Positions 1 to 64,000 of a stretch of 64,000 bases of DNA are shown here, piece by piece. How positions within the stretch are numbered: position 1 is the stretch's first letter; each line of letters starts with the position of its first letter. The stretch is taken from the IMG/VR virus record IMGVR_UViG_3300033804_000036. One strand, given 5' to 3'. Source of the stretch: a virus (taxonomy: Duplodnaviria; Heunggongvirae; Uroviricota; Caudoviricetes). The notes under the pieces were generated by a model, which saw nothing but the letters and a program-made list of their open reading frames with translations, ran no database searches and was not told the DNA's origin. The position numbers and the translations under genes were made by a program.

Positions 1-533
1 CTATGGGCTTTTGGCTATATTGCTCTCCTGTCCGTAATGCTCCGCAAGTACGGGCACACACAGGTATGGACACAAGACAGCTAAGACAGTACGAAGGGTT
101 AAGAAAGCTAAGGGTCTCCTGTCTCCAATACTAGACTAACTTTTAACGTGGAACAAACATAAGCGACATGGGCGCGATTGAAACACCGTTAAAAGGACAG
201 TCCGAAGCATTACGATTAGCTTATGAGAGATTGTCTAGCATGATGTGGAAACCTAAACCTTTTTAGCTACTTCTTGGTTCAATTACAATATCCCAACCAC
301 TAGCTTAAACGGTTTTAATCATACTGTTTTGGTCTAGCGGTTTATTCTTGTGTCCATGTGGTTAAGAGAGTAGCCCCACCAAAGCCCTGCGTCACCTAGC
401 CTAGCGAGGGCCTAGAGTCTAGAGGGTGAAGTCCTCTCGAAACAACAGGAGTAGAGAGGTGCAACAGTCTAACGAAGTTTTCCACCTGTGCTTAAACCTT
501 CTCACCAACTAAAAACGAAGAGGGAAAAAGAAA

Positions 534-1055
534 ATGTCAACCGAACAAGAGCAACAGCCTAAGCCTCAAAACGAAAAGTTGGCACAGCCTATTGTGGTCG
601 ATGTGACTGACCACGACATCGTAGAAATGTTTGAACGCCAAAGCGGTTATCGCGCACTTGCAGATGAGAAGCTGAAGCTTTTGAAAGCCGAGGTTCCTGA
701 CGATATTACAAAGCTCGCCGAGGACACAAGCAAGGACAAGGCAACTCTGAAGGAGAACATTCAGAAAACTTCTCCGAAAGATGTCAAGGCAAAACTCACC
801 GCAATTTTGACGAATGAACAGCACATCCGAGATGCTCGCAAACTTGCCTTCAACAGTCTGCCCGAAGTCAAAGTCGCAAAGCTGGAAGCTCAAAGGATGT
901 CGAGAGCTTCACAAGTTTTGGCTCTACGATATGCAACTGCACTTTATCCTGATTGGGGTAAAGCGCACGTTATGGACTTGGCAAACCCGACTGACTTCAA
1001 GATTTTCTCTGAGGCTCATAAGGCTGAACTGAACAGGAAAACGAAGAGCAAATAG
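534..1055 (+). CDS. Hypothetical protein, 173 aa, charged and coiled-coil-like
   Basis: Long ORF. A purine-rich RBS (gaggg) sits upstream. The antisense ORFs are shorter. Confidence 0.5.
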   Translation: MSTEQEQQPKPQNEKLAQPIVVDVTDHDIVEMFERQSGYRALADEKLKLLKAEVPDDITKLAEDTSKDKATLKENIQKTSPKDVKAKLTAILTNEQHIRDARKLAFNSLPEVKVAKLEAQRMSRASQVLALRYATALYPDWGKAHVMDLANPTDFKIFSEAHKAELNRKTKSK

Positions 1056-1155
1056 GCTCAACTCGTTTTCCAATTCGAACCCCCGTTTTTGCCATGTTCC
1101 AATATTCTGAGAGGCTTTAGAATAGCGACATGGAGAAGCCTCAGAGGTGAGAAGA

Positions 1156-1359
1156 ATGTGGATTCTTGTTTGTGAATGCGGAGAGCATATGCACGATGAA
1201 AGAAAAGCCACAGTTGTTAAGATACTCTGGGCAACACATAACCAAACTAAACATGATGGCAAACTCACAGAACAAGATTATTGGTTACGACAGGAACATG
1301 GACAAAACGTAGAGGATTATCTTAACGCTGTAAAGCAAAACATCATCGTGGAAGCATAA
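1156..1359 (+). CDS. Small Cys/His-rich protein
   Basis: aggtga SD then ATG at 1156. The track starts at a GTG at 1147. Contains a CECGEHMH motif. Confidence 0.4.
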   Translation: MWILVCECGEHMHDERKATVVKILWATHNQTKHDGKLTEQDYWLRQEHGQNVEDYLNAVKQNIIVEA

Positions 1360-2169
1360 CCCATTTTGTTTGTGTCCACTATTCCCGATACCTCCAAGCG
1401 GTGTGGATGGATAACGCTAAAATCGGGAATGTGGGAAGGGAGCTAAACAGGTAGAAAACTTTTATCATTCAGCAGAAAATCCTTCGGCTCAAATCGGCAC
1501 TTGGCTTCCCCATGCGGACTTTCCAACTGACAAGAAACTCCTTTTCTCCCAACCTGTTGGAATTGAGACAGGCTACACGTTCTCAAGAGAATTTGTAGTC
1601 CTAGCCAAGACTGCCGAGAGCTAACGAAGGTTCTGCTGAATTGAAAGAATGTGTGTCGCCAGAAGAGATAAGGTCGCCTGTGAAGAACAGGTGCAGGTTC
1701 ACCCGACTGCTTAAAGACCTCTGCTTAAACTGACGAGGAAGCCGTCCTCAGCCACTATGTAGAATCCTGTTCTGTGCAACAGCATAGTGGTGCTGGTAAA
1801 TTCTGTCCGAGGAGTAAGCTCGATTGAGATGGCTGAAACTAGAGGCGGCGATGTTCAAGCGAAAAGTTTGAACCTCCAGACAAGTGTAACTTGTCGCAAG
1901 CACTATGCTCTTGCCGAGATGATGGCAGGATTTGAACCCTCTCAGCAAAAGCCCTAAGCAACAGTGCTCTAGTTAGAAACCGAATTTCCAGCGGTTGCAG
2001 GTATAGCGAAAAAGGGAAACTAGAGAGTCAATGACGCTGGCGGCGTAGGCACATAGGGTGAACGTGCCGAGGTGACCAAAATGTTCTGAGAACTTCTTTA
2101 AAAGGGCGGTAAGTCCGAGAGGACGGTCAATGCGACTGCTAAGAGCTAATCCGCCCTCAAAAGGGTGAG

Positions 2170-2700
2170 GTGATAACTTTGGCTAAATGCTCTTGCGGGG
2201 ATCCGAGACTGAAATTCTTGAACGCAACAACCGCCCGATGTCCACGAGGACACGTCATCGCCATCTCCAGAAACAAAGGCGAAATCACTTCCAAAAATCC
2301 AATAACTCCCTTTCCTTTTTCTCAGGGTGTAGTAATGGGGATAGGTTTTCAAGAGTCGATGCGACAGAGAACCAGAAACTTCTATCGAAGCAGAAGACAG
2401 AGGCAAGTGCAGGGCAAAGGTCACGATCCATGCCCGTTCTGCGGTCAGCCTAAAATGCGGTGGTTCGCAGTGTCCACTGAGATTTGGCGACAGTTCATGG
2501 AGGAATATGCAGATGCTAGAATGTATGTTTTCAGATGCGACAACCACAAGTGCCTAGCCAGAGAAACCACGATAATTCTTAAGACGCCGCCCTTCGAATA
2601 CACAGACGCTTACAACAGATTCGTAGACTACGTAGCACTTGCCCAAACAAAACAGCAACGAATACAGTCTCCGATAATCTTGGAACAAGAAATCCAATAA
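2170..2700 (+). CDS. Cys-rich zinc-ribbon protein, 176 aa
   Basis: gggtgagg SD then GTG start. Several CxxC / CxxxH pairs. Confidence 0.45.
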   Translation: MITLAKCSCGDPRLKFLNATTARCPRGHVIAISRNKGEITSKNPITPFPFSQGVVMGIGFQESMRQRTRNFYRSRRQRQVQGKGHDPCPFCGQPKMRWFAVSTEIWRQFMEEYADARMYVFRCDNHKCLARETTIILKTPPFEYTDAYNRFVDYVALAQTKQQRIQSPIILEQEIQ

Positions 2701-2722
2701 TTCTCCCTCCGTTTTTTCTCTG

Positions 2723-3073
2723 TTGATTGAAGTTAAAGAAAATATTACAGAAGAAGAAGTGGCACAGCTTCTAAAGGATATCAAAGGAAGAAACCAGCAG
2801 GTTCGCGTTCGCCTACGAACCCATTACTTCACAGCAAGCGAAGCTGACATAGATACTTACCCTGAACTCACTTGGGATGCCCTCATCATCACCAAAGACG
2901 CAGCGAGAGAAAAGCGCATGCTTATCGCCCTAGTGAACATTCAAGGCCATGGAAAAGTGTACGAAGTCAACAATGAACTTTACGAAGACGTCGTGTCAGA
3001 CAGAAAGCCAGTCTCAGCCATACGAGAAGGAACATTCATACTTGACTTTGACGACAGCCTAGCAGACCACTAA
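2723..3073 (+). CDS. Hypothetical protein, 116 aa
   Basis: ORF ending just before the next motif. Non-ATG (TTG) start, so the start is uncertain. Confidence 0.35.
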   Translation: MIEVKENITEEEVAQLLKDIKGRNQQVRVRLRTHYFTASEADIDTYPELTWDALIITKDAAREKRMLIALVNIQGHGKVYEVNNELYEDVVSDRKPVSAIREGTFILDFDDSLADH

Positions 3074-3098
3074 CCCTCTTTTTCTCTCGGGTGAGTAG
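3070..3098 (+). promoter_or_regulatory. Intergenic motif copy (T-tract + GGGTGA SD) upstream of the ligase gene
   Basis: taaCCCTCTTTTTCTCTCGGGTGAGTAGATG. Confidence 0.7.
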
Positions 3099-4106
3099 AT
3101 GCGAACAGCAGAGCAGTTGCTTAAAGCAGGATTGATGTTGTGTGACACGCCGACAGTCAAGAGTGCACAGAATCTTACAGTCCCTATCAGGAAATACGAG
3201 AGCAAATTTGATGGCACGAGAGGTAAAGGCGCGAATCTTGGAAACAACCAGATAGAGATCATCGGCAGGGACAGAGGCAACGGTCAGGGAACGTTGTATG
3301 GAACAAGAGGAAACCTTCCAGAACTGAACAAGGACATGCAGAGAGCACCTGCACAAACAGTTTTTGACATGGAAATAATCGGACGCAACGAAGTGGGCAT
3401 CGTAACTTTTTCCATCAGCCAGACACGATGTGCAAACCATAAAGCCGTTCCATCAATTGTAGAGCAGAATCCCATCACGGGAATGTGCTTTGACATTCTG
3501 ATGTTGAGAGGAAAAGAAGTTTGGCAGTTGCCTTATCTGGGACGGAAAGCCATCTTGAAAGAGGAACTCAGCACGGGAGGATATGAACACCTAGAATATT
3601 CTGAGCATTACGACGACGGTCGAGAGTTGTGGAAGAATGTTGAGCAGGGATACATGGAAGGCGTGATTGCAAAAGTGGCGGCAAGCCCGTACACTTTCAG
3701 CAGAGGACCTGAATGGTGGAAGCTGAAGTTTCAACAGGACATAATAGTCGACGTAGTCGGCTACACGGCTGGAAAAAACGCTCGGGAAGGACTTTTCGGA
3801 GCGCTGATCGTCACCAAAGACGGAAAACACATCGGAGAAGTCGGCCCAGGACACTTAGAAAGGTCAGAATCCGAGAAGCTGACCGCTTTTTTGAACGCTC
3901 AACCCAAAATTCCATGTCCATTCCTCATTGACAAGCCATATCAAGCCATCCGAACCACGCTTCAAGCAGACGTGACCTTCCACAGACTCTCAAAATACGG
4001 AATAATGCGGTTCCCGGTGCTGAACAGAACCATCTACCCTCAACAAGTGCAGTTGCAAGACTGTCCGAAGCCGACAACATCACCAATTTCCCCTTTTTCT
4101 GGGTGA
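3099..4106 (+). CDS. ATP-dependent DNA ligase-like nucleotidyltransferase, 335 aa
   Basis: Motif I KFDGTRG, motif III FDMEII, motif IV EGVIAK, motif V WWKLK. An OB-like C-terminal region follows. Confidence 0.72.
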   Translation: MRTAEQLLKAGLMLCDTPTVKSAQNLTVPIRKYESKFDGTRGKGANLGNNQIEIIGRDRGNGQGTLYGTRGNLPELNKDMQRAPAQTVFDMEIIGRNEVGIVTFSISQTRCANHKAVPSIVEQNPITGMCFDILMLRGKEVWQLPYLGRKAILKEELSTGGYEHLEYSEHYDDGRELWKNVEQGYMEGVIAKVAASPYTFSRGPEWWKLKFQQDIIVDVVGYTAGKNAREGLFGALIVTKDGKHIGEVGPGHLERSESEKLTAFLNAQPKIPCPFLIDKPYQAIRTTLQADVTFHRLSKYGIMRFPVLNRTIYPQQVQLQDCPKPTTSPISPFSG

Positions 4107-4113
4107 AAGTAGA

Positions 4114-4293
4114 ATGGAGTTAAAATTAACGAAATCCAAAGGCACTACAACGCTAGTCTTCTACGTCAGCGAACAGAGATACGCAGATGCCGAGAAGCTT
4201 GTAGAAAGCGCTGAACTTAAGGCTGTCTTCCAGAAATTCGGCTTTCCAATCGAAGCGGTAGTAAAATCCTCAGTCAGGGCACTACAACATTAG
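4114..4293 (+). CDS. Small hypothetical protein, 59 aa
   Basis: Motif gggtgaaagtagaATG. Below the ORF-track cutoff. In frame to TAG at 4291. Confidence 0.35.
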   Translation: MELKLTKSKGTTTLVFYVSEQRYADAEKLVESAELKAVFQKFGFPIEAVVKSSVRALQH

Positions 4294-4439
4294 AATGCAA
4301 GAGCTTCTTCCTCCATGTTAACCCCTTCTTTTTTCTCTATGGGTGAGCTTGCGAGGCTCGACTGTCATTGGCAGAAACCATGCCTTAAATGTGTCGTTTG
4401 CCCTGCTCAGTCAGCCCGCAGCCACTCGGGTGAATGTAG

Positions 4440-4805
4440 ATGACGTTTCATCTAGCGTTTAAAGTGACGGAAGTTAGAGAAGACGAACATAACCCTGACC
4501 ACGTCCAACTCTACGCAGTAGTCGAAGCCCCTCAAGAACCCAAACAACAGCAACAGCCTAAAGTAATACAAATCGGCATTCCAGAGAAAGACGACGTATC
4601 CAATTTCGGACAGAAACTCCAAACGTCGCTGACAGAAGCAGGGCTAATGCCACAGCAAAGAAAACGTCCCATAGCGGGAATCAGCCTGTACATCTCAGCG
4701 CACCAGTTCATCCAGCTTGGCAGACCTTCAGTCGGAGACCTCATCAGCATAGACGCGGAAACCCTGCCGAGAGGTTTTGACGCGCCCGCCAAGTCCGAGG
4801 AATAA
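4440..4805 (+). CDS. Hypothetical protein, 121 aa
   Basis: gggtgaatgtagATG motif start. Confidence 0.45.
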   Translation: MTFHLAFKVTEVREDEHNPDHVQLYAVVEAPQEPKQQQQPKVIQIGIPEKDDVSNFGQKLQTSLTEAGLMPQQRKRPIAGISLYISAHQFIQLGRPSVGDLISIDAETLPRGFDAPAKSEE

Positions 4806-4807
4806 CC

Positions 4808-5005
4808 ATGACCCAGAAGGTTGACGGCAAACATCCACAGAAGATTGAAGTCCCACCAGACGGCTGTGACGCATGGCCCCATTGCAACACCTGTCCATAC
4901 CCATGCACGGAAACACAGATCGCCGAGAAAGTCGGCAAAATCAGACAACAACTCATAGCAAATGCTGAAAGACGAAAGAACCCAAACTGGAAGAACGACC
5001 TATGA
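4808..5005 (+). CDS. Small Cys-rich protein, 65 aa
   Basis: ATG overlaps the upstream stop. Contains CDAWPHCNTCPYPC. Confidence 0.35.
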   Translation: MTQKVDGKHPQKIEVPPDGCDAWPHCNTCPYPCTETQIAEKVGKIRQQLIANAERRKNPNWKNDL

Positions 5006-5527
5006 AAGTTCACAGATACGTGATTTGCAATGTCAAACAAGAACACTGGAAAGACGTTGAAGAAGCGTTGATAACCCTAGTTCAAAAAGGAATCATAAAA
5101 ACTACAGATGTCCACACAATGGAAGAAGAGGAAAGAAAATGACTTGGTGTCGTAAGCAGCAGAGAGAAGTCAAAGAATCGGATGAGTGCCTGTTCTGCGA
5201 CGAGTACGAGCCGAACCAATGGGACAACTGGTGCAAACTCAAAAGGAAAAGAATCTAACTTCCGCACCCCCTATTTCTACACAGTTAGGGTAGACCTTTT
5301 CAGTGCAGAATACCCACTCGTGTCCATAGCGCCCATCAGGGTGAATAAATGACAGGCCCAGAATTTTTTCAGACACCGATGGGACGCGACTTCTACGACC
5401 ATACGATGCCAGCGATAGCCAAAGCTTTAACGCGGATAGCAACTGCTATGAAGCAAGACACAAACCTAGCACTTGTCAAATAGCAAATTCTAAATAATAC
5501 TTCCACCTTTTTCTAGGGTGAAGCCGA

Positions 5528-5923
5528 ATGTTGAAGTGGCTTAGGAAACTCCTGCGGTTCAGGAATCACGATAGTTTTCAAAAAACAGAAACTGAAAACC
5601 ATGGGGAAACGGAGAAACGTATTAGAGCCGAGGAAAACCCCAAAGCGATGACGAGCGACACTCCTCCCATTCCCCACTCTACAACATGGCCTAGAAACCC
5701 CACCTTCTCCGAAGTGATTGACCTTTCCCCTGAAAACCTAAGCAGACCTACGAGGCAAAGGCGATTGCCGAACCCTGAACTTCCTTCTAAGCAACTGCAC
5801 AGCCGACCTCTTTCTGAAATGAGTCTTGGCAAACGTGGAATGCACCGATCTAAAGCGTCAACGGCACACCAGAACAGACTGTGGAATCCTAAAGCGAAAC
5901 CTGAAGACCCTGAAGACGACTAA
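5528..5923 (+). CDS. Hypothetical basic, proline-rich protein, 131 aa
   Basis: ggtgaagccgaATG motif start. Confidence 0.4.
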   Translation: MLKWLRKLLRFRNHDSFQKTETENHGETEKRIRAEENPKAMTSDTPPIPHSTTWPRNPTFSEVIDLSPENLSRPTRQRRLPNPELPSKQLHSRPLSEMSLGKRGMHRSKASTAHQNRLWNPKAKPEDPEDD

Positions 5924-5962
5924 TCCCTTTTTTCTTTTTTTTCCGCTTTGGGTGAAGCCGAA

Positions 5963-6688
5963 ATGGTTTTACTGCAGATAGAAGACCTCAGCGTGGAAGT
6001 CAGCAAGAAAAAGCTGAACAGCAACATACTGTTTCCAGAGCCGAAGCCGTATCGGCCGTTGAAGCAGCTTGACGAAAAAGCAAAGGTCATCGACCCAGCC
6101 GACGTAGTTGAATTGCACCGCCAACGTACATACACTCTTCGGGCCGACGGTTCAGTGATTGGAACAACGGCGCAGGTGTCGTACAAGGATGAATGGGTTG
6201 ACAACGAAGGCAAAGTAGCCGACATAATCCTGTGGCTTCTCATGAAAGACGGCAAGCTTGTTCCATCGAAGCAGTACAGCGCCTCCAGGGTCATCACAGG
6301 AATTCTTCAGATCTCGAGGAAGATTGTGGAGAACTGGGTTCCTGAAAGCGTCTACGAAATCTACATCAGCCGCAGAAAATACAACGAAGCTGAATACGGA
6401 CGTATGCAGGCGCTTCTGTTCAAGAAGGCTGAAGAATGGTACGCCAACGACAGGGCTATGCTTGGACAATTCGTCTTCAGAGAGGGCGGCAGACCGTACG
6501 CCATGCTATTGTTCCCATACATCAGGAAGGAAGGCAACACCTGCAAGTTCTGTTTCGTCATGGCGTGCAGCAGAACAAAACAGGAATTCGAGAACCTGAT
6601 GGAGTTCTCAACTGCACTGAGACAGCCGACTGTGCTTCTGGCTGAGGAACCGAACAACGAGGAACTATTGAGAGCAATTGCTCAGTAA
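5963..6688 (+). CDS. Hypothetical protein, ~241 aa
   Basis: gggtgaagccgaaATG. The track ORF begins 15 nt earlier at a TTG inside the motif. Confidence 0.5.
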   Translation: MVLLQIEDLSVEVSKKKLNSNILFPEPKPYRPLKQLDEKAKVIDPADVVELHRQRTYTLRADGSVIGTTAQVSYKDEWVDNEGKVADIILWLLMKDGKLVPSKQYSASRVITGILQISRKIVENWVPESVYEIYISRRKYNEAEYGRMQALLFKKAEEWYANDRAMLGQFVFREGGRPYAMLLFPYIRKEGNTCKFCFVMACSRTKQEFENLMEFSTALRQPTVLLAEEPNNEELLRAIAQ

Positions 6689-6721
6689 ATCCCAAAGCAA
6701 AGGCAGTGGTGCGGAAGCCAA

Positions 6722-6955
6722 ATGACTGGGAGTCTTAGACACTGTGAAGATTGTGGAAAAGCTATAAGCGCGAATGCTTTTGCACATCGAAAACCAAAAG
6801 ACAAATTGGTTTTATTATGTCAAAAATGTAAGCTACATAAACGTACTGGAACTAATAATCCGAATTGGAAAGGCGATGCGGCTACGTACAGAGCAAAAAG
6901 ATATCGCATTACAAAGGCAAAGAATAGACATGTTAAGGGACTACATCATTTTTAA
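6722..6955 (+). CDS. Small HNH-like zinc-binding protein, 77 aa
   Basis: CEDCGK ... AHRKP ... LLCQKCKLHK resembles a degenerate HNH motif. Confidence 0.35.
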   Translation: MTGSLRHCEDCGKAISANAFAHRKPKDKLVLLCQKCKLHKRTGTNNPNWKGDAATYRAKRYRITKAKNRHVKGLHHF

Positions 6956-7012
6956 GCAATAGCTCAGTAGATTCCAAACAATTTCCCTTCTTTTTTCCTG
7001 ATAAAATTATGG

Positions 7013-7231
7013 GTGAAAGAGTTGGTCAAAGTTGGAAAGATTAGACTGTCCGAGGAAGAGGTTCGATTACTAAACATGACTCCTACCAAAACTTGTTGGT
7101 TATGCACCGACATCGCTTCGCGTGTACGTGAAGATGCACAGGGCTATTTTCTGCTTGAAACTGCACTAGACGACGACGGAAAAGCTGAGCATCTGAGACA
7201 GGTAATCGGAAGAGAACCCACAGTAACCTGA
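7013..7231 (+). CDS. Hypothetical protein, 72 aa
   Basis: The start is the GTG inside the GGGTGAA motif. It could instead be the ATG at 7077. Confidence 0.3.
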   Translation: MKELVKVGKIRLSEEEVRLLNMTPTKTCWLCTDIASRVREDAQGYFLLETALDDDGKAEHLRQVIGREPTVT

Positions 7232-7245
7232 GGAGAGGAATAAAG

Positions 7246-7491
7246 ATGAAATACAAAGTTATAGTGAAAATTACAACAGAGGCCAAGGACGCTCAAGAAG
7301 CTGAAAACAATGCGTGGGCTTATCTCTGTCAATGCGATAAAAGCGACGTAGAGTTTGAAGTTCAAGACCCTGAACATGACGAGCAAGGTCACAGAATAAG
7401 AAACCCTAATGCAACACCTGAAGACCAATGTTTTAAGTGTCCAGACAAGTACACTGCTAACTGTACTACGGAGAAATGTTTAGTCGAATAA
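7246..7491 (+). CDS. Small Cys-rich protein, 81 aa
   Basis: gaggagagg RBS. C-terminus CFKCPDKYTANCTTEKCLVE. A frameshifted copy of this tail lies at 20285-20357. Confidence 0.45.
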   Translation: MKYKVIVKITTEAKDAQEAENNAWAYLCQCDKSDVEFEVQDPEHDEQGHRIRNPNATPEDQCFKCPDKYTANCTTEKCLVE

Positions 7492-7516
7492 TCCTCTTTT
7501 TTTGTTGGGTGATAAA

Positions 7517-7750
7517 ATGGACTTTCGAGAGTTAGATGAGGACGGACTTACCATCTGTCCACAATGTAGAAAACACTATAGGCCAGTGTTAGGCGAACGG
7601 CCGAAAGGAGACAACCGACCGGTACAACAGATTTTTCCAAACGCTAAGAAATTCGAATTGGAACAGCTTATTACAGGTATATGCAGCGATGCTTGCTGGA
7701 ACAAGTATCTAGGAATAAGAGCAAGTGCACACACACTCAAACGGGAATAA
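7517..7750 (+). CDS. Zinc-ribbon protein
   Basis: gggtgataaaATG. Contains CPQCRKHY. Confidence 0.45.
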   Translation: MDFRELDEDGLTICPQCRKHYRPVLGERPKGDNRPVQQIFPNAKKFELEQLITGICSDACWNKYLGIRASAHTLKRE

Positions 7751-7777
7751 TTCCTCTCTTTTTTGTCGGGTGAAAGT

Positions 7778-7981
7778 ATGCCGTGGCATGAAACAGAAGA
7801 GATGCACAACGTCAAGACGTTGCTGATGACTATAAACCTGCAAGCTGTCAAAGGAGAAATTCCTATCGACGACTACAACATGTTCCTTGAAAGCCTCAAC
7901 GAAGACATCTCGCCAGAATATCGGATAGTGAAAAAACGCCGTCCAGTCTCATCGAGAACGGTTGTCACCCGGTATCCGTAA
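7778..7981 (+). CDS. Hypothetical protein
   Basis: gtcgggtgaaagtATG motif start. Confidence 0.4.
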   Translation: MPWHETEEMHNVKTLLMTINLQAVKGEIPIDDYNMFLESLNEDISPEYRIVKKRRPVSSRTVVTRYP

Positions 7982-8013
7982 CCTGCCGCCGCAAGCGCAC
8001 GAGGGACTAAGTA

Positions 8014-8280
8014 ATGCCTGCCCTTTACATTCATGAACTCTACGCCAAAGTCTCCAAGGCCCGTGAGTCATGTGCAGGTTCAAAAGTTGCAGACCTGCCT
8101 GTGGTTCTCAGAAATATTCAAGACGCATTAAACTATGCAGTTGCTAATCAGGCGGAACAATCGGTTATAATGAAACTCAACCAAGCATTGTCTCAAGTGA
8201 AAAACGCATCAGTCTGGGAAGACAGACTTCCAGCCGACGACTTACTCTGCGACATAATGAACCATGACCTAACTGTTTAA
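8014..8280 (+). CDS. Hypothetical protein, 88 aa
   Basis: ORF with an upstream purine-rich site. Confidence 0.4.
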   Translation: MPALYIHELYAKVSKARESCAGSKVADLPVVLRNIQDALNYAVANQAEQSVIMKLNQALSQVKNASVWEDRLPADDLLCDIMNHDLTV

Positions 8281-8322
8281 ATTCTTAAATCCTACTTTTT
8301 TCTATTTATGCCGGGTGACAAG

Positions 8323-8544
8323 ATGAGTTATTGGAGATTGCTATGTCTTCTGCCGTTGGCGTACATCATATGGTGGTTCTACGCTCTTTTGACCTGGATT
8401 ATCCCTGCCGCTAACAATCCAATCGGAGGAATCGCTGGAACAACTTGGCTGCAAGTAGTATCAGTCATCCTCTTCTTCTCACTGGGCCTCCTACTGTTGA
8501 TAGTTGCCTTCATAGCTTTCGTCGGAGTACTCATAGCAGATTGA
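8323..8544 (+). CDS. Small membrane protein
   Basis: ccgggtgacaagATG. Two hydrophobic helices. Confidence 0.45.
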   Translation: MSYWRLLCLLPLAYIIWWFYALLTWIIPAANNPIGGIAGTTWLQVVSVILFFSLGLLLLIVAFIAFVGVLIAD

Positions 8545-8656
8545 GTTTCAATCCCTTTTTTTTCTTTGTCGGGTGAAGCGGAGACCGTCCAGTAGGCAAT
8601 TAACGCAACTGCGTAAAACCCGAAAGACTTCATCCGCTCACCATCGGGTGAGAAAA

Positions 8657-8785
8657 ATGAGAAGGAAAAACCCATGCAAGTCCTGTAAAATCGTCCTCTG
8701 CGTTCCCGAAGAAAACGAGAGTTGCGTCCAACGCAGACTTTTCGTAAAGCCAAAACCAACAAAGAAAAAGCATATTCGATACTAG
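8657..8785 (+). CDS. Small zinc-ribbon protein, 42 aa
   Basis: cgggtgagaaaaATG. CKSCKIV ... CVPEENESC. Confidence 0.3.
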   Translation: MRRKNPCKSCKIVLCVPEENESCVQRRLFVKPKPTKKKHIRY

Positions 8786-8809
8786 CCTTTCTTTTTTTCT
8801 GGGTGAATA

Positions 8810-10483
8810 ATGATGAGTTGGATAGCTGAAGAAACCATCAAACGAGTTTGTCAGAACACATGCGTATTCCTCTTGCACACAAGGGACAAGGCTAGAACAG
8901 ACCAGGCTCGGAAATGGATTGTGAAGCTGATGAATGCGAAGGACGGCGAACAATTGACGTTTACCCGCGGACTGGAATTTGACATTCAAAGACAGGAACT
9001 TCTTGACATCGGAAACAAACTGTCAGTAGTAGAACCGTCAACTCTTCAGACCATAGACCAGCAACTGCTGGACGGCGGCACGGCGGCTCAACCTAAAAGA
9101 ACGGCGGTGTTGATACACAATGTTTTCCTGCAAAGCCACGCAGACAGCCTGAGCGATTATCTGGCGGCATGGGCGCAAGACGGCAGAATCTTCAACAACG
9201 GCGGAACAATCACCGTGGTCACAGCCAACGTTTCACTTTTCCCCGAGCCGCTACGGGAAATGTGCCACACCATCAGCCTGTACCCGCCGAGCACTGAAGA
9301 AGAAAGATTAGCGGTTGCACAGCAGGTCGTCAAGAACTTGAAGGACAACTTGAACCCTGTTGAACTGAAGAAGCTGGACTTGAGATTTCCCGCCAACATG
9401 ATTGAACAGTCAAGAGGACTCAGCCCGTCAGAAATGCAGACAGCGGTAATGGAGTCAACCCGCACACTCGGCAAAATCGATCCGGCTAAATTCACGGAAA
9501 TCAAAGCAGCAAAATTCCGCGCTCAAGGTAGAGAATACATGATTCCAACAACAGGCTACGAAGCACTTGCCGTTCCAGAATACGTTAAAGCACTCATACA
9601 AAACGCTGTAGCCATCCCACTGAAAGATCCTGAAAAAGCCAAACGGTACGGGCTGACGCTGCCTAAAGGCATCATCGTTGTAGGGCCGCCGGGAACAGGC
9701 AAGACCGCACTGGCAGAAACATTGGCTTACGAGTTGAAGTGGCCCATGATCAAAGTTGTCGCAGCAGACCTCTACAAATCCCATGTTGGAGAATCTGAAG
9801 CCGCATTGAGAGACTTTTTCCGTGACGTAGAAGCAAACGTGCCATGCGCAGTTTTCATAGATGAAATCGACGCGATACTTCCAGTCAGAGGAACCGTGAT
9901 GGCAACCGACTCAGGAGTCAACAGAAGACTCACAAACGGCATGCTTGAGGAACTAGGCGATTCGCAGAGACGCAGCTTCATAATCGCCGCAACCAACCGT
10001 ATAGGAGACGTGGACCCTGCAGCCGTCAGGCCAGGCAGGTTCGACTACATCGTGCCGATTCTGTATCCAGACCAGAAAGGCCGAATGCAGATAATAAAGA
10101 TACATTGCACCGTACGCAATCACCTGCCGATAGATGACAGCGTCAAAACTGGATACGAAGAACTTGCCAAACTCTCCGCGTGGATGAGCGGCGCCGACAT
10201 AGCTAAATGGTGTCTGGACACAGCCCGGTACGCGATGGAACAGAACCAGTATCCAGTAACCATCGACCACTTCAAAGAAGTCCGCAAATGGACAGACATC
10301 AACGTGACGGAAAGACAGAGAGAACTTGAAGAACTCACATCAGACATGCAGAGACTGAAAAGCGGTGTGAACAAAAGAATCTGGGAGCAGGCCATCGAAG
10401 AATTCACTCAAAGCGGCAGCAAAGACGAAGCAGACAGACTGAAAGCATTCACAGAAGGATTCACTTCAAAAGCAGCAGTCTAA
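8810..10483 (+). CDS. AAA+ ATPase (CDC48/FtsH-type AAA module) with a ~280-aa N-terminal domain
   Basis: Walker A GPPGTGKT, Walker B FIDEIDAI, second region of homology with an Arg finger (VRPGRFDY). Confidence 0.8.
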   Translation: MMSWIAEETIKRVCQNTCVFLLHTRDKARTDQARKWIVKLMNAKDGEQLTFTRGLEFDIQRQELLDIGNKLSVVEPSTLQTIDQQLLDGGTAAQPKRTAVLIHNVFLQSHADSLSDYLAAWAQDGRIFNNGGTITVVTANVSLFPEPLREMCHTISLYPPSTEEERLAVAQQVVKNLKDNLNPVELKKLDLRFPANMIEQSRGLSPSEMQTAVMESTRTLGKIDPAKFTEIKAAKFRAQGREYMIPTTGYEALAVPEYVKALIQNAVAIPLKDPEKAKRYGLTLPKGIIVVGPPGTGKTALAETLAYELKWPMIKVVAADLYKSHVGESEAALRDFFRDVEANVPCAVFIDEIDAILPVRGTVMATDSGVNRRLTNGMLEELGDSQRRSFIIAATNRIGDVDPAAVRPGRFDYIVPILYPDQKGRMQIIKIHCTVRNHLPIDDSVKTGYEELAKLSAWMSGADIAKWCLDTARYAMEQNQYPVTIDHFKEVRKWTDINVTERQRELEELTSDMQRLKSGVNKRIWEQAIEEFTQSGSKDEADRLKAFTEGFTSKAAV

Positions 10484-10517
10484 CTTCCCCTTCTTTTTTA
10501 TGGTGGGTGAATAACAC

Positions 10518-10844
10518 ATGTCAGAACACAGATGCTTCACCATGGGAGAGTTAGACTTTTTCGTTCTCGCATTTAAATGCTCGAAATGTGCTTATGACTT
10601 CTCGACAGATGAACAAACACTTTATGAACTCTACCTCGACATGGTTGCACAGTCAAAGATGCAAGGTGAACCGCAACTAGACAAATATGTTGACCATTAC
10701 AAGCAGGTGCTATTCTGCCCTCTTTGCCATGAACAATTGGTCGCCAGAATAAAATTTACGAAGGTTCACAAGTTTCTCAAAATAGAAGGAGTCACTTATC
10801 CAGTAGAACAAGATGCAACATGGATAGCAATGCACAAACCCTAA
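10518..10844 (+). CDS. Zinc-finger protein, 108 aa
   Basis: ggtgggtgaataacacATG. CSKCAY ... CPLCHEQ. Confidence 0.45.
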   Translation: MSEHRCFTMGELDFFVLAFKCSKCAYDFSTDEQTLYELYLDMVAQSKMQGEPQLDKYVDHYKQVLFCPLCHEQLVARIKFTKVHKFLKIEGVTYPVEQDATWIAMHKP

Positions 10845-11022
10845 TTCCCTTGAAAGAGGAAGCGCATTTGCGAGAACTGAAGAACAGTGTAGACGGAACG
10901 GAACGGCTGATCTTCGATTTAAAAATGGAAATGCAGCATATCATCGAACTAGCGCTCGCGCGCGCTAAATAACCCCTTTTTTTATGGGTGAGAAAACGAG
11001 TAAATTTCGTTCGATAAAGACA

Positions 11023-11685
11023 ATGTTAATTGCGATGTTGGAAGACATACTCTTCATGCATATGAAGTGCTTCAGGACAAAAGCCGCAACGCGGAAGCAC
11101 TGGTCAGCAGACTCTTTCAATACTGACGCTTCAACATACGATAGTGCATACTTAGAATACACCGAAGACACACATCCCATCGTTCTGTCAACTCTGAAAA
11201 AATTCTTAGGCAAGAGCATTCTTGACGTGGGCTGTGGAACAGGCAGCATACTTTCCAAGATGCCTCTTGACGTCTCCAAGTATGGAGTAGACATTTCATC
11301 TAAAATGTTGCATCTGACTAAGCGAAAACTTGGAAGGGTAGAATTGGTTGTTGCTGATTCTGAAAGTCTTCCCTACATCGACGGTGTTTTCAACACGGTA
11401 ACCTGCGTTCTTGCCTACCATCACTTCGTAGATCCTGAAACCGTTACCAAAGAACTGTTCAGGGTTCTCATACCCGGCGGCAGAGCGTTGATAGCAGACC
11501 CATATGACCCCAGCCCTTGGCATCGTCTGCACCACAACATCCTCATGCGAGCATTTTCCACTAGCGGTGACCTACATTTCTACTCGTATAGGGAGATGAA
11601 ATGGCTTATGAAGAAAGCTGGGTTCACATCAATAACATGGAACTCAACAAGTCAGAGGTTCGTAACAACAGGCGTTCGCCCTTAA
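11023..11685 (+). CDS. Class I SAM-dependent methyltransferase
   Basis: ILDVGCGTGS glycine-rich SAM motif, VADSESLP, VLAYHHF (UbiE/COQ5-like). The ATG follows the SD. The track starts at an ATG inside the motif (10984). Confidence 0.7.
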   Translation: MLIAMLEDILFMHMKCFRTKAATRKHWSADSFNTDASTYDSAYLEYTEDTHPIVLSTLKKFLGKSILDVGCGTGSILSKMPLDVSKYGVDISSKMLHLTKRKLGRVELVVADSESLPYIDGVFNTVTCVLAYHHFVDPETVTKELFRVLIPGGRALIADPYDPSPWHRLHHNILMRAFSTSGDLHFYSYREMKWLMKKAGFTSITWNSTSQRFVTTGVRP

Positions 11686-11713
11686 ACTCTCCTCTTTTTC
11701 TGGGTGAAAATGA

Positions 11714-12883
11714 ATGGAAAAGCAACTGCAACTTTTCGACTCTAAACTGAGAAACATTGAGCCGCCAGCAGAACAATCTGAGCAACCGCTACCAAAACAG
11801 GTAATAGTCTTGGAAGACTGTGAACACAGCGAGAAGCGTGTAATCTTGCCGTCAGATAAGAAGCCTGTCGTGTTGCAGGGCATGATAATAGCTCCGCATG
11901 TGCCTAGCGAAAGCAAGTTTGAAGTGCCTGTTGAAGGTTTGTCAGACGAAAAGTTCAACGGATTGAAGAATGAACTGGAAGACCTGTACCCGCCGATTGA
12001 CGAGAACTGGAAACACAAGTATGCTCGAGGCAGAGCTTGGAGAGCGGTTGGAACAAGAGTCGGACGGAATATTGTGGAAGGAGGCGTTCAGCCGGACACG
12101 ATTCAAGACAGAGTGCGAGTCCTGTACGTGCGAATGTTTCCAAGCAGCATCACAAGCTGGCCGTCGTCTATCAGAACCAAAATCTACACGGACATCATTC
12201 CAACAACCTGCTTCGCCCTTGAAAAAGAGAAGAAGGGCAACCAGCACAAAATGACTTTCATCCTGCCCTACAGCAACATTCCACGTTGGATGGAGAAAAT
12301 TGACGAGTTGAACAGGACGGAAGTAGCTAAGCTGAACGCGGCCATCGTGGAGTTTCAGCAGAGCCGAGACTACCAGACCATTGTGGATGTACTGCAAAAA
12401 TGGAACGTGGCAAACGTCTTGGAACACGCAAGCTTTGGCATCGACAACATAACATGGACTTGGCAACCGCTAAGCCTAGACTTTGAAACGGTCAAGCAGC
12501 ATGTTGAAGAAGCATGGAAAAAAGCGTTCGGAGAAGTCGACGCAACCAAAAAGAAGATGATACAAGACTTCATCGAAAACGACATGGCAGCACGCAACAA
12601 AGAGTTTGAACGGTGCATCGAAAACCTACAGGCCAGAATCAAAACCATCACGCTGAGAATCAGCACAAGACGCAAACCTGAAAGACTGAAAGAAGACATA
12701 GAAGCAATCCGGGGCATGGCTTTGAGCATGGGCGCAGAAGAACTTGCAGAAACAGTCTTACAGCCACTACAGGAAGTAATCGATCATCCTGAAAAAGCCG
12801 TGGAACTGTTTGGCACAAAAGAAGTTGACAAGGAAATAGAGGGAAGAATGCAAGCCTTCGTAAAAACCTTCAAAGGCTTTTAA
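11714..12883 (+). CDS. Hypothetical protein, 389 aa
   Basis: Long ORF after a motif copy. No recognisable domain. Confidence 0.5.
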   Translation: MEKQLQLFDSKLRNIEPPAEQSEQPLPKQVIVLEDCEHSEKRVILPSDKKPVVLQGMIIAPHVPSESKFEVPVEGLSDEKFNGLKNELEDLYPPIDENWKHKYARGRAWRAVGTRVGRNIVEGGVQPDTIQDRVRVLYVRMFPSSITSWPSSIRTKIYTDIIPTTCFALEKEKKGNQHKMTFILPYSNIPRWMEKIDELNRTEVAKLNAAIVEFQQSRDYQTIVDVLQKWNVANVLEHASFGIDNITWTWQPLSLDFETVKQHVEEAWKKAFGEVDATKKKMIQDFIENDMAARNKEFERCIENLQARIKTITLRISTRRKPERLKEDIEAIRGMALSMGAEELAETVLQPLQEVIDHPEKAVELFGTKEVDKEIEGRMQAFVKTFKGF

Positions 12884-12941
12884 ACCCCTTCCTTTTTTCT
12901 ATGGGTGAACGTATATATACTCCACTGTTTGACTCATATCT

Positions 12942-13682
12942 ATGCCAATAACAAAGCTAGTGCTAGAATCTGCATGTAAAGAATCATGGGAGCTAGGATA
13001 CATTCTTGGCGTAATATGTGGAGATGGTTTCATCCGTCAACAGCATTACGTCTGCCTGACAACAACCAACAAAGAGTTTGCACTTGCTTTTAATAATGTT
13101 CTCCAAAGATGGAGCGGTGTGAAACCATACTTATATGAATATGACAGAGCAATCAAGGGCAAACCATATCATTACTACTATGCAGGTATTGCATCGAAGA
13201 CTGCAGTAGCAATACTCAGAAATATAGGACAATTCGGAACTTATACATGGAACATTCCCGATATTGTTTCTCATAATAGAGACATGACAAAGGGCTTTCT
13301 AAGTGGGTGGTTTGATTCAGAAGGAAATATTTCTAACTGTTATCTTCACAGAAAGATTAGAGGATTCAGCGTTAACAAGGCAGGTTTACTTCAAGTTAAG
13401 CAGTTGCTTGCGATGTTTAAAATTGAATCATATGTAGGTCTCTTTATGAAGCAGAACTCGAAAGTCTGGACAGATAATCCACGACCATACTATTACATAG
13501 CATTCGAAGGAAGGGAGAAATTAATAAAATTCAAAGATACCGTTACATTTCAACGGCAAACAATGACCGAGAAATTAGCAAAATTACTCCAATCATACAG
13601 AAATATGGACGTAGAAGATGGCAGAATGAAAGGACTGCTCAGTTGTTGGCATAACGAGGGTGAAATAAATAAAGGAGTGTGA
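12942..13682 (+). CDS. LAGLIDADG homing endonuclease, two-motif, free-standing
   Basis: LGYILGVICGDGFI and KGFLSGWFDSEGNIS. A tatatatac TATA-like element lies upstream, where the GGGTGAA motif is absent. Confidence 0.75.
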   Translation: MPITKLVLESACKESWELGYILGVICGDGFIRQQHYVCLTTTNKEFALAFNNVLQRWSGVKPYLYEYDRAIKGKPYHYYYAGIASKTAVAILRNIGQFGTYTWNIPDIVSHNRDMTKGFLSGWFDSEGNISNCYLHRKIRGFSVNKAGLLQVKQLLAMFKIESYVGLFMKQNSKVWTDNPRPYYYIAFEGREKLIKFKDTVTFQRQTMTEKLAKLLQSYRNMDVEDGRMKGLLSCWHNEGEINKGV

Positions 13683-14077
13683 ATGCAATATCGCATTATA
13701 CAATCTATAAAACCTGCATCGACAACATCACGTCTCAGCAGTTGCGCGACGCCATCAACCTTCTAAGCAAACTGATTCCAGGCTCAGAGATAATCTACCA
13801 GAACGAAACCTACCAAGGAGAAACTCAGACGTTTGAAATAGGCATCAAAAGCCGTGAACTTCCGAATGGCATGGGCTTTTCAGTGTGCGACGGCAAAGTC
13901 TACATTCACGGCGACGAATACATGCAGAGAGGCGAGTTTAACAGAATCAAGAAACTCGTGGAGAAAGGCAGTATCTTCGCAGCCAGCAAGATTGCTCAGG
14001 CAGCCAAGAACAACCGCAAAGTCGTCACGAAAACACAGATCGTAGAGTCAGAAATCATCATGGAAGTGGAAGGATGA
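13679..14077 (+). CDS. Hypothetical protein, 132 aa
   Basis: GTG start overlapping the upstream stop (GTGTGA), which suggests translational coupling. Confidence 0.4.
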   Translation: MNAISHYTIYKTCIDNITSQQLRDAINLLSKLIPGSEIIYQNETYQGETQTFEIGIKSRELPNGMGFSVCDGKVYIHGDEYMQRGEFNRIKKLVEKGSIFAASKIAQAAKNNRKVVTKTQIVESEIIMEVEG

Positions 14078-14268
14078 GACGCAAAATCACCTTCAAAATA
14101 AACATTGAAGACGGAACAATCGCAACTGACGCGCAGGGATTCAAAGGGCAAACCTGCATCAAAGAAACAGAGAAGCTTTTAGCCGGGCTAAACGCGAAAT
14201 GTCAGAGTAGAAACCTCAAGCCGGAATGGAACTATGTCGACCAAGAAACAGGAGTCGGACAGTCCTAA
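14074..14268 (+). CDS. Hypothetical protein, 64 aa
   Basis: ATGA start/stop overlap with the upstream gene. Confidence 0.35.
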   Translation: MRRKITFKINIEDGTIATDAQGFKGQTCIKETEKLLAGLNAKCQSRNLKPEWNYVDQETGVGQS

Positions 14269-14391
14269 AGTAGAGTTGGCGATCAGAGGCAGCCAAGTCA
14301 TGGTGATGACTCCCATCAACGAGGCCGAAGAGAAACATTTAGACGAGTGGCTGAAAGATGTTGTAGTAGGCAAATCGAAGGTGCCGTGTGG

Positions 14392-14535
14392 ATGAAACTC
14401 GTGACAGTTCTGATATCTGAAAACGCTCTGGAGCTAATCGACGAACTTGTTAGAGAGAACATCTATCCAAGCCGAAGCTCCGCCATCAGGACAGGAGTGC
14501 AACTGCTACTAAGAAAAGAACATAAATATCCATAA
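14392..14535 (+). CDS. Ribbon-helix-helix (CopG/Arc-like) DNA-binding protein
   Basis: MKLVTVLISENALELIDELV ... SRSSAIRTGVQLL is the RHH pattern. The track ORF starts at an upstream GTG (14347). Confidence 0.45.
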   Translation: MKLVTVLISENALELIDELVRENIYPSRSSAIRTGVQLLLRKEHKYP

Positions 14536-14561
14536 TCTCTCCTTTTTTATTGGGTGATAAA

Positions 14562-14795
14562 ATGAGCGAGAATCCTGAAGCAGATTGGTGGTTCAAAGAA
14601 TACACATTTATGAACGATCTTGTTAAAAAAATCAAAGCGCGTTTACAACAGATAGATGTGTTCACTGTAACCCAAACTCAATATGATATTGCTTGTCACG
14701 ATGTTTTTCGCATGGTTGACCAAGAATTAGACGATCAGGAAACACGCCAAGCGGAACATGCACGACAACTGATAAACAAGAGCGCTCAAAAATAA
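14562..14795 (+). CDS. Hypothetical protein
   Basis: tgggtgataaaATG motif start. Confidence 0.45.
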   Translation: MSENPEADWWFKEYTFMNDLVKKIKARLQQIDVFTVTQTQYDIACHDVFRMVDQELDDQETRQAEHARQLINKSAQK

Positions 14796-14820
14796 CTCTC
14801 CTTTTTTTATGGGTGAAAGT

Positions 14821-15759
14821 ATGTTTGAAGCGGTTCTTGACATTCTTGAGAAAGCAACTAAAAGCGTCGTCAACATAAGCACAATCAAACTTGTCCATCA
14901 AATGTTTCTTCAGCCAGTTCCACAGCAGGGCATAGGTTCAGGAACAATAGTCGACAGTAGAGGATACATACTCACGAATAACCATGTTATCGGCGGAGCA
15001 GACAAGATAAGCGTCACTTTATGGAATGACGAGGTGCTGGAAGGAAACTTGGTGAGTTCATGCGCCGTCCATGACATAGCGGTTGTGAAAGTGTCGCCGA
15101 GAAAAGCTTTAGAAGTTGCAGAACTGGGAGACTCGGACAAGCTGAGAGTCGGCCAAAGAGTCTACGCGATTGGAAACCCCTTCGGCCTTGCAGGCGGATC
15201 ATCAGTGACTGCAGGAGTCGTAAGCGCCGTGAAAAGAACCATAGAAGGACCTCAAAGCGCCTTGATGGAGAATCTTGTGCAGACAGACGCGGCGATCAAC
15301 CCGGGCAACAGTGGAGGCCCGCTTGTAACAGTGGGAGGCAAAGTCATCGCGATAAACACGGCAATCATTCCTTTTGCTCAGGGAATAGGGTTTGCCATTC
15401 CCATAAACGCGGCGAAGGAATGTACAGGCGAAGCCCTCACGGGCAAACAGTCTAACAGACCTTGGCTTGGAATAATAGGCGTAAGCATCGTTCCATCAAT
15501 GCATCTGCATCATTTAGGATTCAATGTTGAACAGGGAATTCTAGTCACAAAAGTTGTGGAAGAAAGCCCTGCTCAACATGCAGGAATCTTGGCTGGAGAT
15601 ATCATTCTCAAAGTAGACAATCATCTGTTACAGAACGTTGAAGACCTCATCAGCGAAACACGCAGCAAAAAAGTCGGCGACAAAATGAAACTTTTAGTAA
15701 TACATGACAAAACGGAAAAAGAAAGGACAGTCGAAGCCATACTAAGCAAAATCCCCTAA
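14821..15759 (+). CDS. HtrA/DegP-family trypsin-like serine protease with a PDZ domain
   Basis: TNNHVI (His), GNSGGPLV (Ser). The C-terminal PDZ reads GILVTKVVEESPAQHAGILAGDIILKVD. Confidence 0.8.
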   Translation: MFEAVLDILEKATKSVVNISTIKLVHQMFLQPVPQQGIGSGTIVDSRGYILTNNHVIGGADKISVTLWNDEVLEGNLVSSCAVHDIAVVKVSPRKALEVAELGDSDKLRVGQRVYAIGNPFGLAGGSSVTAGVVSAVKRTIEGPQSALMENLVQTDAAINPGNSGGPLVTVGGKVIAINTAIIPFAQGIGFAIPINAAKECTGEALTGKQSNRPWLGIIGVSIVPSMHLHHLGFNVEQGILVTKVVEESPAQHAGILAGDIILKVDNHLLQNVEDLISETRSKKVGDKMKLLVIHDKTEKERTVEAILSKIP

Positions 15760-15781
15760 CCTTTTTCTAGGGTGAATTTGG

Positions 15782-16327
15782 ATGGAAGAAGAAAAATTCT
15801 TCATTCGAATAGCTGTAGAACCTTTATGGAAGGATAGAGGCGCTCCCCAAACGGAGTACAGAACGCATGAAAGATACACGCAGCTATACATGCAAGATGG
15901 CATATACAATGTTGGAGTTGGCAATGAAAGAGGATTGCTCAACAACTGGCAATTTAGCAACAGAACAGATGCTGATGGAAAGTTTGACGAATATGTGAAT
16001 GAATGCGGGATGAATGAAGACTTATGGAAAACTGTTCAGGAAGAAAATTCAAAGCTAACGCTGAAGCAGGTGATAGAATGTTACTTTAAGCCAGGCGACT
16101 TCCTCCGCGAAGGCATGGACGCATGGCTTGACCGAATCAAAAAAGAGGCTCATGTTCCATACTGTTATCATAACCTTTACAGCAACTCTTCTGGGTTTCT
16201 GGCAAAAGTGAAAATGTGGAGACGGGCCAAATCGCCGCAGAACGGAGAACCATTCACAGATAAAGTTGAAATCTTCATCGAAAACAATGGTCTAGGACAC
16301 ATGGTTCTACACATGGAAAGCATATAA
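15782..16327 (+). CDS. Hypothetical protein, 181 aa
   Basis: ORF after motif tagggtgaatttggATG. Confidence 0.5.
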   Translation: MEEEKFFIRIAVEPLWKDRGAPQTEYRTHERYTQLYMQDGIYNVGVGNERGLLNNWQFSNRTDADGKFDEYVNECGMNEDLWKTVQEENSKLTLKQVIECYFKPGDFLREGMDAWLDRIKKEAHVPYCYHNLYSNSSGFLAKVKMWRRAKSPQNGEPFTDKVEIFIENNGLGHMVLHMESI

Positions 16328-16359
16328 CTTTCCTCTCTTTTTTGGTTGGGTGAAAAATA

Positions 16360-16566
16360 ATGGGAGCAAACTCTTATGAAGAACTGCTGAAACATGTAGG
16401 ACATAAGATAGTGTGCGTCTGCTATGGACTGCCAACGAAACCTGACAGGAGGAGCTACCTACGCAACACAATCATCAAGAAAGAAGATCAGCCTGCAAAC
16501 GTGGCTGTCGAATGTGAAACTTGCCACGTAGTCCTGATAGATTTCGACAGGCCAGATAAGAAGTGA
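16360..16566 (+). CDS. Small zinc-ribbon protein
   Basis: CVCYG ... CETCH. Confidence 0.45.
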   Translation: MGANSYEELLKHVGHKIVCVCYGLPTKPDRRSYLRNTIIKKEDQPANVAVECETCHVVLIDFDRPDKK

Positions 16567-17027
16567 TAAGCATGAGTCTTGAAGAGTATGGACCGAGCGG
16601 CCATTACGCGAACCAGTGGCCTATTCGCAGTTTGTCAGGACGTATGACTCAGGACAAGGTTTGCGTGTCATGCGGCGTCACGCAGCCACAATGGTCTAAA
16701 GGCAAGTTTTGCAGCCGATGTGGAAGAGAATTCACTAAAGGCCCAGAGCATCCAGCGGTCTATCTGGTCAGTCTACGCGAAGACGGACGCTACGAGTGCA
16801 GTTGCCCAGCGTCGATTTACGGACGCAAAGAACGCGGAGACTGCAAACACATCATTTTCGTCAGGGAACATGAAGCACAAATCCGCGAAGCCATCCAGGT
16901 AACCAGAAGAACAGGCGGAACACAACGGATTGGAAACGACGCGATGGAACTAGACGTGGTGAACGGACGCATCGAACTCATCGAAAACGGACGCAACAAA
17001 GCATTCGCCAACAGCTTCAAACTATAA
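16563..17027 (+). CDS. Cys-rich hypothetical protein, 154 aa
   Basis: CVSCG ... CSRCG ... CSCP ... CKH. ATGA overlap with the upstream gene. Confidence 0.45.
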   Translation: MISMSLEEYGPSGHYANQWPIRSLSGRMTQDKVCVSCGVTQPQWSKGKFCSRCGREFTKGPEHPAVYLVSLREDGRYECSCPASIYGRKERGDCKHIIFVREHEAQIREAIQVTRRTGGTQRIGNDAMELDVVNGRIELIENGRNKAFANSFKL

Positions 17028-17060
17028 ACTTCCCTCCTTTTTCTGTTTTCGGGTGAAAAA

Positions 17061-17249
17061 ATGGACTATTTAGTGCGCGTAAAATTCTTTGCAAATCTTG
17101 GAGAACACGATACAAAAGAAGTATGTAAACAGGTAATAACCGAACTGGGAAACTATGTAGAAATTCCTGACGTTAGCGCCGAAGCGAAAGAACATGGAAT
17201 AGACAAAGTAGACTTCATCACTATCGAAGTTTTTGCGCGTCTTCACTAA
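17061..17249 (+). CDS. Hypothetical protein, 62 aa
   Basis: cgggtgaaaaaATG motif start. Confidence 0.4.
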   Translation: MDYLVRVKFFANLGEHDTKEVCKQVITELGNYVEIPDVSAEAKEHGIDKVDFITIEVFARLH

Positions 17250-17267
17250 CCCCTTTTTTCTTTCTGG

Positions 17268-17627
17268 GTGAAAATGATGTTTGAACGTTTCGCGTTGGAA
17301 ATCGAATACGTCATGCCTGCTGCACCAGATCCACTGCATAACAATTGTTTTCGGGCAGCAATCTGTCTCGCAAAAGACCAAAAGCGCCATAAACTAGTAG
17401 CCGCTGCTCAATTCAACATTAAACAGATACCAGGCGATACCGAACAAACAGCAGCATGGTGGGCAATCAAAGAAGAAGGCGGAATCTACTACCTATACTT
17501 CTATCCTTGGCTGCTTTTGCAAGCAGACCGAAAAAATGAACAACAAAAAGGATGGAATCTAACCACAAACCGTAGATGGACACTGTTAAAAATTCGCCAC
17601 ACATTTCTGCAAATGCTCAAACTTTAA
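17268..17627 (+). CDS. Hypothetical protein, 119 aa
   Basis: ctgggtgaaaATGATG motif start. Confidence 0.45.
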   Translation: MKMMFERFALEIEYVMPAAPDPLHNNCFRAAICLAKDQKRHKLVAAAQFNIKQIPGDTEQTAAWWAIKEEGGIYYLYFYPWLLLQADRKNEQQKGWNLTTNRRWTLLKIRHTFLQMLKL

Positions 17628-17660
17628 ACTTCCCTTTTTTTTCTAACTGGGTGACTAAGA

Positions 17661-17852
17661 ATGCGACCTATCTGGGAATTTCTTGGGATATCATACGAAA
17701 AATACAACAGAACTGTGAACCATACAGGCAAAAAAGGCAGATACCAGCCATGCGGCTTCAAAGGTTGCTCAAAATGGCGTCAAGACGGGTACACACTATG
17801 TAGAGAGCATTATCAAATGTTCATTGCCTGGCAAAAGGCACAAGGAGAATGA
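17661..17852 (+). CDS. Small zinc-binding protein, 63 aa
   Basis: gggtgactaagaATG. CGFKGC ... CREH. Confidence 0.45.
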   Translation: MRPIWEFLGISYEKYNRTVNHTGKKGRYQPCGFKGCSKWRQDGYTLCREHYQMFIAWQKAQGE

Positions 17853-18280
17853 TTCTAATGCCGAAGAAAAAGACGGAGCCGTTGCCGCCTGATCCGACTA
17901 AGACTTTGCCTGAAAACGAGCTTGCACAATTCTTGAAGGACAATGTTCTTCCAGAACAGAAAGAGCAAGTGCGGAAAGACTGCATTAAACACATGTGCAG
18001 AATAATGTTTGAAGCTCCTGAAACCGCTGCTACAGTCAACGTGGAAGACGGCAGGATGAAAGGATTGCTCACATGTTGGCATGACGATTCAGGACAGGAA
18101 CTGGCTGAAGAACTTCTCAGCGCATGCATGTACGCAGCATACACCACGCTGAAAAAAGGCAGTTGCCAACACGTTTACGTGCAGGACTTAGCAGCCGCAC
18201 TCAATCGTAGAGGACTACTTCGAAACGAACAGGGATACGAAGAATTCATAAAAGAAGGCTGCCGATACCTAGACACTTAA
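17849..18280 (+). CDS. Hypothetical protein, 143 aa
   Basis: aaggag RBS. Overlaps the upstream stop. Confidence 0.45.
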   Translation: MILMPKKKTEPLPPDPTKTLPENELAQFLKDNVLPEQKEQVRKDCIKHMCRIMFEAPETAATVNVEDGRMKGLLTCWHDDSGQELAEELLSACMYAAYTTLKKGSCQHVYVQDLAAALNRRGLLRNEQGYEEFIKEGCRYLDT

Positions 18281-18313
18281 CTTCCCACTCCCTTTTTCTA
18301 TTGGGTGAAACAA

Positions 18314-18559
18314 ATGAAAAGAAAGTTTGCAGGCAGAATGTTTGTCAGACGAATCGGAGACAAAGCAATACTGATAGGCGTAATCGACCTGCCCGAGAAA
18401 AGTGATATTCAGACAGAAGCGTTACACAGTTTCCATGGAATGGAAACAAAATTCGGAGACTTCATGCTGACCACAACAGCAGAGATAGAGGACGTCACAG
18501 CCATGGCGAGAGGAGTAACGCCGGATGAACTTCTGACAATGCCGATTTGGAGAACGTGA
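18314..18559 (+). CDS. Hypothetical protein
   Basis: gggtgaaacaaATG motif start. Confidence 0.4.
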   Translation: MKRKFAGRMFVRRIGDKAILIGVIDLPEKSDIQTEALHSFHGMETKFGDFMLTTTAEIEDVTAMARGVTPDELLTMPIWRT

Positions 18560-18825
18560 GAACCCATCGAGTGGGGCCAATGGATTCGAACGGAAGACAA
18601 GGCAACCCGTCGAGTCCTGCGACAAGTCACGGCAAAAGCGAAAGAGGAAGGATTCAACCCTAAACCATCATGGATTATGACGGTTGACCAAGTGCGAGCG
18701 CACCTAGACAAGAAACATCCAGAAAACGCTCCCCACGAACTACCGCTAGGACTTAACGGCATGTACCTGTTAAGATTCGTCAAGCCAAAACCAAATTAAA
18801 CTTCCTTCTTTTTTCGGGTGATTGA

Positions 18826-19089
18826 ATGGGAACATGTCCGAAATGTAAGAAGCAAATAGAAACTCTGATGCGGCTTGAAACTCGAGAATTCAAAGACGTA
18901 GCAACATACGACCCTGACTCAGACACGTTAGAGTATGAACCAGAAGACGAATGGACTGGCAACGGATACGGCAACACGCTCAAAGAAGAATTCAGGTGCC
19001 CAGAATGTGAAGCCGTCCTGTTCACAACGGAGGAAGAAGCAAAAAAATTCTTAACATGGACTGAGGCAGGCGATGGTGATGGAAGCTAG
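18826..19089 (+). CDS. Zinc-ribbon protein, 87 aa
   Basis: cgggtgattgaATG. CPKCKK ... CPECEA. Confidence 0.5.
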   Translation: MGTCPKCKKQIETLMRLETREFKDVATYDPDSDTLEYEPEDEWTGNGYGNTLKEEFRCPECEAVLFTTEEEAKKFLTWTEAGDGDGS

Positions 19090-19239
19090 AACATACAACA
19101 CCGCCAGAGAACGCGTAATTTTAAAACGCATCCTCAGACAGCACAACATCAAGTTTGAAAAAACAGAAACCACGGAAGAACTAAGAAAAGTGGAAACACT
19201 CATCCAGTATGGCGGGATTAATTTCCCTTTTTCTTTTGG

Positions 19240-19566
19240 GTGAAGAACGTGGAAACGCCTGAAATAAACAAGTTGAAAGCTGTTCAGCCGGTAAGCCAGC
19301 AAATCGGAGAGTTTATCCGATGGCTCACAGACGAGAAAAAAATCGTGTTTGCAACATGGCACAACGAGAACGAAGAGGACGAAGAGGAAGAAGGCAGATT
19401 ATGGCCTGAACCTATGGGCGATGCTGCTATCGAGAAACTTCTAGCCGAGTTCTTCCACATTGACCTGAACAAAGTTGAACAGGAAAAACGGGCTATACTA
19501 GAAGACCTTCGAAAACGAACTGGCAAGAATAATCAAGAGACCAGTTACAGCATGGTGAAACAATGA
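19240..19566 (+). CDS. Hypothetical acidic protein, 108 aa
   Basis: The start is the GTG inside the motif. The exact start is uncertain. Confidence 0.4.
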   Translation: MKNVETPEINKLKAVQPVSQQIGEFIRWLTDEKKIVFATWHNENEEDEEEEGRLWPEPMGDAAIEKLLAEFFHIDLNKVEQEKRAILEDLRKRTGKNNQETSYSMVKQ

Positions 19567-20000
19567 ATAGGAAAAGGACGATTATACCACCGCCAAACTG
19601 TCCAGGCTGTGGACAGCCGTTAGACAGAGTTTGCATCTCAACCTACACTACACAGATCTGGAAAGGAGATGGAAACATTGGACGCTATGAAGAAGACCCG
19701 AAATCAGGCGACGCTGAAGAGCGATGTCCATACTGCGAAAGAAAGTATCCATGCGAAAACAAAAAAACTGGAGCAGCCAGTTGCGTGGACGTTGAAATAC
19801 GGAGGAGAGTAGATGCTGATAACGTGACGCCTGCGGACTACGGTTACTGTGAAAACTGTGAAACGTTTTTCGACCTGTGGAAGTACGGCGATCTCGAGAG
19901 CGCAGGACATGCTGGACATCGAGTAAGACAGCCTACACCTGAAGAATTCCGAAACCTTGTGAAATCATGCAAGCAGCACGGATGCTTCAAAGAACAATAA
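19563..20000 (+). CDS. Cys-rich zinc-binding protein, 145 aa
   Basis: CPGCGQ, CPYCER, CENCET. Confidence 0.5.
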   Translation: MNRKRTIIPPPNCPGCGQPLDRVCISTYTTQIWKGDGNIGRYEEDPKSGDAEERCPYCERKYPCENKKTGAASCVDVEIRRRVDADNVTPADYGYCENCETFFDLWKYGDLESAGHAGHRVRQPTPEEFRNLVKSCKQHGCFKEQ

Positions 20001-20019
20001 ACCCTTCTTTTTTTGTTGG

Positions 20020-20328
20020 GTGAAAAATTTGTACATCATTCAATGGATAGAATTTGATGGTAGAAAAATGGATGCGAAAACATTCAGAGAATACTTAGAT
20101 CAGAACCTGAAACGATGCGAATATATTACATCATGGGGAGACGTTTCAACCGACCTCGTTCAAGAAGCTCTGGAACGTTTTTACAGGGAACTTCGACGAC
20201 AAGAAGGATTTGGCACCGGCGAAAGACAAAGAATAAGGCAGTTAATCAAACTTTTCAAAAATGCAGGAGACCCAGACCACAACGCTAAAGAATCAATGCT
20301 ACAAATGCCCAGACAGCGGTACACCTAA
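20020..20328 (+). CDS. Hypothetical protein. Its +1 frame carries a C-terminal tail paralogous to gene 7246-7491, so it may be a frameshifted paralog
   Basis: See the finding for 20285-20357. Confidence 0.35.
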   Translation: MKNLYIIQWIEFDGRKMDAKTFREYLDQNLKRCEYITSWGDVSTDLVQEALERFYRELRRQEGFGTGERQRIRQLIKLFKNAGDPDHNAKESMLQMPRQRYT

Positions 20329-20519
20329 CTGTACGACGGAGAAATGTGTAGTCGAATAACTCTTTCTCTTTTTCTGTTGGGTGACGTAAATGTTTGAGGA
20401 ATTGATAGCAGGTGCATTGACAGCCGCCATCTTCAGCACTGTCGCCTACATAACCATCCATATCGAAAGGCGAAGAAGGTGAACGCATTGACCACAAGAC
20501 CCTAATTTTTTTTGTATGG

Positions 20520-21026
20520 GTGAAAGCTTTTAAACTGAACACTTATAACTGTTATAAGACCGTTATGTGGTTCAGAAAGAAAGCTGAAAAACCTATTGCA
20601 TTAGACCCGCCGAGAACTGTTGGATTAGACGCGCCGACAATGAGCATAATGCGTGAGTTGATGAATGCTTTTCTGGTCAGAACGCCACAGGCAACCATTG
20701 CACCGGAAAGTTGGTTTGGAACCCTCACAACGTCCATTCCTGAAACGCCTGAACAAGTGAAGAAACGCGAGCAGGAAACATCTGAAGTTGACGCTTTCAT
20801 CGAAACCATGGGGCCTGACATCAAAATACAGACTGAAGCCCTCATCAAAGAAGAAATCCGTGAAATGCTCTTGATGGGAGGCAACAGACAACGAATACTG
20901 GAACTGCTGCGGGCTGGCAAAACACCTAGAATCATACGCAAAAAAGAAGGCAGACGCGACCCATTGTTCCTGCAATGGGGCGACGGAATAGCTGACTCGA
21001 TTGAGGAGATGCGAATCCTTGGCTAA
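20520..21026 (+). CDS. Hypothetical protein, 168 aa
   Basis: ORF after a motif copy. The start lies within the motif. Confidence 0.4.
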   Translation: MKAFKLNTYNCYKTVMWFRKKAEKPIALDPPRTVGLDAPTMSIMRELMNAFLVRTPQATIAPESWFGTLTTSIPETPEQVKKREQETSEVDAFIETMGPDIKIQTEALIKEEIREMLLMGGNRQRILELLRAGKTPRIIRKKEGRRDPLFLQWGDGIADSIEEMRILG

Positions 21027-21213
21027 AGAAGAAAAAGAAGTAGTGGTTAACCAATGGATGAACCTGCCAAGCTTCAAAGTGAAGATTCCAGACATTGAAA
21101 TCGAGTTCAGCAGCCCAGACGTGAAAGGCGTGACCAAACGGTTTGACGAAGTGCTGGAGTACCTGAAAGAATTTCTGGATGAAAAAAGAGTGGAAGAAAT
21201 CAAGAAAAGATAG
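21001..21213 (+). CDS. Hypothetical protein, 70 aa
   Basis: Short ORF overlapping the upstream gene end. Confidence 0.3.
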   Translation: MRRCESLAKEEKEVVVNQWMNLPSFKVKIPDIEIEFSSPDVKGVTKRFDEVLEYLKEFLDEKRVEEIKKR

Positions 21214-21222
21214 GGTGAAACA

Positions 21223-21444
21223 ATGAAACTGAAAAGCAAGCTAGTGCTGGCGATGATTATAGTCGGCATAATCCTGATGCTGCTCGGCACCAACGTGGAA
21301 GACTACACCTATGAAATCTTGGCTGTCTTGGCGTTCGTCGCCGCAGTCGTTCTCTACCTGTTCGGCGATGACATACTGCAAACAAAGAAGACAAAGAAGA
21401 CAAAAGCTGTTGCACAGGAGGTGAAGAAGAATGGACCTGTATAA
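21223..21444 (+). CDS. Small membrane protein, NfeD-like partner of SPFH
   Basis: Two TM helices and a Lys-rich tail. Lies directly upstream of, and overlapping, the SPFH gene. Confidence 0.45.
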   Translation: MKLKSKLVLAMIIVGIILMLLGTNVEDYTYEILAVLAFVAAVVLYLFGDDILQTKKTKKTKAVAQEVKKNGPV

Positions 21445-22288
21445 GAAAATCACCATCCTAATAGTCGTAATCGTAATAGTGTGCGTGGTCGTGTGGCTTG
21501 TTGCAAGCAGTTACCAAGCCGTTCCAACTGGATACGAAGGCGTGCTGCTGGTCTACGGCAAACCGTCTGGCTTGCTGGATCCCGGACAGCATATCTTATC
21601 GCCCGTAGGCCAGTCGATAGCACTGGTTAACGTGCAGATATTAAACCTCAGCGCGATAGAAAGCGCGTCAACCAACGACCTGCAGGAAGTCACAACCGAA
21701 ATCACCATAAACTACCAGTACGACGCTGCCCACGCCGACTACATCTACACCAATTTCGCTGGAGACGCCACTGGAATTATCTTCCCGTCTTTAGAAGACG
21801 CTTTGAAAGCGGCAACAGCCCAGTATCAAGCCTCAGAGTTGATCACTCGCCGGGAAGATGCGAAGACTACAATACAAACCATCCTTGCACAGAAACTGCA
21901 GCCTTTCCATATAAACGTCATCGCTGTTTCCATCACAAACTTCAATTTCAGCGACCAATTCCAAGCAGCGATTGATGCGAAGGTTACAGCCGAACAGAAC
22001 GCTCTCGGAGCACTCAACAACCTGACAGTGGTGCAGTACCAGTCGCAACAGCAGGTAATCCAAGCCGAAGCAGCGGCAAACGCCACTGTAACGACAGCCA
22101 CAGCCAACGCGGCGAAAACCATCATCACAGCCAACGCAACAGCACAATCCATAGAACTGATCAACGAACAACTGCAAAGAAGCCCACAATACCTACAATA
22201 CCTAGCCCTATTACAATGGGACGGCAAACTACCGATATACTGGGCTGGCAACAGCACATTCCCGCTGATTACACTGCCAACGCCGTAG
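21431..22288 (+). CDS. SPFH/band-7 (stomatin/prohibitin-like) membrane protein
   Basis: N-terminal TM, then VPTGYEGVLLVYGKP ... PGQHILSPVGQS. An Ala/Gln-rich coiled-coil follows. Confidence 0.7.
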   Translation: MDLYKKITILIVVIVIVCVVVWLVASSYQAVPTGYEGVLLVYGKPSGLLDPGQHILSPVGQSIALVNVQILNLSAIESASTNDLQEVTTEITINYQYDAAHADYIYTNFAGDATGIIFPSLEDALKAATAQYQASELITRREDAKTTIQTILAQKLQPFHINVIAVSITNFNFSDQFQAAIDAKVTAEQNALGALNNLTVVQYQSQQQVIQAEAAANATVTTATANAAKTIITANATAQSIELINEQLQRSPQYLQYLALLQWDGKLPIYWAGNSTFPLITLPTP

Positions 22289-22310
22289 AACATGTTCTGA
22301 AACGTCTCAA

Positions 22311-22378
22311 CCCCTTTTTTTCTTGTTAGAAAACCTTAAATTCTCACTTTATAATAATTATAACGCACGGGTGAAAAC
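22311..22378 (+). promoter_or_regulatory. Motif copy split by an AT-rich TATA-like insert (possible real promoter)
   Basis: cccctttttttcttgtt ... ctttataataattataacg ... cacgggtgaaaacATG. The TTTATAATAATTATAA stretch sits ~30 nt upstream of the ATG at 22379. Confidence 0.4.
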
Positions 22379-22612
22379 ATGGCTATGCTATTTGTTGTTG
22401 ACAAACTCTACGGTGACAAAAGACTCGTCTGGAGAGCAGACGACGAAAAAAGCAAAAACAAGGCAGTAGACGAATTCAAAGATCGCCTGAAACGTGGATG
22501 GCTCGCGTTCAAAATAGACCCGAACAAACCGGGCAACAGAGGCACACAGATAAAAGAATTCGACGAAAACGCTGAAAAAATCGTTATGACACCAGGCGTT
22601 GGCGGAGGCTGA
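22379..22612 (+). CDS. Hypothetical protein, 77 aa
   Basis: cacgggtgaaaacATG with a TATA-like element upstream. Confidence 0.45.
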   Translation: MAMLFVVDKLYGDKRLVWRADDEKSKNKAVDEFKDRLKRGWLAFKIDPNKPGNRGTQIKEFDENAEKIVMTPGVGGG

Positions 22613-23420
22613 AACCATCACCGGCGAACATTGGGAGTCAGAAACGGGTAAAGAACTGGACAAAAAGAAAGACCCGTACGTGCGCATCCAATGGGTAGTT
22701 CCGAAAGAAAAAACTATCACAACGATCTTGACGAAGGAAGGGTTAGCTCGAGATCCTGATCTTGAAAAAACATTGCTGGACTGGCGTGAAAAACGCAAGG
22801 AACTAAAAGAAGACGCTTGCGTACTGAGCCATGCTAAAATCGGAATCAAAGACACCTACATACATATTGAATTCTACAACTGGGAAAAGCCTAAAACAGA
22901 ACAGGACCTTGACGTACTGTTTAGCGTCGTCAGAAACGACCCGGTGAGAACTAAACTGGACGCTTTGAAAACGCTTGGAAAAAACCCGACTTTTCTGCCT
23001 ACCATAACCTGCGCCTCAACAGGCGTCTGCAAATGTTTCACGCCGCCGTCAAAAAACAAAGGACTGAACTGCCGTCACATCGCGTTGCGGTTCAACGTGA
23101 TCTACAGACGTCTCAACACAAAAGAGGGCAGGATGGACATGGCTCCTGAACTCTACTGCAAACGCGCTCATCCAAGCACACTGGGGTTGCCAACTGAAAA
23201 AGACCTGAACTGGGATGTTATAACAGCCGGAACAGCCCTAGTGCTTACTAGCGCAGAACGCAGAATCAAAGACATTGCGAAGGCAATGAAAAACAAGAAA
23301 AAACACGCTGAAATACTTGAGAAATCAAGAGCAAAATTCATCACGCAAATCCGCTCCTTCGAAAAAATGACCGGCTTAAACTTGAATCTGATACCCGCGC
23401 CAAAGGATGTGGCAACATGA
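22599..23420 (+). CDS. Hypothetical protein, 273 aa
   Basis: Long ORF with no ATG near its 5' end (TTG). It overlaps the upstream gene by 14 nt, so the start mechanism is unclear. Confidence 0.4.
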   Translation: MAEAETITGEHWESETGKELDKKKDPYVRIQWVVPKEKTITTILTKEGLARDPDLEKTLLDWREKRKELKEDACVLSHAKIGIKDTYIHIEFYNWEKPKTEQDLDVLFSVVRNDPVRTKLDALKTLGKNPTFLPTITCASTGVCKCFTPPSKNKGLNCRHIALRFNVIYRRLNTKEGRMDMAPELYCKRAHPSTLGLPTEKDLNWDVITAGTALVLTSAERRIKDIAKAMKNKKKHAEILEKSRAKFITQIRSFEKMTGLNLNLIPAPKDVAT

Positions 23421-23713
23421 GTCTATCAGCCCAAGCTGCAACATTTGAGAAGAAACGCAAAGACCTACATCCTGACGGAAAATGGCAGTGTCCCGAATGC
23501 AAAACATGGCACGAATACCCGCATTGGGAAGACCATCATCAGAAAGACAAAGTTGACAAAGCATTCTGCGACGGTTTCTGCAAAGAATCTGACAGCCAAC
23601 ATGAGGTTGATGAAACTGGAACACCCAAGCCCCTTTTTTGCCCTAAATGTGGCTGGCGTGAAGACCGTCTGATAATCATCAAAGCTGAAAAAGGAGAAAT
23701 TGTCTATGCATGA
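23417..23713 (+). CDS. Zinc-ribbon protein, 98 aa
   Basis: CPECKTWHEY ... CPKCGW. ATGA overlap with the upstream gene. Confidence 0.5.
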   Translation: MSLSAQAATFEKKRKDLHPDGKWQCPECKTWHEYPHWEDHHQKDKVDKAFCDGFCKESDSQHEVDETGTPKPLFCPKCGWREDRLIIIKAEKGEIVYA

Positions 23714-24644
23714 GCAATACATCACATGGAGCGGAACAGGAGCACAAACCTGCGGAGGCTACATACAACTCTCAGCTTCAGCCAACAATACAACCACGAC
23801 ACAGTACATTGTTCCGCAAACAGCGCCTACAGGATCGGCTGCAGGTGCATGGGACTATGTCCAGATAGCGGGAACAGCATGCGCTAGAATATGGAAGTTC
23901 TATGAACAGACCACACAACAGTTCTTTGAACCAATACGTGCTTTCGCTGAGTATGGAGAGAAATGGCTGAATGAAAAGTATCAGTACATCCATGATCCAT
24001 GGCATTACATTTACGTTCCAGGACAGGACATTGAAGAATTGTTAGGCATGCAGAATGAGCAGATGAATGATCTTCAGAAGAAAACGTTTGCAACACAGCA
24101 TCTTGCGCCTATCAACGAGTCTATTGAGATTGAAGGAGTCAAAAGAGTTCGAGATCATTTAGTGAAGTTGCTTCATGACGAAGTCTACCGCAATTTCCAA
24201 TTGACCGAAATCAATAAGGTCAACAAGATTCTGGGCTTGAAAGAATGCGTTTGGGATGAGCAGGCGGTCACCAAGAAGCTGGATGAACTTAAGGTCGCGT
24301 GGAATCCGCGTACGGCGTGGAGAGCAAAAGGCTGGCAGTACATTCATGCTCAGGCTGAGAAACGCGCTGAAGAACTTTTCAACGAAGTCTTCACTCCTGA
24401 AGAAGTGCTGCGGCTGAACACGGATAAACGGCTTGTCATCGCGCGCGGCGACCTGATCTTCGAACTGTTGCCATGCGGAGGAATCAACCAGCTACTGCCA
24501 AACGGCGAGAAACAGGGATGGTGCCTAGTCAGCAAAGAATACGGCCTGCCGCTCAAAGACATACTCGTGATGAAGAAACTGATTTTAGAAGCCGCGCCTC
24601 AGATCGTGCTGGAAATCGCGAACAAACGAAGCGCCTTCAACTAG
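23706..24644 (+). CDS. Hypothetical protein, ~312 aa
   Basis: aaggag RBS then ATG. Confidence 0.5.
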   Translation: MHEQYITWSGTGAQTCGGYIQLSASANNTTTTQYIVPQTAPTGSAAGAWDYVQIAGTACARIWKFYEQTTQQFFEPIRAFAEYGEKWLNEKYQYIHDPWHYIYVPGQDIEELLGMQNEQMNDLQKKTFATQHLAPINESIEIEGVKRVRDHLVKLLHDEVYRNFQLTEINKVNKILGLKECVWDEQAVTKKLDELKVAWNPRTAWRAKGWQYIHAQAEKRAEELFNEVFTPEEVLRLNTDKRLVIARGDLIFELLPCGGINQLLPNGEKQGWCLVSKEYGLPLKDILVMKKLILEAAPQIVLEIANKRSAFN

Positions 24645-24647
24645 GAG

Positions 24648-24860
24648 ATGAAAAGGATGGTAACCGTAACCCGATGTAATGTTTGCGGAAAAGACATTCC
24701 AAATGATGAACAGCCATGGCGAGCCTTACTACAATGCACCGTCCCGAATAAAGACTTACATAAACCAGCTACCAACACTTACATACGATTCGATGCCTGC
24801 AACAACTGCAAAGAAAAACTGATTAAAAACCTGCTAATCAAGCCTGACGACGACTGTTAA
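24648..24860 (+). CDS. Small zinc-ribbon protein
   Basis: CNVCGK ... CNNCKEK. Confidence 0.45.
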   Translation: MKRMVTVTRCNVCGKDIPNDEQPWRALLQCTVPNKDLHKPATNTYIRFDACNNCKEKLIKNLLIKPDDDC

Positions 24861-24861
24861 A

Positions 24862-24890
24862 ATTCCCTTCTTTTTTTGGGTGAAAAAGAA
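24862..24890 (+). promoter_or_regulatory. Intergenic motif copy upstream of PCNA
   Basis: aaaATTCCCTTCTTTTTTTGGGTGAAAAAGAAATG. Confidence 0.7.
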
Positions 24891-25637
24891 ATGAAGATGA
24901 AAATAGCTGATTCGCAACTGCTCGTCAAAACAATGTCCGCCATAGGCATACTGGCCAATGAAGGAACGTTCCAGATCGACGCTGACGGGTTCAGGCTGCG
25001 GGCGATGGACCCGTCTCGAGTTGCAATGGTTGATTTTTCATGGCCGAAAACAGTCTTTGAAGAATTTGTCTGCGACACACCGACGAAACTGTGCTTCCAC
25101 ATCGGCGAACTGTTGAAACTGGTGAAACGAGCGTCTAAAAACGAACCAGTCGAATTGTCAACCACGGACAAAGGCAAACTGCAAATTTCCATCGCTGGAA
25201 AACGCAACTTCACCATGCCGATACTGGAAAGCTCAGAAGAAGAAGTGCCAGTGCCCAAAATCACCTTCAATGTTAAAGCCAAAGCAACAGCCGACGGGCT
25301 TCGAAACGCGGTGGAAGACACGCAGGTCGTCAGCGACCACGTTAAGATACTGGCAGAAGCAGACAAACTGGGCTTCACAGCGCAAGGCGACCTTATGGAC
25401 GCTGACATAACACTGCAAAAAACAAGCGACACACTCCTAGACCTTGAAACACAAACCCCGCCGCAGAAAGCCACGTACAGCCTAAGCTACCTGACAGAAG
25501 TGCTGAAAGCAGGAGCAGCGTTAGCCGACATAGTCACTGTTGAGTTTTCCACGGACATGCCGATAAAACTGGACTTCCAAACCAGCAAAGACGGCAAACT
25601 GACATACTACCTAGCCCCACGCATAGAATCAGAATAA
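24891..25637 (+). CDS. pcn: PCNA, the archaeal/eukaryotic-type DNA sliding clamp
   Basis: ~248 aa. Two-domain clamp pattern. The C-terminus YYLAPRIESE is a typical archaeal PCNA ending. Confidence 0.8.
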   Translation: MKMKIADSQLLVKTMSAIGILANEGTFQIDADGFRLRAMDPSRVAMVDFSWPKTVFEEFVCDTPTKLCFHIGELLKLVKRASKNEPVELSTTDKGKLQISIAGKRNFTMPILESSEEEVPVPKITFNVKAKATADGLRNAVEDTQVVSDHVKILAEADKLGFTAQGDLMDADITLQKTSDTLLDLETQTPPQKATYSLSYLTEVLKAGAALADIVTVEFSTDMPIKLDFQTSKDGKLTYYLAPRIESE

Positions 25638-25675
25638 ACAACCTCTTTCCCTCCTTTTTTTCTTGGGTGAAGCTA

Positions 25676-26239
25676 ATGAGCATTGATTGGAACGATATTC
25701 GATACTACGCGGTTCGAGGCGACAATTTCCAGTATGGGTACACGGTTAAACCGCAGAAAGACGGTAAATTCCACGCGGTAGTAGTGAAAGACGAAAATAG
25801 AGTACGCGATATTGCCTGTGGCAGGCGTAAAGTGGCTAAAGCGCGTGCTGAACGATGGTACGACAAGCGAGAGGCCACGCTGAAAAAACAGTTGGAAGCC
25901 GCCCGCGCTAGAAGAGAAATGAAGGAGAAAAACAAGCCTAAACCGACTCCGACGGAAAAGAAAATCAACATGTTGAAAGACAAGATTGCAAACGCTCAGA
26001 AACGGCAGCGGAAACTGTGGGAAGTCAGAAAGCAAGCGAAAAGACGCGAGCGACGGGCACTAAACGCTTGCGAAAAATGGCTCAAGAAAGAACAACAGTG
26101 GACAAAGCAACTGCAGGAACTGCAAAGCAGCACAGACCAACGAGTCACAGCGTTCGTCAGAGAATTCAAGAAAACCGACAGTGGGAGAGCGCCTTCTAAT
26201 TCCTCTTTTTTCTGGGTGAGAAAGGAGAAGCGGAGGTAG
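25676..26239 (+). CDS. Highly basic coiled-coil protein
   Basis: Lys/Arg/Glu-rich with heptad-like repeats. Possibly nucleic-acid binding. Confidence 0.45.
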   Translation: MSIDWNDIRYYAVRGDNFQYGYTVKPQKDGKFHAVVVKDENRVRDIACGRRKVAKARAERWYDKREATLKKQLEAARARREMKEKNKPKPTPTEKKINMLKDKIANAQKRQRKLWEVRKQAKRRERRALNACEKWLKKEQQWTKQLQELQSSTDQRVTAFVREFKKTDSGRAPSNSSFFWVRKEKRR

Positions 26240-26263
26240 GAGTTTCCCTCTTCTCCTACCTCC
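26232..26263 (+). terminator. Perfect 11-bp stem hairpin
   Basis: GGAGGTAGGAG tttccctctt CTCCTACCTCC, directly after the 25676-26239 gene. Confidence 0.5.
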
Positions 26264-26319
26264 AAATAGTGTGGGTGGAAAATTGTTTGTTATTTGCTAT
26301 GTTTGTGAAAAAGAAATCG

Positions 26320-26790
26320 ATGAAGTTTCACGGGCACTGTCGGAACAAGAGATGTGAGGTGACAAGAATGTGTTTGAAAGATAGAAAAATGTTCAATGAA
26401 GAATCTGTCATAGCATACAAGGTATTCTGGAATTACCAGTCAAAACTTTTCTCCCCATGCTACAGCCCATGCAGAATGGGAATGGTTCTGACAAAAGACG
26501 GCAAGTCCGCCCGCGACTACTCAGACGAAGGGTACGTTGAAGGCAAATTGTACGAAACAACATGCGACGAAGGATTCCACGCGTTCAAAAATCTAGCAGA
26601 CGCTAAAGCCTGGACTGACTCTGACGACATAGTTAGAAAAGTCAAGCTGACAGGAACAATTGTCATAGGAACACAGAACCTCAACTCGGGAGAACGAGAT
26701 TGTTTCGCGGCAAGCCAAATGACAATCCTACCAAAAGAAACAAACTGGAACAAAATACAGCACGCGCTACGAAGGCATTGGAGACTGTGA
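26320..26790 (+). CDS. Hypothetical Cys-rich protein, 156 aa
   Basis: tgtgaaaaagaaatcgATG resembles the motif-type start seen at PCNA. The track starts at the GTG at 26269. Confidence 0.45.
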   Translation: MKFHGHCRNKRCEVTRMCLKDRKMFNEESVIAYKVFWNYQSKLFSPCYSPCRMGMVLTKDGKSARDYSDEGYVEGKLYETTCDEGFHAFKNLADAKAWTDSDDIVRKVKLTGTIVIGTQNLNSGERDCFAASQMTILPKETNWNKIQHALRRHWRL

Positions 26791-26835
26791 CATTTGCCCA
26801 ACATGTGGATGCACTACTAACGTGAAGAGGCGAAG

Positions 26836-27459
26836 ATGATGCGGAAACAGGAAGCAGATCGATTGAGGAAACTTGCAAGGTCGTTGGACATTGACTATCA
26901 AGAATTTGACATGCAAGCCTACGATTATCAAACAGTCAAGGCGCAAATGCTGAAACGTGCAGGCGTCACGACTGAAGAAATGCAGAAGAAGCAGCTTCAA
27001 ACCTGGGAGTCTGCTGCAGAAGCGTATGACAACCTGCCGCTTGAACAGAAAATTTACATTTCCGACGACGGAGAATTCACGTTTGAACTTCCAAACTGTC
27101 TTGTGCTAGAGTTCAGACCGCATGATTGGGGATTAGCCGTTAAAATCCTAACGTACTTCTTCAAGGGAAACATGATGCATGTCACTGAAAGACTGTTGGA
27201 TAACAGAAAACTGGCGGCTAGACTTCGTATGCTCTGGTTCATAGGCCATAAAAAAACAACCAGTGGAATATTGGCTGAACTGGAGAAACATAACATTCGC
27301 CCGAGAATACTGAGAAACTCATATCTACGCAGAGACTTCTTGCATTACGCTAACGGAAACATTTACCCGATGAAAACGCGAGACTTCAAAACAATTGTTA
27401 CGAAGCAGTCAATCAAACTGGCTGACAAAGAAGAAAAAATGCAGGCAAAAATGCATTAA
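26836..27459 (+). CDS. Hypothetical protein, 207 aa
   Basis: ORF ending at a motif copy. Confidence 0.5.
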   Translation: MMRKQEADRLRKLARSLDIDYQEFDMQAYDYQTVKAQMLKRAGVTTEEMQKKQLQTWESAAEAYDNLPLEQKIYISDDGEFTFELPNCLVLEFRPHDWGLAVKILTYFFKGNMMHVTERLLDNRKLAARLRMLWFIGHKKTTSGILAELEKHNIRPRILRNSYLRRDFLHYANGNIYPMKTRDFKTIVTKQSIKLADKEEKMQAKMH

Positions 27460-27477
27460 CCCTCTTTTTTCGGGGTG

Positions 27478-27813
27478 TTACTCCGGCATTTCCTCGCGGA
27501 AAAGCTTGTCAAGTTTATCCGCGCATTTCTGAACTTGAACAGCGTGACTGTCAAGATCGCCGATTTCTACACGTGCGAACGGCGCGTCGCTGAAGCCGCA
27601 TGCCAATTCTCTGATAATGTCTAAGCTGTGGCGCGTGCATTCTTGAAGAGGAACTTCTTTCAAACCGTCCTCAGTCATCACGTTGTAATCGCTCACGTCG
27701 TTGACTATGGGCGCTGCATAATCGTTCAGTATCGCGCAGAGTTGAGTCATGTTGCTAAGGTTTCTTGCGCCTGCCCTGTGAATAACCTGTTCCACAGTCA
27801 AAAGCCACACCAA
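27478..27813 (-). CDS. Hypothetical protein, 111 aa. The only minus-strand gene in the 44-kb array
   Basis: Longest ORF in a 400-nt gap between two motif copies. The overlapping + ORF at 27628-27825 is shorter. Confidence 0.4.
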   Translation of the reverse strand: MVWLLTVEQVIHRAGARNLSNMTQLCAILNDYAAPIVNDVSDYNVMTEDGLKEVPLQECTRHSLDIIRELACGFSDAPFARVEIGDLDSHAVQVQKCADKLDKLFREEMPE

Positions 27814-27857
27814 TATCTCTTCTAACCTAAAAGTCTTATAAAAGTTAGGGTGAAAAC

Positions 27858-28151
27858 GTGACGCAAAAAAGAGGTAAAATAATCAGCCGAATCGTATGTA
27901 GAAACATAGTTACACAGAAGCCTCCGCCAGACCCGCCGCCTCCGATGCCAACATGTCCAAACCATATCTACCAGGTTGTACTGATACAGTATGCGGCGAC
28001 ACTGTGGTTTTGTCCTGTCTGCGGAATGCCCTTCGTATCATCTGACTTCAAGAACGATCAGGCCATTGCTAGACGAAAAGAGAAAACTCGACTTGAAAGA
28101 GTTGAACAGCTTAGAAAACTGTACAAGCGACCGCAAACAATCAAAATTTAA
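27858..28151 (+). CDS. Pro-rich zinc-ribbon protein
   Basis: gggtgaaaacGTG. PPPDPPPPMP, CPVCGMPF. Confidence 0.45.
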   Translation: MTQKRGKIISRIVCRNIVTQKPPPDPPPPMPTCPNHIYQVVLIQYAATLWFCPVCGMPFVSSDFKNDQAIARRKEKTRLERVEQLRKLYKRPQTIKI

Positions 28152-28184
28152 AAGCCTCTTCCCCTTTATTTGTGGGTGAACAAT

Positions 28185-28523
28185 ATGGAAGAAGCAATGT
28201 TTCATCTTGGACCGAACCAACGGGAGATTCTTCGCCTTCTTAAACGGCATCCGAACATGACTGAAAAAGAAATCGCCAGCAAAATCTACCATAAACAAGT
28301 GAAAGCCGGAGACAACGAATACACACAAGTCTCACGCAGCCTACGCGGCCTAAAAAAGAAAGGACTTGTAGAAAGAACACCAATCGAAGTAACATGGAGA
28401 CTCACTGGAACTGTAACACCGAAAAAACGAACAGACAAAACATGCCCTAAATGCGGGTTAGTTGTCGATCTATGTGCATGTGCCGAAGAAACTAAGGAAG
28501 CGCAAAGAGAAAAACACCATTAA
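28185..28523 (+). CDS. Winged-helix transcription regulator with a C-terminal zinc ribbon
   Basis: REILRLLKRHPNMTEKEIASKI (wHTH). CPKCGLVVDLCAC. Confidence 0.55.
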   Translation: MEEAMFHLGPNQREILRLLKRHPNMTEKEIASKIYHKQVKAGDNEYTQVSRSLRGLKKKGLVERTPIEVTWRLTGTVTPKKRTDKTCPKCGLVVDLCACAEETKEAQREKHH

Positions 28524-28622
28524 CCTTCTTTTTCATTTTTTGAGAAAGTTTATAAGTCTTATAGTCGTATTAGGGTGGCAGTGTGACTTCGGAAGGGGCG
28601 TACAGATCGTAAGATCGCAGTA

Positions 28623-28682
28623 GAGGGTTAAACTCCCTCCCCCCCCCCAACCAACAAAACTCGACAATGTGGGGGGGTGGCG
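28623..28682 (+). other. Poly-C / poly-G inverted element
   Basis: gagggttaaactCCCTCCCCCCCCCCaaccaacaaaactcgacaatgtGGGGGGGTGG, in a motif-free gap. Confidence 0.5.
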
Positions 28683-28730
28683 TTAAGCGCTATCTCCGCT
28701 CCTTTATCCTTCACACATAAGGGTGAATTG

Positions 28731-28955
28731 ATGAGACCAGTAGAAAGACAGAAAGAAATGTTGCGGCTTTTAGGTGAGTTGTGGGCTAAGTTTCCTGATC
28801 AGCGGCTTGGTCAACTTCTTGAAAACTACGTGTTCTACCAAGGCAAAAGAGGAGACGTGACTAGCCAACGATTGTATCATCAGGAAGACGATGAAACGTT
28901 GAAGATTCTCAAAGCCCAGGTGAAACGTCCGCATGCGCCTGCCGCAATAAACTGA
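28731..28955 (+). CDS. Hypothetical protein, 74 aa
   Basis: agggtgaattgATG. Confidence 0.45.
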   Translation: MRPVERQKEMLRLLGELWAKFPDQRLGQLLENYVFYQGKRGDVTSQRLYHQEDDETLKILKAQVKRPHAPAAIN

Positions 28956-28967
28956 AGGTGAAAAACG

Positions 28968-29360
28968 TTGAGTGAAAGAAAAAGCTTGTTTGAAAGAGAA
29001 CGCGAATGGAATGAGCAACTGCTGAAACTGTACGAAGAAGGAGCGCTTGAAGCTCGCCTTTCCATCAACACTGAATGGACAAACGAGAAAATGCAGAAAA
29101 TAGTGGAGATTCTGAGAAAGGAGAAAATAGACCATTTCACAGTGTCAAGGGCAATCATGCATCCAACCAAAGATGTTGGCCCGGAGAAACATGAAAAGCA
29201 TATAGCTATCTGCATAGTTGCATCTTCCTTCAAGATAGAAGAAGTCGTCAAGAAACTCAGAGAAATCGGGAAAACCGACATTGACGCTATACAAGCAGGC
29301 GCATTCCTGTTCACAACCACGCGTGACCATACCTTCCTCCTCAAAGAGGAAGAACCATAA
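28968..29360 (+). CDS. Hypothetical protein, 130 aa
   Basis: aaggtgaaaaacgTTG start. Confidence 0.4.
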   Translation: MSERKSLFEREREWNEQLLKLYEEGALEARLSINTEWTNEKMQKIVEILRKEKIDHFTVSRAIMHPTKDVGPEKHEKHIAICIVASSFKIEEVVKKLREIGKTDIDAIQAGAFLFTTTRDHTFLLKEEEP

Positions 29361-29383
29361 CCCTTTTTTTGTGGGTGAATTGA

Positions 29384-30835
29384 ATGAGTAGAGAACAGTA
29401 TCGTGAACATCTGGAAATGTTTCAGGCAGTAATGCAAGTGCCTCACGGGGACTTGACAGCCGCGTTGCAGGTGCATAAACAAGTCTGTGACCGCAACCCG
29501 TTGTTTTACGCAAAATTTGCTGTGTGGTTCATGGATAACGGAACAGTGCGAGATCATAAGGTTGCTTTTCTGCAGACGCTTTTCAACGCTAAAGAACCGG
29601 AACTGCGTGAAACTGCTTGGATGCTGCTTCAAGACGCGCCTCTGGAACTGGTTTACCGTGTGGTCGACAAGAAGTATCCACGTTCAATGCGGTCGGCAGT
29701 CATCAACAAACTGGCTAACGAAGACTCGAGGACAATGCAGTTTCAGATTCTCAGAGCCAAGAAACCTTTGAAACGACTTATCAAACGCATGCATGTTCCA
29801 ACGTCAAAGTCTGACAACGAAAACTTGCAGGCCATCGGCAAAGAACTGTTCACTAAAGACACTGAGCTTAGAGCCGTGTTCAAGCAACTGTCAGCAACAG
29901 AAGACCCTGAAGAAATAAAGAAGCTCCTGCAGAAATCCAGGCTGCCCGCCTACATCGCCGTAAGCTCAATCAAAGTTAGAAACCCAAAAGTCATGCGTGC
30001 ATTGATTGACAACATGAGTCCAGCCGAACTTTTGCAGAGCCTCAACACGCTGGGCAGACTGAAAGTGCTGGAGCCGAACATGCAGCCTGTCATGGATAAG
30101 ATTCAACGAGGCATCAACGATAACAGGATACAGGCTATGCGTGTGCATAACATCCGCAAATACCTTGACCCTGAACTTGTGCCGCCAGCCATCTTCGACT
30201 TGCTCAGCAAAGTGACAGTGCAGAAAATACGGAAAGCCGGAAAACTTAAGGGAAAAACAAGCATTCACATCGACCTGTCAGGAAGCATGGAACAGGCCAT
30301 AAAGATTGCTCGAGAAGCAGCTACAACGTTGGCGATGGCGTCAGAAACCCCGCCGACAATCTACACAGCATCAACAACGCCGTCTGAAGTTAAGCCGAGA
30401 ACCTACACTTCACAGGGTCTTGAAGATGCTTTCAGACTGTTAAGGCCGGCAGGCGGAACACCGTTAGGAGCAGGCATAGCGTTGATGAACAGGAAAAACG
30501 AGGAATGCGACACCCTGATCATCATCACCGACGAAGGAGAAAACACTCCGCCGTTCTTCGCAGATGAATACAGGAAAATGAGTTTCAAACCGCAGGTCAT
30601 CATCCTCAGAATACCCACGATTGAAATTTCAACGCTCGGACCGAACCTCAACAACGCAGGCATCCCGTTCGAACAGTTAAACGTGGACAAAGTTGACCAG
30701 TACAGCCTAGACCAGATAGTCAGACTCGTCGGCAAATCACCGTTCGACACAGTCGTAACCATCATGAGCCAAGACCTGCCGCAGAGACCACCGGAACTTC
30801 GCGTGCCAGATTACTGGAAGAAAAAAGAAGGCTGA
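29384..30835 (+). CDS. vWA-domain protein with an alpha-helical N-terminal region (Ro60/TROVE-like?)
   Basis: MIDAS DLSGSM ... GGTPLGAG ... IIITDEGEN. The N-terminal ~280 aa is helical and weakly similar to a TROVE module. Confidence 0.55.
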   Translation: MSREQYREHLEMFQAVMQVPHGDLTAALQVHKQVCDRNPLFYAKFAVWFMDNGTVRDHKVAFLQTLFNAKEPELRETAWMLLQDAPLELVYRVVDKKYPRSMRSAVINKLANEDSRTMQFQILRAKKPLKRLIKRMHVPTSKSDNENLQAIGKELFTKDTELRAVFKQLSATEDPEEIKKLLQKSRLPAYIAVSSIKVRNPKVMRALIDNMSPAELLQSLNTLGRLKVLEPNMQPVMDKIQRGINDNRIQAMRVHNIRKYLDPELVPPAIFDLLSKVTVQKIRKAGKLKGKTSIHIDLSGSMEQAIKIAREAATTLAMASETPPTIYTASTTPSEVKPRTYTSQGLEDAFRLLRPAGGTPLGAGIALMNRKNEECDTLIIITDEGENTPPFFADEYRKMSFKPQVIILRIPTIEISTLGPNLNNAGIPFEQLNVDKVDQYSLDQIVRLVGKSPFDTVVTIMSQDLPQRPPELRVPDYWKKKEG

Positions 30836-30838
30836 GTA

Positions 30839-31096
30839 ATGCCTGAGCGACCGCTAAGGCCAGATGAACTGCTTCGGTTTCTTCAAGAGCATAATACTGG
30901 CAAAGTGTTCATGGCGTTGAAACAGTTGGACAATGAAGGCACTGAACCAAGCCTCCACGATCTTTGCCTACATGAACTTCAAGGCATGGTCGAAGGCAAC
31001 GCTGACATAATCATCCAGCAAGGCAGACAAATCAACGTTCTCAAAGAAGAAATCAAAGACCTCCGAGAAGAACTGAAAGCAATGTTCCATCCCTAA
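30839..31096 (+). CDS. Coiled-coil protein, 85 aa
   Basis: ATG overlaps the upstream stop. Confidence 0.45.
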   Translation: MPERPLRPDELLRFLQEHNTGKVFMALKQLDNEGTEPSLHDLCLHELQGMVEGNADIIIQQGRQINVLKEEIKDLREELKAMFHP

Positions 31097-31150
31097 TCTC
31101 CACTTTTTTAGGGTGAAAGCGATGAAGATTTTGGTCTGAAGGTGAATTAA

Positions 31151-31429
31151 ATGCCGCGGAACATTACTGTTTACGTCTCCGACGAGTTAACCGAAAGAAT
31201 GAAGAAGATGCCTGAAATTAATTGGAGCGAAATATGCAGGCAAGGAATCGAGAAGTATCTTGATAAAGAAGTTGAAAAATCCGAGGAATTGTTCAAAACG
31301 CTGGAAACCCTGATGGCGAAGATAGCAAAATTAGAGTTTGAAGTGCAATTCATCAAAAAAACTATCATACACGAACCGCTTCCACCAGAAAAGCCACAAG
31401 AAGGTGTGGGTGAAAAACATGATGGATAG
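31151..31429 (+). CDS. Hypothetical protein, 92 aa
   Basis: aggtgaattaaATG. Confidence 0.45.
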   Translation: MPRNITVYVSDELTERMKKMPEINWSEICRQGIEKYLDKEVEKSEELFKTLETLMAKIAKLEFEVQFIKKTIIHEPLPPEKPQEGVGEKHDG

Positions 31430-31598
31430 AGAAGATACAAAGCGGATAATGAGAGAATGCTGGAACGATGCAGAAGACATAGTTGGAGGATACACAGAAA
31501 AAGTCAACGCCGTTGCTAAACTAGCGCGGAAAATGTTTGATGCGCGAACATGGGATGGAAAGATGCATGAACATATTTGCAGACATAACAAAAGCTGA
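31419..31598 (+). CDS. Hypothetical protein, 59 aa
   Basis: gtgggtgaaaaacATGATG. Overlaps the upstream gene end. Confidence 0.4.
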   Translation: MMDREDTKRIMRECWNDAEDIVGGYTEKVNAVAKLARKMFDARTWDGKMHEHICRHNKS

Positions 31599-31609
31599 AA
31601 GGTGAGACA

Positions 31610-31813
31610 ATGACAGAACCATTTCATGGGACAGACTCAAAAGTCGTAGGTCCTGTGACAATCAACTGTATGAACAAGGAAGCTCGAGACCTGCTGGACA
31701 TGTTGTGCAAAAAATTCAAAGAAGAACAGAAGAAAGATGTACATGATGTCAACGGATACCAAACGCTTTACTGGGCAGTTCGTTGGTCAGGCTTGATTCA
31801 GCCGGTGAAATGA
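31610..31813 (+). CDS. Hypothetical protein, 67 aa
   Basis: aaggtgagacaATG. Confidence 0.45.
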   Translation: MTEPFHGTDSKVVGPVTINCMNKEARDLLDMLCKKFKEEQKKDVHDVNGYQTLYWAVRWSGLIQPVK

Positions 31814-32610
31814 TGGAAAAAACATTCACGGCCATTGTTTTGCCTGGAGACACTAAAGTCCGAGAATTGACGCCTGAAGGCATAGTTGAATATACGAAGC
31901 TTACTCCGCAATCTGGAATAATCGTCTTTGGCAAACACAAAGATTTTGCAGATCCACTACGATTCGCTGAGCCTCACGAAAGAACAGAATTGTTTGACGC
32001 TCTAAAGCTGCCTCAGGTAACAGTTTTGCCAGTGATGAAAACTTCAAGCTGGTTATGTTTACCGGTCAATCGTAATCAATACGGAAAGTCTGTTAAGGCT
32101 AAGGCGCCGCTTCCATTATTGTTTGAAACCAATCCTGTAAGCATGTTTGACCCGGTGCTTGCTCGAGTCTATAAGCAGCGGCGAACATGGCTGATCTACG
32201 AGGACATCAACGAAAGATTTCCAGCAGGTCAGATAGACTTGCTTCGCACAGCGTTTACATACATGGAAAACATGGGCGGTTACCAGACACAGCCAAAGTT
32301 TGCGTTGCCGAAGGAGCTTCGTGAAGCGTTGGAACTGGCGGTAGCCACTACTGAACGGCCTATTGAACGGATGGTCAAATACGCTTTGAAGCTGGCAGGT
32401 GCTACACTTGTGAAGCTGGAGGACATGGGCAATGGACAATACCGAGTCAACTACCACTACAAAGACTACGACGATTCAGTGATCATCAACGATAAACTGA
32501 CAGTCATCAGTTCAGGAATATGTCTCTCAGGCCGAGACATGGAGCAAGACTTAACCTCAATAGTGTTCGTACTTGATAAAAAACACAGAGAAGATGATAA
32601 CGATGATTGA
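31810..32610 (+). CDS. Hypothetical protein, ~266 aa
   Basis: gccggtgaaATGATG. Confidence 0.5.
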   Translation: MMEKTFTAIVLPGDTKVRELTPEGIVEYTKLTPQSGIIVFGKHKDFADPLRFAEPHERTELFDALKLPQVTVLPVMKTSSWLCLPVNRNQYGKSVKAKAPLPLLFETNPVSMFDPVLARVYKQRRTWLIYEDINERFPAGQIDLLRTAFTYMENMGGYQTQPKFALPKELREALELAVATTERPIERMVKYALKLAGATLVKLEDMGNGQYRVNYHYKDYDDSVIINDKLTVISSGICLSGRDMEQDLTSIVFVLDKKHREDDNDD

Positions 32611-33256
32611 GTGTGCATGTGGATGTGGCGAGACATTTAGACCAAGTATCTACTCAGGCAAAGATGGACAAGTTTGTGCGCGTTTCAAAAGAGGACACGC
32701 TACACATAAATCGTGGAATAAAGGAAAAACCAAACAAGATACACCAAAACTTGCAATAGCAGCGCAAAAAACATCTACAACTCGCAAGAGACTTATTGCA
32801 GAGGGAAAACTGAAAGTAATTCAACGCCCACGTACACTCGAAGAGAGAAAACATCTAAGTGAAGTACGAAAAAGATTATTTGCTGAAGGAAAACTACCGA
32901 CACCTATTGGTTGTCCCGGAAGAAAATCAACTCCCGAAGAACTAAAAAGAAAAAGCGAAAGCATGAAGAAAGCTTGGCAAACAACACGTCAGCATCATGA
33001 TCGAACAGTTGAAGAAACTTGCGCTAGACTTAATTGTCAAGGCTTTAAAACAATTCCGCTTTCAGGTCAGAGATATCAACCTGATGGAATTATCGTTGAT
33101 TTTGAGAATAGAAAAATTCTGGCGCTAGAAGTCGAAAGACAACCCACACCCAAACGAATGAGAGGTTGGAACCCTAGAAAAGACTTTGACGATATATTCA
33201 TCGTTGACATATCAATTCCAAAATGGAGGCAATCATCAAATGAATTTTCATTGTAA
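32573..33256 (+). CDS. Zinc-ribbon / PD-(D/E)xK-like nuclease candidate
   Basis: N-terminal CACGCGE ... CARFKRGH. C-terminal QPDGIIVDF ... ILALEVE resembles a restriction-endonuclease-fold motif. Confidence 0.4.
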   Translation: MIKNTEKMITMIECACGCGETFRPSIYSGKDGQVCARFKRGHATHKSWNKGKTKQDTPKLAIAAQKTSTTRKRLIAEGKLKVIQRPRTLEERKHLSEVRKRLFAEGKLPTPIGCPGRKSTPEELKRKSESMKKAWQTTRQHHDRTVEETCARLNCQGFKTIPLSGQRYQPDGIIVDFENRKILALEVERQPTPKRMRGWNPRKDFDDIFIVDISIPKWRQSSNEFSL

Positions 33257-33378
33257 ACTTAGAGGACACAGATGGGTCCGTACATCGGTGTCTACGCTAT
33301 CAACTACTACGGCGCAAAAGTAACGTGCAAGCGCTGTGGAGAACTGTTAGATGATAAAACTCAGGAGGAAAGACGAGA

Positions 33379-33555
33379 ATGAAGAAACACGTCAAAATAT
33401 TTTACTCCAATCTTGAATCAACCGTAGAACCACTCGAGGAAAAAATCAATGCTTTTCTTGAAGATAAGCCATGGTTTGACATTCTGCCGCCCGTGATGGT
33501 CGGCTGCGCAATGTTTGTCATGGTCATTTATGAGGAGGCTTCGAAGGATGAGTGA
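33379..33555 (+). CDS. Small membrane protein, 58 aa
   Basis: aggagg RBS. Hydrophobic C-terminal helix. Overlaps the E1-like gene start. Confidence 0.35.
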   Translation: MKKHVKIFYSNLESTVEPLEEKINAFLEDKPWFDILPPVMVGCAMFVMVIYEEASKDE

Positions 33556-34255
33556 GAGACAGTTTTTGCATGAGGAACTGTACCGTGGAAAAAACTATGG
33601 TAAACTCAAGGATAAGGTTGTTGTGATGGCCGGATGTGGAGCGATAGGCAGTTGGACTGCCACGTTTCTGGCAAGAATGGGCGTTGCAAACTTTCGGCTG
33701 ATCGACAAAGACCGGATAGAAGACCATAACGTTTCTACGCAGACGTTTCTGCCTGCCAACGTAGGCCAATACAAAACCCGTGCTTTACAGGAACAGCTTT
33801 ATAGGATCAGCAAAGCCAGATGCGAACTGCAACCAGTAGAACTGACAACCCAGAATCTTTCTCTCCTACACAAATGTGATCTGGTCATTTGCACCTTCGA
33901 CAACTCTGCATCACGCCAACTTGTTAAGTCAGCAGCCTTAAGCGAAAAAATAACGCCGTTAACAAAGGTACAAGGACACGACGGCCATGGAAGTTTCATC
34001 GGAGTAATTCAACGTATGTTTCCATGCGTCTTTGCAGGCATGAATGGACAGGAAGCCTACTTCGAAGTTGTGTGGGCTGAAAGCTACAAAGTTCCCAAAG
34101 ACCCAGAACAGGCTGAACTGGACCCATGCGCCTATCCGCTGAGCACGCCGCTTGTCACATCAGTAGCCGCAGCAACCGCCGAAATCGCAGTCCAATACCT
34201 GCTGACAAACCAGAAACTCACATGCAGACAAACACTAAACCAAACAATCTCCTAA
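33548..34255 (+). CDS. E1-like enzyme, ThiF/MoeB/UBA family
   Basis: VVMAGCGAIGSWTATFLARMGVANFRLIDKDRIEDHNVSTQ (Rossmann GxGxxG followed by the DxD region). Confidence 0.7.
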   Translation: MSERQFLHEELYRGKNYGKLKDKVVVMAGCGAIGSWTATFLARMGVANFRLIDKDRIEDHNVSTQTFLPANVGQYKTRALQEQLYRISKARCELQPVELTTQNLSLLHKCDLVICTFDNSASRQLVKSAALSEKITPLTKVQGHDGHGSFIGVIQRMFPCVFAGMNGQEAYFEVVWAESYKVPKDPEQAELDPCAYPLSTPLVTSVAAATAEIAVQYLLTNQKLTCRQTLNQTIS

Positions 34256-34307
34256 CCTTTTTTTCCTGGGTGAACAATCTCCTAACCTTTTTTTCTTGGG
34301 TGAAATT
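34256..34307 (+). repeat. Tandem duplication of the intergenic motif (2 x ~26 nt)
   Basis: caatctcctaacctttttttcctgggtgaa followed by caatctcctaacctttttttcttgggtgaa. Confidence 0.7.
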
Positions 34308-34928
34308 GTGCCTAAAATAACGAAACGCTCCTACAGAATTAACAAGAAAGACATCGAGTTCACTATTGCTTACAGTCTTAAAGATCAAGAATTCTACATT
34401 ACACTGCCTGATTGGATGGCAGGTCTTTTACAAACTGAAAGACTTGGCGCTAAGACACAATGGGATGTTGAACAAGCCTTAGAACAAGCCGTTAAAAAAT
34501 ACGGCAACCTGACGAAACTAGAGGAAAAAGTCATCTTCTACACTTTCAAGTCTATGATTAGAGAGCTAAACTTTGAAGATGACAACGCAGCGCAGGGGCT
34601 GGATGAAATGTGCAGTGAAGGCGTGGCACTTGATTTGTGGTTCAGAGTAGGCTATGTCGTCAGAGACCCAACGGAAAATAGAGAAATATATCTCACTGAA
34701 GAACACAAATGCCCGCGAGGGGCAGGGGTTTTCGCCGCACTTGAATATCAATGGTGCCATTACATGACGTACACTCCAGAACGTGAACAATTTTTCCTAG
34801 CATTTCGAGAATGGCTGATCACTGGCATAGTAAAAATGGGCAATTTCTTTAAGGAAACCGAATTGCCAGTCTTAATGGATGAATTGGTACGCAACCGCAA
34901 AGCTTTACCGTTCAAAGATTCTACATAA
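34308..34928 (+). CDS. Hypothetical protein, ~206 aa
   Basis: GTG start after the duplicated motif. Confidence 0.45.
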   Translation: MPKITKRSYRINKKDIEFTIAYSLKDQEFYITLPDWMAGLLQTERLGAKTQWDVEQALEQAVKKYGNLTKLEEKVIFYTFKSMIRELNFEDDNAAQGLDEMCSEGVALDLWFRVGYVVRDPTENREIYLTEEHKCPRGAGVFAALEYQWCHYMTYTPEREQFFLAFREWLITGIVKMGNFFKETELPVLMDELVRNRKALPFKDST

Positions 34929-34948
34929 TTTTTCTGTTGGGTGAAAAA

Positions 34949-35671
34949 ATGTCTGAATATCCAAAGATTGAAACATTGTTTGACCGCGACCCGAAAACGG
35001 TCAAGGTTGACGAAAGCAAAATTCGACTGCCAGAGTTTCTAATGGTAAGCAAATGGTACGTCACAGAGAAAATTGACGGAACAAACGTACGGACTGATTT
35101 CAAAACCAAATGGGAACCAACTGGAAAGTTTCTAAGTCCAAACCAGCCTGTTGTTCAAAATGCTGGTCGCGTGGTAGAAGTTGCGGGCAGAACTGAAAAT
35201 GCGCAGATGCCGCCGTTTCTCTATCGGTTTCTGTCCGACACTTTCACTCTGGAAAAATTGCAGCAAACATTTCCAGATCTTGAACCTCATATCACCGTAA
35301 CAATTTACGGCGAAGGTTACGGACCAAAAATTCAAAGCGGAGGTAACTATCGCAAAGACATTGCGTGTAGACTTTTTGACGTGAAAGTTGGTTCGTGGTG
35401 GCTTGAACCTGACAACATCGACAGTGTAGCTCGGAAGCTGGGCATTCAAACTGTTCCGTTGATTTCGGAAGCCATGACCATTGAAGACGCAGTCGCATTC
35501 GTCAAGAATAAACCGCAATCCAAAGTTTCAATGCAGGAATATGAAGGCATATGCAAAGACGGAAAATATCCATCAATAGAAGGCATAGTAGCAAGGACTA
35601 CACCGCTATTGTTGCGACGCAACGGCGAAAGACTAATGTGGAAACTGAAATGTAAAGACTTCAAACTCTAA
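34949..35671 (+). CDS. ATP-dependent RNA-ligase-like nucleotidyltransferase (Rnl family)
   Basis: Motif I KIDGTNV, motif IV-like EGIVAR, motif V WKLK. Confidence 0.62.
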   Translation: MSEYPKIETLFDRDPKTVKVDESKIRLPEFLMVSKWYVTEKIDGTNVRTDFKTKWEPTGKFLSPNQPVVQNAGRVVEVAGRTENAQMPPFLYRFLSDTFTLEKLQQTFPDLEPHITVTIYGEGYGPKIQSGGNYRKDIACRLFDVKVGSWWLEPDNIDSVARKLGIQTVPLISEAMTIEDAVAFVKNKPQSKVSMQEYEGICKDGKYPSIEGIVARTTPLLLRRNGERLMWKLKCKDFKL

Positions 35672-35752
35672 CTTTTTCTATGGGTGATAAGATGAGTGTT
35701 GTAAATCTTGGGGAAACAGTGGGAGTGGCTGAGACAGTTCTACGTGGACATG

Positions 35753-36133
35753 CTTCAAACTGTTGAGAGATCTCAGATGGACAGTAGAGAACGAGGCTTT
35801 TTCATAGTGCAGAACGAAGGCAGGTTTCCAGTCCGCACGAAAGTCCAAGTTGGCAACGGCGGCCAGGTTGTTCTCAGAATGAAGAGTTTAGAACCGTTTC
35901 TAACGGTGGAAAGCAGGTTGATGAGCTTCCACACGCACTGTTTTGGAAGCGGTGCACCAAGCAGGACCGATGGAGATACAGCCATCGCTCTTGGAGAAGA
36001 ATACACGGTCATAGGCTACCCAGCGATAAACAGAAAAGCAACAACGGTGCTAAGTCTACCCCGTATCGTAGTGTGGCAAATCACGAGTAAACAGGGCAGG
36101 TTCTTTAATGCAAAACGAATCTTCAAATTCTGA
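35753..36133 (+). CDS. Hypothetical protein
   Basis: ORF in a different frame from the short motif-initiated peptide at 35691. The start is uncertain. Confidence 0.3.
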   Translation, partial: LQTVERSQMDSRERGFFIVQNEGRFPVRTKVQVGNGGQVVLRMKSLEPFLTVESRLMSFHTHCFGSGAPSRTDGDTAIALGEEYTVIGYPAINRKATTVLSLPRIVVWQITSKQGRFFNAKRIFKF

Positions 36134-36335
36134 CAGGTCCCGTCTAATCCTGGAAGCGTTGGAGCGTAAACCTCTTTCAGGCAAAGAGGTACAGGCAGCC
36201 ACCAGTCTCCCTCTTCCCACTGTTTACCGGTATCTGGGTGAACTGCAAAAAATCAGGTTCATCATCAAAGACAAAGGAACCTACGCGTTGACAGACCGTG
36301 GAAGACAACTGTTGGAAGTGCTAGAAAAAGAGTGA
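36108..36335 (+). CDS. Winged-helix DNA-binding protein
   Basis: LILEALERKPLSGKEVQAATSLPLPTVYRYLGELQK. Confidence 0.45.
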   Translation: MQNESSNSDRSRLILEALERKPLSGKEVQAATSLPLPTVYRYLGELQKIRFIIKDKGTYALTDRGRQLLEVLEKE

Positions 36336-36795
36336 AAGGTCAGGAACAGGCATCTGCTGATCCAAAACTCGCTGTTTCTGCCAAGCCCTGTAAAGAGTAA
36401 GCCGCATGTTAGCGTCCTTCAACATTTCAAACAGCCGCGTCCTATCCTTCTTCAATCCTTCACCATATTCCTTCGACAACCCGAGACGCGTCTCAAAAAG
36501 TTTCACTGTGTCCAACAGACACGTTTCAGTTACCGTTTTCGGCTTGTCTAATATCCATCACCAACAAACAAAGGGAAAAGAGAGGTAAGTTTGAGTATGC
36601 GTAAAGTGGGAGTGCGTTCAGTTCAACATTTTGGCAATTGAATTTGTACGCACGTCCCGAGGACGCATCGACATCTTATAGGTGGAGGTTCCTTATATAA
36701 TTTTCCCTTTTTTCTCAATTAATGAGAATCCAGGCAAACTGTTATATATGTGAACAACAGATGTGAAGGGTGATGCGTCAAAAACGAGGGCGTAC

Positions 36796-36872
36796 AGACA
36801 ATTAGCTCAACCTGGTTGAGCATTGGCCTATAGAGCCGAAGAATGAGGGTTCAAATCCCCCATTGTCTACCA
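36796..36872 (+). tRNA. tRNA with an AUA anticodon (Tyr-like) and CCA encoded. The only + strand tRNA
   Basis: Acceptor AGACAAT/ATTGTCT, D-arm GCTC-aacctggtt-GAGC, anticodon arm TTGGC-CTATAGA-GCCGA, T-arm GAGGG-TTCAAAT-CCCCC, then A-CCA. Confidence 0.55.
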
Positions 36873-36921
36873 AAAAACACGCTCTCGTTACTCACGCATA
36901 ACATTAACAAGGGTGAAAAAT

Positions 36922-37113
36922 ATGGCGAGATTGAAAATTGTTCAGGGCGCTGACAAGACAGACGTGGAAGTTCCCGAGGACATGTTGCACGCAAGCGATG
37001 AACAGGTTATAAGCTACATTCACGAGACTCTCCACAGAGAACTGGCTGAAAACACTGTTATCGAAAGAACTTCCGAAGCTATAATCTGCCATCCGTCAGC
37101 AGTCTACGGATAG
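36922..37113 (+). CDS. Hypothetical protein, 63 aa
   Basis: gggtgaaaaatATG. Confidence 0.4.
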   Translation: MARLKIVQGADKTDVEVPEDMLHASDEQVISYIHETLHRELAENTVIERTSEAIICHPSAVYG

Positions 37114-37149
37114 AAAGCCTTATAACCGTTTCTTTTTCTGTATATAGCT

Positions 37150-37629
37150 ATGAATTGGGGATATGTGGCAGGCTTCTTTGATGGAGAAGGTTGTTTAACT
37201 TTCTCATATGAAAGTAAGCAAGTAGCTCCAAGAATTGAAATATCAAACTGTAACTCGGATACATTAGAAGCACAAAGAACTTTTACAGGTAACTTAGGTC
37301 ACATAAACCCGTATAAGCCGCGACGTAGACATAGTGGCTTACTCCCGAAATACACAAAGAATACCCGACCGATTTGGCGATGGGACATTGCTCATCGCGA
37401 CGACGTACAAACTTTCCTTGAAAACATAAAATCCTTTCTTATCATTAAGAAAGATTTGGCTGAGCTAGCACTCGTAATAATCGCAAATAATGACTACTCC
37501 AAATGTTCACATAAACTTCACAGAGTTGACCAGAAGAAATTCGACGCAAATATTGGAAAGAGGAGAAGACCTGCAAGGAACTTGGTAAAGAGTATAAAGT
37601 GCATCCAATGGCGATTCAAAAATTCATGA
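37150..37629 (+). CDS. LAGLIDADG homing endonuclease, single motif
   Basis: MNWGYVAGFFDGEGCL. A tatatag TATA-like element lies upstream, where the GGGTGAA motif is absent. Confidence 0.65.
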   Translation: MNWGYVAGFFDGEGCLTFSYESKQVAPRIEISNCNSDTLEAQRTFTGNLGHINPYKPRRRHSGLLPKYTKNTRPIWRWDIAHRDDVQTFLENIKSFLIIKKDLAELALVIIANNDYSKCSHKLHRVDQKKFDANIGKRRRPARNLVKSIKCIQWRFKNS

Positions 37630-37704
37630 TTAGGTACAATATCCCGAGGCGCAAAGCTGCCAAATTTAAGCGGCAACTTCCTCTTTTTTCTGTTGGGTGA
37701 AATT

Positions 37705-38034
37705 ATGAACAGAATTCAAAGAAAAAGAACAAAAGGATGGAAGATGTCGCCCAACACAGTATATGTTGGGCGGCCTACTAAATGGGGAAATCCATGGACG
37801 ATAAAGGAATATGGACGCGAAGATGCTTTGAGACTATATGAATCTTGGTTACGTGAGGAAATCTTACTTGACCCTGACTTTCTTGAGCCGCTCAAAGGCA
37901 AAGACCTTGCCTGCTGGTGCCCGCTTGACAAACCATGCCACGCCGATGTTATCCTGAAAGTCTTAGGCGAAAAGCCTAACATTGGCTTTCCTGACTACGG
38001 TTCTCCAATCGAATCTCCAAATCTAGGAGGATAA
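37705..38034 (+). CDS. DUF4326-like protein
   Basis: gggtgaaattATG. GRPTKWGNPW ... CWCPLDKPCHADVI. Confidence 0.45.
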   Translation: MNRIQRKRTKGWKMSPNTVYVGRPTKWGNPWTIKEYGREDALRLYESWLREEILLDPDFLEPLKGKDLACWCPLDKPCHADVILKVLGEKPNIGFPDYGSPIESPNLGG

Positions 38035-38062
38035 CCCCTTTTTTTCTAGGGTGAGGTGAAAA

Positions 38063-38248
38063 ATGAGGCTAGGATTCAACATAGGAGCTTTCCTTGTGGG
38101 TTTCGGCACACCAGCGTTCGTTTACGGTGTTGTCGAATGGTGCTCACAGAAGCCACGTGTATTCTACCTAGTTGAAATGGTTGTGGGACTTTCTGTAACT
38201 GCAGCAGGATTTCTCTTGATATATGCTTCGGAGAAAAGAAAGAAATGA
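38063..38248 (+). CDS. Small membrane protein
   Basis: Two TM helices. Confidence 0.45.
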   Translation: MRLGFNIGAFLVGFGTPAFVYGVVEWCSQKPRVFYLVEMVVGLSVTAAGFLLIYASEKRKK

Positions 38249-39042
38249 CAAAGTTCACGTTTGACAAGTTCAGCTTTGACATCGACAAGTCTTTCCTGAA
38301 GCTTTCACTGCTGCTGGTTGTCAGCGGATCCCATGCTTACGGATGGCCTACTGAAGCAAGCGACTTGGATGTACGCCATGTTTTCGCCCCTGAAATCAGA
38401 CAGGCACTCAGCATATTCTACAAATGCAAGACAGAACAGCGTAAAGAAAAACATGAGGAAGGACTGATTGAATTCACAACCTATCCGATTCAGCCTTTCC
38501 TCGGGCTGCTCGCTAAAGGCAACGGAAACGTGCTGGACAACCTTTTCGAAGCCACAGGACCGCCGCAGCCAGTGCTTTACGTTGACAAACCGAAAGTTGT
38601 GGAATTGCAGAAAATAGTTCTTGATCATCTGCACAAAGGGTTTCTGATGCACTGCACCGGGTACGACACTCATCTGAAGAAAGACATGGAAAACGAGACG
38701 AGGCTAGCGCGGTACGGCAGAGAGAAGCTGCTGCTTAACAGGTACAAGATTCTGCTGGAAGGACTGATCCTCGCCAACTACGGCGAAGTAGTCTACAATC
38801 TCAGGAAACAACACGAATACATAAAGACGCTCTGGTGCATTGAACTACTAGAAGATTACCAAGCAGGCAGGCCGTTTCTCGCGTTTCTCGGCAGAAGAGC
38901 AAACCAAGAAGCAACACTTGAAGTTGAGCAACTGCATAGTCGACTGGTAAAGTTGACGGAAACAATAAAGTGGCCTACCGCAGGGCAAAGCACCATCGAC
39001 GTTCCCTTGGACAGATGGTTAATCAATCACTATCTCCCCTAA
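38245..39042 (+). CDS. Pol-beta-superfamily nucleotidyltransferase
   Basis: VSGSHAYGWPTEASDLDV (GS ... D.D). Substrate unknown. Confidence 0.55.
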   Translation: MTKFTFDKFSFDIDKSFLKLSLLLVVSGSHAYGWPTEASDLDVRHVFAPEIRQALSIFYKCKTEQRKEKHEEGLIEFTTYPIQPFLGLLAKGNGNVLDNLFEATGPPQPVLYVDKPKVVELQKIVLDHLHKGFLMHCTGYDTHLKKDMENETRLARYGREKLLLNRYKILLEGLILANYGEVVYNLRKQHEYIKTLWCIELLEDYQAGRPFLAFLGRRANQEATLEVEQLHSRLVKLTETIKWPTAGQSTIDVPLDRWLINHYLP

Positions 39043-39062
39043 TTTTTTCTAAGGTGAACAAT

Positions 39063-39284
39063 ATGGAAAACCCGTTTGTCTGCGAAAAATTCTCGGATTT
39101 TTGGCGGCTGATTGCAATAGAATTCAGCCCTATTTGGGTAAACGTTCCTTTTGATGAAGATCCTGACCACGAAACCTGTCCCTATTGCGGTTTGGTTGGG
39201 TCTTGCATGTGTGACATGATTGCCGAAGAAGAACTTGACCCTGAAGGGTTAGGACTAGAAGAAGACTATGGATACGTCTATTGA
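39063..39284 (+). CDS. Cys-rich small protein
   Basis: aaggtgaacaatATG. CPYCGLVGSCMCD. Confidence 0.4.
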   Translation: MENPFVCEKFSDFWRLIAIEFSPIWVNVPFDEDPDHETCPYCGLVGSCMCDMIAEEELDPEGLGLEEDYGYVY

Positions 39285-39443
39285 ACATGAATTATGTGGA
39301 TACTCAAACTGTTTTCGGCCATTCTACAAGATGTGCGGTTTCATGCCATGCTGCAAACTTCATTATGAACATCCTAAGAAATGGGGTGAAGACGGGCAAA
39401 CATTTACAGGTTCAGTCTTTGTAAAGGCGTAAGGGTGAATAAC

Positions 39444-39698
39444 ATGGATCAGAAAGAGTTGCAGAGAAAACTGGCAAACAGCACTGACATAGAAGGCATG
39501 GTCACCTGCGGAGAATGTATCTGGTCATGCTGGCACAGATGGACATGGTACTGCGTCAACCCGCTGATCATGCATGAAATCGAATACGCAACGATAGAAA
39601 AGAACCGGCTTTGCGGCCATTTTAAAAAGGCAGAGTTTGAAGTACAGTACCGATTTGACGTGAATCTCGAACAACAGGACGAGGATGATTTCAGATGA
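39444..39698 (+). CDS. Cys-rich hypothetical protein
   Basis: agggtgaataacATG. Confidence 0.4.
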   Translation: MDQKELQRKLANSTDIEGMVTCGECIWSCWHRWTWYCVNPLIMHEIEYATIEKNRLCGHFKKAEFEVQYRFDVNLEQQDEDDFR

Positions 39699-39924
39699 GT
39701 GAACCACCATGCGTGAAATGTAAACAAACTATGCCTGAAGAATGGCTGAAACAAAACTGCCCATGCGCGGAAAGAAAGGCTTGGGAAGCTAATCAGGAGA
39801 AAGAAAATGAAGGAAGAAAGAGAAGAAAACATAGACCCTGAAGAAGATGATCCCACAACTGATCTGTTGGCGGAGGAAGAAAATGCCGAACTGCAAAGGC
39901 GCGAATAGTTTCAGGGGTGACAAC

Positions 39925-41301
39925 ATGAACAACCTTTTGCTTCAAACAGATTCGTACAAGCAGTCGCATTGGAAACAGTATCCACCAGGAACAACCAACA
40001 TCTACAGCTACTTCGAAAGCAGAGGAGGAGAATATCCTGAAGTGGTTTTCTTCGGCCTACAATATATTCTGAAACGATACTTGGAAGGACAAGTGGTTAC
40101 AGAAGCCAAAATCGAAGAAGCCGAAAAAATCTGCGCCCTCCATTTCGGCAGTGAAGACCTGTTCAACAAAGACGGCTGGAACTATATTCTCGATGTCCAT
40201 GGTGGCAAACTTCCGCTTTCAATCAAAGCGGTCCCTGAAGGAACAGTTGTGCCAACCCATAACGTGCTGGTAACCGTGGAAAACACAGATCCTAACGTGC
40301 CTTTCCTAACCAATTTTGTAGAGACTCTTCTAGTGCAAACATGGTATCCAAGCACAGTAGCCACATTGTCACGACACATCAAACAACTGATAAACAGGTA
40401 TCTGGAAATCACTGGTGACCCGTCCTTAATCGACTTCAAACTACACGACTTCGGCTTCAGAGGAGTATCTTCAACAGAAAGTGCTGGTATAGGCGGCTGC
40501 GCTCATCTAGTCAACTTCAAAGGCACAGACACAATGGCGGCGCTGATGATCGCCAGAGAATACTACCATTGTGAAATGGCAGGCTTCAGCATTCCAGCAG
40601 CAGAACACAGCACCATGACCGCATGGGGAAAAGACCATGAAGTAGACGCTTTCCGCAACATGCTACGCAGCTACCCGAAAGGCACAGTCGCCGTCGTCTC
40701 CGACCAGTACGACATTTACAAAGCATGCGCAGACCTCTGGGGAACCCTGCTTAAACAAGAAGTTCTGGAAAGAGACGGAGTCCTAGTTATCCGGCCAGAC
40801 AGCGGCAACCCGCCTGAAGTTGTCTTGAAAGTAATCAGCATCCTCGGCGAACATTTCGGCTACTACAAAAACGACAAAGGCTACAAAGTCCTGAACAACC
40901 ACGTTCGAGTGATACAGGGAGACGGCGTTGACGAGCAGATGATAGAAAAAGTTTTGAAAACCTTGGAACTGAGCAGATGGAGCACGGACAACATTTCATT
41001 CGGCATGGGCGGCGGCCTCCTGCAGAAACTTCACAGAGACACGCAGAAATTCGCGTTCAAATGTTCAAACGCCGTCGTCAACGGAGAACAACGCCTAGTC
41101 TTCAAAACTCCTATAACAGACCCGGGTAAAAACAGCAAGGCTGGACGACTTAAACTGGTCAAAAGCAACGGCACATACATAACCGTTCCCGAATGGGCTG
41201 ACAGGTACGGGCCAGACCGGCTTGTGCAAGTTTTCCTCAACGGCTACGTCACTACAAAATATTCTATGGACACAATCAGGGAACGGGCCAAAATAAGGTG
41301 A
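39925..41301 (+). CDS. nadV: Nicotinamide phosphoribosyltransferase (NAMPT/NadV-type)
   Basis: aggggtgacaacATG. N-terminal LLQTDSYKQSHW, GG ... LSIKAVPEGTVV, ~460 aa. Confidence 0.8.
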   Translation: MNNLLLQTDSYKQSHWKQYPPGTTNIYSYFESRGGEYPEVVFFGLQYILKRYLEGQVVTEAKIEEAEKICALHFGSEDLFNKDGWNYILDVHGGKLPLSIKAVPEGTVVPTHNVLVTVENTDPNVPFLTNFVETLLVQTWYPSTVATLSRHIKQLINRYLEITGDPSLIDFKLHDFGFRGVSSTESAGIGGCAHLVNFKGTDTMAALMIAREYYHCEMAGFSIPAAEHSTMTAWGKDHEVDAFRNMLRSYPKGTVAVVSDQYDIYKACADLWGTLLKQEVLERDGVLVIRPDSGNPPEVVLKVISILGEHFGYYKNDKGYKVLNNHVRVIQGDGVDEQMIEKVLKTLELSRWSTDNISFGMGGGLLQKLHRDTQKFAFKCSNAVVNGEQRLVFKTPITDPGKNSKAGRLKLVKSNGTYITVPEWADRYGPDRLVQVFLNGYVTTKYSMDTIRERAKIR

Positions 41302-41513
41302 TGCAAACGGATAAGTTAAGATGGTTCGGCTGCATACTTCTCGGCATTGGACTTTTCATCTACGCCGTAGTTACTATGTTTCTTCTCGTCGGCGGATCAA
41401 GCTCGTTTACCCCTACTGAATACATACGAAGACTGGCAAACATCACTCTTTTCGCAGCAGTATTCACAGGGCTAGGCGTCGTAGCCGTGATTTTCGGAGA
41501 TGAAAAGAAATGA
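41298..41513 (+). CDS. Small membrane protein
   Basis: Two TM helices. ATGA overlap with the upstream gene. Confidence 0.45.
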   Translation: MMQTDKLRWFGCILLGIGLFIYAVVTMFLLVGGSSSFTPTEYIRRLANITLFAAVFTGLGVVAVIFGDEKK

Positions 41514-41767
41514 GAACTTGGAAAAAAACTTGTCCTTCCTGCGGCAAAGAATTTGATGCAAAACGAAAAATCCAAACATACTGTTCGAGACAATGTTCAG
41601 GAAAAGCCACGGGAAAAGCCACGGGAAAAACGGCTCATAAACATCATGTCTGCGAAAACTGCGGCAAAAAATATCTATGCGATGACCCTGCCACCTGCAA
41701 GCTTCCCGTAAGATACGGCACCTGCAGCCTCAATTGTGCTATTGAATGGAACAAGAAAAACCAATAA
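41510..41767 (+). CDS. Cys-rich zinc-binding protein
   Basis: CPSCGK, CSRQC, CENCGK, CSLNC. Confidence 0.45.
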   Translation: MRTWKKTCPSCGKEFDAKRKIQTYCSRQCSGKATGKATGKTAHKHHVCENCGKKYLCDDPATCKLPVRYGTCSLNCAIEWNKKNQ

Positions 41768-41796
41768 TTTCCCTCTTTTTCTGTTGGGTGAAAAAC

Positions 41797-42027
41797 ATGG
41801 TAACAAAAAAATTCTGCGATGTTGAAGGCTGCGATGAAGAAGCGTTTGAGTCTGTCGACGTCTGCTACGGCTGGCTAGAGAGCCAACAAAGGGAAGGAGA
41901 ACCAGAAAAGAAATTCGAACGTTTCGAGCAACCAGACGTGGGAAAACGAGACCTATGTTTCAAACATTACAAACTCTGGTGTGCAGCAACCTACACGGTA
42001 ATTCAAGGTGAAAAGAAAAATGAGTAA
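41797..42027 (+). CDS. Hypothetical Cys-containing protein
   Basis: gttgggtgaaaaacATG. Confidence 0.45.
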   Translation: MVTKKFCDVEGCDEEAFESVDVCYGWLESQQREGEPEKKFERFEQPDVGKRDLCFKHYKLWCAATYTVIQGEKKNE

Positions 42028-42739
42028 GAAAATGTTTGGGTTCATAACTGAAACGTGGAATCCGATTGTGCATGAATGTCCGCATAAATGCAAGTATTGC
42101 TGGGCTAGAATGTTGAAGAGGGGCAAGCTGAAGCTGACGCCTAGATACGCGGACGGCAAGGACAAGCTGATCGAAAAGGAACTGGGTAAACGCTGGAAGA
42201 AAGGCGACTTCGTCTTTGTCTGCGACATGTGCGATCTCTTCGCGCATAACATGCCTGACACGTGGATTCGCCGAGTCCTAGAGACAATCATGAACTCTCC
42301 AGACGCAACATTCCTGTTACTGACAAAGAATCCAGAGCGATTCTGGTTTTTCCGCAGTATCATACCGAGCAACTGCATACTGGCAACAACGATAGAATCC
42401 AACAGGCATGACATGAACATCAGTTCCGCCCCGGCCCCGCACCTCAGATTCTACTCGATCCTCACCGAAAACTACCCGAGAAAAGCCGTTGTAGTCGAAC
42501 CTATCATGGACTTTGACGAAGGCATATTCATCAGTTGGTTCAGTCAACTACGCGGAAAACTCGAGTTTGTAGTGGTCGGCTACGACAACTACAACGCGCA
42601 TCTCCCCGAACCCACATTGGCTAAAACAGAACAGTTCATAGAAGACTTAAAAACCATGGGCTTCACAGTCTACACTAAGACGATACGCAAAAGCTGGAAA
42701 GAACTTGAACAAGAAACTGCAGGGCAAAATAAGTCCTAA
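42020..42739 (+). CDS. DUF5131 (phage Gp37/Gp68) family protein with a Cys triad
   Basis: aaggtgaaaagaaaaATG. TWNPIVHECPHKCKYCWA. Confidence 0.6.
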   Translation: MSKKMFGFITETWNPIVHECPHKCKYCWARMLKRGKLKLTPRYADGKDKLIEKELGKRWKKGDFVFVCDMCDLFAHNMPDTWIRRVLETIMNSPDATFLLLTKNPERFWFFRSIIPSNCILATTIESNRHDMNISSAPAPHLRFYSILTENYPRKAVVVEPIMDFDEGIFISWFSQLRGKLEFVVVGYDNYNAHLPEPTLAKTEQFIEDLKTMGFTVYTKTIRKSWKELEQETAGQNKS

Positions 42740-43093
42740 AGCAGCATGCATAGAATGCGGAAAAGAAATCATACAGGTAGCAGGGATCTGGCGACATACA
42801 GACCTAAACACGGACGGCCACGCAGCAAAACCCATAAACACCAAACCACTCCGAAAACATTCCGCCGAAACATAATAGTTACACTATAATGGGTGTAACA
42901 ACTACCCGCTTTTTTGGGTGATTCAAACGACTGAAAAATCTTTGCGTGATTTCAAAACTGTCGACGAACTCACTGCGGAAATCAAACGCATGAACGAGAC
43001 AAACCCTGCCTGCCATCTTGACGGAACATGGCGAAGACGAATGAAAAAACTTAATCAGAAACGTGAACGTTTAGAAAACGAGAAGGTGAAATA

Positions 43094-43510
43094 GTGGAAG
43101 AATTAATCATTGAAGTCCGCGCTGCAGACGTTCTAGAAAAAGTGAAACAGCACAGAAAACGCTACCAGAAATCGTACGCAGCATTGTTGAGAGCATTCGA
43201 CAGGAGAGCCATAGAATACCAGAAGAAATACGAGGAATTCCGCCGAACCACCACCGCCAACGAGCAAGGAAAAGAGCCTGAAGCACCGCCGAAACCAGAA
43301 AACCGCACTAAAGACTATGATTTCTACATACAAATGTTAACGTCACACACTGCAACAACCATCAAAATTTCAGAAGCCCTGTTCAAACGGCTTTTCTACG
43401 ACAAATGGGACTGGACATACCAACACCATCACGCACTAATGTTCTACGCGAAAGCCGGAGGCCCAGGAAGCGCAGACCTAGCAACAATGGCAAGCGCATA
43501 CGAACGATGA
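43094..43510 (+). CDS. Hypothetical protein, 138 aa
   Basis: aaggtgaaataGTG start. Confidence 0.4.
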   Translation: MEELIIEVRAADVLEKVKQHRKRYQKSYAALLRAFDRRAIEYQKKYEEFRRTTTANEQGKEPEAPPKPENRTKDYDFYIQMLTSHTATTIKISEALFKRLFYDKWDWTYQHHHALMFYAKAGGPGSADLATMASAYER

Positions 43511-43560
43511 TTTCGTGTGTACGATTCCTTTTTATACTTCCCTTTTTTTGGGTGAAGAAT

Positions 43561-43866
43561 ATGGATGAAAACAAACATGAACATGACAGATTCCTTTACT
43601 CAAAAGATGGCAAACTCCATTTCGGCTGTATAAATCCGTTTTGCGGTCATGGCGACCCTGCTCTGCCTAATCATTGGGAAATACCAATGGAAACAAAGTC
43701 AATAAGCATAATTTCTGCAAAACACGACAAAGAACATAGACTTTTAAGCTTTGAAATCAGATTCAAGGTAGATGTTGGAAGATTCAAGAAAGATGATGTT
43801 ATCCAGCTACCGTGTACCGACAATTTAGAATGTTGTAAAATAACATTTGGACAACTTTTCACCTAA
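43561..43866 (+). CDS. Hypothetical protein, 101 aa
   Basis: tgggtgaagaatATG. Confidence 0.45.
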   Translation: MDENKHEHDRFLYSKDGKLHFGCINPFCGHGDPALPNHWEIPMETKSISIISAKHDKEHRLLSFEIRFKVDVGRFKKDDVIQLPCTDNLECCKITFGQLFT

Positions 43867-43898
43867 CAAACTCTTCCTTTTTTCTGCTGGGTGAACGT

Positions 43899-44069
43899 AT
43901 GGTCTCAGAAGGAAAAGCAAGACTGTTCAAACGCAAAGACGGCAAATACCTCATATACATACCAGTTGACTTCGCAGAAGACAGCATGTTCCCCTTCAAA
44001 GGCTCCGACTCTGTAGCGTTAAAAGCCGTCTTCAACAAAGACGAAATAATCCTCAGAAAATGGAAGTAG
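43899..44069 (+). CDS. AbrB/SpoVT-like small DNA-binding protein (tentative)
   Basis: ctgggtgaacgtATG. ARLFKRKDGKYLIYIPVDFAED. Confidence 0.35.
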   Translation: MVSEGKARLFKRKDGKYLIYIPVDFAEDSMFPFKGSDSVALKAVFNKDEIILRKWK

Positions 44070-44111
44070 AAACATAACAGCCAAACATCAACCTCCCCTT
44101 TTTTCTTTCGG

Positions 44112-44438
44112 GTGAAAAACATGAACATTCGTAGGAAGTGGAGACTAAGACTTCGCAGAGGCATGAGGATAGCCATGATGAAATATGGAGCAACATTAAT
44201 TGAATGCCCAAACTGCCACCTACAGGTTCCTCATTACCGCGACGGAGTAACAACATGCCTTGCCTGCGGCGCAACAATTGAAGGTGACTTAAACGCAAGC
44301 GCTGAATACACAGCTAACAACATAACATCAACTCCAGAAGGAGCAACAGCAAAAATCAACCTCCCATCAATCAGACCAAACGAAACTCTCAAAGTAAACG
44401 TAACGTTCCGACTGAAAGAGAAACCAGACGGAAAATAA
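44112..44438 (+). CDS. Zinc-ribbon protein
   Basis: cgggtgaaaaacATG. CPNCHL ... CLACG. Confidence 0.45.
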   Translation: MKNMNIRRKWRLRLRRGMRIAMMKYGATLIECPNCHLQVPHYRDGVTTCLACGATIEGDLNASAEYTANNITSTPEGATAKINLPSIRPNETLKVNVTFRLKEKPDGK

Positions 44439-44504
44439 CCCTTCTTTTTTCTTTCGGGTGAAAAACTTTTAAGTAGAAAACTCCCTAATCATCTTCGGAG
44501 AGCC

Positions 44505-44735
44505 ATGAGCAACTGCATAGGCCACCTGTACGAATATTATTCTCATTTCACCCTCAACCAAAACGATTTGTCAATCATGCGTAAATGGGTAACATGCACC
44601 TGCTACTGCCCACGCTGCAACGTCCACCACAACTGTTTCAGGCCAGAATACTGGATAGAATCAGACTCAAAAAACAACCCGCCATGGTGCTGTAAAAAAA
44701 GAGAATCTCCCCGGCAGGAATCGAACCTGCACTGA
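44505..44735 (+). CDS. Cys-rich protein, 76 aa (doubtful)
   Basis: First ATG 40 nt after the last motif copy. Its 3' end overlaps a tRNA-like fragment. Confidence 0.25.
   Translation: MSNCIGHLYEYYSHFTLNQNDLSIMRKWVTCTCYCPRCNVHHNCFRPEYWIESDSKNNPPWCCKKRESPRQESNLH
44708..44735 (-). other. Orphan tRNA 3' fragment (T-arm + acceptor 3' strand)
   Basis: tccccgg-GCAGG-aatcgaa-CCTGC. No matching 5' acceptor strand was found nearby. Confidence 0.4.
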
Positions 44736-44769
44736 AGGAAAATCGCTGGCTAAGAAAAGAGGAAATGAG

Positions 44770-44841
44770 TCCTCTCACATGGATTCGCACCATGACTTCT
44801 TGGTTTACGGCCAAGTGTGCTAACTACTACACTATGAGAGG
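44770..44841 (-). tRNA. tRNA-Tyr(GTA)
   Basis: Hand fold: acceptor cctctca/tgagagg, T-arm catgg-attcgca-ccatg, anticodon arm cttgg-tttacgg-ccaag (RC loop CCGTAAA). Confidence 0.55.
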
Positions 44842-45224
44842 CTGATTTCGTATTTCAGTCCAAATTTATTCTCGATATAATGTGCGGCATTGCAAACATG
44901 ACACAGCACGTTAAACTCGTTTTTTCGTTGTTCTCGAAGAATACTTCTAAGTAATTGCCAATATCCGTGTGTTTTCTGATCTTTATGTCCTCCGAGGTTA
45001 AGGTGATTGATTTCCAACACGGCGAAGACGGTACATCCACATCTTGCGCATTTTGCTCCGCCGAGGTATTCAAGCACCTTTAACTTCAAATTTTGTTTGG
45101 CTCGGCTGTCTATGATGTGTTGTTTTTCAGGATTTTTCTGTCTCCATTTTTTCACGTAGTCACGATTGAACTCTCTCATATAGGTTCGTCGTTTGTCCTT
45201 GTCTTTGTATCTATCGTGTGGCAT
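44832..45224 (-). CDS. HNH endonuclease
   Basis: CARCGC ... EINHLNLGGH ... CHVCN. Paralog of 48099-48470 and 48850-49263. Its 3' end overlaps the 5' end of tRNA-Tyr. Confidence 0.65.
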   Translation of the reverse strand: MPHDRYKDKDKRRTYMREFNRDYVKKWRQKNPEKQHIIDSRAKQNLKLKVLEYLGGAKCARCGCTVFAVLEINHLNLGGHKDQKTHGYWQLLRSILREQRKNEFNVLCHVCNAAHYIENKFGLKYEISLS

Positions 45225-45258
45225 AACAGATTAATAATATCTGTTATGCTATATACCC

Positions 45259-45828
45259 TTATGCTACGGGGAGTCCTACAACCGAAGTTATGATCCAGAT
45301 CTTGTCAGAAGTTGCCAGTGGCGATGGCACAGTGTACGTTTTAATCCAGAAAGTCACAGTGTAGTCGTCATAGTCGAATTTGCAGCCTGTTTTTTCTTCT
45401 TCGTTCATCTTGACAAAGACATCGTAGAATCGTCTTTGAAGTTCAGGATCGTCTTTAGACGTGACACGCAAAGTTTTGCCAGACGCCAAATGCAGCACAT
45501 TCTTCGCGCAGTTGCGAATGAACCCGTCAATCTTGTCCTTGTTCTTCGCCCGTATCCAACCGCTTTTGAACACTCGACGAACCTGAAGTCGCTTGTCAAC
45601 TTTTGCGAGCAGAAGGCTGATTTCCCCTTCAGCGTTGAACCTTGCAGAAACCAATGTAGGCCGCTGGAACTGTCCTCTACTCTCCTTAACAGGATACATA
45701 GGCGTCACTTCTTCAATGTAAACACCGAACCCGCCAAACAAGTATCTCAGATATTTGGCGTTGTCACTGTACACTAGAAACTTCGTCACCTCCTTGGGCA
45801 AATCCAAACCTTTCGAACTCACTTTCAT
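45259..45828 (-). CDS. Hypothetical protein, 189 aa, in the tRNA array
   Basis: Perfect GGAGGTGA SD before the ATG. Lies between tRNA-Pro and the HNH gene. Possibly a nuclease. Confidence 0.5.
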   Translation of the reverse strand: MKVSSKGLDLPKEVTKFLVYSDNAKYLRYLFGGFGVYIEEVTPMYPVKESRGQFQRPTLVSARFNAEGEISLLLAKVDKRLQVRRVFKSGWIRAKNKDKIDGFIRNCAKNVLHLASGKTLRVTSKDDPELQRRFYDVFVKMNEEEKTGCKFDYDDYTVTFWIKTYTVPSPLATSDKIWIITSVVGLPVA

Positions 45829-45845
45829 TCACCTCCGTATATTAT

Positions 45846-45938
45846 ACCTATGAATGGGGAATAAGGGATTTGAACCCTTGACCACGACGTTTCTTGAGAT
45901 TATCTTCCCAAGCGTCGGATGCTTAGTCCAAGCTACAC
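45846..45938 (-). tRNA. tRNA-Pro(TGG) with a ~16-nt intron
   Basis: Acceptor ggggaat/attcccc, T-arm aaggg-atttgaa-ccctt, anticodon stem CGACG/CGTCG enclosing loop CTTGGG plus intron. Confidence 0.55.
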
Positions 45939-45993
45939 CAATTCCCCACAGATTTTATTATTTTGTGATTTTATTATTTTCTGATTTTATTAT

Positions 45994-46105
45994 TGGCGGA
46001 GCAGCCGGGATTTGAACCCGGGCCGTACGATTACTGCAGACGGAAGTTTGCAACTATTTCTTCCGTCTTAGACAGTCGCACATCCTACCGCTGGACCACT
46101 GCTCC
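45994..46105 (-). tRNA. tRNA-Asp(GTC) with a ~38-nt intron, CCA encoded
   Basis: Acceptor ggagcag/ctgctcc + G + CCA. D-arm GTCC-agcggta-GGAT. Anticodon stem TGCGA/TCGTA. Intron hairpin GACGGAAG ... CTTCCGTC. Confidence 0.6.
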
Positions 46106-46162
46106 CTCGAGCGCGGTTTTCATGTTGTTTTTCCATCTTTTGAATTCCCTCGAGCGCAGAGA

Positions 46163-46234
46163 GGGCCGAGGGCGGGAGTCGAACCCGCATCCCAGGATTC
46201 ACAGACCTGTATCCTACCGTTAGCCTACCTCGGC
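46163..46234 (-). tRNA. tRNA-His(GTG) with G-1 encoded
   Basis: Acceptor GCCGAGG plus an extra 5' G pairing the discriminator C. Loop CTGTGAA. Confidence 0.65.
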
Positions 46235-46342
46235 CACTGTGTATGCCTTGCTGAACCAAGTCAGCTAGGGCTTCGGTCCCAATGGAGTTTTACGCTAGCT
46301 TATCCTAAGCCTTCCTTAATGGTTCTGGCATTTAGGCCACAG

Positions 46343-46415
46343 TGGAGAGGATGGGAATTGAACCCATGATAACGGCCTCTTCAGGACCGCGCCTTCCCTC
46401 TTGGCGACCTCTCCG
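46343..46415 (-). tRNA. tRNA-Phe(GAA)
   Basis: Acceptor ggagagg/cctctcc. Anticodon arm CGGTC-CTGAAGA-GGCCG. Confidence 0.6.
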
Positions 46416-46417
46416 AG

Positions 46418-46490
46418 CGCCGCCCGATGGAGTCGAACCATCACCTTCTGGCTCAACAGGCCAGCGCACTACCATTTATGCTAAGGCGGC
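46418..46490 (-). tRNA. tRNA-Asn(GTT)
   Basis: T-arm gatgg-agtcgaa-ccatc. Anticodon arm ctggc-tcaacag-gccag (RC loop CTGTTGA). Confidence 0.6.
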
Positions 46491-46494
46491 ATAG

Positions 46495-46568
46495 TAGGCG
46501 AGGGGCGACTCGAACGCCCACTACCGACTTATAAGGACGGCGTGCACAGCCACGTACACTACTCGCCC
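46495..46568 (-). tRNA. tRNA, anticodon unresolved (possibly TAT)
   Basis: Clear T-arm gggcg-actcgaa-cgccc and a 7-bp acceptor. The anticodon arm has a mismatch. Confidence 0.4.
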
Positions 46569-46592
46569 ACTTGTGGTGCGTTACGCACCGAG

Positions 46593-46663
46593 TGCACTCG
46601 GCGGGAATTGAACCCGCGTCTCCGCCATGGCAAGGCGACATCTTACCACTGGACCACGAGTGC
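46593..46663 (-). tRNA. tRNA-Gly(GCC)
   Basis: Perfect acceptor gcactcg/cgagtgc. Loop RC TTGCCAT. Confidence 0.55.
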
Positions 46664-46667
46664 TTGG

Positions 46668-46783
46668 GGCCGGTGGAGAGATTTGAACTCTCATCTTGCT
46701 GCTTACTCGGCAGGTACATGCTTACGATCTGCGTAAGGCGCTGCTTACAATGCAGGCGCTCTAACCATTGAAGCTACACCGGC
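46668..46783 (-). tRNA. tRNA-Thr(TGT) with a ~42-nt intron
   Basis: Acceptor gccggtg/caccggc, T-arm gagag-atttgaa-ctctc. Loop ATTGTAA. Internal hairpins. Confidence 0.5.
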
Positions 46784-46787
46784 ACAG

Positions 46788-46861
46788 TGGGGATACTTGG
46801 ATTTGAACCAAGATCAACGGTTCTGGAGACCGCCATGCTAATCCGTTGGCACCATATCCCC
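46788..46861 (-). tRNA. tRNA-Trp(CCA)
   Basis: Acceptor ggggata/tatcccc. Anticodon stem cggt/accg. Loop RC CTCCAGA. Confidence 0.55.
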
Positions 46862-46890
46862 TTTTGCCTCAGAGATTCATCACAGGCGGA

Positions 46891-47038
46891 TAGGCGCGGA
46901 AGGAGTTGAACCTTCGTTAATTGCTTTCTTGGTTCCATGCTGGGGTGTCATCCCTCTTACCACGCCACGTCTACGTTTCCGACTAGCGACCAACACGAAA
47001 CTTGTAAGGCAAATGTCCTACCGTTAGACCACGCGCCT
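46891..47038 (-). tRNA. tRNA-Val(TAC) with a ~77-nt intron
   Basis: Acceptor aggcgcg/cgcgcct, T-arm gaagg-agttgaa-ccttc. Loop CTTACA plus intron. Confidence 0.45.
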
Positions 47039-47045
47039 GCTATGG

Positions 47046-47320
47046 TAGCCCCGGAGAGAATCGAACTCTCGTCATCGGCTTTCTCCAGCGTTATCGGAAG
47101 AGGCTGACACCAGCACGGTTTCTGCGCACCGTACCGCACGCTCCCCAGTACCGACACTTCCTGGGACTTAGGTTAGGCACATACCTCCTTTGCCGACGCA
47201 TCCAAAGGCTTATGCCCTCGTTAAGACACACCTCTTAGTCGCCCACAGAGGATTCTGGTACTACCAGAGCGTCAAAGTCTTTCAGAGGCCGACATCCTTT
47301 TCCAGTTGGACTACGGGGCT
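47046..47320 (-). tRNA. tRNA-Gln(CTG) with a ~200-nt intron
   Basis: 3' half 47047-47079: acceptor agccccg, T-arm gagag-aatcgaa-ctctc, stem TCGGC. 5' half 47281-47320: cggggct acceptor, D-arm GTCC/GGAT, stem GCCGA, loop CTCTGA. Confidence 0.5.
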
Positions 47321-47459
47321 GCGAAACTAGACGCGCTCAACCTCAGGGAACTAACAACGTGCCATAAGGCAAAGGCTCTTTTTGTAGCCACGTTCTGTTG
47401 CCCTGCTTGTACTGGCTACCATCGGATATGTCATCTAGTTTTCTTCAGGCGCGTCGGAG

Positions 47460-47530
47460 TGCAGGATCCGCGAGTTGAACGCGGGTCTTAGCCTTGGAGG
47501 GGCCACGTCCTACCACTAGACTAATCCTGC
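47460..47530 (-). tRNA. tRNA, anticodon uncertain (loop CCUCCAA; Gly-TCC with C33?)
   Basis: Perfect acceptor gcaggat/atcctgc, T-arm ccgcg-agttgaa-cgcgg. Confidence 0.45.
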
Positions 47531-47548
47531 AAGTAGACTGCCTGCAAG

Positions 47549-47620
47549 TAGGCGTGGTCGGGGTTGAACCGACACATACAGCTTATCAGACTGTTGTGCA
47601 GACCAGCTACACCACACGCC
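47549..47620 (-). tRNA. tRNA-Ile(GAT)
   Basis: T-arm gtcgg-ggttgaa-ccgac. Anticodon arm acagc-ttatcag-actgt (RC loop CTGATAA). Confidence 0.55.
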
Positions 47621-47624
47621 CATA

Positions 47625-47771
47625 TACAGAGGAGAGGATTTGAACCTCCGTTCTCAAGGTTTCTCGCATCTCAATCGGCTAGGGATGCACGGCTAGTTCC
47701 TAGCAACCATCTAACGTGCTTCCATGAGATGTTATGAGCCTTGCGGGATAGCCTGACTACCCTACCTCTGT
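47625..47771 (-). tRNA. tRNA-Met(CAT) with a ~72-nt intron and an A1:U72 acceptor
   Basis: Acceptor acagagg/cctctgt. Anticodon stem caagg/ccttg. Loop CTCATAA. Confidence 0.5.
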
Positions 47772-47783
47772 TCGTTATTTTGG

Positions 47784-47929
47784 CGCTGGGTAGCGGATTT
47801 GGACCGCTGGTACCTTTTTGGGGTACATCAGATTTCTGCGGCCTCCATTCGAGTTACGCCCTTGTGAAGCGTTCAAGTCTCGTCTTGCCCATAGCAATCT
47901 GACGCATTAAGCCGCTCTGCCAACCCAGC
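47784..47929 (-). tRNA. tRNA-Ser(GCT), type II, with a ~58-nt intron
   Basis: Acceptor gctgggt/acccagc. Variable-arm hairpin GTACC-ccaaaaa-GGTAC. Anticodon stem TCAGA/TCTGA. Loop TTGCTA. Confidence 0.5.
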
Positions 47930-47947
47930 ACTTATATTTTTTGGTCA

Positions 47948-48108
47948 TAGTGGGGGTGGGATTCGAACCCACGCGTTGGCCCCTACGGGAAGAGGTTTCT
48001 CACAGGCTGAACAGTCGTTCTTAGCCGTCCTTAGCATCGAGCCTACGACTTGAGCTTCGAGCTTTAGTCTTAAGCCTCTCGCTTTCAGCCATGCTTAGCT
48101 ACCCCACT
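47948..48108 (-). tRNA. tRNA-Leu(TAA), type II, with a ~72-nt intron
   Basis: Acceptor agtgggg/ccccact. Variable arm TCCCGTAGGGG. Anticodon stem AGAGG/CCTCT. Loop CTTAAGA. Confidence 0.5.
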
Positions 48109-48470
48109 ACATTGTCTGGCAACCATTTTATGTCCCAATGATCTTCAATACCTCTTAACCTTGTCAAACAATGCCACGCATTGCATACTCTACAGGTTAG
48201 TTCCAGTTCATCTTTGTTTTGTTTTCCGTTCAGTATCGCAAAGTAGAATGCTCTTCGTGTCTGCCACTTCTTCCTTTTATGTCCGCCTCCGTTCTTATGG
48301 TTAATTTCCAAAGCTTCGGATATATCGCAACCACAATACACGCATTTTCCTCCAAGGAAAGCAAGCACGCGTTTTCTGAGCATCCGTCCATATTCGGCTC
48401 TTTGTAGTCTTCTTTTTCTTTGCCATTCTTTTTGATAGACTCTGTTTACTTCTCTATCAGCGTATGGCAT
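48099..48470 (-). CDS. HNH endonuclease
   Basis: CVYCGC ... EINHKNGGGH ... CRVCN. Overlaps the 5' end of tRNA-Leu. Confidence 0.65.
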   Translation of the reverse strand: MPYADREVNRVYQKEWQRKRRLQRAEYGRMLRKRVLAFLGGKCVYCGCDISEALEINHKNGGGHKRKKWQTRRAFYFAILNGKQNKDELELTCRVCNAWHCLTRLRGIEDHWDIKWLPDNVVG

Positions 48471-48520
48471 GAAAGAGGATATGGGTTCGACGGTATTAAG
48501 GTTATTGTTGAACCTTGTGG

Positions 48521-48642
48521 CGGATCCGGCGGGATTTGAACCCGCGAGTGGGAGCTATCCCTGCCCATTGTTTAAGGGGATCAGGCTTAAAGGGTTCAGG
48601 CTTCGCTGTCTCCTGCCTTAGACCTTACTGGGCGACGGATCC
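48521..48642 (-). tRNA. tRNA, intron-containing, anticodon unresolved
   Basis: Perfect acceptor ggatccg/cggatcc, T-arm gcggg-atttgaa-cccgc. Middle contains repeated GGGGATCAGGCTT / GGGTTCAGGCTT. Confidence 0.4.
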
Positions 48643-48650
48643 ATGTTTGG

Positions 48651-48816
48651 CGGGTGCGGAGAGATTTGAACTCTCGATCTGGAGGTTTCTCCAGTTCCTA
48701 ACTTTCGTAGCGTCAGGCTATTTCGGGTAATATCAACCTATCGAAGCATCAGGCTCTCAGAAGCTTCAGGTTTCTTTAGGAACCTCCTGCCTTCTTCCGA
48801 GCTAGGCGACGCACCC
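48651..48816 (-). tRNA. tRNA-Arg(CCT) with a ~90-nt intron
   Basis: Acceptor gggtgcg/cgcaccc. D-arm GCCT/AGGC. Anticodon stem GGAGG/CCTCC. Loop TTCCTAA. Confidence 0.5.
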
Positions 48817-48820
48817 TTGG

Positions 48821-49407
48821 TGGTCCCTCCGGGATTCGGACCCGGCTCGTTAGGTATGAAGTCTGATGTTTCGATATATCGTGGTCCAATTCCACTTCAG
48901 GTACTTCATGCAGAAGTGAACTCCGATGTGACACCAGTAGCATAGACGAACCCATTCGTCTGGTTCTAACAGTGCACGACGGAGTTCCGCTAAGGAATAA
49001 CTATGCTTTTTTCCATCTTTTCTATGGAGACTTAGTCTGTATTTACTGTTATCGCAGAGGATACACTTAGTTCCCCATACGATATCTCTCTGTTTCTTTA
49101 ATGTCTCCTTATACTGTCGTGTGCATTCGTTATTTGCAATTCTACGCTCCTCGAGGTTCTGTTTTTCACGTTTAATAGTAGTTCGCGTTGGAAGACCAAG
49201 TTTTTTCCTCTTGTACCACTCTCGTTGGTAGGTTCGTTTTGTTTCTCTATCTTTGAAAGGCATGAACTACTTATGGTTTTGAACCCTTATTAGTCTTTCG
49301 AACCCATCAGATGTCTTCCGTTCTGGATGAAAGCATCGTCCTCTCGTTGAGAGCCTAACATCCTTAGACGGCAAATTGTGCCTTTGTCCAGAATAGACTA
49401 AGGGACC
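48821..49407 (-). tRNA. tRNA-Glu(CTC) split by a ~490-nt intron enclosing an HNH gene. A second short insertion near the D-arm is possible
   Basis: 3' part 48822-48854: acceptor ggtccct, T-arm ccggg-attcgga-cccgg, stem ttagg. 5' part 49347-49407: stem cctaa, loop CTCTCAA, acceptor agggacc. Confidence 0.45.
48850..49263 (-). CDS. HNH endonuclease inside the putative tRNA-Glu intron
   Basis: CILCDN ... SLHRKDGKKH ... CYWCH. Same strand as the tRNA. Confidence 0.6.
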   Translation of the reverse strand: MPFKDRETKRTYQREWYKRKKLGLPTRTTIKREKQNLEERRIANNECTRQYKETLKKQRDIVWGTKCILCDNSKYRLSLHRKDGKKHSYSLAELRRALLEPDEWVRLCYWCHIGVHFCMKYLKWNWTTIYRNIRLHT

Positions 49408-49411
49408 GAGA

Positions 49412-49484
49412 GCGAGGTGCACGATTTGAACGTGCGAATATCGGTGTTGCGGACCGACGTGTTAACCATACTTCACCAACCCCG
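49412..49484 (-). tRNA. tRNA-Cys(GCA)? (loop CCGCAAC has C33)
   Basis: T-arm gcacg-atttgaa-cgtgc. Anticodon stem tcggt/accga. Confidence 0.45.
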
Positions 49485-49492
49485 CTTGAATT

Positions 49493-49586
49493 GTGGTGGA
49501 AGCTGGCGGATTCGAACCGCCGATCTTCTGCTGTTTTGGGATTGTTGTCCTTGCAAAGCAGTTGCTCTACCTCTGAGCTAAGCCCC
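49493..49586 (-). tRNA. tRNA-Ala(TGC) with a ~19-nt intron, CCA encoded, G3:U70
   Basis: RC reads GGGGGCT-TA-GCTCagaggtaGAGC-A-ACTGC-TTTGCA[intron]A-GCAGA ... GGCGG-TTCGAAT-CCGCC-AGCTTCC-A-CCA. Confidence 0.6.
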
Positions 49587-49780
49587 CATTAAAAACGGAT
49601 GCAAGGGAAATTCAACGTGGACTTAACCGCTTTTACTGGGCGGCTGACGCTTCAGAGTCTTGTGTTTTATGCTGTGGTCTACTCAGGCGGTTTAATCCGC
49701 CCTCCTTACATGAGAAGACTATAGACCCTTGCATGAAACACATTTTCAGTCCACTTAGCTTCAAGAGTGGCAGTTTCATG

Positions 49781-49930
49781 TATTTAAGGTTTGTGTGGAC
49801 AGGTTGTCCGATGGAAAATGATGGATTTGGTCGGACTTGTCCGGAAAAAGTCCGATATTTGACGGTGATACGTGGAAAGCAAAGCTTTTAAGCTGAACCT
49901 TGTTATAAGTGTTATAAGTGAAGGAGGACC
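49781..49930 (+). promoter_or_regulatory. Promoter/operator-like region with dyad repeats and a tandem 9-mer
   Basis: tatttaagg (TATA-like). GTGGACAGGTTGTCCG, GGTCGGACTTGTCCGG, GTCCGATATTTGACGG. Tandem GTTATAAGT x2. Then a GGAGG SD before the 49934 ATG. Confidence 0.45.
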
Positions 49931-49933
49931 AAC

Positions 49934-50134
49934 ATGGCTCAAGGGTTCACTCTCAAAGAAGACGTTCGCAAACTCATGCCTGAAAGGATTGCCAAGCTTG
50001 AAACGCTGTTCAAAGTTGCCCAGGACTTTGTGCGTGTGAACTATGTCTGCAAAGAGGTTTACGACAGGAACATAAAGATCCTCGCCACGATGAATCAACT
50101 CATTGAACTGGAAAAAATGGAGCGGAAAGGGTAG
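49934..50134 (+). CDS. Hypothetical protein, 66 aa
   Basis: aaggagg SD. Preferred over the overlapping antisense ORF. Confidence 0.4.
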   Translation: MAQGFTLKEDVRKLMPERIAKLETLFKVAQDFVRVNYVCKEVYDRNIKILATMNQLIELEKMERKG

Positions 50135-50307
50135 TAGTCGGGTGCAGGGTCCGATTTTGCGGGTTGCGCCGCCAAAGTTGGTTCTCCCCCTGTGCCTGAT
50201 TACTATCCCTGCTCAAAATGGGCGCGTAGCTAGTTCGGACATTTACTCTTTTAGTTGAAATCAGTTATAAATCTTGCTAGACAAATAGGGTTTGGAAGGC
50301 GAAAACT

Positions 50308-50862
50308 GTGTCGTCACAAGTTCAGTACAGTCGAACTGAAGGAGAATTGACGAGGGCGCAGGTTCGTCTGCTGGACCAGAGGACTAGAGGGGTTATTGGA
50401 CAGGCAGAGTTTGAAAGGCGGGCGCGTCGTTCAGGTATAAAGAATCCTGAACGTTTGCTGGGCGAGTATCAGCGTGGCGAGATACAGTGGCAACTGCCAG
50501 TGCCTTTGTATGTTAACGTGGAGTATGTGCGGTATTACAAGTATGAAGATTCAGATCAGCCGCGTTATAAATGGAGGCATTTTGAAGCTCGAGGCGTTTT
50601 CACTGTTCCGTCAGGGGTGGATCCGAATAAAGCTTCTATTCTAGATTATATTGCAGGGTTGATGGATGATGCCATGAACAAGCTGGGCATTGGCATCGAC
50701 GAGTTTCCGGACAGAGGCTGGGAGCCGAAGGAGGGCGGTGAGCCAACGGGGACGACGAGCAGCAGTTTCTCATCCAGCGTGCCCATAATGATTAATGATG
50801 TGCGGCGAGGCTACCTTTACGGCAGCCGTGCGTCAGTGGAGGAAGACGAGTTTGAAGAGTAG
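50308..50862 (+). CDS. Hypothetical protein, 184 aa
   Basis: Long ORF with a GTG start. Confidence 0.4.
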   Translation: MSSQVQYSRTEGELTRAQVRLLDQRTRGVIGQAEFERRARRSGIKNPERLLGEYQRGEIQWQLPVPLYVNVEYVRYYKYEDSDQPRYKWRHFEARGVFTVPSGVDPNKASILDYIAGLMDDAMNKLGIGIDEFPDRGWEPKEGGEPTGTTSSSFSSSVPIMINDVRRGYLYGSRASVEEDEFEE

Positions 50863-51232
50863 ATGGCGGGACAAACGTATCGGCATCGACTTGGACCGGC
50901 CAAGTCAACTGCGGCTGCTTGAAACCGTTGTCAACGCTAGAAACATGTTTCCAAAGTCAAAGATAGAGGTGAAAGCAACCGCACACGGCTTTCACATCCG
51001 CATCTTCAAAAAACACAGTGTAAAAGCCAATTTGGAAGTGCGTAGAATGCTGGGAGACGATCCTATGCGTATAGCGATTGACGAGAAACGGTTAACATGG
51101 GGACTAAGTTCATGGATAGACACGCTGTTCACGTTCAAAAGACAAAACGGCGTCATAAGTATGGAAGAAGACTGCAACATCTGGGCTTTGCCATTCGCGT
51201 CCAAGCTTCCATGTAGAAAGGTGAAAGCATGA
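50795..51232 (+). CDS. Hypothetical protein, 145 aa
   Basis: ORF overlapping the upstream gene by 68 nt. The start is uncertain. Confidence 0.3.
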   Translation: MMCGEATFTAAVRQWRKTSLKSRWRDKRIGIDLDRPSQLRLLETVVNARNMFPKSKIEVKATAHGFHIRIFKKHSVKANLEVRRMLGDDPMRIAIDEKRLTWGLSSWIDTLFTFKRQNGVISMEEDCNIWALPFASKLPCRKVKA

Positions 51233-51272
51233 CTGGAAAACCTCAAATAAAATTAAACGAATTCGGGAAGAT

Positions 51273-51611
51273 GTGTATGATGCACTGAAAAAACTTGATG
51301 AGGAGAGGGTTTTGACTGTTGGTGTTCCGTCGGAATTCAAAAGCACGTTGGAAAAAGCAGCCAAAAAAGAAAGCCTGTGTTTGCGAGAATACATAGGCGT
51401 TCATTTTTCCGAGTTGTTAATGCAAGAAAAAATAGAAGTACGTTCAGAGCAGGTTACAAGTAACGGGGTCACAGGCATAGAAAAGGTGCATCCCTGGCCA
51501 ATAGAGCCAGACCCAATTGAAACTGTGATTGAAGGACGCATGAAAGCCTTCCTAAAAAGCTTCAAGAAGAAAAAAGTCGGAAAGCCCTCTGGAGTCACTG
51601 AGGTATCATAG
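51273..51611 (+). CDS. Hypothetical protein, 112 aa
   Basis: ORF. Possible RHH-like N-terminus. Confidence 0.35.
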   Translation: MYDALKKLDEERVLTVGVPSEFKSTLEKAAKKESLCLREYIGVHFSELLMQEKIEVRSEQVTSNGVTGIEKVHPWPIEPDPIETVIEGRMKAFLKSFKKKKVGKPSGVTEVS

Positions 51612-51667
51612 GGTTGTGTTTGTCAACCGATCTGAACTTTCGACGCTGATGAAGTGCCAGAGAAGGA

Positions 51668-52492
51668 CTAGAATCGTTGTCCAGAAGCAACTTGGCCGCA
51701 ATAGTCGCATTGCTGTCCCGAACAGGAGTCACATGTGAAACGGCGGGAGCCTGTTCGTAGCGCAGCCCGCATTTCTCGGATGCATTTTCCAACTTTTTTC
51801 AGTCGTTGCCAAAACTGGATTTCTTCTTCGTTCACCATGGCTTTCAAGTCGTTCTGGTTTATTGACAGGTCAAAGCCGCCGGTTGTAAAGTAGGCGGCTC
51901 TGCTGTACGCGCATCCGCTTCCCAGCATACGCTGGCTTGCAGGCCAAAAGTCGGAAATATCAACTGTTGACGTTATGCTTCCTTCGCCGTAGATGGTTCG
52001 GAGAGCATGAAACAGATCATCGTCTATCCATGCACTACCACTCACGCCTACAACCTGCGGATCCTCGAAATGTCTGAGCAGCAGATTCACAAAGTTTGTG
52101 CCGTAATACGAGTCACCATCCACGGCGACAACGATGTCTCCGTCAACCTGTCGAAGCGCAGTGTCTATAGCCGTGAGTTTTCCGCGTGGAGCAGTGATGA
52201 CCCTGTCAGCCATTTCCTCTGCTACGTCGACTGTTCCATCTGTGCTTTCGCTGTCAACCACGACTATTTCAAAGTTGTCAGGGTAGGCAACGATTATGTT
52301 CTGGTTCCAGAGTGAACATAGAGCTTTTTCAACGTATGCAGCCTCATTCAACGTCGGCATCAACACTGTAACCTTGCCAATCTTACTCATGTCAGCCAAG
52401 CTAGCGTCCGTCACGTTCACCGAATTCGTCATTCGCGAATGCGAAACGGCTAAGCCTGCAAGTGTGCCGAGGGCAAACAGAGCAAGAGACAT
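51668..52492 (-). CDS. Family-2 glycosyltransferase (Dpm1-like) with an N-terminal signal anchor
   Basis: VLMPTLNEAAYVEKAL ... EIVVVDSESTDGT ... VDGDS (DxD). Confidence 0.7.
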   Translation of the reverse strand: MSLALFALGTLAGLAVSHSRMTNSVNVTDASLADMSKIGKVTVLMPTLNEAAYVEKALCSLWNQNIIVAYPDNFEIVVVDSESTDGTVDVAEEMADRVITAPRGKLTAIDTALRQVDGDIVVAVDGDSYYGTNFVNLLLRHFEDPQVVGVSGSAWIDDDLFHALRTIYGEGSITSTVDISDFWPASQRMLGSGCAYSRAAYFTTGGFDLSINQNDLKAMVNEEEIQFWQRLKKVGKCIREMRAALRTGSRRFTCDSCSGQQCDYCGQVASGQRF

Positions 52493-52842
52493 CTGCTATC
52501 AATAAAACTTTTATCCTAAAAGGTTTAAGAGTGTATCGGAGAACCAACAGGTGCCGAAGCTTCTGTTCATTAATGAGAATGCTGTTCTCATCCAATGCGA
52601 GTATGTTCCAATGTACAGCAACGACGAACAAGCGCAGTTAACTCAGGCCGCCGTGGTTGCAGGAAATATTTGTCGGCCAAAATGCGGATACTGGCGAGAT
52701 GCGGCCTTAAAGAATGAAACAGCTAGGAACAAAAGCAACGGACAAAGAGAATTCAAACTAATCTGCCTTCACCCAACCTCGCCCTATCTGCCTGAAACAA
52801 TAAAGAAACTTCGAGAAACAGGAAACATATAAAAAAAGGGAT

Positions 52843-53166
52843 TTAGGTTGGATGAGGCGTGGCTGCGGGGGTTGGCGTAGTTTTTGGACTTGCTGCCCCG
52901 GCGATTCTGTTGCCGAGGACGTCGATGCCTGCTCCACCTAAGAAGGCAGCTACGGCGAACAGAACGAAAGATGCAGTTCCAAGATCCACGTTGACAAGCG
53001 CGGTTGACGAAAAAACTGCGCCTGCAAGCACGGCTCTCAGCATTGACGAAGTGAATTTTCGAGCGTTGAAGACCTCTCCTGAGTCAAGCCAGCCTAATGC
53101 GGCGGAGAATAATGCGCCTGCTATGGCAAGTATGACGAAGACTGCTGTTTGTATATCTGTCAGCAT
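52843..53166 (-). CDS. Small integral membrane protein
   Basis: Three hydrophobic helices. Confidence 0.45.
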   Translation of the reverse strand: MLTDIQTAVFVILAIAGALFSAALGWLDSGEVFNARKFTSSMLRAVLAGAVFSSTALVNVDLGTASFVLFAVAAFLGGAGIDVLGNRIAGAASPKTTPTPAATPHPT

Positions 53167-53258
53167 TGTTGGTTCTCCATTACTGTATTAGCAGAGGTTG
53201 GATAAAATAGTTTCTGGTCTACTAAAAAAGGGAGAAGAAAAAATAGTTAGGAGGCTTC

Positions 53259-53732
53259 CTAAGCAGCCACCTTTTTGACCTCTGCGTCCATCACAGCGTC
53301 GAAGAATTCTAGAAGCCAGCCGATTACTTTAGCGCCGACGCCGATGATAACTACGCCGATAATCCATGTGAGTCCCGCTTGGATCACAGAGTTCATCGTG
53401 TAGGTTCCTGCGCTGAAGTAGGTGAACCAGACGATGAGGCTGAACAGCAACGCAACAAAGACTGCTAAGAGGTCCCATATTTTCCTCAAGCTTTCACCTC
53501 CAAGTTGGCTCTCCATGTAGAAACTGTGTCTTACACGCTTTTTAAGGCTATCTAAAAACAGATTGGAACCAAAAACTGTTATAAACGCTATAACAGCGCA
53601 GAGGGATTGAAAAGTTTTTAAATCGTTTAATACAAAAGAGTAGTTGGAGAACCAGATGGCTGTCAACGTAAGCATTATGAACGATGAAACAGTAGCTGTC
53701 TTCAACACTGTATCCGCGATTTTTCTGTTCAT
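53259..53732 (-). CDS. Integral membrane protein, 157 aa
   Basis: Four predicted TM helices. Confidence 0.5.
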   Translation of the reverse strand: MNRKIADTVLKTATVSSFIMLTLTAIWFSNYSFVLNDLKTFQSLCAVIAFITVFGSNLFLDSLKKRVRHSFYMESQLGGESLRKIWDLLAVFVALLFSLIVWFTYFSAGTYTMNSVIQAGLTWIIGVVIIGVGAKVIGWLLEFFDAVMDAEVKKVAA

Positions 53733-53756
53733 TCTATTTCATCGGAGAGAAAAAAC

Positions 53757-54251
53757 ATGCAAGTTGATGTTAACCTCATCATTTCAATCATAGGTGCCCT
53801 TGTCGGGGTAGGCGGCTTCTTATTGGCATACGTCAAATATATTCGGGGCCAAGAAAATAGGATATCGTGTTTAGAAACAAGAAGCCAGGACATCGGCAAA
53901 GACATGGCTGATGTTAAAGGAAAACTTGATTCAATTTTGAAAAGTGAGGAGGATAAGGGAGAAAGGATAAAAGCTCTTGAAACAAAAATGGAGTTGTGGT
54001 GGACGGCTGTGCAGGCAACTGCTATTAAAATGCTGAAACATCCGACTGCACGTCGAAGAGACGAACTGTTGGACAAGTTGGACAGCAAACAGATAACGAT
54101 GGCGGAGATGGAGAAACTGAAAGATCTGTTGAGATGTGACGTGACAAGCAAGAAGAAAGACTCGATTTACGCCGCCATGGTTGTTGCTCGTCTGGACATG
54201 CTGCTCTACGACATGAAAAAAACTGCGGGTTTATCGGGAAATAATCAGTAG
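53757..54251 (+). CDS. Membrane-anchored coiled-coil protein
   Basis: N-terminal TM IISIIGALVGVGGFLLAYV, then heptad-rich. Confidence 0.5.
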   Translation: MQVDVNLIISIIGALVGVGGFLLAYVKYIRGQENRISCLETRSQDIGKDMADVKGKLDSILKSEEDKGERIKALETKMELWWTAVQATAIKMLKHPTARRRDELLDKLDSKQITMAEMEKLKDLLRCDVTSKKKDSIYAAMVVARLDMLLYDMKKTAGLSGNNQ

Positions 54252-55007
54252 AAGGGCAGCGCCGAGGCCGATAGGTATCAGTGTTCCTAAATTCAGTGTA
54301 GGAGGCGGCTCCTGGTAAATGCCTGTTGGCGTAATCACCATGAAGTTGTCGCGGTCGTTTGCAAGCTGTGTTAGAATAGAGTCTGCCATCGAATCTTCCT
54401 GTCCTAGCCAGTAGTTCCACCAGTAATTGTAGCGGTCGATAGTGTCCTGGTAGATTTGCTGCGGAGTCTTGCCCAGAATAGTCGAGTAACCAGTAGCTAA
54501 GCCAGCGTCAAAGAAGGCTTTCGCGTAGGGGTCGTTGAACGTGCATTTTTCGTCAGCCGGCGGATCGTCTGAAGACGGCGGGTTCACGTAGTCAGGATGA
54601 TAATTGAAAGTCCAGTCGGCAGCGTAACCGAAGTAGACTGGACAGGTTTTAGCAACCATGTCAGGCCCAAGGGTTGTAGCCGTGTGACAGGCCCACAGGT
54701 AGCTCGGAATTCCAGACGCAAGGTCGTCGTTTACTCCTGCCTGCAAAAGTATTTCCATGTCCATGCCAGTGAAAACTGTTTCGTTTCCATGTCCCATGCC
54801 GATGAAAAGACTTGGCTTCTTCTCGATTTCAGCCGTGAAAGTTGTTTCTCGCGCTGGCAAAGTGAGATCGTCATTGTAAAGTTCTGTGACATTGTACCCG
54901 TTGTCTTTCGCATATTGAACAAGCTTGGTTCCGAAGGTAGAAAGGTAAGTGCTGGCCGTGTCGAATTCTCCGGCTCTGGAGATGAGCGCTGTTTTAGGCG
55001 TAGCCAT
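54231..55007 (-). CDS. Secreted/surface protein with a C-terminal TM anchor (sorting-signal-like)
   Basis: Ends LGTLIPIGLGAALLLIISR. Contains GHGN and WACH, a possible His/Cys dyad. Confidence 0.45.
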   Translation of the reverse strand: MATPKTALISRAGEFDTASTYLSTFGTKLVQYAKDNGYNVTELYNDDLTLPARETTFTAEIEKKPSLFIGMGHGNETVFTGMDMEILLQAGVNDDLASGIPSYLWACHTATTLGPDMVAKTCPVYFGYAADWTFNYHPDYVNPPSSDDPPADEKCTFNDPYAKAFFDAGLATGYSTILGKTPQQIYQDTIDRYNYWWNYWLGQEDSMADSILTQLANDRDNFMVITPTGIYQEPPPTLNLGTLIPIGLGAALLLIISR

Positions 55008-55301
55008 TTATCCGCCAGCCGAACCGGTTACTGTTGGGTGAAGCTGAGATATTTTGCGGATTTCCATCGCTATCAGTTTTTTGCCTATGTCCGTGAGAGC
55101 TTGGATTTCTCTGATTTGGTCTGCGTAGCTTAACGCTATTTCTTCCATAGTGTCCGGGTCTTGCATGTGCAGCAGGATGTTGTTTAACTGTTCAGACGTC
55201 ATGGTGGCAGCGTTGGCCTGCATTCGTTTAAGCACTAGAGTCTGAAGTTTAGTCCAGTCGACAGAGTCACTGATGTCGCTGACTGTAGGTGCGCTTGCCA
55301 T
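55008..55301 (-). CDS. Hypothetical protein, 97 aa
   Basis: ORF abutting the next gene. Confidence 0.4.
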   Translation of the reverse strand: MASAPTVSDISDSVDWTKLQTLVLKRMQANAATMTSEQLNNILLHMQDPDTMEEIALSYADQIREIQALTDIGKKLIAMEIRKISQLHPTVTGSAGG

Positions 55302-55341
55302 TTAGCTCTCCAATAGAATCATTGGTGAAGAGAGTTTAAAA

Positions 55342-55581
55342 CTATTTTGGAGGCACAAGCATGTCAACGATTTGTTTGCCTAAAGCCGAGTTGTTTGTGA
55401 CTTCTCTGATAGCATCGTTGTAACTGAGAAGATCAGTTCCTGAAGGATGCGGTATAGTTGGCAGAGTGCGCAGGTGCTCAGACATGCTTTGAGATTTAGT
55501 TCTTAGAAGCTGAAGGGCAGTATCACGCCGTTGCGAATCTGTTTGAGAACTCATTTTAATCTCCAGTACAGATTGTACCAA
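55342..55581 (-). CDS. Hypothetical protein, 79 aa
   Basis: ORF. Confidence 0.35.
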   Translation of the reverse strand: MVQSVLEIKMSSQTDSQRRDTALQLLRTKSQSMSEHLRTLPTIPHPSGTDLLSYNDAIREVTNNSALGKQIVDMLVPPK

Positions 55582-55647
55582 TCACCTTTTTAAGTTTTTA
55601 CAGCAAAGAAACCTATTGGAGAATCAACGGCGCAGTTGGATGGTTAA

Positions 55648-57996
55648 ATGAGTTCAGCGTACACGATGCTGGAAGCATGCGACGACAATGGAGATGGCGG
55701 CAGTGACGACTCAACGAGTGGGAACAATTGGCTTTCACAGGTTTTCACAACTGGAGCCACAGCACAAATGGTTCGGGCAATCAGAGTGAAGCTTGCGAGG
55801 GGTGCAAGTACATCAGGTAACGTAACAGCCAGCATCCGAGCAACCTCAGGCGGAAAACCAACGGGTTCGGACCTGAACAGCATAACTGGAACTATCCCCA
55901 TCTCGAGTTTATCAACTTCTGCCGCATGGTATTTCATCTATTTCAGTTCGGGAGAATCGCTTTCAGCCAGCACTGCATACGCAGCGGTGTTAAGGGCCGA
56001 CAACATAACCTACTGGTATGACGATGCCTCCAGTTCATATTCAGGCGGAAGCATGTGTTACAGTTCAGACGGTGGAAGCAGTTGGACAAACTCTGGTTTT
56101 CCAACTCAGTTTGAGATTTGGGGAGATCCTCTCGTCATCGCAGAAAGAGCCAGCGTCACCGACAGCTTGCTGAAAAGAAGAGCTTGGGTTCAGCAGTTAG
56201 CGGAAACAATGAAGGCATACGACAATCTTACAATGTACAAGGGCTACCTCTTCAAGTTAAAAGAAACGCTTGCATTCGTCGACTCAGAAACCACATGGAA
56301 AGCACTACAGAAAACATTGACGGAAACACTACGATTCATCGACTCGGAAACTGCACAGAAAGCACTACAGAAAACATTGACGGAAACACTACGATTCATC
56401 GACTCGGAAACTGCACAGAAAGCACTACAGAAAACATTGACGGAAACACTGCCAGTCATCGATAGTTTATCAGCTTCTAGGATAATGTCCAGATCACTGA
56501 ACGAAACGCTGGCGTTCTACGACGCTGAAACAACGTCGAAGGCGACGCAAAAAACACTGACGGAAAATCTGCAATTTATTGATTCTCTAGTTGCTTCCAG
56601 GATTATGTCTCGATCGTTGATTGAAACACTAGGATTCGTCGATTTACTGTCAGCGTCAAAAGCCATACAAAAATCCTTTGTAGAGACGGAAATGCTGGCG
56701 GTTGTCGACAACTTGGTAGCCTCAAGATCAATGACTAGATCACTGAGCGAAACGCTGGCGATGATCGACGGTCTAACTCCGTCAAAGGCAGCGCAGAAAA
56801 CACTGACAGAGACATTGCAACTTGTTGATGTGCTAGCAACATCGAAGGCGGCACAGAGAATGCTGATTGAGACGTTGCAGATCATCGATTTGTCGTCGCC
56901 TGCAAAAGCATTGCAGAGAACGTTGGCGGAAACCACAACCTTCATCGACTCTTTGAGCCTATCAAAGGCTCAACAAAAACTGCTTGCGGAGATCATGTCG
57001 TTTGTCGATGTAGAATCTGCTTCAAAAGCACAACAGAAAACATTAGCGGAAACGCTTCACATCATCGATAGTTTATCAGCTTCTAGGATAATGTCCAGAT
57101 CACTGAACGAAACGCTGGCGTTCTACGACGCTGAAACAACGTCGAAGGCCGCTCAGAAAACTCTAACCGAAACACTGGCATTCATCGATAACTTAGCGTC
57201 CTCAAGGATAATGAGCCGATCATTGAGCGAGACGCTGGCGTTCTACGACGCTGAGACAACATCGAAGGCGGCGCAAAAAACACTGACGGAAACACTTCTT
57301 TTAATTGACAGCTCGGTAACGTCGAAAGCACTGCAAAAAACACTATCGGAAATGCTTGTGCTTTACGATATATTCTCAGCAAGTCGCGCCTTAAGAAATC
57401 TAGTGGTGCTGATCGAAACACTACCGTTTGTTGATACTCTGACTCTGATGAAAGCGACACAGAAAACACTGACAGAGACAGTTGTGCTCTACGACATAGG
57501 AATAACGTCGAAGGCGATACAGAGAATGCTAGCCGAGATGTTGCAACCCCAAGATGTGCTGTCACAACTCAGAGCCATGCAGAGACTGCTGACAGAAACA
57601 CTGCAAATTACCGACATCTTGTCACCCGCGAAAGCGTTGCAGAAGACTTTGACGGAGACACTGCCAGTTTATGATGCCCTGATACAAAGCAAAGCACTTC
57701 AAAAAACGTTAACGGAAACATTCCAGATATATGACGCTCTTCTGAAAGGACTGCCGAAGACTATAACGATACTACTTGCGGAGAGTCTGCCATTTTATGA
57801 TTCGCTGTTTATACCCCATTACGGCATCGTCATATCAGTTCTTCTGAAAGAAGCTCTGACCATCGCTGACATGTACAGCGCTATTTATTACGAAGGATGC
57901 TTAGACTATAATTACATGGTGAGCGTTTTCAACATGCTTAGTCAGTTGGCAGGCGGAAAATCCATCGCAAGAGAACTGGAGCGGAGAGATCCTTGA
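55648..57996 (+). CDS. Large repeat protein (782 aa) with ~35 imperfect 20-aa repeats (fiber/surface-like)
   Basis: Repeats TLxETLxFxDxLxxSKAxQK. The N-terminal 200 aa are non-repetitive and Ser/Gly-rich. Confidence 0.6.
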   Translation: MSSAYTMLEACDDNGDGGSDDSTSGNNWLSQVFTTGATAQMVRAIRVKLARGASTSGNVTASIRATSGGKPTGSDLNSITGTIPISSLSTSAAWYFIYFSSGESLSASTAYAAVLRADNITYWYDDASSSYSGGSMCYSSDGGSSWTNSGFPTQFEIWGDPLVIAERASVTDSLLKRRAWVQQLAETMKAYDNLTMYKGYLFKLKETLAFVDSETTWKALQKTLTETLRFIDSETAQKALQKTLTETLRFIDSETAQKALQKTLTETLPVIDSLSASRIMSRSLNETLAFYDAETTSKATQKTLTENLQFIDSLVASRIMSRSLIETLGFVDLLSASKAIQKSFVETEMLAVVDNLVASRSMTRSLSETLAMIDGLTPSKAAQKTLTETLQLVDVLATSKAAQRMLIETLQIIDLSSPAKALQRTLAETTTFIDSLSLSKAQQKLLAEIMSFVDVESASKAQQKTLAETLHIIDSLSASRIMSRSLNETLAFYDAETTSKAAQKTLTETLAFIDNLASSRIMSRSLSETLAFYDAETTSKAAQKTLTETLLLIDSSVTSKALQKTLSEMLVLYDIFSASRALRNLVVLIETLPFVDTLTLMKATQKTLTETVVLYDIGITSKAIQRMLAEMLQPQDVLSQLRAMQRLLTETLQITDILSPAKALQKTLTETLPVYDALIQSKALQKTLTETFQIYDALLKGLPKTITILLAESLPFYDSLFIPHYGIVISVLLKEALTIADMYSAIYYEGCLDYNYMVSVFNMLSQLAGGKSIARELERRDP
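56250..57800 (+). repeat. Imperfect 60-bp tandem repeat array inside the repeat-protein gene
   Basis: Recurrent acattgacggaaacactacgattcatcgactcggaaactgcacagaaagcactacagaaa units. Confidence 0.7.
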
Positions 57997-58117
57997 CGCG
58001 AACGACAAAATCCAATTTTGACCCAGTGGTCGCCAAATACAAGGCTACGTTAACTGGCAAGTCTATTGCAAAAGCTTTGGAGCAAAAGTTAAATGGATAA
58101 GGCTTGAAGCATAACAT

Positions 58118-59194
58118 ATGAAGAAAATCGTGCTAACTTGTTCTGATTTTGATTTTGAAAAATTAAAAAAGCAGAAAGCATCTGACGGGTTTGCAGCGGC
58201 AACATGGGAGAAATGGCTGCTTAGCAAAGGCTCTTCTGGTTTAGAATTGACTGAAACTGAGCAATGCCATATCGGAACAAAAACTATGCATACGTTGTGG
58301 TGGAAAAACATCGGACACAACCTTGCATATATCAGGCGGAAAGACACTAGAAGCTTACGGCAGCTTGCCAAAATCAAATCGGAAGGCCCAGCAGTTGTTG
58401 TCGGGGCTGGACCGAGTGTGTGGCAGCATAAGCATCTTGATGTGTTGAAAAACAGCGGTTATAGAGGAATTGTCGTCGCATGCGATAAAATGCTGAAACC
58501 TCTGCTGGAACATGGAATCGTCCCGAACTATGTTATGACGGTTGACGGGACAGAACTCATAATTCCCTTCTACAAGAACAAAGCGTTCAGAGAACATGTA
58601 AAAGACATAAAAGTGCTGTTGCATTTCACGGCAAACCCGAAGCTTGTAAGATATCTTTACCGGCTTAAAGCAGACATTTACTGGTTTATCATTCATACAG
58701 AAATGATCTTAACGCCGGAAGATGCGGCGATGCAGTCTGTCTGTATGACCATGACAAAACACAACCCAGATGGCTTGCAAACAATTGTTTCAGGCGGAAA
58801 CGTCGGCGTTGGAGCATGGGCATTCAGTTGGGTGGTATTGAAAGCGAACCCTGTTATTTTAATTGGATATGACATGGGATATCCTGAAGGAACAAACCTT
58901 CACACAACCTATTATTACAGCGCGTTAATGAATAAAACTCAGGAACAGATAGCTGACTCGACAGCGGCGTCGCTTACAGTAGCTACACAATACCAGAAAG
59001 AGTATAATCCTGCCTTCAAATGTTGGGCGTACACCGACGTTGTTTTTCGACAGTATAAAGCAATTTTCGGTTCGTTTCTTTCCCATTCACCGGCAAACGT
59101 TACTACCATCAACTGTACTGAAGGCGGGACCCTGCATCATCCCAGACTTCAACATGCAACACTGGCTGAAACACTAAAAAAATACAGGGTTTAG
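58118..59194 (+). CDS. DUF115 / MAF_flag10-like protein (nonulosonic-acid glycosylation accessory factor)
   Basis: AVVVGAGPSV ... GIVVACDKMLKPLLEHGIVPNYVMTVD resembles DUF115/MptE-like. Confidence 0.5.
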   Translation: MKKIVLTCSDFDFEKLKKQKASDGFAAATWEKWLLSKGSSGLELTETEQCHIGTKTMHTLWWKNIGHNLAYIRRKDTRSLRQLAKIKSEGPAVVVGAGPSVWQHKHLDVLKNSGYRGIVVACDKMLKPLLEHGIVPNYVMTVDGTELIIPFYKNKAFREHVKDIKVLLHFTANPKLVRYLYRLKADIYWFIIHTEMILTPEDAAMQSVCMTMTKHNPDGLQTIVSGGNVGVGAWAFSWVVLKANPVILIGYDMGYPEGTNLHTTYYYSALMNKTQEQIADSTAASLTVATQYQKEYNPAFKCWAYTDVVFRQYKAIFGSFLSHSPANVTTINCTEGGTLHHPRLQHATLAETLKKYRV

Positions 59195-59769
59195 CCTGAG
59201 GTGCACATGCAGAACGCCCAGACAATCGTCAATTTATCAGTAGAGGCTATACCAACCGGGGTGAATGTTGCCGCGGCAAACCATGAATTCCAGGCATCAC
59301 TGCAGCAGTAGGTTGCAACACTGTAAGTTGCCGCGTTGCCCACGGCTAATACGGCACCGCCGACACTTGACAATCCCGCCGTCAATCCAGTGAAGCTGAA
59401 AGTTGCGCAGAGATACCATGAGAAACTGCCTGTCGTCCCAGCTCCACCCATGTTAAGTCCTGCGGAAGCGTTGAAGGCGGAGAGTGCACCAAAGTATCCT
59501 GAGATAATCATGCAGCCTGCCGTGCAAAAAGCTGTTGCGTTTGTAGCGCTCGCACCCATTCCGGTGGTGCTGGACCAGATGTAGATGTACCTAGCTGATG
59601 GAAGTGCAGCCCCGTTCATCAACGCGCTTCCTATGCTGCTTAACTGGTAGGTAGAGATCACGTTGTGTCTGGTGCAAGTGTATTTAATGTTGCCGTCGCC
59701 GTCAACAATAGTTACGGTTACGTTGCCGTTTAAGCCTCGCAGATAACCTGATAATGGACCGACTGACAC
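59191..59769 (-). CDS. Gly/Ala/Ser/Thr-rich low-complexity protein (surface/structural?)
   Basis: 192-aa ORF convergent with the DUF115 gene. Confidence 0.3.
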   Translation of the reverse strand: MSVGPLSGYLRGLNGNVTVTIVDGDGNIKYTCTRHNVISTYQLSSIGSALMNGAALPSARYIYIWSSTTGMGASATNATAFCTAGCMIISGYFGALSAFNASAGLNMGGAGTTGSFSWYLCATFSFTGLTAGLSSVGGAVLAVGNAATYSVATYCCSDAWNSWFAAATFTPVGIASTDKLTIVWAFCMCTSG

Positions 59770-59817
59770 GTTGGTTCTCCGAATACCCCTTTTGTGTTAG
59801 AAAGGTTATAAAGTTTT

Positions 59818-60099
59818 TTATTCGTCGCTAGGAGCGCCGGGTGTTGGTTCAAGAGCAAGTATGAGTCTTTTTCCAGAATTCACTTCTAGCTGGGATACGT
59901 ATCGTTTTCCACATTTAGGATTGGTGCAACCAAAAATAACGGGTATGACTTCGGCACCGCAGCTTAAACAGTATTTAAGCGGTTGCACATCAGCCGCGAA
60001 CATTGGCGTGCTCTTCGAACTGTCATAGATCACTTTTCCGTTACGCACCAGTTTTACGTACACTCGCTCTCCGAGAGGAGGTACTCCTTGTTCTGCCAT
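59818..60099 (-). CDS. Zinc-ribbon protein, 93 aa
   Basis: CLSCGAE ... CTNPKCGK. Confidence 0.4.
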   Translation of the reverse strand: MAEQGVPPLGERVYVKLVRNGKVIYDSSKSTPMFAADVQPLKYCLSCGAEVIPVIFGCTNPKCGKRYVSQLEVNSGKRLILALEPTPGAPSDE

Positions 60100-60128
60100 T
60101 TCTATCAGTCATACTTCTGTCTTAAAGA

Positions 60129-60542
60129 TTATAAGGTTTTAGGCTTGGCAAGAAAACCGTCCGTCAATATCCCGTAAGTATGCGACCCGTCTTTCTGCGT
60201 TCCATCATTTGCAACATACGGCACATCGTTGTTCGTAACGTACCAGCGAATCCATCTTCGAGCAACAAGCGGCGGATTAAAAACGTACGGCTGGTTAATT
60301 TGGATTTCATATTGGTATTGACGAATGAACCCGTCGACGTTCAACTCTAGAATTGACCGAGTGGCAGGCGGGTTGCTGCCTTCAAACCAGTCACAAGCAA
60401 TCCTTTCAACAAACCCAGTGTAGCCGCCTGTTCCTTCTATAGCCATATCGAAAACTTTCTGCTGTAGCACACCAGAGCCGACAAGAGCATACGCGAAAGG
60501 ATCTGGAAATTGGATACGCTCAATTTCGGGCGTGACAGACAT
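60129..60542 (-). CDS. Hypothetical protein, 137 aa
   Basis: ORF. Confidence 0.4.
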   Translation of the reverse strand: MSVTPEIERIQFPDPFAYALVGSGVLQQKVFDMAIEGTGGYTGFVERIACDWFEGSNPPATRSILELNVDGFIRQYQYEIQINQPYVFNPPLVARRWIRWYVTNNDVPYVANDGTQKDGSHTYGILTDGFLAKPKTL

Positions 60543-60545
60543 ATT

Positions 60546-60761
60546 CTACCTCCGAGAATAGCCTGTATCATGTCTGAACCTAGACTCGTCACCCTCACTT
60601 ACTGTAGCAGAAGACGTTTGGCTCGCGTTAAGCTGAGCTTGCGCTTGGGCTTGAAGATTCATCTGTTTCATAACAACAGCCGCCGTTATTGATGATGCTA
60701 CACCTGCAACTACGGCCATAAGCAGCCACACTCGGATGTCGTCATGCCAGGCGCGGGCCAT
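60546..60761 (-). CDS. Small membrane protein
   Basis: TM helix. ATGA overlap. Confidence 0.35.
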   Translation of the reverse strand: MARAWHDDIRVWLLMAVVAGVASSITAAVVMKQMNLQAQAQAQLNASQTSSATVSEGDESRFRHDTGYSRR

Positions 60762-60768
60762 TTATCTT

Positions 60769-60984
60769 TCACTTCTTTGAGCTAAGCAGCGCGTACAGTC
60801 CGAGTAAGCCGACTACAGCCACGATGCCGATGACGATTAGACCGGTTGTGTTGATTTCTGGCAGTTGAAAAATCGGCTGCGATTGTGTGTACTGCTGCAC
60901 AGGCAGGGGTTGTTGAGGGGGAGCAGTTACTTCAGCACGCGTTCTAGTTTGAAAATAGTGTTCAGGAGTATCTCTGATTGCCAA
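60769..60984 (-). CDS. Small membrane protein
   Basis: C-terminal TM helix. Confidence 0.35.
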   Translation of the reverse strand: MAIRDTPEHYFQTRTRAEVTAPPQQPLPVQQYTQSQPIFQLPEINTTGLIVIGIVAVVGLLGLYALLSSKK

Positions 60985-61005
60985 GTGGGTTCTCCATGTA
61001 ACAGT

Positions 61006-61662
61006 TTATTCTGCAGGTTTTATAAAAGTTTGCTCGGTGCCGTTGGAAAGCAGTTTCCGAGTTTCCTGTGCGCCTATGCAGAACAGAGCATCAAGAATGG
61101 ACAGGTCCTTCTCGAACGGGCCGTCAGTCAACTGTTTATAGACTGGATGAACAAACACTTCACGAAGAGGTTCACCGTTCAGTTTATCCATTAAAACAGG
61201 AATCGCTCGCGAAACAGACCAGGATGTAAACTGGGTTTTCGTATAGAAAGGTTGCACGTGTTTGCCCATCAGTTCAGCAGCCCACATTGTTGTCTGCAGG
61301 TTTAACGGTTCGAGGAGAACATTGGGAGATTCAATGTAATATTTGATTTCGTCAAAATAGTCTCTGAAGAAAGGCGCTTTACTGTAGTCCAGTTCTATTG
61401 ACTTGAGAAAGTTCTTCCGCCAGTTTTGAAGGTTGTCAATCACCATTTCGCAGAGTGGTTTGTTGCAGGGTCTTTTCACGGCAACTGCTAACTGCTGAAT
61501 TCCCGATTCTGTTTTAACCCGGCATCTGCTCTGTCTGCTGCGGGGAAGGAAAATGGCGTGGTCAACTACAACCCATATGTTAGAGTGTAGAAGCCCGAAG
61601 AAAAAATCCATTGGAGGAAAGAATTCGGGCGCATGAAAAAACAGTATGTTACTTATGCCCAA
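61006..61662 (-). CDS. WbqC-like family protein
   Basis: PEFFPPMDFFFGLLHSNIWVVVDHAIFLPRSRQSRCRVK resembles WbqC. Confidence 0.5.
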   Translation of the reverse strand: MGISNILFFHAPEFFPPMDFFFGLLHSNIWVVVDHAIFLPRSRQSRCRVKTESGIQQLAVAVKRPCNKPLCEMVIDNLQNWRKNFLKSIELDYSKAPFFRDYFDEIKYYIESPNVLLEPLNLQTTMWAAELMGKHVQPFYTKTQFTSWSVSRAIPVLMDKLNGEPLREVFVHPVYKQLTDGPFEKDLSILDALFCIGAQETRKLLSNGTEQTFIKPAE

Positions 61663-62599
61663 GGGTCAGAGCCTTCCTGCGAAGGTTGTCATCCAACGGG
61701 ATGCTGTCCAAGATTGCAGCGATACGTTTTGAACCGCCGGTCACTGTTGCAGGAACATTCAAACCCTTGTTACGTGATCCTATCTGCACATGCTTCTGTT
61801 CATCGTCAATTGTCGGCAGTTCATAATAGAAACTGCTGCTGTTGCCAATGGCCCGTCGACAATTCTTCAGCAGACTGAAAAACTGTGGTCTAGGCAAATT
61901 GGCTGTAATCACCTTCACATACTGGCCAGAATATGATTTGCCCGGGTCTTCAGCTTCATATTCCATTTTTAATCGGTTGAGGTATTCGTCTATTATCTCG
62001 TGGTTCCTGTCTTTGTTGCCTGCAACCCAGACGACGAGAGGGGAAGTTTCAATAGTTTTCAATGTTTCTTCAAGGTCTTTCCTCGTGTTTTCCTCCGACA
62101 CAGGGTCAGGGTGCAGAACGACCAGGTCAAACGGTTCGTTAGGCGTGATAGAATCGTCTAGTACGATACCGTCAAACGCTGTGGAGCCGACGACAAAGAT
62201 TCTCCAGCATTCCTCTCCCAACGCCATAAGGTTCAACTTGTGTTCAGGCATATTGCAAAACATGATGTGGCTGAAACAGGAAATAACTCGCCGATTGATG
62301 TCGTCAGGATGGTTAGCCATGTTGTTGCCCGCGTGAAAATGACACACTACGTAACCCTGATGGAAAGCTCGGGCGGCCACATAGGTGATTTCAAACCTGT
62401 CGCACGGAACAACAACTATGTCAGGCTTGAAATAACGCAGGTAAGCGTCAAAGCCGCTGACAACCTCTGGAACAGCATCCGTAGCATCATAGAAAAACCA
62501 TTTAGCATCCACAGTTCCGAGACTTTTCAACTCAGCCATCACAGGCTCAAGCAAACCACGCTCAGCCCTATCAGACGACACAACAAGTATCTTTCTCAT
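61649..62599 (-). CDS. neuC: UDP-N-acetylglucosamine 2-epimerase (hydrolysing), NeuC-like
   Basis: KILVVSSDRAERGLLEPV ... VVCHFHAGNNM ... ISCFSHIMF. Confidence 0.6.
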   Translation of the reverse strand: MRKILVVSSDRAERGLLEPVMAELKSLGTVDAKWFFYDATDAVPEVVSGFDAYLRYFKPDIVVVPCDRFEITYVAARAFHQGYVVCHFHAGNNMANHPDDINRRVISCFSHIMFCNMPEHKLNLMALGEECWRIFVVGSTAFDGIVLDDSITPNEPFDLVVLHPDPVSEENTRKDLEETLKTIETSPLVVWVAGNKDRNHEIIDEYLNRLKMEYEAEDPGKSYSGQYVKVITANLPRPQFFSLLKNCRRAIGNSSSFYYELPTIDDEQKHVQIGSRNKGLNVPATVTGGSKRIAAILDSIPLDDNLRRKALTLGHK

Positions 62600-62883
62600 T
62601 CCTCTTTTGCTCCAATACCAACGTCGATGGTGGAGACAGCCGCTCTGAGAGCAAGTATTCCAGCACTGCCTACCTCGAAATGAAAAATCTTGTCGTACCT
62701 GCCATCCTTACGTTCCTTCCACCCACAGATAGCTAGACCTCTTCTCACTGGAGAACAAGACAACAACCCTTCACATTCATCAAAATAAATACGGAAAACT
62801 AGTCCACAGCCTTTAAGAATTTCATTGGCTGATGCTACAGTTTTTTTACAGATGGGAATAACCTTTTCTAGATTCTCACTCAT
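62596..62883 (-). CDS. Hypothetical protein, 95 aa
   Basis: ORF between neuC and neuB. Confidence 0.3.
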   Translation of the reverse strand: MSENLEKVIPICKKTVASANEILKGCGLVFRIYFDECEGLLSCSPVRRGLAICGWKERKDGRYDKIFHFEVGSAGILALRAAVSTIDVGIGAKEE

Positions 62884-62899
62884 GCCTAAGTTGGCTCTC

Positions 62900-63715
62900 C
62901 TAGATGCGCGTGCGCTGAATACGCTCTATGAGTCCCACTTGCTTAATAAAAGTTGCCAGTTCATCAAACGTAATTGACACGGCCGCGTCGATTGGCGGTG
63001 GTTCATCCTCGATTTTGCCTGTTTTGTCAATGGTAAATGATGCATTGATAGTGTGCGCGGGAGGAAATCGAACGTGTTTTTCCAAGTAAACTTCCTTATG
63101 AACATGGTTGATGGCGAAAGCCAAATCGAAAAGAGTGTGTGGAAAATGGCTGCTGAAACCTTTACAAACGCATGCCCGTTCAAGGTTGAAGTCTTCAGGT
63201 TCAGGCGGATACTTTGGAATGCAATACATCATGAAAACGCGGGCGTTGTACGCTAGCATCGGGTCTATCGGAAGTTTCTGGAGGCTTATCAGCACAGGTT
63301 TTCCCGTGTCCATCGCCTTGTCAATGAGAGGTTTGTTTTCATTGTCTTTGAATCGAATCTTGATAGCATCCGCATATTTGTTGGCGATGTTAACAGCTTC
63401 CAGATACATCGGCGTAAGTACAAACTTCAATCCAAGTCGAGAGGCATGCTCATGGAGGTCAGCCACATTCTGCTCGGTAAGAATCAATTTTTGTAGTCGA
63501 CTTCGCAGTGGAGATTCTTTAATAACATCTTCATTGAAAAGCTGAAACTTTACACCCCATGCCCCTGCTTCCTTAGAAGCGAAAATCATCTGCTGTGCAA
63601 CATCTAACGGGTAGTCTGGCTTTTCCCAGTTAACCCCAATCTCCGCCACTACATGGCAGGGCAAAGTTTCTCTACTTCCCTTGATCGCTGGACCCAGCGA
63701 TAATATGCGGGCCAA
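62900..63715 (-). CDS. neuB: N-acetylneuraminate (nonulosonic acid) synthase, NeuB-like
   Basis: VVAEIGVNWEKPDYPLDVAQQMIFASKEAGAWGVKFQLF. TTG start. Confidence 0.7.
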   Translation of the reverse strand: MARILSLGPAIKGSRETLPCHVVAEIGVNWEKPDYPLDVAQQMIFASKEAGAWGVKFQLFNEDVIKESPLRSRLQKLILTEQNVADLHEHASRLGLKFVLTPMYLEAVNIANKYADAIKIRFKDNENKPLIDKAMDTGKPVLISLQKLPIDPMLAYNARVFMMYCIPKYPPEPEDFNLERACVCKGFSSHFPHTLFDLAFAINHVHKEVYLEKHVRFPPAHTINASFTIDKTGKIEDEPPPIDAAVSITFDELATFIKQVGLIERIQRTRI

Positions 63716-64000
63716 GTTAATTTGTAATATTTTCTCAAAAAGTTATCTTGTTTCTTTTTCTCTTTTCTGTTCACGTTCTTTCTCCTCCTCCAAATGATTA
63801 CCGAAAGGTCTGCCGCAGGTGGCGCAAGTTAAAATTTCGTATCGCTTTCTCCTGCTCGGTCTGCCTCTCACGGTATCACCCAGGAGATTTGTGCGAATGG
63901 TTCTGTTGATTGAAGATAGGGAATCAATGCGCCTGCTATTAGAAAATCGTATTCAACCTCGAGATCAATGCTTCTTTCAGCAGGCATCATGTAACCGTAG

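Follow-up and report, generated by a model that had tools for sequence, protein, structure and literature searches.

A probable 201-nt BHB-type intron of composite build in the tRNA-Gln(CUG) gene of a virus-like element

The minus strand of the window (the whole 64,000-nt stretch of DNA analyzed) carries two halves of a tRNA-Gln(CUG) gene, and the question that they raise is what lies between them. An initial annotation had proposed a tRNA-Gln(CTG) with an intron of ~200 nt. Both halves are found where that annotation placed them, and they are 201 nt apart (Table 1). From the sequence and its comparison with relatives we conclude, with high confidence, that the tRNA-Gln(CUG) gene is functional and that its insert is an intron of the BHB type.

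Table 1. Features discussed in the text and their coordinates in the window.
Feature	Coordinates	Strand	Basis or remarks
tRNA-Gln(CUG) gene with encoded CCA	47320-47043	minus	interrupted by 201-nt insert at 37/38
tRNA-Gln(CUG) 5′ exon, positions 1-37	47282-47320	minus	sequence, ARAGORN; conserved in 4 orthologues
Predicted 201-nt BHB-type intron, canonical 37/38 site	47081-47281	minus	register fixed by anticodon stem
tRNA-Gln(CUG) 3′ exon, A38 to CCA	47043-47080	minus	anticodon-stem register, cloverleaf, orthologues
Conserved core hairpin of intron (GAGGGCATAAGCCTTTG)	47203-47219	minus	alignment; 5/5 pairs formed in all five orthologues
Module 1, ~58-60 nt, three-way junction	47220-47279	minus	common to window, L087 and L089; absent from L091 and L092
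Module 2, 99-nt window-specific block, candidate nested intron	47092-47190	minus	strict hBHBh′ borders, alignment
tRNA array, 22 tRNAs, all 20 amino acids	44769-49587	minus	12/22 with BHB introns
Array tRNAs with one BHB intron			Ala 19; Arg 90; Leu 72; Ser 58; Met 72; Val 77; Thr 42; Asp 38; Pro 16; Gln 201 nt
Array tRNAs with two introns			Glu 20+492; Lys 15+31 nt
tRNA-Glu(CUC)	48820-49407	minus	20-nt D-loop BHB intron 49383-49364; 492-nt intron at 37/38, 49347-48856
tRNA-Lys(UUU)	48642-48518	minus	introns 15 nt at 30/31 (48609-48595) and 31 nt at 37/38 (48587-48557)
RNA ligase gene (PF09414)	34937-35671	plus	relatives named 'ATP-dependent RNA circularization protein' by JGI
RlaP-family nucleotidyltransferase	38245-39042	plus	synteny conserved in relatives

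Read along the minus strand, the 5′ exon (47320-47282) is AGCCCCG-TA-GTCC-AACTGGAAAA-GGAT-G-TCGGC-CTCTGA, giving an acceptor strand AGCCCCG, a D arm GTCC/GGAT, an anticodon-stem strand TCGGC (47292-47288) and the loop bases CTCTGA that correspond to C32-A37. The 3′ exon (47080-47043) is A-GCCGA-TGAC-GAGAG-TTCGATT-CTCTC-CGGGGCT-A-CCA, comprising A38, the stem strand GCCGA (47079-47075), a T arm GAGAG/CTCTC, the acceptor strand CGGGGCT, A73 and an encoded CCA. The annotation had the pairing of the anticodon stem right and the labels of its two strands swapped. It had also considered that the halves might belong to other tRNAs, and this can be set aside since the neighboring Gly-UCC (47530-47459) and Val-UAC (47038-46888) are each complete without them. 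Nor does the insert contain an ORF of any consequence, as had been noted; the only one that crosses it is a 66-aa GTG ORF (46957-47157) that spans part of the intron, the 3′ exon and tRNA-Val, and is surely spurious.

The gene is reported neither by ARAGORN with default settings nor by the Rfam tRNA model. With introns allowed, ARAGORN places a tRNA at 47043-47320 with an intron of 201 nt that is a few bases out of place, and gives the gene as Pyl/cta. The shift and the Pyl label are artefacts of the program's heuristic. Excision of the intron according to the splice motif gives a product of 77 nt that is called tRNA-Gln(ctg), bearing out the annotated identity, and folds as a regular cloverleaf. 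Its acceptor stem has 7 bp, the D, anticodon and T arms are all present, and the anticodon loop has 7 nt including U33. The pair A1-U72 is typical of archaeal tRNA-Gln, in which it would serve as an identity element, and is present in the window and in all orthologues.

In the BHB geometry that we sought, bases 32-35 form a 4-bp helix with the intron and a 3-nt bulge lies on either flank (PMC4090602). The register was set by the anticodon stem of each gene, for nine interrupted tRNAs, and the geometry was then checked. Across these nine, 33 of 36 positions in the central helix are paired, and the 3′ bulge ends in A38 in every case. In tRNA-Gln the stem TCGGC/GCCGA forms all five pairs, and the central helix made by CTCT (47287-47284) with GGAG (47086-47083) forms all four. 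The two bulges, GA^A (47283-47281) and AA^A (47082-47080), predict cleavage between 47282 and 47281 on the 5′ side and between 47081 and 47080 on the 3′ side. An unconstrained BHB scan of the array is non-specific, with 282 hits compared with ~220 in shuffled sequences, and we therefore give weight only to the test in fixed register. Thirteen spliced products were generated, covering all 12 interrupted tRNAs of the window, and all 13 become standard tRNAs.

The core of the motif, a 4-bp helix with two 3-nt bulges on opposite strands, is present in the window tRNA-Gln and in four orthologues. The helix h′, which is the anticodon stem, has 5-7 bp, and the inner helix h has 2 bp in the window and 1-3 bp in the orthologues, compared with 7-12 bp in Met, Val and Asp. 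The outer Gln motif is therefore not of the strict hBHBh′ form; with an inner helix of only 2 bp it is of the relaxed HBh′ kind. Such motifs are cut by lenient types of endonuclease (PMC4090602). Because the inner helix is 1-3 bp in all the orthologues, a strict α4/α2 endonuclease might fail to cut the Gln intron. The predicted energy of the precursor is −107.4 kcal/mol when folded freely, −101.7 kcal/mol as cloverleaf plus outer BHB and −99.4 kcal/mol with the nested BHB described below, so that the cloverleaf with BHB lies 5.7 kcal/mol above the minimum.

In the precursor C32-U35 would pair with GGAG near the 3′ end of the intron. The 3-nt bulge adjoining the anticodon stem would contain the 3′ cut AA^A, and the bulge on the other flank the 5′ cut GA^A. 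The host splicing endonuclease EndA would cut both sites, and a ligase of the RtcB type would join the exons to give a 74-nt tRNA plus CCA and circularize the intron. For the Gln precursor we infer cleavage, ligation and circularization from the sequence and from published descriptions of BHB geometry and the EndA/ligase mechanism (PMC4090602, PMC7714728). Neither a scan of about 45 ORFs nor the precomputed Pfam tables for the element revealed a homologue of EndA or RtcB, and splicing is thus presumably dependent on the host.

Relatives were sought using a 189-aa protein encoded inside the array. This gave seven homologues, the contigs of which have syntenic tRNA arrays with the same gene order. 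tRNA-Gln(CUG) lies between Gly-UCC and Val-UAC in L087/L088, L089, L091 and L092; L087 and L088 are the same sequence and were counted once, giving five Gln sequences including the window. All have an intron at the same site, of ~95 (L087), ~94 (L089), ~36 (L091) and ~38 nt (L092) in the relatives. Every one of the 142 helix cells in the five sequences is paired, and in the exons four pairs are compensatory, of which three belong to the T stem and the fourth to the anticodon stem. This takes the gene far beyond what chance would provide. GGAG and A38 are invariant across the five, and the two intronic bulge bases vary as AA, AC or AG. Covariation in the exons together with invariance of GGAG and A38 is the mark of a gene and splice motif under selection, and argues against a disrupted pseudogene. 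Introns are gained and lost elsewhere in these arrays. The Val intron (77 nt in the window) is absent from L087, L091 and L092, the Met intron (72 nt) is absent from L087, and the tRNA-Gln of L089 has an additional strict intron of 19 nt at 59/60.

Other searches were less productive. A 17-mer from the Gln exon hit viral contigs twice, both times by chance and in the absence of a tRNA; a 22-mer had no hit in viral contigs and one chance hit in a bacterial coding sequence in the genome collection. A blastn search of the array against phage records gave no match. Used as bait in viral and metagenome collections, the DUF5131 protein brought up 82 loci with no tRNA array at any of them, its family being too broad for such a search.

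How then did the intron reach 201 nt? Alignment reveals a core, AAGAGGGCATAAGCCTTTGAAAG…CTGGAGAN, common to all five Gln introns, to which two modules are added in the window. We looked for a nested BHB at the borders of module 1 and found none. Module 2 is bounded by a strict hBHBh′ motif with an outer helix GCG/CGC, a central helix TCGG/CCGA, bulges CA^A and TA^A, and an inner helix AGGAGGT/GCCTCTT, and no copy of it exists elsewhere among the window and the relatives' sequences compared. A motif of this quality also occurs in about 27% of shuffled sequences, so it is not significant by itself. Its borders coincide within a few nucleotides with those of the insertion as independently aligned, and this supports module 2 as a nested intron. 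With module 2 taken out, the intron has 102 nt, comparable to its L087 and L089 counterparts, and the conserved core hairpin forms again. On this comparison the chances that module 2 is an intron within the Gln intron seem about even. Its own splicing would be unnecessary for maturation of the tRNA, since the outer cuts remove the whole insert. On this view a core intron of ~36 nt like that of L091 and L092 would have been enlarged by the ~58-nt module found also in L087 and L089, and in the window genome alone the 99-nt block, with its own BHB, would have been added as well. The unusual length of the Gln intron is best explained as historical rather than functional.

The second intron of tRNA-Glu(CUC) provides a comparison. 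The 492 nt comprise a 35-nt primary intron and a BHB-bounded insert of 457 nt (49312-48856). The insert carries a 137-aa HNH-like ORF (48850-49263), the stop codon of which falls in the 3′ exon. Its BHB has the helix GAAG/CTTC, bulges AC^A and AT^A, and a 7-bp helix TCTGATG/CATCAGA. In L089 the orthologous tRNA-Glu is a 113-nt gene with a 35-nt intron, and excision at the inner BHB regenerates the L089 precursor exactly. As GAAG is common to the inner and outer motifs, splicing would need two steps. The L091 contig starts within a homologous ORF that likewise runs into tRNA-Glu. It is possible, and we propose it tentatively, that in this virus lineage BHB introns move and can insert into each other, the 99-nt Gln and 457-nt Glu blocks being 'BHB twintrons'. 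If so, formation of the outer splice motif of tRNA-Glu would have to await removal of the inner intron and religation of the RNA, and in the HNH-like endonuclease an archaeal-type tRNA intron would have its first associated homing enzyme.

Three small Cys-rich ORFs in the array, at 48099-48470, 44832-45224 and 48850-49263, all on the minus strand, are weakly similar to each other. Two match HNH-endonuclease PHROGs (E = 4e-5 and 2e-8). One stands alone, overlapping the very start of tRNA-Leu(UAA). LAGLIDADG-like ORFs are present at 12942-13682 and 37150-37629.

The distribution of the modules bears on the possibility that the length itself was selected, the excised intron being a stable and probably circular RNA acting as guide, decoy or regulator, perhaps with the aid of the element's own ligase. 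Archaeal BHB introns do become circularized and some are guide RNAs (PMC4090602, PMC7714728), but apart from the pairing segment conservation of this intron is limited to the 17-nt core hairpin, and modules 1 and 2 come and go among close relatives. It is more structured than its shuffled counterparts (z = −2.5), and the element encodes an RNA ligase of PF09414 with relatives named for RNA circularization; yet when the intron was compared with Rfam, as the annotation had suggested, no family matched even at E ≤ 5 with relaxed filters, and no C box (RUGAUGA), D box (CUGA) or ACA box is present in the 201 nt. Patchy modules and a small conserved core argue against a conserved function of the long form, and we regard a selected, functional RNA as unlikely. 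A role as host of a box C/D or H/ACA RNA, as in tRNA-Trp, was rejected on the absence of the boxes.

Less probable still is that unrelated DNA has been inserted into a tRNA-Gln that is no longer made. The insert is longer than the reported range for archaeal tRNAs (PMC4090602), module 2 is confined to the window genome and the gene is missed by standard tRNA finders. Yet the exons are intact and co-vary with those of the orthologues, the splice motif is fully kept despite the additions, and the added block has its own BHB and would thus be removable. Moreover no other tRNA-Gln is present in the array, which accounts for all 20 amino acids only if this gene is counted.

In the tRNA genes of bacteria and some phages, group I introns are usually ~200-250 nt in size. 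That the insert is such a self-splicing intron has a negligible probability: its length and strong predicted structure would fit a small one, the array has HNH-like ORFs of the sort that commonly accompany phage group I introns, such introns do occur in archaea (PMC6125680), and the anticodon-loop site and homing-endonuclease association are shared with those of bacterial, phage and Patescibacteria tRNAs (PMC13011429), but there is no ribozyme core and no match to an Rfam group I family under the relaxed search above, the boundary nucleotides are wrong, with the 5′ exon ending in A37 rather than the U required for the P1 G·U pair and the intron ending in A rather than G, the orthologous introns of 36-38 nt at the same site are too short for any ribozyme, and the BHB geometry is common to 11 other tRNAs with introns of 15-90 nt.

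A BHB-type intron thus remains the preferred reading, and introns of this type at 37/38 are well established. Those of Haloferax volcanii are 31 nt in tRNA-Gln(UUG), 75 nt in tRNA-Met and 103 nt in tRNA-Trp (PMC7714728, PMC4090602). The window intron shares with these the site, the 4-bp helix between bases 32-35 and the intron and the cuts within 3-nt bulges, and by analogy the same EndA and ligase mechanism would be expected. It differs in its relaxed 5′ side, its modular build and its location on a virus-like element rather than a cellular chromosome. The annotation was right that the intron is of archaeal type, but in allowing this size to a few archaeal lineages it understated the case, since the range given in a 2014 review is 11-129 nt (PMC4090602); a later survey was not found, and longer introns may have been reported since.

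Six of the 22 array tRNAs are missed both by default ARAGORN and by Rfam at the gathering score, and many of the Rfam tRNA matches in the array are over-long. Routine tRNA finders therefore miss many viral tRNAs, as this array shows. Introns at non-canonical sites and relaxed motifs are found in lineages with lenient endonucleases, namely Crenarchaeota, Thaumarchaeota and Nanoarchaeota (PMC4090602). The array resembles tRNA genes of Thermoproteales/TACK in having introns at 30/31, 59/60 and in the D-loop with relaxed hBH/HBh′ motifs, and in the gain and loss of introns between orthologues, a pattern attributed there to intron transposition (PMC4090602). Those genes are cellular, however, and the descriptions consulted have neither nested BHB motifs nor an intronic endonuclease ORF. 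The haloarchaeal virus HGTV-1 has 34-36 tRNAs, described as the record for archaeal viruses, one of them with an intron (PMC8651126, PMC13532342). Like the window it is an archaeal virus-type element with a large tRNA set and RNA ligase genes; unlike it, the window has 12 of 22 tRNAs interrupted, some twice and at non-canonical sites. The two share no nucleotide similarity, and the window PCNA is only 24-28% identical to halovirus PCNAs. A survey of Bathyarchaeia viruses makes no mention of viral tRNA arrays or introns (PMC10848311).

The PCNA of the window has matches among archaeal PCNAs (E ~1e-41), and shares 63-67% identity with cellular ones encoded on contigs as long as 1.5 Mb; nearly all of those with a name are Bathyarchaeota/Bathyarchaeia. 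This similarity makes Bathyarchaeia our best guess for the host, held with moderate confidence given that it comes from one gene. A relative encodes MCM, and the tRNA-His has an encoded G-1 and C73. An HtrA-like protease was uninformative as a taxonomic marker. The content is virus-like, with the tRNA array, homing endonucleases, PCNA, ligases, NAMPT and many small ORFs, and the carrier appears from these genes to be a virus-like element that belongs to uncultured archaea. Searches with Pfam and PHROGs recognized no capsid, portal or terminase gene in about 80 kb, including the window and ~9 kb beyond it; without a capsid gene the term virus stays provisional, and the carrier could be another kind of extrachromosomal element.

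The synteny of the RNA ligase and RlaP genes with ThiF, PCNA, NAMPT and DUF5131 is kept in relatives. A link of the ligase to RNA end-joining or circularization is possible from its family, and with RlaP it could form an RNA repair or processing module tied to the intron-rich tRNAs. A cluster of sugar-modification genes lies at 58118-63715 of the window and in L095:1-10000. It encodes UDP-GlcNAc 2-epimerase, NeuB, a CMP-sugar transferase, a DegT aminotransferase, WbqC, an MptE-like protein and GT2, which suggests nonulosonic-acid synthesis by the element.

The BHB mechanism is known; the novelty here lies in the carrier, in how many of its tRNA genes are interrupted, and in the length and composite build of the intron. 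No virus has previously been described with an array in which BHB introns interrupt over half of the tRNAs. In archaeal cells tRNA genes with introns are known, and a proposed role for them is defense against viruses that use tRNA genes as integration sites. In the present case the interrupted tRNAs belong to a set for all 20 amino acids and sit in the mobile element itself, which would consequently depend on host splicing enzymes for its own tRNAs. Its close relatives show introns gained, lost, moved and enlarged over short evolutionary distances. This provides a natural system in which to study the spread of protein-spliced introns, the length and relaxation of substrate that the endonuclease accepts, and whether the spread is driven by homing endonucleases.

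Some further features of the array were observed. U33 is near-universal in tRNAs, but the loop of spliced tRNA-Lys(UUU) is CCTTTAA, with C at position 33, in both the window and L091; its 31-39 pair is C-G in one and G-C in the other. tRNA-Arg(CCU) has a single 90-nt intron at 37/38 in the window (48816-48645, minus), while in L091:88-254 and L089 (~6590-6760) an interruption apparently follows GGAG in the 5′ strand of the anticodon stem, and a second intron, a short one, lies at 37/38. The split stem means that intron position differs among the orthologues. The sequence GCCTGAYGC recurs in the Arg introns, and is the strand pairing with the CAGG of GGCAGGAG. An isolated tRNA on the plus strand (36796-36872) has an encoded CCA and the loop CTATAGA, with the anticodon AUA (nominally Tyr, A34); the corresponding place in the related contig L004 has tRNA-Tyr(GUA). 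A spacer of 107 nt between tRNA-Phe and tRNA-His (46341-46235, minus) has no assigned feature, and short A/T-rich direct repeats (AATAATAAAATC...) lie between tRNA-Asp and tRNA-Pro (45993-45948, minus).

Lastly, a conserved structured RNA of ~130 nt lies between tRNA-Gly(UCC) and tRNA-Gln, at 47458-47326 (minus) in the window, L089:7799-7925 and L092:2015-2139, and is missing from L087 and L091. It matches no Rfam family and is not recognizable as a tRNA, and a search with a 30-mer from it returned no match. It is closed by a 7-bp acceptor-like stem GACGCGC/GCGCGTC and has a nearly invariant 5′ part of 55 nt. The long 3′ arm has a variable tip and compensatory changes, such as CAGGG/CCCTG to AAGGG/CCCTT.

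Follow-up and report, generated by a model that had tools for sequence, protein, structure and literature searches.

Organization of the tRNA-Glu(CTC) gene

The minus strand of the window (the whole stretch of 64,000 nucleotides analysed here) carries at 49407-48818 what is very probably a genuine tRNA-Glu(CTC) gene, divided into three exons by three insertions that are introns of archaeal type, with a mobile HNH cassette nested among them. An earlier note on this DNA had recognized a 5' and a 3' tRNA portion at these positions and had tentatively assigned both to one tRNA-Glu(CTC) gene. Both portions are indeed present in the sequence, and their union is borne out by a tRNA prediction, a syntenic gene in relatives, two compensatory double substitutions and the predicted fold.

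Exon 1 (49384..49407, minus strand), delimited from the sequence itself and from its alignment with the tRNA-Glu of the related contig L050, comprises the acceptor strand GGTCCCT (49407-49401), U8, A9, the D-stem strand GTCT (49398-49395) and the D-loop ATTCTGGACAA. Exon 2 (49348..49363, minus strand) holds the 3' strand of the D-stem (GGAT), G26, TTAGG (49358-49354) and the loop bases CTCTCA (49353-49348), which read C U CUC A and place the anticodon CTC at 49351-49349. Exon 3 (48818..48855, minus strand) starts with A38 (48855) and continues with the 3' strand of the anticodon stem, CCTAA (48854-48850), the variable loop CGAG, the T-arm CCGGG-TCCGAAT-CCCGG (48845-48829), the acceptor strand AGGGACC (48828-48822), the discriminator A and an encoded CCA (48820-48818).

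The gene was missed by ARAGORN at default settings and by the Rfam tRNA model. The triple-spliced product was called tRNA-Glu(ctc) by ARAGORN, only once all three introns defined by bulge-helix-bulge (BHB) motifs had been removed; pairing is complete in its four stems, and it aligns with intron-less viral Glu tRNAs. The long-range acceptor stem was retained when the 590-nt precursor was folded with RNAfold. Close relatives of the window, L050 and L049, contain a syntenic tRNA-Glu(CTC) with a single 37-nt intron, which ARAGORN called directly. Spliced window tRNA and L050 tRNA-Glu are identical at 70/78 positions (about 90%). None of their nine differences (eight substitutions and one indel) breaks a pair, and four of them form two compensatory pairs that link both halves of the molecule (T-A versus G-C at 7:66 and G-C versus C-G at 30:40). 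A search of IMG/VR with the exact 3' exon sequence returned no match.

Three introns, two of them nested

Intron 1, 20 nt long (AGGCACAATTTGCCGTCTAA, 49364..49383, minus strand), lies in the D-arm at position 21/22. In an archaeal BHB, a 4-bp helix (H) separates two 3-nt bulges on opposite strands, each cut behind its second nucleotide; the strict form, hBHBh', has flanking helices h and h' of 2 bp or more. The BHB scan gave intron 1 a non-canonical, BHB-like motif with H formed by GGAC (49389-86) and GTCT (49369-66), B1 being AA/A, and with an inner helix GGCA:TGCC. Its bulges are AAA and AAG, RNAfold offering an alternative variant with a 1-nt 3' bulge; h' measures 4 bp and h is weak, so that the motif is relaxed. 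Folding of a mini-substrate recovered H, B1 and the inner helix. The homologous tRNA-Glu of L050 is devoid of exactly these 20 nt, and their removal restores the CAAGGA motif found in intron-less viral Glu tRNAs. The extra stretch noticed earlier beside the D-arm can be kept as a second, non-canonical intron, at a length of 20 nt and not of about 22. A D-arm read as GTCT...AGGC with a 22-nt spacer was discarded: ARAGORN did not recognize the product, and L050 lacks precisely 20 nt.

The approximately 490 nt separating the two tRNA portions had been taken for an archaeal-type intron encoding an HNH endonuclease, and a BHB had been expected at 49346/48855. The sequence is of archaeal (BHB) type, is predicted to be spliced and bears an HNH-like nuclease ORF; no single BHB encloses it. 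With a 5' site at 49348 and a 3' site at 48856, CTCT faces CTTC and remains unpaired, which led to a nested model in which the 492 nt consist of two introns, one inside the other.

Intron 2, the outer one (49313..49347, minus strand), is represented by the 35 nt left of an ancestral canonical 37/38 intron and was delimited by homology to the 37-nt tRNA-Glu intron of L050 and L002, which it follows up to GGAGAC/A. Its last 6 nt, GAAG AC, supply H' together with bases one and two of the 3' bulge (AC/A); after cassette removal, A38 of exon 3 completes this bulge as its third base. The outer BHB of L050 is canonical (CTCT:GGAG, 4/4 paired), whereas that of the window is degraded (CTCT:GAAG, 3/4 paired, with one C.A mismatch) and has bulges CAA and ACA. 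Both the BHB scan and the mini-substrate fold gave it an h of 5 bp and an h' (inner helix) of only 2 bp.

Intron 3, a cassette of 457 nt with the HNH ORF (48856..49312, minus strand), was located by the BHB scan exactly at the 3' splice site of the outer intron. It is bounded by GAAG (49318-15), AC/A and TCTGATG (49311-05) on one side and by CATCAGA (48868-62), CTTC (48861-58) and AT/A on the other, its 3' cut falling exactly 5' of A38. The resulting BHB has 11 Watson-Crick pairs (the 4-bp GAAG:CTTC and a 7-bp h') and staggered 3-nt bulges, ACA and ATA; the probability of such a motif arising by chance was estimated at ~2e-5 for ~100 candidate 5' sites. The 7-bp helix corresponds to the exact inverted repeat I13 and was found in both the MFE and the centroid structure of the 590-nt precursor (z = -3.8), as well as in the mini-substrate. 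Two compensatory pair changes distinguish the cassette copy of L002 and L050 (TTCGATGG:CCATCGAA). Unless a 41-nt insertion is bridged and the anticodon stem taken as closing helix, the cassette has an h of 1 contiguous bp only; its motif is relaxed, as is that of the outer intron. Since neither the cassette BHB nor that of the D-arm has a contiguous outer helix, a splicing endonuclease of broad specificity would be needed.

The intron-borne open reading frame

The ORF reported between the tRNA portions, on the same strand (49263-48850), was found as described. It spans 48850..49263 on the minus strand, encodes 137 aa and overlaps exon 3 with its final codon and its stop. The product is predicted to be an HNH-like nuclease, displaying C67/C70/C108/C111, H80, D83, H87, H112 and H116. 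Among eight aligned sequences, C67, C70, H87, C108, C111 and H116 are invariant in 8/8, and H80, R81, K82, D83, G84 and H112 are additionally invariant among the six closer members. The AF2 model (pLDDT 86.4) places strands at 77-81 and 104-108 and a helix at 109-122, in agreement with a beta-beta-alpha-metal fold; its top Foldseek matches were Cap5 HNH structures, at a weak E of 0.26.

No Pfam family matched the intron ORF or its two paralogues in the window at E<=0.01, and when PDB sequences were searched with the profile of the family, only chance zinc-finger matches emerged. PHROG HNH families matched the paralogues only (E 2e-8 to 1e-3), and these carry the classical motif EINHxNGG...CxxCNxxH. 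Long members of the family have arrays of HTH modules fused to the nuclease domain, and one distant long member gave a marginal Pfam HNH match (E 0.0075). In tblastn, the ORF matched none of 50,697 deposited records of phages and archaeal viruses, and the protein scan of viral_contigs yielded a single homologue (L001), which is distant, free-standing and has no tRNA nearby. The ORF product is most likely a homing endonuclease.

A TATA-like box (CTAATAAGG, 49285..49293, minus strand) lies ~25-30 nt upstream of the ATG. Upstream regions aligned by eye showed boxes of the type TTTAAATA ahead of homologous ORFs in L003, L006, L009, L041, L042 and others, and the box may possibly serve as an internal promoter of the ORF.

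The tRNA array of the window

Two free-standing paralogues of the ORF are present in the same array. The first, of 123 aa (48099..48470, minus strand), is flanked by a tRNA gene on each side, with a stop that overlaps tRNA-Leu(TAA) at its 5' end; it matched the intron ORF in tblastn (E 1e-6) and a PHROG HNH endonuclease. The second, of 130 aa (44832..45224, minus strand), overlaps the 5' end of tRNA-Tyr(GTA) and was likewise supported by tblastn and a PHROG HNH match. Neighbouring tRNAs of the array have introns of 19-200 nt with strict BHBs, of hBHBh' type at 37/38, e.g. in tRNA-Ala (49552/49533) and in tRNA-Arg(CCT), whose intron measures 90 nt; the two tRNA genes downstream of tRNA-Glu have no ORF inside. 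Beyond the three ORFs, the array showed no decayed HNH remnants in its remaining long introns, so the idea that short introns are decayed cassettes finds no support here.

Upstream of the array lies a conserved stretch of non-coding sequence, which matched no Rfam family. As no capsid or terminase gene was found among the ~40 window ORFs scanned against Pfam or PHROGs, the designation 'virus' rests on the tRNA array, the PHROG hits and the many ORFs with no family match. The array probably belongs to a large archaeal virus or a similar element.

Distribution and mobility of the cassette

The cassette is present in the tRNA-Glu of the window and missing from that of L050, L049 and L002; in L050 and L002 it is located in the next tRNA gene. 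The window gene reads as the L050 Glu intron to GGAGACA, and from there as the cassette in the next tRNA of L050. The cassette-free L050 allele of tRNA-Glu includes GGGGAGACACGTAACGGG. In both nested cases, the cassette position is exactly that of an existing 3' splice site, after GGAGAC/A. Assignment of the cassette-hosting tRNA of L050 to tRNA-Gln(TTG) was abandoned, the product being rejected by ARAGORN and giving no clean cloverleaf.

The arrangement, described earlier as very unusual, does not stand alone: numerous other tRNAs have canonical BHB introns containing ORFs homologous to that of the window, at no fewer than 12 other loci on related metagenomic and archaeal MAG contigs. Recurrent hosts are tRNAs for Arg, Gly, Gln, Pro, Val, Ala and Phe, and the ORF-bearing introns span 310-530 nt. 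At 9/33 loci the ORF lay within a canonical BHB intron whose removal yielded an ARAGORN tRNA. Decoy placements scored 0/33, 0/24, 1/21, 0/18 and 0/16, the lone match being a second genuine HNH intron. Three contigs (L041, L042 and L048), from MAGs labelled Aenigmatarchaeota or Woesearchaeota, share a tRNA-Ala with a 454-nt HNH intron. Additionally, the ORF was situated within 300 nt of a tRNA at 17 loci; free-standing copies beside tRNA genes are many more than intron-borne ones. The presence of a mobile HNH nuclease gene in one intron of tRNA-Glu points to one way in which archaeal-type tRNA introns could spread.

Alternative explanations

A free-standing HNH gene may have inserted into tRNA-Glu and inactivated it, in which case its halves would be a pseudogene in decay, with BHB-like pairings that have lost their function. 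The T-loop TCCGAAT has a C at position 55, where U is near-universal, although this position is also deviant in some related viral Glu tRNAs; in the outer BHB, H contains a mismatch and the inner helix is short, and both paralogous ORFs of the array are free-standing. A dead gene is nevertheless unlikely, given that the spliced tRNA has all four stems fully paired and that both compensatory double changes seen against L050 bridge the insertion. At the cassette ends the BHB geometry is exact, and these ends covary with the L050 copy; their bulges are staggered by 4 bp, which sets them apart from a simple terminal inverted repeat. Moreover, no second tRNA-Glu was detected in the tRNA array of the window, and at no fewer than 12 other loci ORFs of this family reside in BHB introns of canonical type.

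Far less probable is a split tRNA of the Nanoarchaeum/Caldivirga type, whose 5' and 3' parts would be transcribed separately, e.g. owing to a promoter or terminator belonging to the ORF, and would then be united in trans by the complementary segments at the cassette boundaries. The parts are collinear, on one strand, in the correct order and 492 nt apart, i.e. not at separate loci, and relatives hold a continuous gene with a 37-nt intron; these observations outweigh the TATA-like box within the intervening sequence and the 4+7-bp pairing, which could unite two separate transcripts.

Phage group I introns have a comparable size (~490 nt), anticodon-loop position and HNH cargo, and a self-splicing group I (or group II) intron with an HNH gene, as in phage or bacterial tRNA genes, was considered on these grounds. 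Its probability is negligible: no match to Intron_gpI or a group II model was obtained in the window at the gathering threshold, nor in 47600-49700 at E<=10, the boundaries are BHB motifs, and neighbouring tRNA introns have strict BHBs. Moreover, the non-coding part of the intron outside the ORF amounts to only ~85 nt, which is insufficient for a group I core.

Coincidence, i.e. unrelated tRNA fragments flanking an ORF by chance, is effectively refuted by the synteny and ~90% identity with the complete tRNA-Glu of L050 and L049, by the acceptance of the spliced product by ARAGORN and by the covariation of the halves, even though the 7/7 acceptor complementarity alone is not above chance in a 621-nt region containing 21 pairs of inverted repeats of at least 7 nt.

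Proposed splicing and homing

For an intact tRNA-Glu(CTC) gene with nested introns, the following course can be proposed. In the precursor, the cassette ends would pair through GAAG:CTTC (4 bp) and the 7-bp helix, leaving the staggered 3-nt bulges, with the anticodon stem as closure on the far side. Both bulges would be cut by EndA, the splicing endonuclease of the host, and the RNA would be resealed by the host ligase RtcB. GAAG, thereby released, could pair with anticodon-loop bases 32-35 and re-form the old BHB, allowing a second round of splicing to take out the remaining 35 nt; the D-arm intron would be excised through its own relaxed BHB. The ORF apparently possesses a TATA-like box of its own. 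Its product would cleave tRNA genes or introns that lack the cassette, whether these belong to co-infecting relatives or to host DNA, and repair would then copy the cassette in. Under this proposal the cassette would do no harm, being spliced out of the tRNA.

Implications for the spread of tRNA introns

The origin and spread of archaeal tRNA introns is an old question, and for Thermoproteales it has been inferred that introns undergo 'transposition' on a large scale. To our knowledge, no agent of this process has been identified, and homing endonuclease genes had been described only in archaeal rRNA BHB introns and bacterial self-splicing tRNA introns. In the present locus and its relatives, a nuclease gene resides within tRNA introns of the protein-spliced type, in different tRNA genes of close relatives; it also occurs free-standing by tRNA genes and is able to nest in an older intron. 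A concrete, testable mechanism for tRNA intron spread is thereby offered. Viral tRNA arrays can require the splicing enzymes of their host, and standard tRNA finders miss such genes, which affects estimates of tRNA complement and completeness for DPANN genomes and large viruses.

It is possible, though rather doubtful, that HNH homing endonucleases are a general vehicle bringing BHB introns into and between tRNA genes of archaea (DPANN, Asgard) and their viruses. If so, the nuclease would target the DNA encoding the splice-site region itself, and once the ORF is lost, what remains would be a short orphan intron, of the kind so abundant in these lineages. Nested cassettes would force an obligatory splicing order, and the many tRNAs 'missing' from DPANN and viral genomes would in part simply have escaped annotation on account of introns of 300-530 nt.

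Comparison with known systems

Previously described archaeal tRNA introns range from tens of nt up to roughly 100-130 nt, whereas the ORF-bearing ones found here measure 310-530 nt and encode a nuclease. Multi-intron tRNA genes and non-canonical introns are documented for Thermoproteales, DPANN and Asgard archaea, and no ORF in an archaeal tRNA intron is reported in the reviews searched (PMC4090602, PMC4033280, PMC3239211, PMC11291895); nor did the literature searched mention an HNH gene within a tRNA intron of BHB type. As in these archaea, the window gene has several BHB introns, including one in the D-arm, and relaxed BHBs of this kind need (alpha-beta)2 or epsilon2 endonucleases. Functional cargo in a BHB tRNA intron has a precedent in archaeal pre-tRNA-Trp, whose intron houses a box C/D guide RNA (PMC4090602). 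There, what is nested is a small RNA that serves the tRNA and not a selfish protein gene.

The tRNA-fMet group I intron is associated with I-Ssp6803I. More generally, group I introns interrupt tRNA genes of Patescibacteria (PMC13011429) and of bacteria and phages, some with homing endonucleases (reviewed in PMC3984707). The bacterial and phage examples resemble the window locus in placing a homing-endonuclease intron in a tRNA anticodon loop. They are self-splicing ribozymes, whereas the window introns have no group I core and have BHB boundaries needing host enzymes.

In phage T4, SegB is a free-standing GIY-YIG homing endonuclease of the tRNA cluster that promotes inheritance of its tRNA region (PMC2330249). 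As a viral nuclease gene in a tRNA array, it resembles the two paralogues of the window and the 17 tRNA-adjacent loci; it differs from the window family in its nuclease family, in its bacterial host and in never being intron-borne.

Archaeal rRNA BHB introns carry LAGLIDADG homing endonuclease genes, e.g. I-DmoI and I-PorI (PMC6125680, PMC4496867). They share with the window locus a BHB intron in a structural RNA gene, mostly filled by a homing-endonuclease ORF, as well as the existence of free-standing homologues. Here, unlike in these rRNA introns, the host is a tRNA, the nuclease is HNH-like and not LAGLIDADG, the genome is viral-looking and the ORF-bearing intron is nested in an older one.

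Identity of the tRNA-Glu gene

The minus-strand tRNA array at about 49587-44770 of the window (GC content 45%) houses a gene interrupted by an ORF. Its 5' part (49407-49348, minus) reads GGTCCCT-TA-GTCT-ATTCTGGACAA-... TTAGG-CTCTCA and its 3' part (48855-48818, minus) A-CCTAA-CGAG-CCGGG-TCCGAAT-CCCGG-AGGGACC-A-CCA. Between them, on the same strand, lies the ORF (49263-48850, 137 aa), the last codon and stop of which fall inside the 3' part. All three were located where the earlier note, based on sequence alone, had placed them. The 7/7 acceptor complementarity that it emphasized is present but not significant alone, because the 621-nt region contains 21 inverted repeats of at least 7 nt.

The nearest homologue of the ORF (61% identity) led to the related metagenomic locus L002, and its cluster member P0006 to the longer syntenic loci L050 and L049. 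In the latter two, gene order is that of the window (Ala-Cys-Glu-...) and a tRNA-Glu(ctc) with a single 37-nt intron was called directly by ARAGORN. Gene-level alignment with L050 revealed two insertions in the window gene, one of about 20 nt in the D-arm and another comprising everything after GGAAGAC|A in the intron (| marks the cut). Excision of 49383-49364 and 49347-48856 produced a 78-nt sequence called as tRNA-Glu(ctc) by ARAGORN, and detection was lost when the D-arm insert was kept in. The spliced tRNAs of the window and L050 were identical at 70 of 78 positions. None of the nine differences (eight substitutions and one indel) breaks a stem, and four of them make up two compensatory pairs bridging the 5' and 3' parts (T-A versus G-C at 7:66, G-C versus C-G at 30:40). 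Additionally, the D-arm junction ACAA|GGAT recreates the CAAGGA motif of intron-less Glu tRNAs in related contigs. The L050 structure, the compensatory pairs and the restored motif therefore indicate that both portions, as had been proposed, form one tRNA-Glu(CTC) gene under selection for pairing.

Splicing type of the tRNA array

ARAGORN with default settings reported 12 tRNAs in the window and Rfam 17. Several array tRNAs bear anticodon-loop insertions of 20-75 nt, and allowing long introns in ARAGORN yielded more tRNAs, with introns of up to 201 nt. The scan for bulge-helix-bulge (BHB) motifs required a 3-nt bulge on either side of a 4-bp helix, each cut after its second base. Strict hBHBh' motifs (H, central helix; h and h', flanking helices) were found at 37/38 in tRNA-Ala (49552/49533, minus; CTGC TTTG CA|A GGA // TCC CAAA AC|A GCAG), tRNA-Arg(CCT) (90-nt intron), tRNA-Ser(GCT) and two further tRNAs, so that the array tRNAs appear built for archaeal-type, protein-catalysed splicing. 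Group I and group II intron models gave no match across the window, and none at E<=10 around the tRNA-Glu gene.

Small introns too are gained or lost between close relatives, since tRNA-Ala(TGC) (49494-49587) has a 19-nt strict-BHB intron and its syntenic L050 counterpart (2534-2608) has none. Directly upstream, a non-coding stretch of about 150 nt (49600-49745, minus) is far better conserved than its flanks (>90% identity to L050 2395-2520), with a TATA-like CCTTAAATAC near 49775. No Rfam family matched this stretch; it is possibly a small RNA, or else a leader that is processed from the array. The tRNA gene at 48521-48642 (minus; Rfam 33.5 bits, 55-nt insert) and the L050 tRNA (2814-3468) in which the ORF cassette described below resides share an ambiguous anticodon and an oversized D-loop, and both were rejected by ARAGORN even once spliced. 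Their introns and that of tRNA-Arg(CCT) (48816-48648) have common modules, e.g. GAAGCCTG...GCTTCGA and GCTACGAAAG. A tRNA at 47050-47325 (minus), read by eye as Gln(CTG), contains an ORF-less intron of about 200 nt (201 nt by ARAGORN with long introns, which mislabelled the anticodon); tblastn detected no HNH-family remnant in it. T-loops with C at the near-universal U55 occur in tRNA-Glu (TCCGAAT, 48834-48840) and tRNA-Ser(GCT) (TCCAAAT, about 47790-47926); in related contigs, G takes this position in some Glu tRNAs (TGCAA).

Three probable introns in one gene

The extra sequence on the D-arm side was rightly suspected to be a second, non-canonical insertion, but its length of ~22 nt was not retained: the BHB scan, independently of the L050 alignment (~20 nt), predicted a 20-nt intron at 49383-49364, with H GGAC:GTCT, 5' bulge AA|A and inner helix GGCA:TGCC. 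RNAfold of a mini-substrate recovered these three elements and left the 3' bulge ambiguous. Separately, 49321-49335 in the outer intron is complementary at 12 of 15 positions to 49379-49393, in the D-loop and the first nucleotides of the D-arm intron; this pairing is in the precursor MFE, and its 7-bp core is kept in L050 in a shifted register (TCTGGAT:ATCCAGA).

The long insertion had been read as a single archaeal-type intron of ~490 nt carrying an ORF. Its archaeal type and its ORF were upheld, but a single BHB was rejected, as no such motif forms at 49348/48856; the 492 nt are instead two nested introns. The 5'-most 35 nt (49347-49313) have their homologue in the Glu intron of L050 and L002. 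In L050 this intron ends ...GGAG AC|A CGTAA within a canonical BHB, where H' GGAG pairs with the anticodon-loop CTCT. In the window, GAAG AC|A is followed by a 457-nt cassette (49312-48856) and no exon, which restarts (A CCTAA...) at 48855. The scan placed the cassette motif at GAAG (49318-15) / AC|A / TCTGATG (49311-05) on the 5' side and CATCAGA (48868-62) / CTTC (48861-58) / AT|A on the 3' side, i.e. 11 Watson-Crick pairs with 3-nt bulges 4 bp apart and a 3' cut exactly before A38. We estimate its chance expectation at about 2e-5, for a fixed 3' site and some 100 possible 5' sites. The staggered bulges set this motif apart from a transposon-type terminal inverted repeat. The 7-bp helix was present in the MFE and centroid structures of the 590-nt precursor, alongside the long-range acceptor stem and T-arm (z = -3.8), as well as in the mini-substrate fold. 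The cassette copy of L002 and L050 has TTCGATGG:CCATCGAA for this helix, two pairs of which are altered on both sides relative to the window.

Two partners compete for GAAG, CTTC in the cassette BHB and CTCT in the old BHB, and since these pairings are mutually exclusive, ordered splicing is the simplest reading: the cassette would be removed first and the 35-nt remnant second. All three motifs are relaxed, because the old BHB is weakened in the window (C.A mismatch in H, inner helix of 2 bp) and, in the cassette BHB, only the non-contiguous anticodon stem serves as outer helix. They would thus need a broad-specificity splicing endonuclease, a property of the (alpha-beta)2 and epsilon2 enzymes (PMC5829648, PMC3239211). 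The weakened old BHB, together with C in place of U55, lends some weight to the main rival explanation, a tRNA-Glu gene inactivated by insertion, which we regard as improbable. Most likely, the tRNA-Glu gene is genuine and has three introns, one of them a BHB cassette that carries the HNH ORF; splicing, its order, nuclease activity and homing are predicted. The original finding is real and its interpretation supported, with the nested introns, the 20-nt D-arm intron and the recurrence in other tRNA genes as refinements.

The ORF and its family

The intron ORF matched no Pfam family, PHROGs HNH endonuclease matches concerned the two free-standing window paralogues only, and the family profile matched no PDB sequence. 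However, as first suggested, the ORF is accepted as a predicted HNH-like nuclease from its fold and motifs: CxxC...H...CxxC...H is invariant in alignments, HRKDG is kept in closer members, and the AlphaFold model (pLDDT 86.4) has a beta-beta-alpha core for which Foldseek ranked a Cap5 HNH top, as a weak match. A profile search of 1.84 billion representatives retrieved 1187 members at E<=1e-3 and 407 at E<=1e-10. Long members, one with a marginal Pfam HNH match, fuse arrays of helix-turn-helix modules to the nuclease domain, an architecture typical of site-specific nucleases. Many family proteins among P0008-P0093 (250-1160 aa) have several sigma-70-region-4-like modules followed by the HNH-like domain, an arrangement of which we met with no description.

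Mobility and recurrence

The cassette of L050 and L002 has the same leader (GGAGACATTCGATGGGTTCGAAAAGCTAATAAGGGTTCAA...) as that of the window and is located in the next tRNA gene, not in tRNA-Glu, again straight after GGAGAC|A; in the window, the two tRNA genes downstream of Glu have no ORF. Homologous loci numbered 32 in the metagenome contig scan and eight in the GTDB genome scan, all eight from archaeal MAGs. Of 33 loci, nine passed a pipeline in which the ORF had to be enclosed by a BHB and the spliced sequence called as a tRNA by ARAGORN; with decoy placements the results were 0/33, 0/24, 1/21, 0/18 and 0/16, the sole match being a second genuine ORF-bearing intron in L020. Examples of host genes and intron lengths are tRNA-Arg(TCT) in L003 (527 nt) and L018 (407 nt), tRNA-Gly(GCC) in L006 (489 nt), tRNA-Gly(TCC) in L009 (443 nt), tRNA-Gln(TTG) in L016 (390 nt) and L017 (421 nt), tRNA-Pro(TGG) in L019 (398 nt), and tRNA-Val(TAC) (472 nt) and tRNA-Phe(GAA) (396 nt) in L020. 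The L003 motif is strict (CTTGG CTTC TA|T CTTAACTAC // GTAGTTGGG GAAG TA|A CTAAG). L041, L042 and L048, on contigs binned as Aenigmatarchaeota and Woesearchaeota, have a 454-nt intron with a perfect hBHBh' in tRNA-Ala(TGC); L042 is surrounded by archaeal pilin-like genes on a 265-kb contig.

Among 42 non-redundant loci, ARAGORN alone placed 10 ORFs inside a tRNA intron, to which L016 and L017 (BHB pipeline) and the nested cases are added. Seventeen ORFs were free-standing within 300 nt of a tRNA, four had tRNAs elsewhere in the locus and 11 had none. A TTTAAATA-type box lies upstream of many copies, both intronic and free-standing, and GAACC and a GGTGAT Shine-Dalgarno-like motif often come after the box, which suggests that these copies have their own archaeal promoter. 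Upstream of its tRNA array, L003 has a stretch of about 1.3 kb (3560-4880) in which no genes were called; it looks rich in structured RNA and contains a long-arm tRNA with an intron (end at about 4872).

Genome type

Window genes include NAMPT, ATP-dependent DNA ligase, RNA ligase, AAA ATPase, ThiF, methyltransferases and sialic-acid-type sugar genes, and many ORFs have no family match. In the related L003, PolB, ribonucleotide reductase and dCMP deaminase adjoin a 22-tRNA array. Such gene content would be expected of a large virus, or an element like one, with an archaeal host; 'virus' is graded probable because neither capsid nor terminase gene was found among about 40 window ORFs scanned against Pfam or PHROGs. 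With an intron-rich tRNA array beside it, the RNA ligase (34937-35671, plus; PF09414, E 3e-14) might have a role in repairing tRNAs or joining exons. Also on the plus strand are a lone tRNA (36796-36872; called by ARAGORN as Tyr with anticodon ata, and at 59.7 bits by Rfam) and, after it, an ORF (37150-37629) that matches LAGLIDADG_3 marginally (E 2.4e-4, below the Pfam cut-off). This ORF may represent another type of tRNA-adjacent homing endonuclease.

Comparison with known systems

LAGLIDADG homing-endonuclease genes are known from archaeal rRNA BHB introns (PMC6125680, PMC4496867), endonuclease-bearing tRNA introns of bacteria are group I ribozymes (PMC3984707, PMC13011429), and one viral tRNA cluster, that of T4, houses the free-standing homing endonuclease SegB (PMC2330249). 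Reviews describe archaeal tRNA introns as short and ORF-less, sometimes multiple and at non-canonical positions, with C/D-box RNA as cargo and none protein-coding (PMC4090602, PMC4033280). Full-text literature searches found no account of BHB tRNA introns that carry HNH genes, and tblastn with the ORF found no member of the family among 50,697 deposited records of phages and archaeal viruses. The window cassette is of the same general kind as known mobile endonuclease-bearing introns, but differs from them in the way it combines a splicing type, a host gene, a nuclease family and a type of genome, and in its nested architecture.

Follow-up and report, generated by a model that had tools for sequence, protein, structure and literature searches.

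A long array of short repeats within a gene of a large bacteriophage raises two questions, namely what the encoded protein does and whether the locus varies rapidly. Such an array is located in a 64-kb stretch of DNA (hereafter the window) from an uncultivated tailed phage. The first-pass annotation of this DNA proposed a receptor-binding fibre, S-layer or adhesin protein and a hypervariable target. Phage fibres set host range and make the first contact with the cell. In our interpretation, the gene probably encodes a structural fibre of the virion. It would be an otherwise ordinary kind of phage structural protein, whose novelty lies in an uncatalogued repeat of unsolved structure.

Organization of the gene and its product

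The open reading frame of 782 codons is placed exactly where the first-pass annotation had put it, at 55648-57996, and both repeat strings quoted there, TETLRFIDSETAQKALQK and SETLAFYDAETTSKAAQK, occur in the protein. The product begins with a lectin-like beta-sandwich of ~160 residues, continues with 29 diverged repeats of 20 residues and ends in a C-terminal tail of 32 residues. The features of the locus are as follows.

55582..55647, + strand: divergent intergenic region upstream of the gene, consensus matches only
55648..57996, + strand: complete coding sequence of 782 aa with an ATG start, from the ORF call; the start lines up with the N-termini of relatives
55699..56121, + strand: lectin-like beta-sandwich of the choice-of-anchor R type (aa 18-158), the putative head that binds the ligand
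56137..57897, + strand: repeat array (aa 164-750) of 29 diverged 20-residue / 60-bp units, the putative stalk of the fibre; from unit boundaries, consensus and z = 26.9
56274..56462, + strand: near-perfect tandem DNA copies, 3.2 x 60 bp with 93% matches, two units identical; from Tandem Repeats Finder
57898..57993, + strand: non-repeat C-terminal tail (aa 751-782, CLDYNYMVSVFNMLSQLAGGKSIARELERRDP), proposed anchor or oligomerisation element, a function assigned by inference only
58118..59194, + strand: MptE/Maf (PseD-like) nonulosonic-acid-transferase-type protein, hypothetically a modifier of the fibre; PF01973 at 4.6e-23, PseD-like at 58.6 bits at the domain level only

Upstream of the gene, a weak sigma70-like match (55597-55624) and a Shine-Dalgarno-like motif, GGATGG, are both consensus matches only. 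The 782-aa protein contains neither a signal peptide nor a transmembrane segment (maximum 19-residue hydropathy 1.47; no N-terminal hydrophobic segment). At its C-terminus, a metagenomic fragment (P0026) is 62% identical across aa 674-782, with the final 40 residues almost identical.

The repeat array and its family

Protein identity at a lag of 20 residues reaches 0.388, against 0.084 +/- 0.011 in shuffled sequences (n = 2000; z = 26.9), which bears out the 20-residue periodicity claimed previously. At the DNA level, identity at lag 60 is 0.485 compared to ~0.24 at lags 57-63. We counted 29 units spanning aa 164-750, and not the ~35 given in the first-pass annotation; most are 20 aa long, the exceptions being one of 17 and five of 22. 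The unit consensus is Q-K-T-L-T-E-T-L-x-F-I-D-S-L-S-A-S-K-A-L, in which L4, E6 and D12 are invariant across 21/21 cleanly phased units, and Ser and Thr together make up 22% of the repeat stalk.

Among relatives, the repeat is characterized by the core L-x-E-x-L-x-hydrophobic-x-D with a period of 18 or 20 residues, and it is absent from Pfam and NCBIfam. The whole protein, N-terminal domain and array together, matches 3,984 representative clusters (protein clusters at 50% identity) at E<=1e-3 and 916 at E<=1e-10; sediment and subsurface metagenomes are their main source. A unit HMM was too insensitive for counting repeats in these relatives and was dropped in favor of a core-motif count with a shuffle control, which revealed arrays of 3 to ~78 units in 130 of the 278 retrieved proteins, versus 2 in shuffles. 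In 86% of family members, the array is located in the C-terminal half of the protein, the median length of the preceding part being ~530 residues, and the partner domains are binding modules, including LamG_3, DUF2341, Kelch, Ig, fn3 and lectin-like domains. The C-terminal tails differ from lineage to lineage.

The 18/20-residue repeat represents a large group of phage repeats that is uncatalogued in Pfam and NCBIfam and without a solved structure. A PDB sequence search with the 782-aa protein gave no match at E<=1, its PHROG matches, all below significance, are limited to families of unknown function, no Pfam family was matched, and, as far as sequence searches can tell, it has no experimentally characterised homologue. 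A single solved stalk would provide annotation for thousands of phage proteins now called hypothetical, as well as a new fibre architecture.

Structure prediction gives a first indication of the stalk fold. The full-length AF2 model, built on a 16-sequence alignment, has a mean pLDDT of 36 and is unusable for the array, where pLDDT is 20-30. In a second AF2 model, the array units are helical (pLDDT 55-72), with helices of ~15-20 residues interrupted at the invariant I-D-S; in each of the first four units, the break falls at positions 9-13. Spectral analysis of hydrophobicity along the array yields harmonics of 20 only (5.0, 4.0, 3.33 and 2.86), and the low power at 2.0-2.2 argues against simple beta alternation, while the pattern is not cleanly helical either. 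AF2 leans, with modest confidence, towards a helix-linker stalk.

The N-terminal domain

The N-terminal part contains 19% Ser and 11% Gly. The Gly/Ser-rich composition noted earlier is therefore real, but the segment is a conserved folded domain and not a low-complexity region. It matches NCBIfam NF041539 (choice-of-anchor R) with 38.4 bits against a curated cutoff of 30 (E 1.2e-9), residues 18-158 aligning to profile positions 8-153 of 155 (146/155 positions), and AF2 models it confidently as a beta-sandwich. We conclude that it is a lectin/CBM-like beta-sandwich. An identity with DUF4082 (Pfam PF13313) was rejected, as this family has no match on the 782-aa protein at E<=0.01 and its matches in relatives fall on adjacent domains, not on the segment homologous to the N-terminal domain.

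This domain is common to phage baseplate, tail-spike and capsid-accessory proteins and to cellular adhesins, and since it also occurs in cellular genes, it is no viral marker by itself. In BFVD, 51 viral proteins match it at E<=1e-3, among them tail, minor tail, VriC/VrlC and DUF4815 proteins. It often forms a stand-alone protein of ~175 aa, one of which lies in a phage structural block. The cellular choice-of-anchor R member examined is a 1,573-aa Ig/PKD/cadherin-domain protein with the domain at its N-terminal end, so that, as here, a long repetitive region of extracellular type comes after the domain. In contrast to the cellular members seen, which carry export signals and Ig, PKD or cadherin repeats, our protein has no export signal, contains the 20-residue repeat instead and is encoded in a phage genome. 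Phage counterparts such as the phi812 DUF4815 baseplate protein (9euf_0), the Bxb1 tail spike gp29 and VriC/VrlC-type proteins are modular receptor-binding or baseplate proteins with similar lectin/CBM-like beta-sandwiches; however, identity to them is just 10-20%, the domain order differs, and none is known to carry the L-x-E-x-L-x-hydrophobic-x-D repeat.

Genomic context and the proposed virion fibre

The proposed assignment to a virion fibre draws on the genomic neighbourhoods of relatives. Of the 11 homologue contexts examined, ten are blocks of phage structural genes, in which the relatives share either the repeat or the layout of our protein; the remaining one (L013) is cellular, with an archaeal-like neighbourhood. 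Together with the lectin/CBM-like N-terminal domain, this supports the fibre or adhesin class named in the first-pass annotation. Relatives are located between the MCP and adaptor/connector genes in L002/L003, L004, L006, L009, L010 and L011, of which L002 and L011 are SU10-like phages. In L005, L007 and L008, they instead close a block of genes for very large tail-like proteins. Gene order in 6 of the 10 related phages suggests a fibre that may sit on the head or neck, the tail being the alternative position. A tail tape-measure protein was considered and rejected: L004 has a separate TMP (PF06791) beside the repeat protein, and the globular N-terminal binding-type domain also contradicts such a role.

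In the proposed mechanism, several chains, probably three, would assemble through their repeats into a long rod, to which each unit would add a single rung or helix-linker element. The calculated length of the array ranges from ~140 A, with one 4.8 A rung per unit, to ~880 A for a continuous helix. Hydrophobic positions 4, 8, 10/11, 19 and 20 would hold the rod together, as would the pairing of the invariant Glu6 and Asp12 with the Lys/Arg conserved at positions 2 and 18. A short tail at the C-terminus would fix the rod to the particle, leaving the N-terminal beta-sandwich at the free end, where it may bind a host surface glycan. Glycan binding at the tip of a long fibre would enlarge the capture radius for reversible adsorption.

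The polarity of this arrangement, with the N-terminus distal, is inferred by analogy with the cellular relatives and is the reverse of classical tail fibres and of the phi29 head fibre gp8.5. The opposite orientation of the same fibre is the less likely of the two. The N-terminal beta-sandwich would then be the base bound to the capsid lattice, like a decoration protein or the beta-barrel base at the N-terminus of gp8.5, and the C-terminal tail would be the tip of an outward rod. In favor of this orientation, the N-terminal domain is the most conserved part of the protein and often stands alone, and among its fold matches are accessory, cement and decoration proteins of capsids (cyanophage A4 9jwb_Z, PBCV-1 P1v1, Carin1 and KHP40). 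Moreover, relatives directly follow the MCP gene, as gp8.5 does in phi29. According to PMC6542822, gp8.5 is attached to the capsid by its N-terminal base, and its C-terminal part is a helix-turn-helix stem. On the other hand, a cellular adhesin-type protein carries the same domain as its N-terminal tip. The domain is a member of an extracellular family and resembles the receptor-binding parts of baseplate and tail-spike proteins. Repeat-only relatives have LamG, Kelch or DUF2341 binding modules in its place, an argument for the N-terminus being the end that varies and binds the ligand. The variation of C-terminal tails between lineages is likewise what would be expected of a particle-specific anchor.

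The comparison with gp8.5 (PDB 3QC7; Xiang & Rossmann 2011, as cited in PMC6542822) remains an analogy. The two share the position of the gene after the major capsid gene, here in the closest relatives. The AF2 helices broken at I-D-S, which are of modest confidence, would recall the trimeric supercoiled helix-turn-helix stem of gp8.5, the trimer being putative in our protein. However, membership in the gp8.5 family was rejected, as BLASTP (E 1.2) and hhalign (probability 0.1%) detect no sequence relationship. The two small beta-barrels of gp8.5 also differ from the lectin/PHR-like sandwich of the N-terminal domain, and the array is 3.5 times longer here.

Neighbouring sugar genes and possible glycosylation

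In the window itself, a search of ~8 kb around the fibre gene revealed no recognisable capsid or tail gene; it is flanked by small unknown ORFs and by genes of sugar metabolism. Scattered structural genes are common in large phages. The Maf/PseD-like gene begins 122 bp downstream on the same strand, with no terminator-like site between the two. The scores of the sugar genes are all far below the equivalog cutoffs (PseD-like, 58.6 bits against 670; NeuB-like, 49 against 399; NeuC-like, 135 against 236). The window, which ends at 64000 inside the sugar cluster, yielded no CMP-sugar synthetase. Glycosyltransferase or sugar genes also occur within 10 kb of relatives in L002/3, L006, L007, L010 and L011.

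This arrangement leads to a speculative proposal, to which we give rather little weight: the fibre may be a substrate of the phage's own Maf/PseD-like transferase, fed by a NeuB/NeuC/WbqC-like pathway of the nonulosonic-acid type, and this enzyme would decorate the Ser/Thr-rich stalk. Phage-encoded enzymes can glycosylate phage virion proteins, as described for mycobacteriophages (Freeman et al. 2023, cited in PMC12619734). As in Maf/PseD flagellin systems and mycobacteriophage glycosylation, a Ser/Thr-rich, putatively filament-forming protein adjoins a Maf/PseD-like transferase and NeuB/NeuC-like genes; unlike in those systems, the sugar-gene matches are far from the cutoffs and the fibre is a hypothetical substrate. 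Nothing relevant on phage-encoded nonulosonic-acid pathways was found in the literature searched. If the proposal is correct, the virion fibre would be coated with sialic-acid-like sugars, in parallel to flagellin and mycobacteriophage virions, although with a new repeat scaffold and a nine-carbon sugar. The sugar genes near relatives in five other phage contexts would then point to a general link of this repeat family with glycosylation of the virion. With a Maf-like transferase and a sialic-acid-type cluster beside it, the gene offers a testable case of virion glycosylation in a large phage.

The same neighbourhood could also be read as placing the protein outside the virion, for example as a Maf-glycosylated scaffold or carrier, or as a glycan binder released at lysis. 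The gene indeed lies inside a glycan gene island (GT2, Maf/PseD-like, WbqC-like, NeuC-like and NeuB-like) that lacks a recognisable structural module. We nevertheless consider a non-virion role improbable, because all homologue contexts in viral contigs are structural modules, the scattering of structural genes would account for the isolated position, and a conserved rod of 587 residues has no obvious role in an enzyme pathway.

Evolution of the array

An alternative reading is a rapidly varying locus, hypervariable or phase-variable through repeat slippage, site-specific inversion of the PhiCh1 type or a diversity-generating retroelement. The gene does contain a 120-bp perfect duplication and three copies of ~150 nt, 84% and 78% identical to the reference copy. 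However, Tandem Repeats Finder, the check proposed in the first-pass annotation, detects the array only in part, as 3.2 copies at 56274-56462 with 93% matches, and there is only one identical unit pair (56308-56367 = 56368-56427). Near-perfect tandem copying is thus limited to ~190 bp, and 56274..56462 is a recent duplication and the sole plausible site of slippage. Elsewhere, the 60-bp period persists in mostly degenerate form, with a mean unit-to-unit DNA identity of 54% and most units at 60-75%; where two units share a residue, 57% of the codon pairs differ.

Such divergence with many synonymous differences indicates that the array is old and stable, and the invariance of L4, E6 and D12 in spite of it indicates purifying selection; with only 3.2 copies detectable as tandem DNA, the array is no recombination hot spot. 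We conclude that it is ancient and held by purifying selection, with a length that evolves over time and no rapid switching. The range of 3 to ~78 units among family members shows that length changes occur over evolutionary time. This range and the ~190 bp of near-perfect copies are what remains of the earlier suggestion that the array is prone to recombination, which the divergence of most units otherwise weakens.

Dedicated variation systems were not detected, which speaks against the label of hypervariable target. The gene has no inverted repeats, the array does not occur in inverted form, and the 64-kb window yielded neither another copy of the gene nor a template repeat; the best DNA similarity to the gene there has E 0.13 over 28 nt. 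Neither a recombinase nor a reverse transcriptase is present among the ORFs scanned, which include part of the small ones. A target of a diversity-generating retroelement was rejected on these grounds. In the deposited-phage collection, the only match was a tblastn hit (28-32% over ~120-137 aa) to the repeat region of the tail-fibre gene of Natrialba phage PhiCh1, which is switched by the Int1 invertase. Since it lies antisense to the annotated gene, the match is not protein homology, and we regard it as a compositional or repeat artefact. The Int1-invertible gp34/gp36 of PhiCh1 resemble our case as phage fibre genes with clustered short direct repeats, but neither an invertase nor an inverted second copy was found here, and the proteins are unrelated. 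Taken together, rapid variation is very improbable. For strain comparison, no same or close locus was returned by exact-protein look-up, an IMG/VR protein scan, a metagenome scan with the conserved C-terminus, a search of viral and metagenome contigs with exact 32-nt anchors or megablast of 24 kb against deposited phages.

Finally, there is hardly any case for an S-layer, adhesin or other surface protein encoded on a bacterial chromosome: the N-terminal domain family does occur in cellular surface proteins of Chloroflexota, and two cellular relatives (P0014 and P0070; hydropathy 2.6-2.7) carry both a signal peptide and a C-terminal transmembrane anchor, but our protein has neither, and the window combines phage hallmark content (NAMPT phrog_448 at 8e-162, phrog_11383 at 4e-88 and phrog_200 at 1e-40) with 12 tRNAs, an ATP-dependent ligase and RlaP, and has no housekeeping genes among the ORFs scanned. 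For the putative virion fibre, the cellular distribution is informative in another respect. Loci of the N-terminal domain were in Chloroflexota genomes in 12 of 13 cases, and this concentration provides a clue to the hosts of phages that have almost no cultured representatives.

A Fiber-Like Repeat Protein

The 782-aa protein encoded by the ORF at 55648-57996 (+) is best read, with moderate confidence, as a virion fiber of a large uncultivated phage. In this fiber, the N-terminal ~160 residues (N-domain) would serve as the binding head, the array of 20-residue repeats as the stalk, and the short C-terminal segment as the anchor. Modular phage fibers with a lectin-like head are already known; the new variants here are the repeat scaffold and a possible link to glycosylation.

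The repeat protein is real and well delimited: residues 164-750 form 29 head-to-tail units of 20 residues, except for five of 22 and one of 17; the ~35 repeats counted in the first-pass annotation were an overcount. Protein identity at lag 20 is 0.388, whereas 2000 shuffles give 0.084 ± 0.011 (z = 26.9). The units share the consensus Q-K-T-L-T-E-T-L-x-F-I-D-S-L-S-A-S-K-A-L, in which Leu4, Glu6, and Asp12 are invariant in 21 of 21 cleanly phased units, while positions 9, 13, 16, and 20 vary most. Serine and threonine together make up 22% of the stalk. The 60-bp tandem DNA repeats described in the same annotation hold as a register, DNA identity being 0.485 at lag 60 versus ~0.24 at neighboring lags, but not as sequence, since the mean DNA identity among units is 54%. 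Likewise, Tandem Repeats Finder, which had been proposed as a check, detected only 3.2 copies (56274-56462, 93% matches) and not the whole array. Two units are identical to each other, and the identity among a few ~150-nt stretches is 78-84%. Because the DNA units have diverged in this way and 57% of same-residue codon pairs across units use different codons, the array is old and conserved as protein, not a fresh product of slippage. ORFs of 70-140 aa, themselves repetitive, lie inside the array in other frames or antisense (56244-56459 (-), 56517-56945 (-), 57182-57565 (-), and 56118-56465 (+)); they are most simply by-products of periodic codon composition rather than genes.

Full-length AlphaFold2 modeling from an alignment of only 16 sequences failed on the array (pLDDT 20-30), a type of failure that is possible with obligate oligomers. 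A second AlphaFold2 model predicts a helix of ~15-20 residues for each unit (pLDDT 55-72); the first four units show breaks at positions 9-13 (x-F-I-D-S), and beyond them the helices merge into longer ones. Proline is confined to unit positions 9, 10, and 16, and glycine occupies position 9 in most units of close relatives, which fits a helix-linker unit. The hydrophobicity spectrum of the array contains little beta-type alternation, and that of a relative with the 18-residue period peaks at 3.58 residues. Since the same core exists in both 18- and 20-residue versions, the stalk is more likely a series of discrete elements connected by loops than a single continuous helix. Among known systems, the nearest working analogue of the proposed fiber is the phi29 head fiber gp8.5, by analogy only, as the two proteins have no sequence or profile similarity.

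The Repeat Family and the N-Terminal Domain

The repeat family is very large, uncatalogued, and without a solved structure: the repeat is absent from every curated library searched, and the PDB holds no sequence relative of it. An exhaustive whole-protein search matched 3,984 cluster representatives (E<=1e-3), 916 of them at E<=1e-10; these counts include matches to the N-domain, the array, or both. Arrays of the core motif (hydrophobic-x-E/D-x-hydrophobic-x-x-x-D/E) occur in 130 of 278 retrieved proteins, versus 2 in shuffles; 84 have a modal period of 20 residues, and 37 one of 18. Family members carry from 3 to ~78 units (median 14), and 86% of array-bearing proteins have the array in their C-terminal half. 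On its N-terminal side, the array is joined to binding modules (LamG_3, DUF2341, Kelch propellers, Ig, fn3, and lectin-like domains). Four short relatives (P0032, P0033, P0040, and P0144) share the layout of the window protein with only ~5-10 units.

The N-domain is Ser/Gly-rich, as had been annotated, yet conserved as a domain. Searching with a profile yielded 342 homologues (E<=1e-5), of which many are free-standing proteins of ~175 aa. In an alignment of 113 sequences 8 residues are invariant, and in a ten-sequence alignment 23. Residues 18-158 belong to the NCBIfam 'choice-of-anchor R' domain family (38.4 bits, cutoff 30), and the Pfam search returned no model for the domain. AlphaFold2 with the 113-sequence alignment predicts a beta-sandwich (pLDDT >90). 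At E<=1e-3, the domain matches 51 viral proteins in BFVD, some of which are tail and minor tail proteins.

In a genome scan for the N-domain, 12 of 13 genomic loci lay in Chloroflexota MAGs (Dehalococcoidia, Chloroflexia), and subsurface or marine sediment is the source of many metagenomic homologues; together these may hint at the host of the window's phage (GC 46%). On a 737-kb contig, between housekeeping genes, the domain caps the N-terminal end of a 1,573-aa surface protein of Ig/PKD/cadherin type. Two stand-alone N-domain genes were placed, one in a phage block and one (8001-8699 of contig L013) in a cellular, archaeal-like neighborhood with a PaREP1 (archaeal) gene, a beta-helix protein, and metabolic genes. 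The latter indicates that the domain is not restricted to bacteria and their phages.

Homologue Contexts and Polarity

The contexts of homologous genes are informative about the role. The P0009 gene lies between SU10-type major capsid protein (MCP) and adaptor genes; that of P0006 has cement/capsid genes on one side and tail-completion, tube, and tape-measure genes on the other; that of P0002 is four small genes past the MCP. Among homologues with the full layout, P0198 is encoded a few genes downstream of the MCP, P0254 directly past the adaptor gene, and P0188 between MCP and adaptor. The P0001, P0008, and P0012 genes each close a block of genes for very large tail-like proteins.

We favor a polarity in which the N-domain is distal, because relatives swap binding modules at the N-terminus and the N-domain tips a cellular adhesin. 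The main rival is the reverse arrangement, with the N-domain as a capsid-bound base and the repeat rod directed outward. At the other end, the C-terminal tail of the window protein is almost identical in one metagenomic fragment (P0026), its sole close match. Alignment A3 contains a subgroup of short relatives (P0144, P0082, and P0164) with a conserved basic C-terminus, RWRWL-x-A-x-RNL-x-RPRCPRPS-x-REQ-x-KIDDG, unrelated to that tail. Such differences suggest that the tails may be lineage-specific anchoring segments.

Of the fiber, S-layer, and adhesin roles first proposed, the virion fiber is best supported. The window protein lacks both a signal peptide and a transmembrane segment, unlike the cellular relatives P0014 and P0070; it is thus assembled in the cytoplasm, as expected of a virion protein, and the S-layer and secreted-adhesin readings fail. 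A tape-measure reading failed its specific test. The suggestion of a hypervariable target found no backing, neither inversion switching nor DGR targeting being supported: the window holds no inverted copy, template repeat, or paralogue of the repeat gene, and its scanned ORFs include no reverse transcriptase or recombinase. No collection searched held a relative close enough for strain-level comparison of repeat number. Homology to a PhiCh1 tail fiber was rejected, as the match lies antisense to the PhiCh1 gene.

Neighboring Genes and Possible Glycosylation

The repeat gene is flanked by sugar genes and small ORFs of unknown function, and its place in the window is therefore uninformative about its role.

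Genes around the repeat gene
51668-52492 (-), GT2 glycosyltransferase, upstream
54231-55007 (-), 258-aa protein without a family match, with a GHGN motif
58118-59194 (+), MptE/Maf-family (PseD-like) transferase, resembling the flagellin-modification protein PseD
61006-61662 (-), WbqC-like protein, downstream
61649-62599 (-), NeuC-like UDP-GlcNAc 2-epimerase, downstream
62900-63715 (-), NeuB-family synthase, downstream

The sugar genes resemble a pathway for a nonulosonic acid (sialic, pseudaminic, or legionaminic), judged from matches that all fall far below equivalog cutoffs in a cluster running past the window end; no CMP-sugar synthetase was seen in the window. The Maf-like gene follows the repeat gene on the same strand, and the 122-bp gap contains no terminator-like site. 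Glycosyltransferase, acetyltransferase, methyltransferase, Wzy-like, or NDP-sugar genes also lie inside or beside the structural modules of relatives in, as a raw count, five of ten viral contexts (L002/L003, L006, L007, L010, and L011), in addition to the window, with glycosyltransferase or sugar-nucleotide genes <=10 kb from the relatives. Mycobacteriophages provide a known case of virion glycosylation encoded by the phage itself (Freeman et al. 2023, as cited in PMC12619734). That the fiber is glycosylated with nonulosonic acid is an attractive but unproven hypothesis, given the sub-cutoff matches, the unseen synthetase, and the raw nature of the context count.

The gene at 54231-55007 (-) and the small ORFs 55008-55301 and 55342-55581 are transcribed divergently from the repeat gene. 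The hydrophobic C-terminal segment of the 258-aa protein, PPPTLNLGTLIPIGLGAALLLIISR, resembles a membrane anchor or sorting tail.

The Window as a Large-Phage-Type Genome

The window is of large-phage type, as indicated by the following proteins and 12 tRNA genes.

Large-phage-type features
3099-4106 (+), ATP-dependent DNA ligase
8810-10483 (+), AAA ATPase
14809-15759 (+), HtrA-like protease with PDZ domain (phrog_11383, 4e-88)
21431-22288 (+), SPFH/Band-7 protein
36796-36872, separate tRNA-Tyr call with the unusual anticodon ATA
38245-39042 (+), RlaP-like nucleotidyltransferase
39847-41301 (+), NAMPT (phrog_448, 8e-162), best relatives in phages of 150-640 kb
44769-49587 (-), cluster of 11 tRNA genes

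The six protein-coding genes are auxiliary/replication genes typical of jumbo-type phages. No deposited phage is closely related to the window, and its DNA matches none. Among the genes of the tRNA cluster are two for tRNA-Cys(GCA), including one of 94 nt, and two species each of tRNA-Ile and tRNA-Gly. Local GC reaches 0.54 at 46-48 kb.
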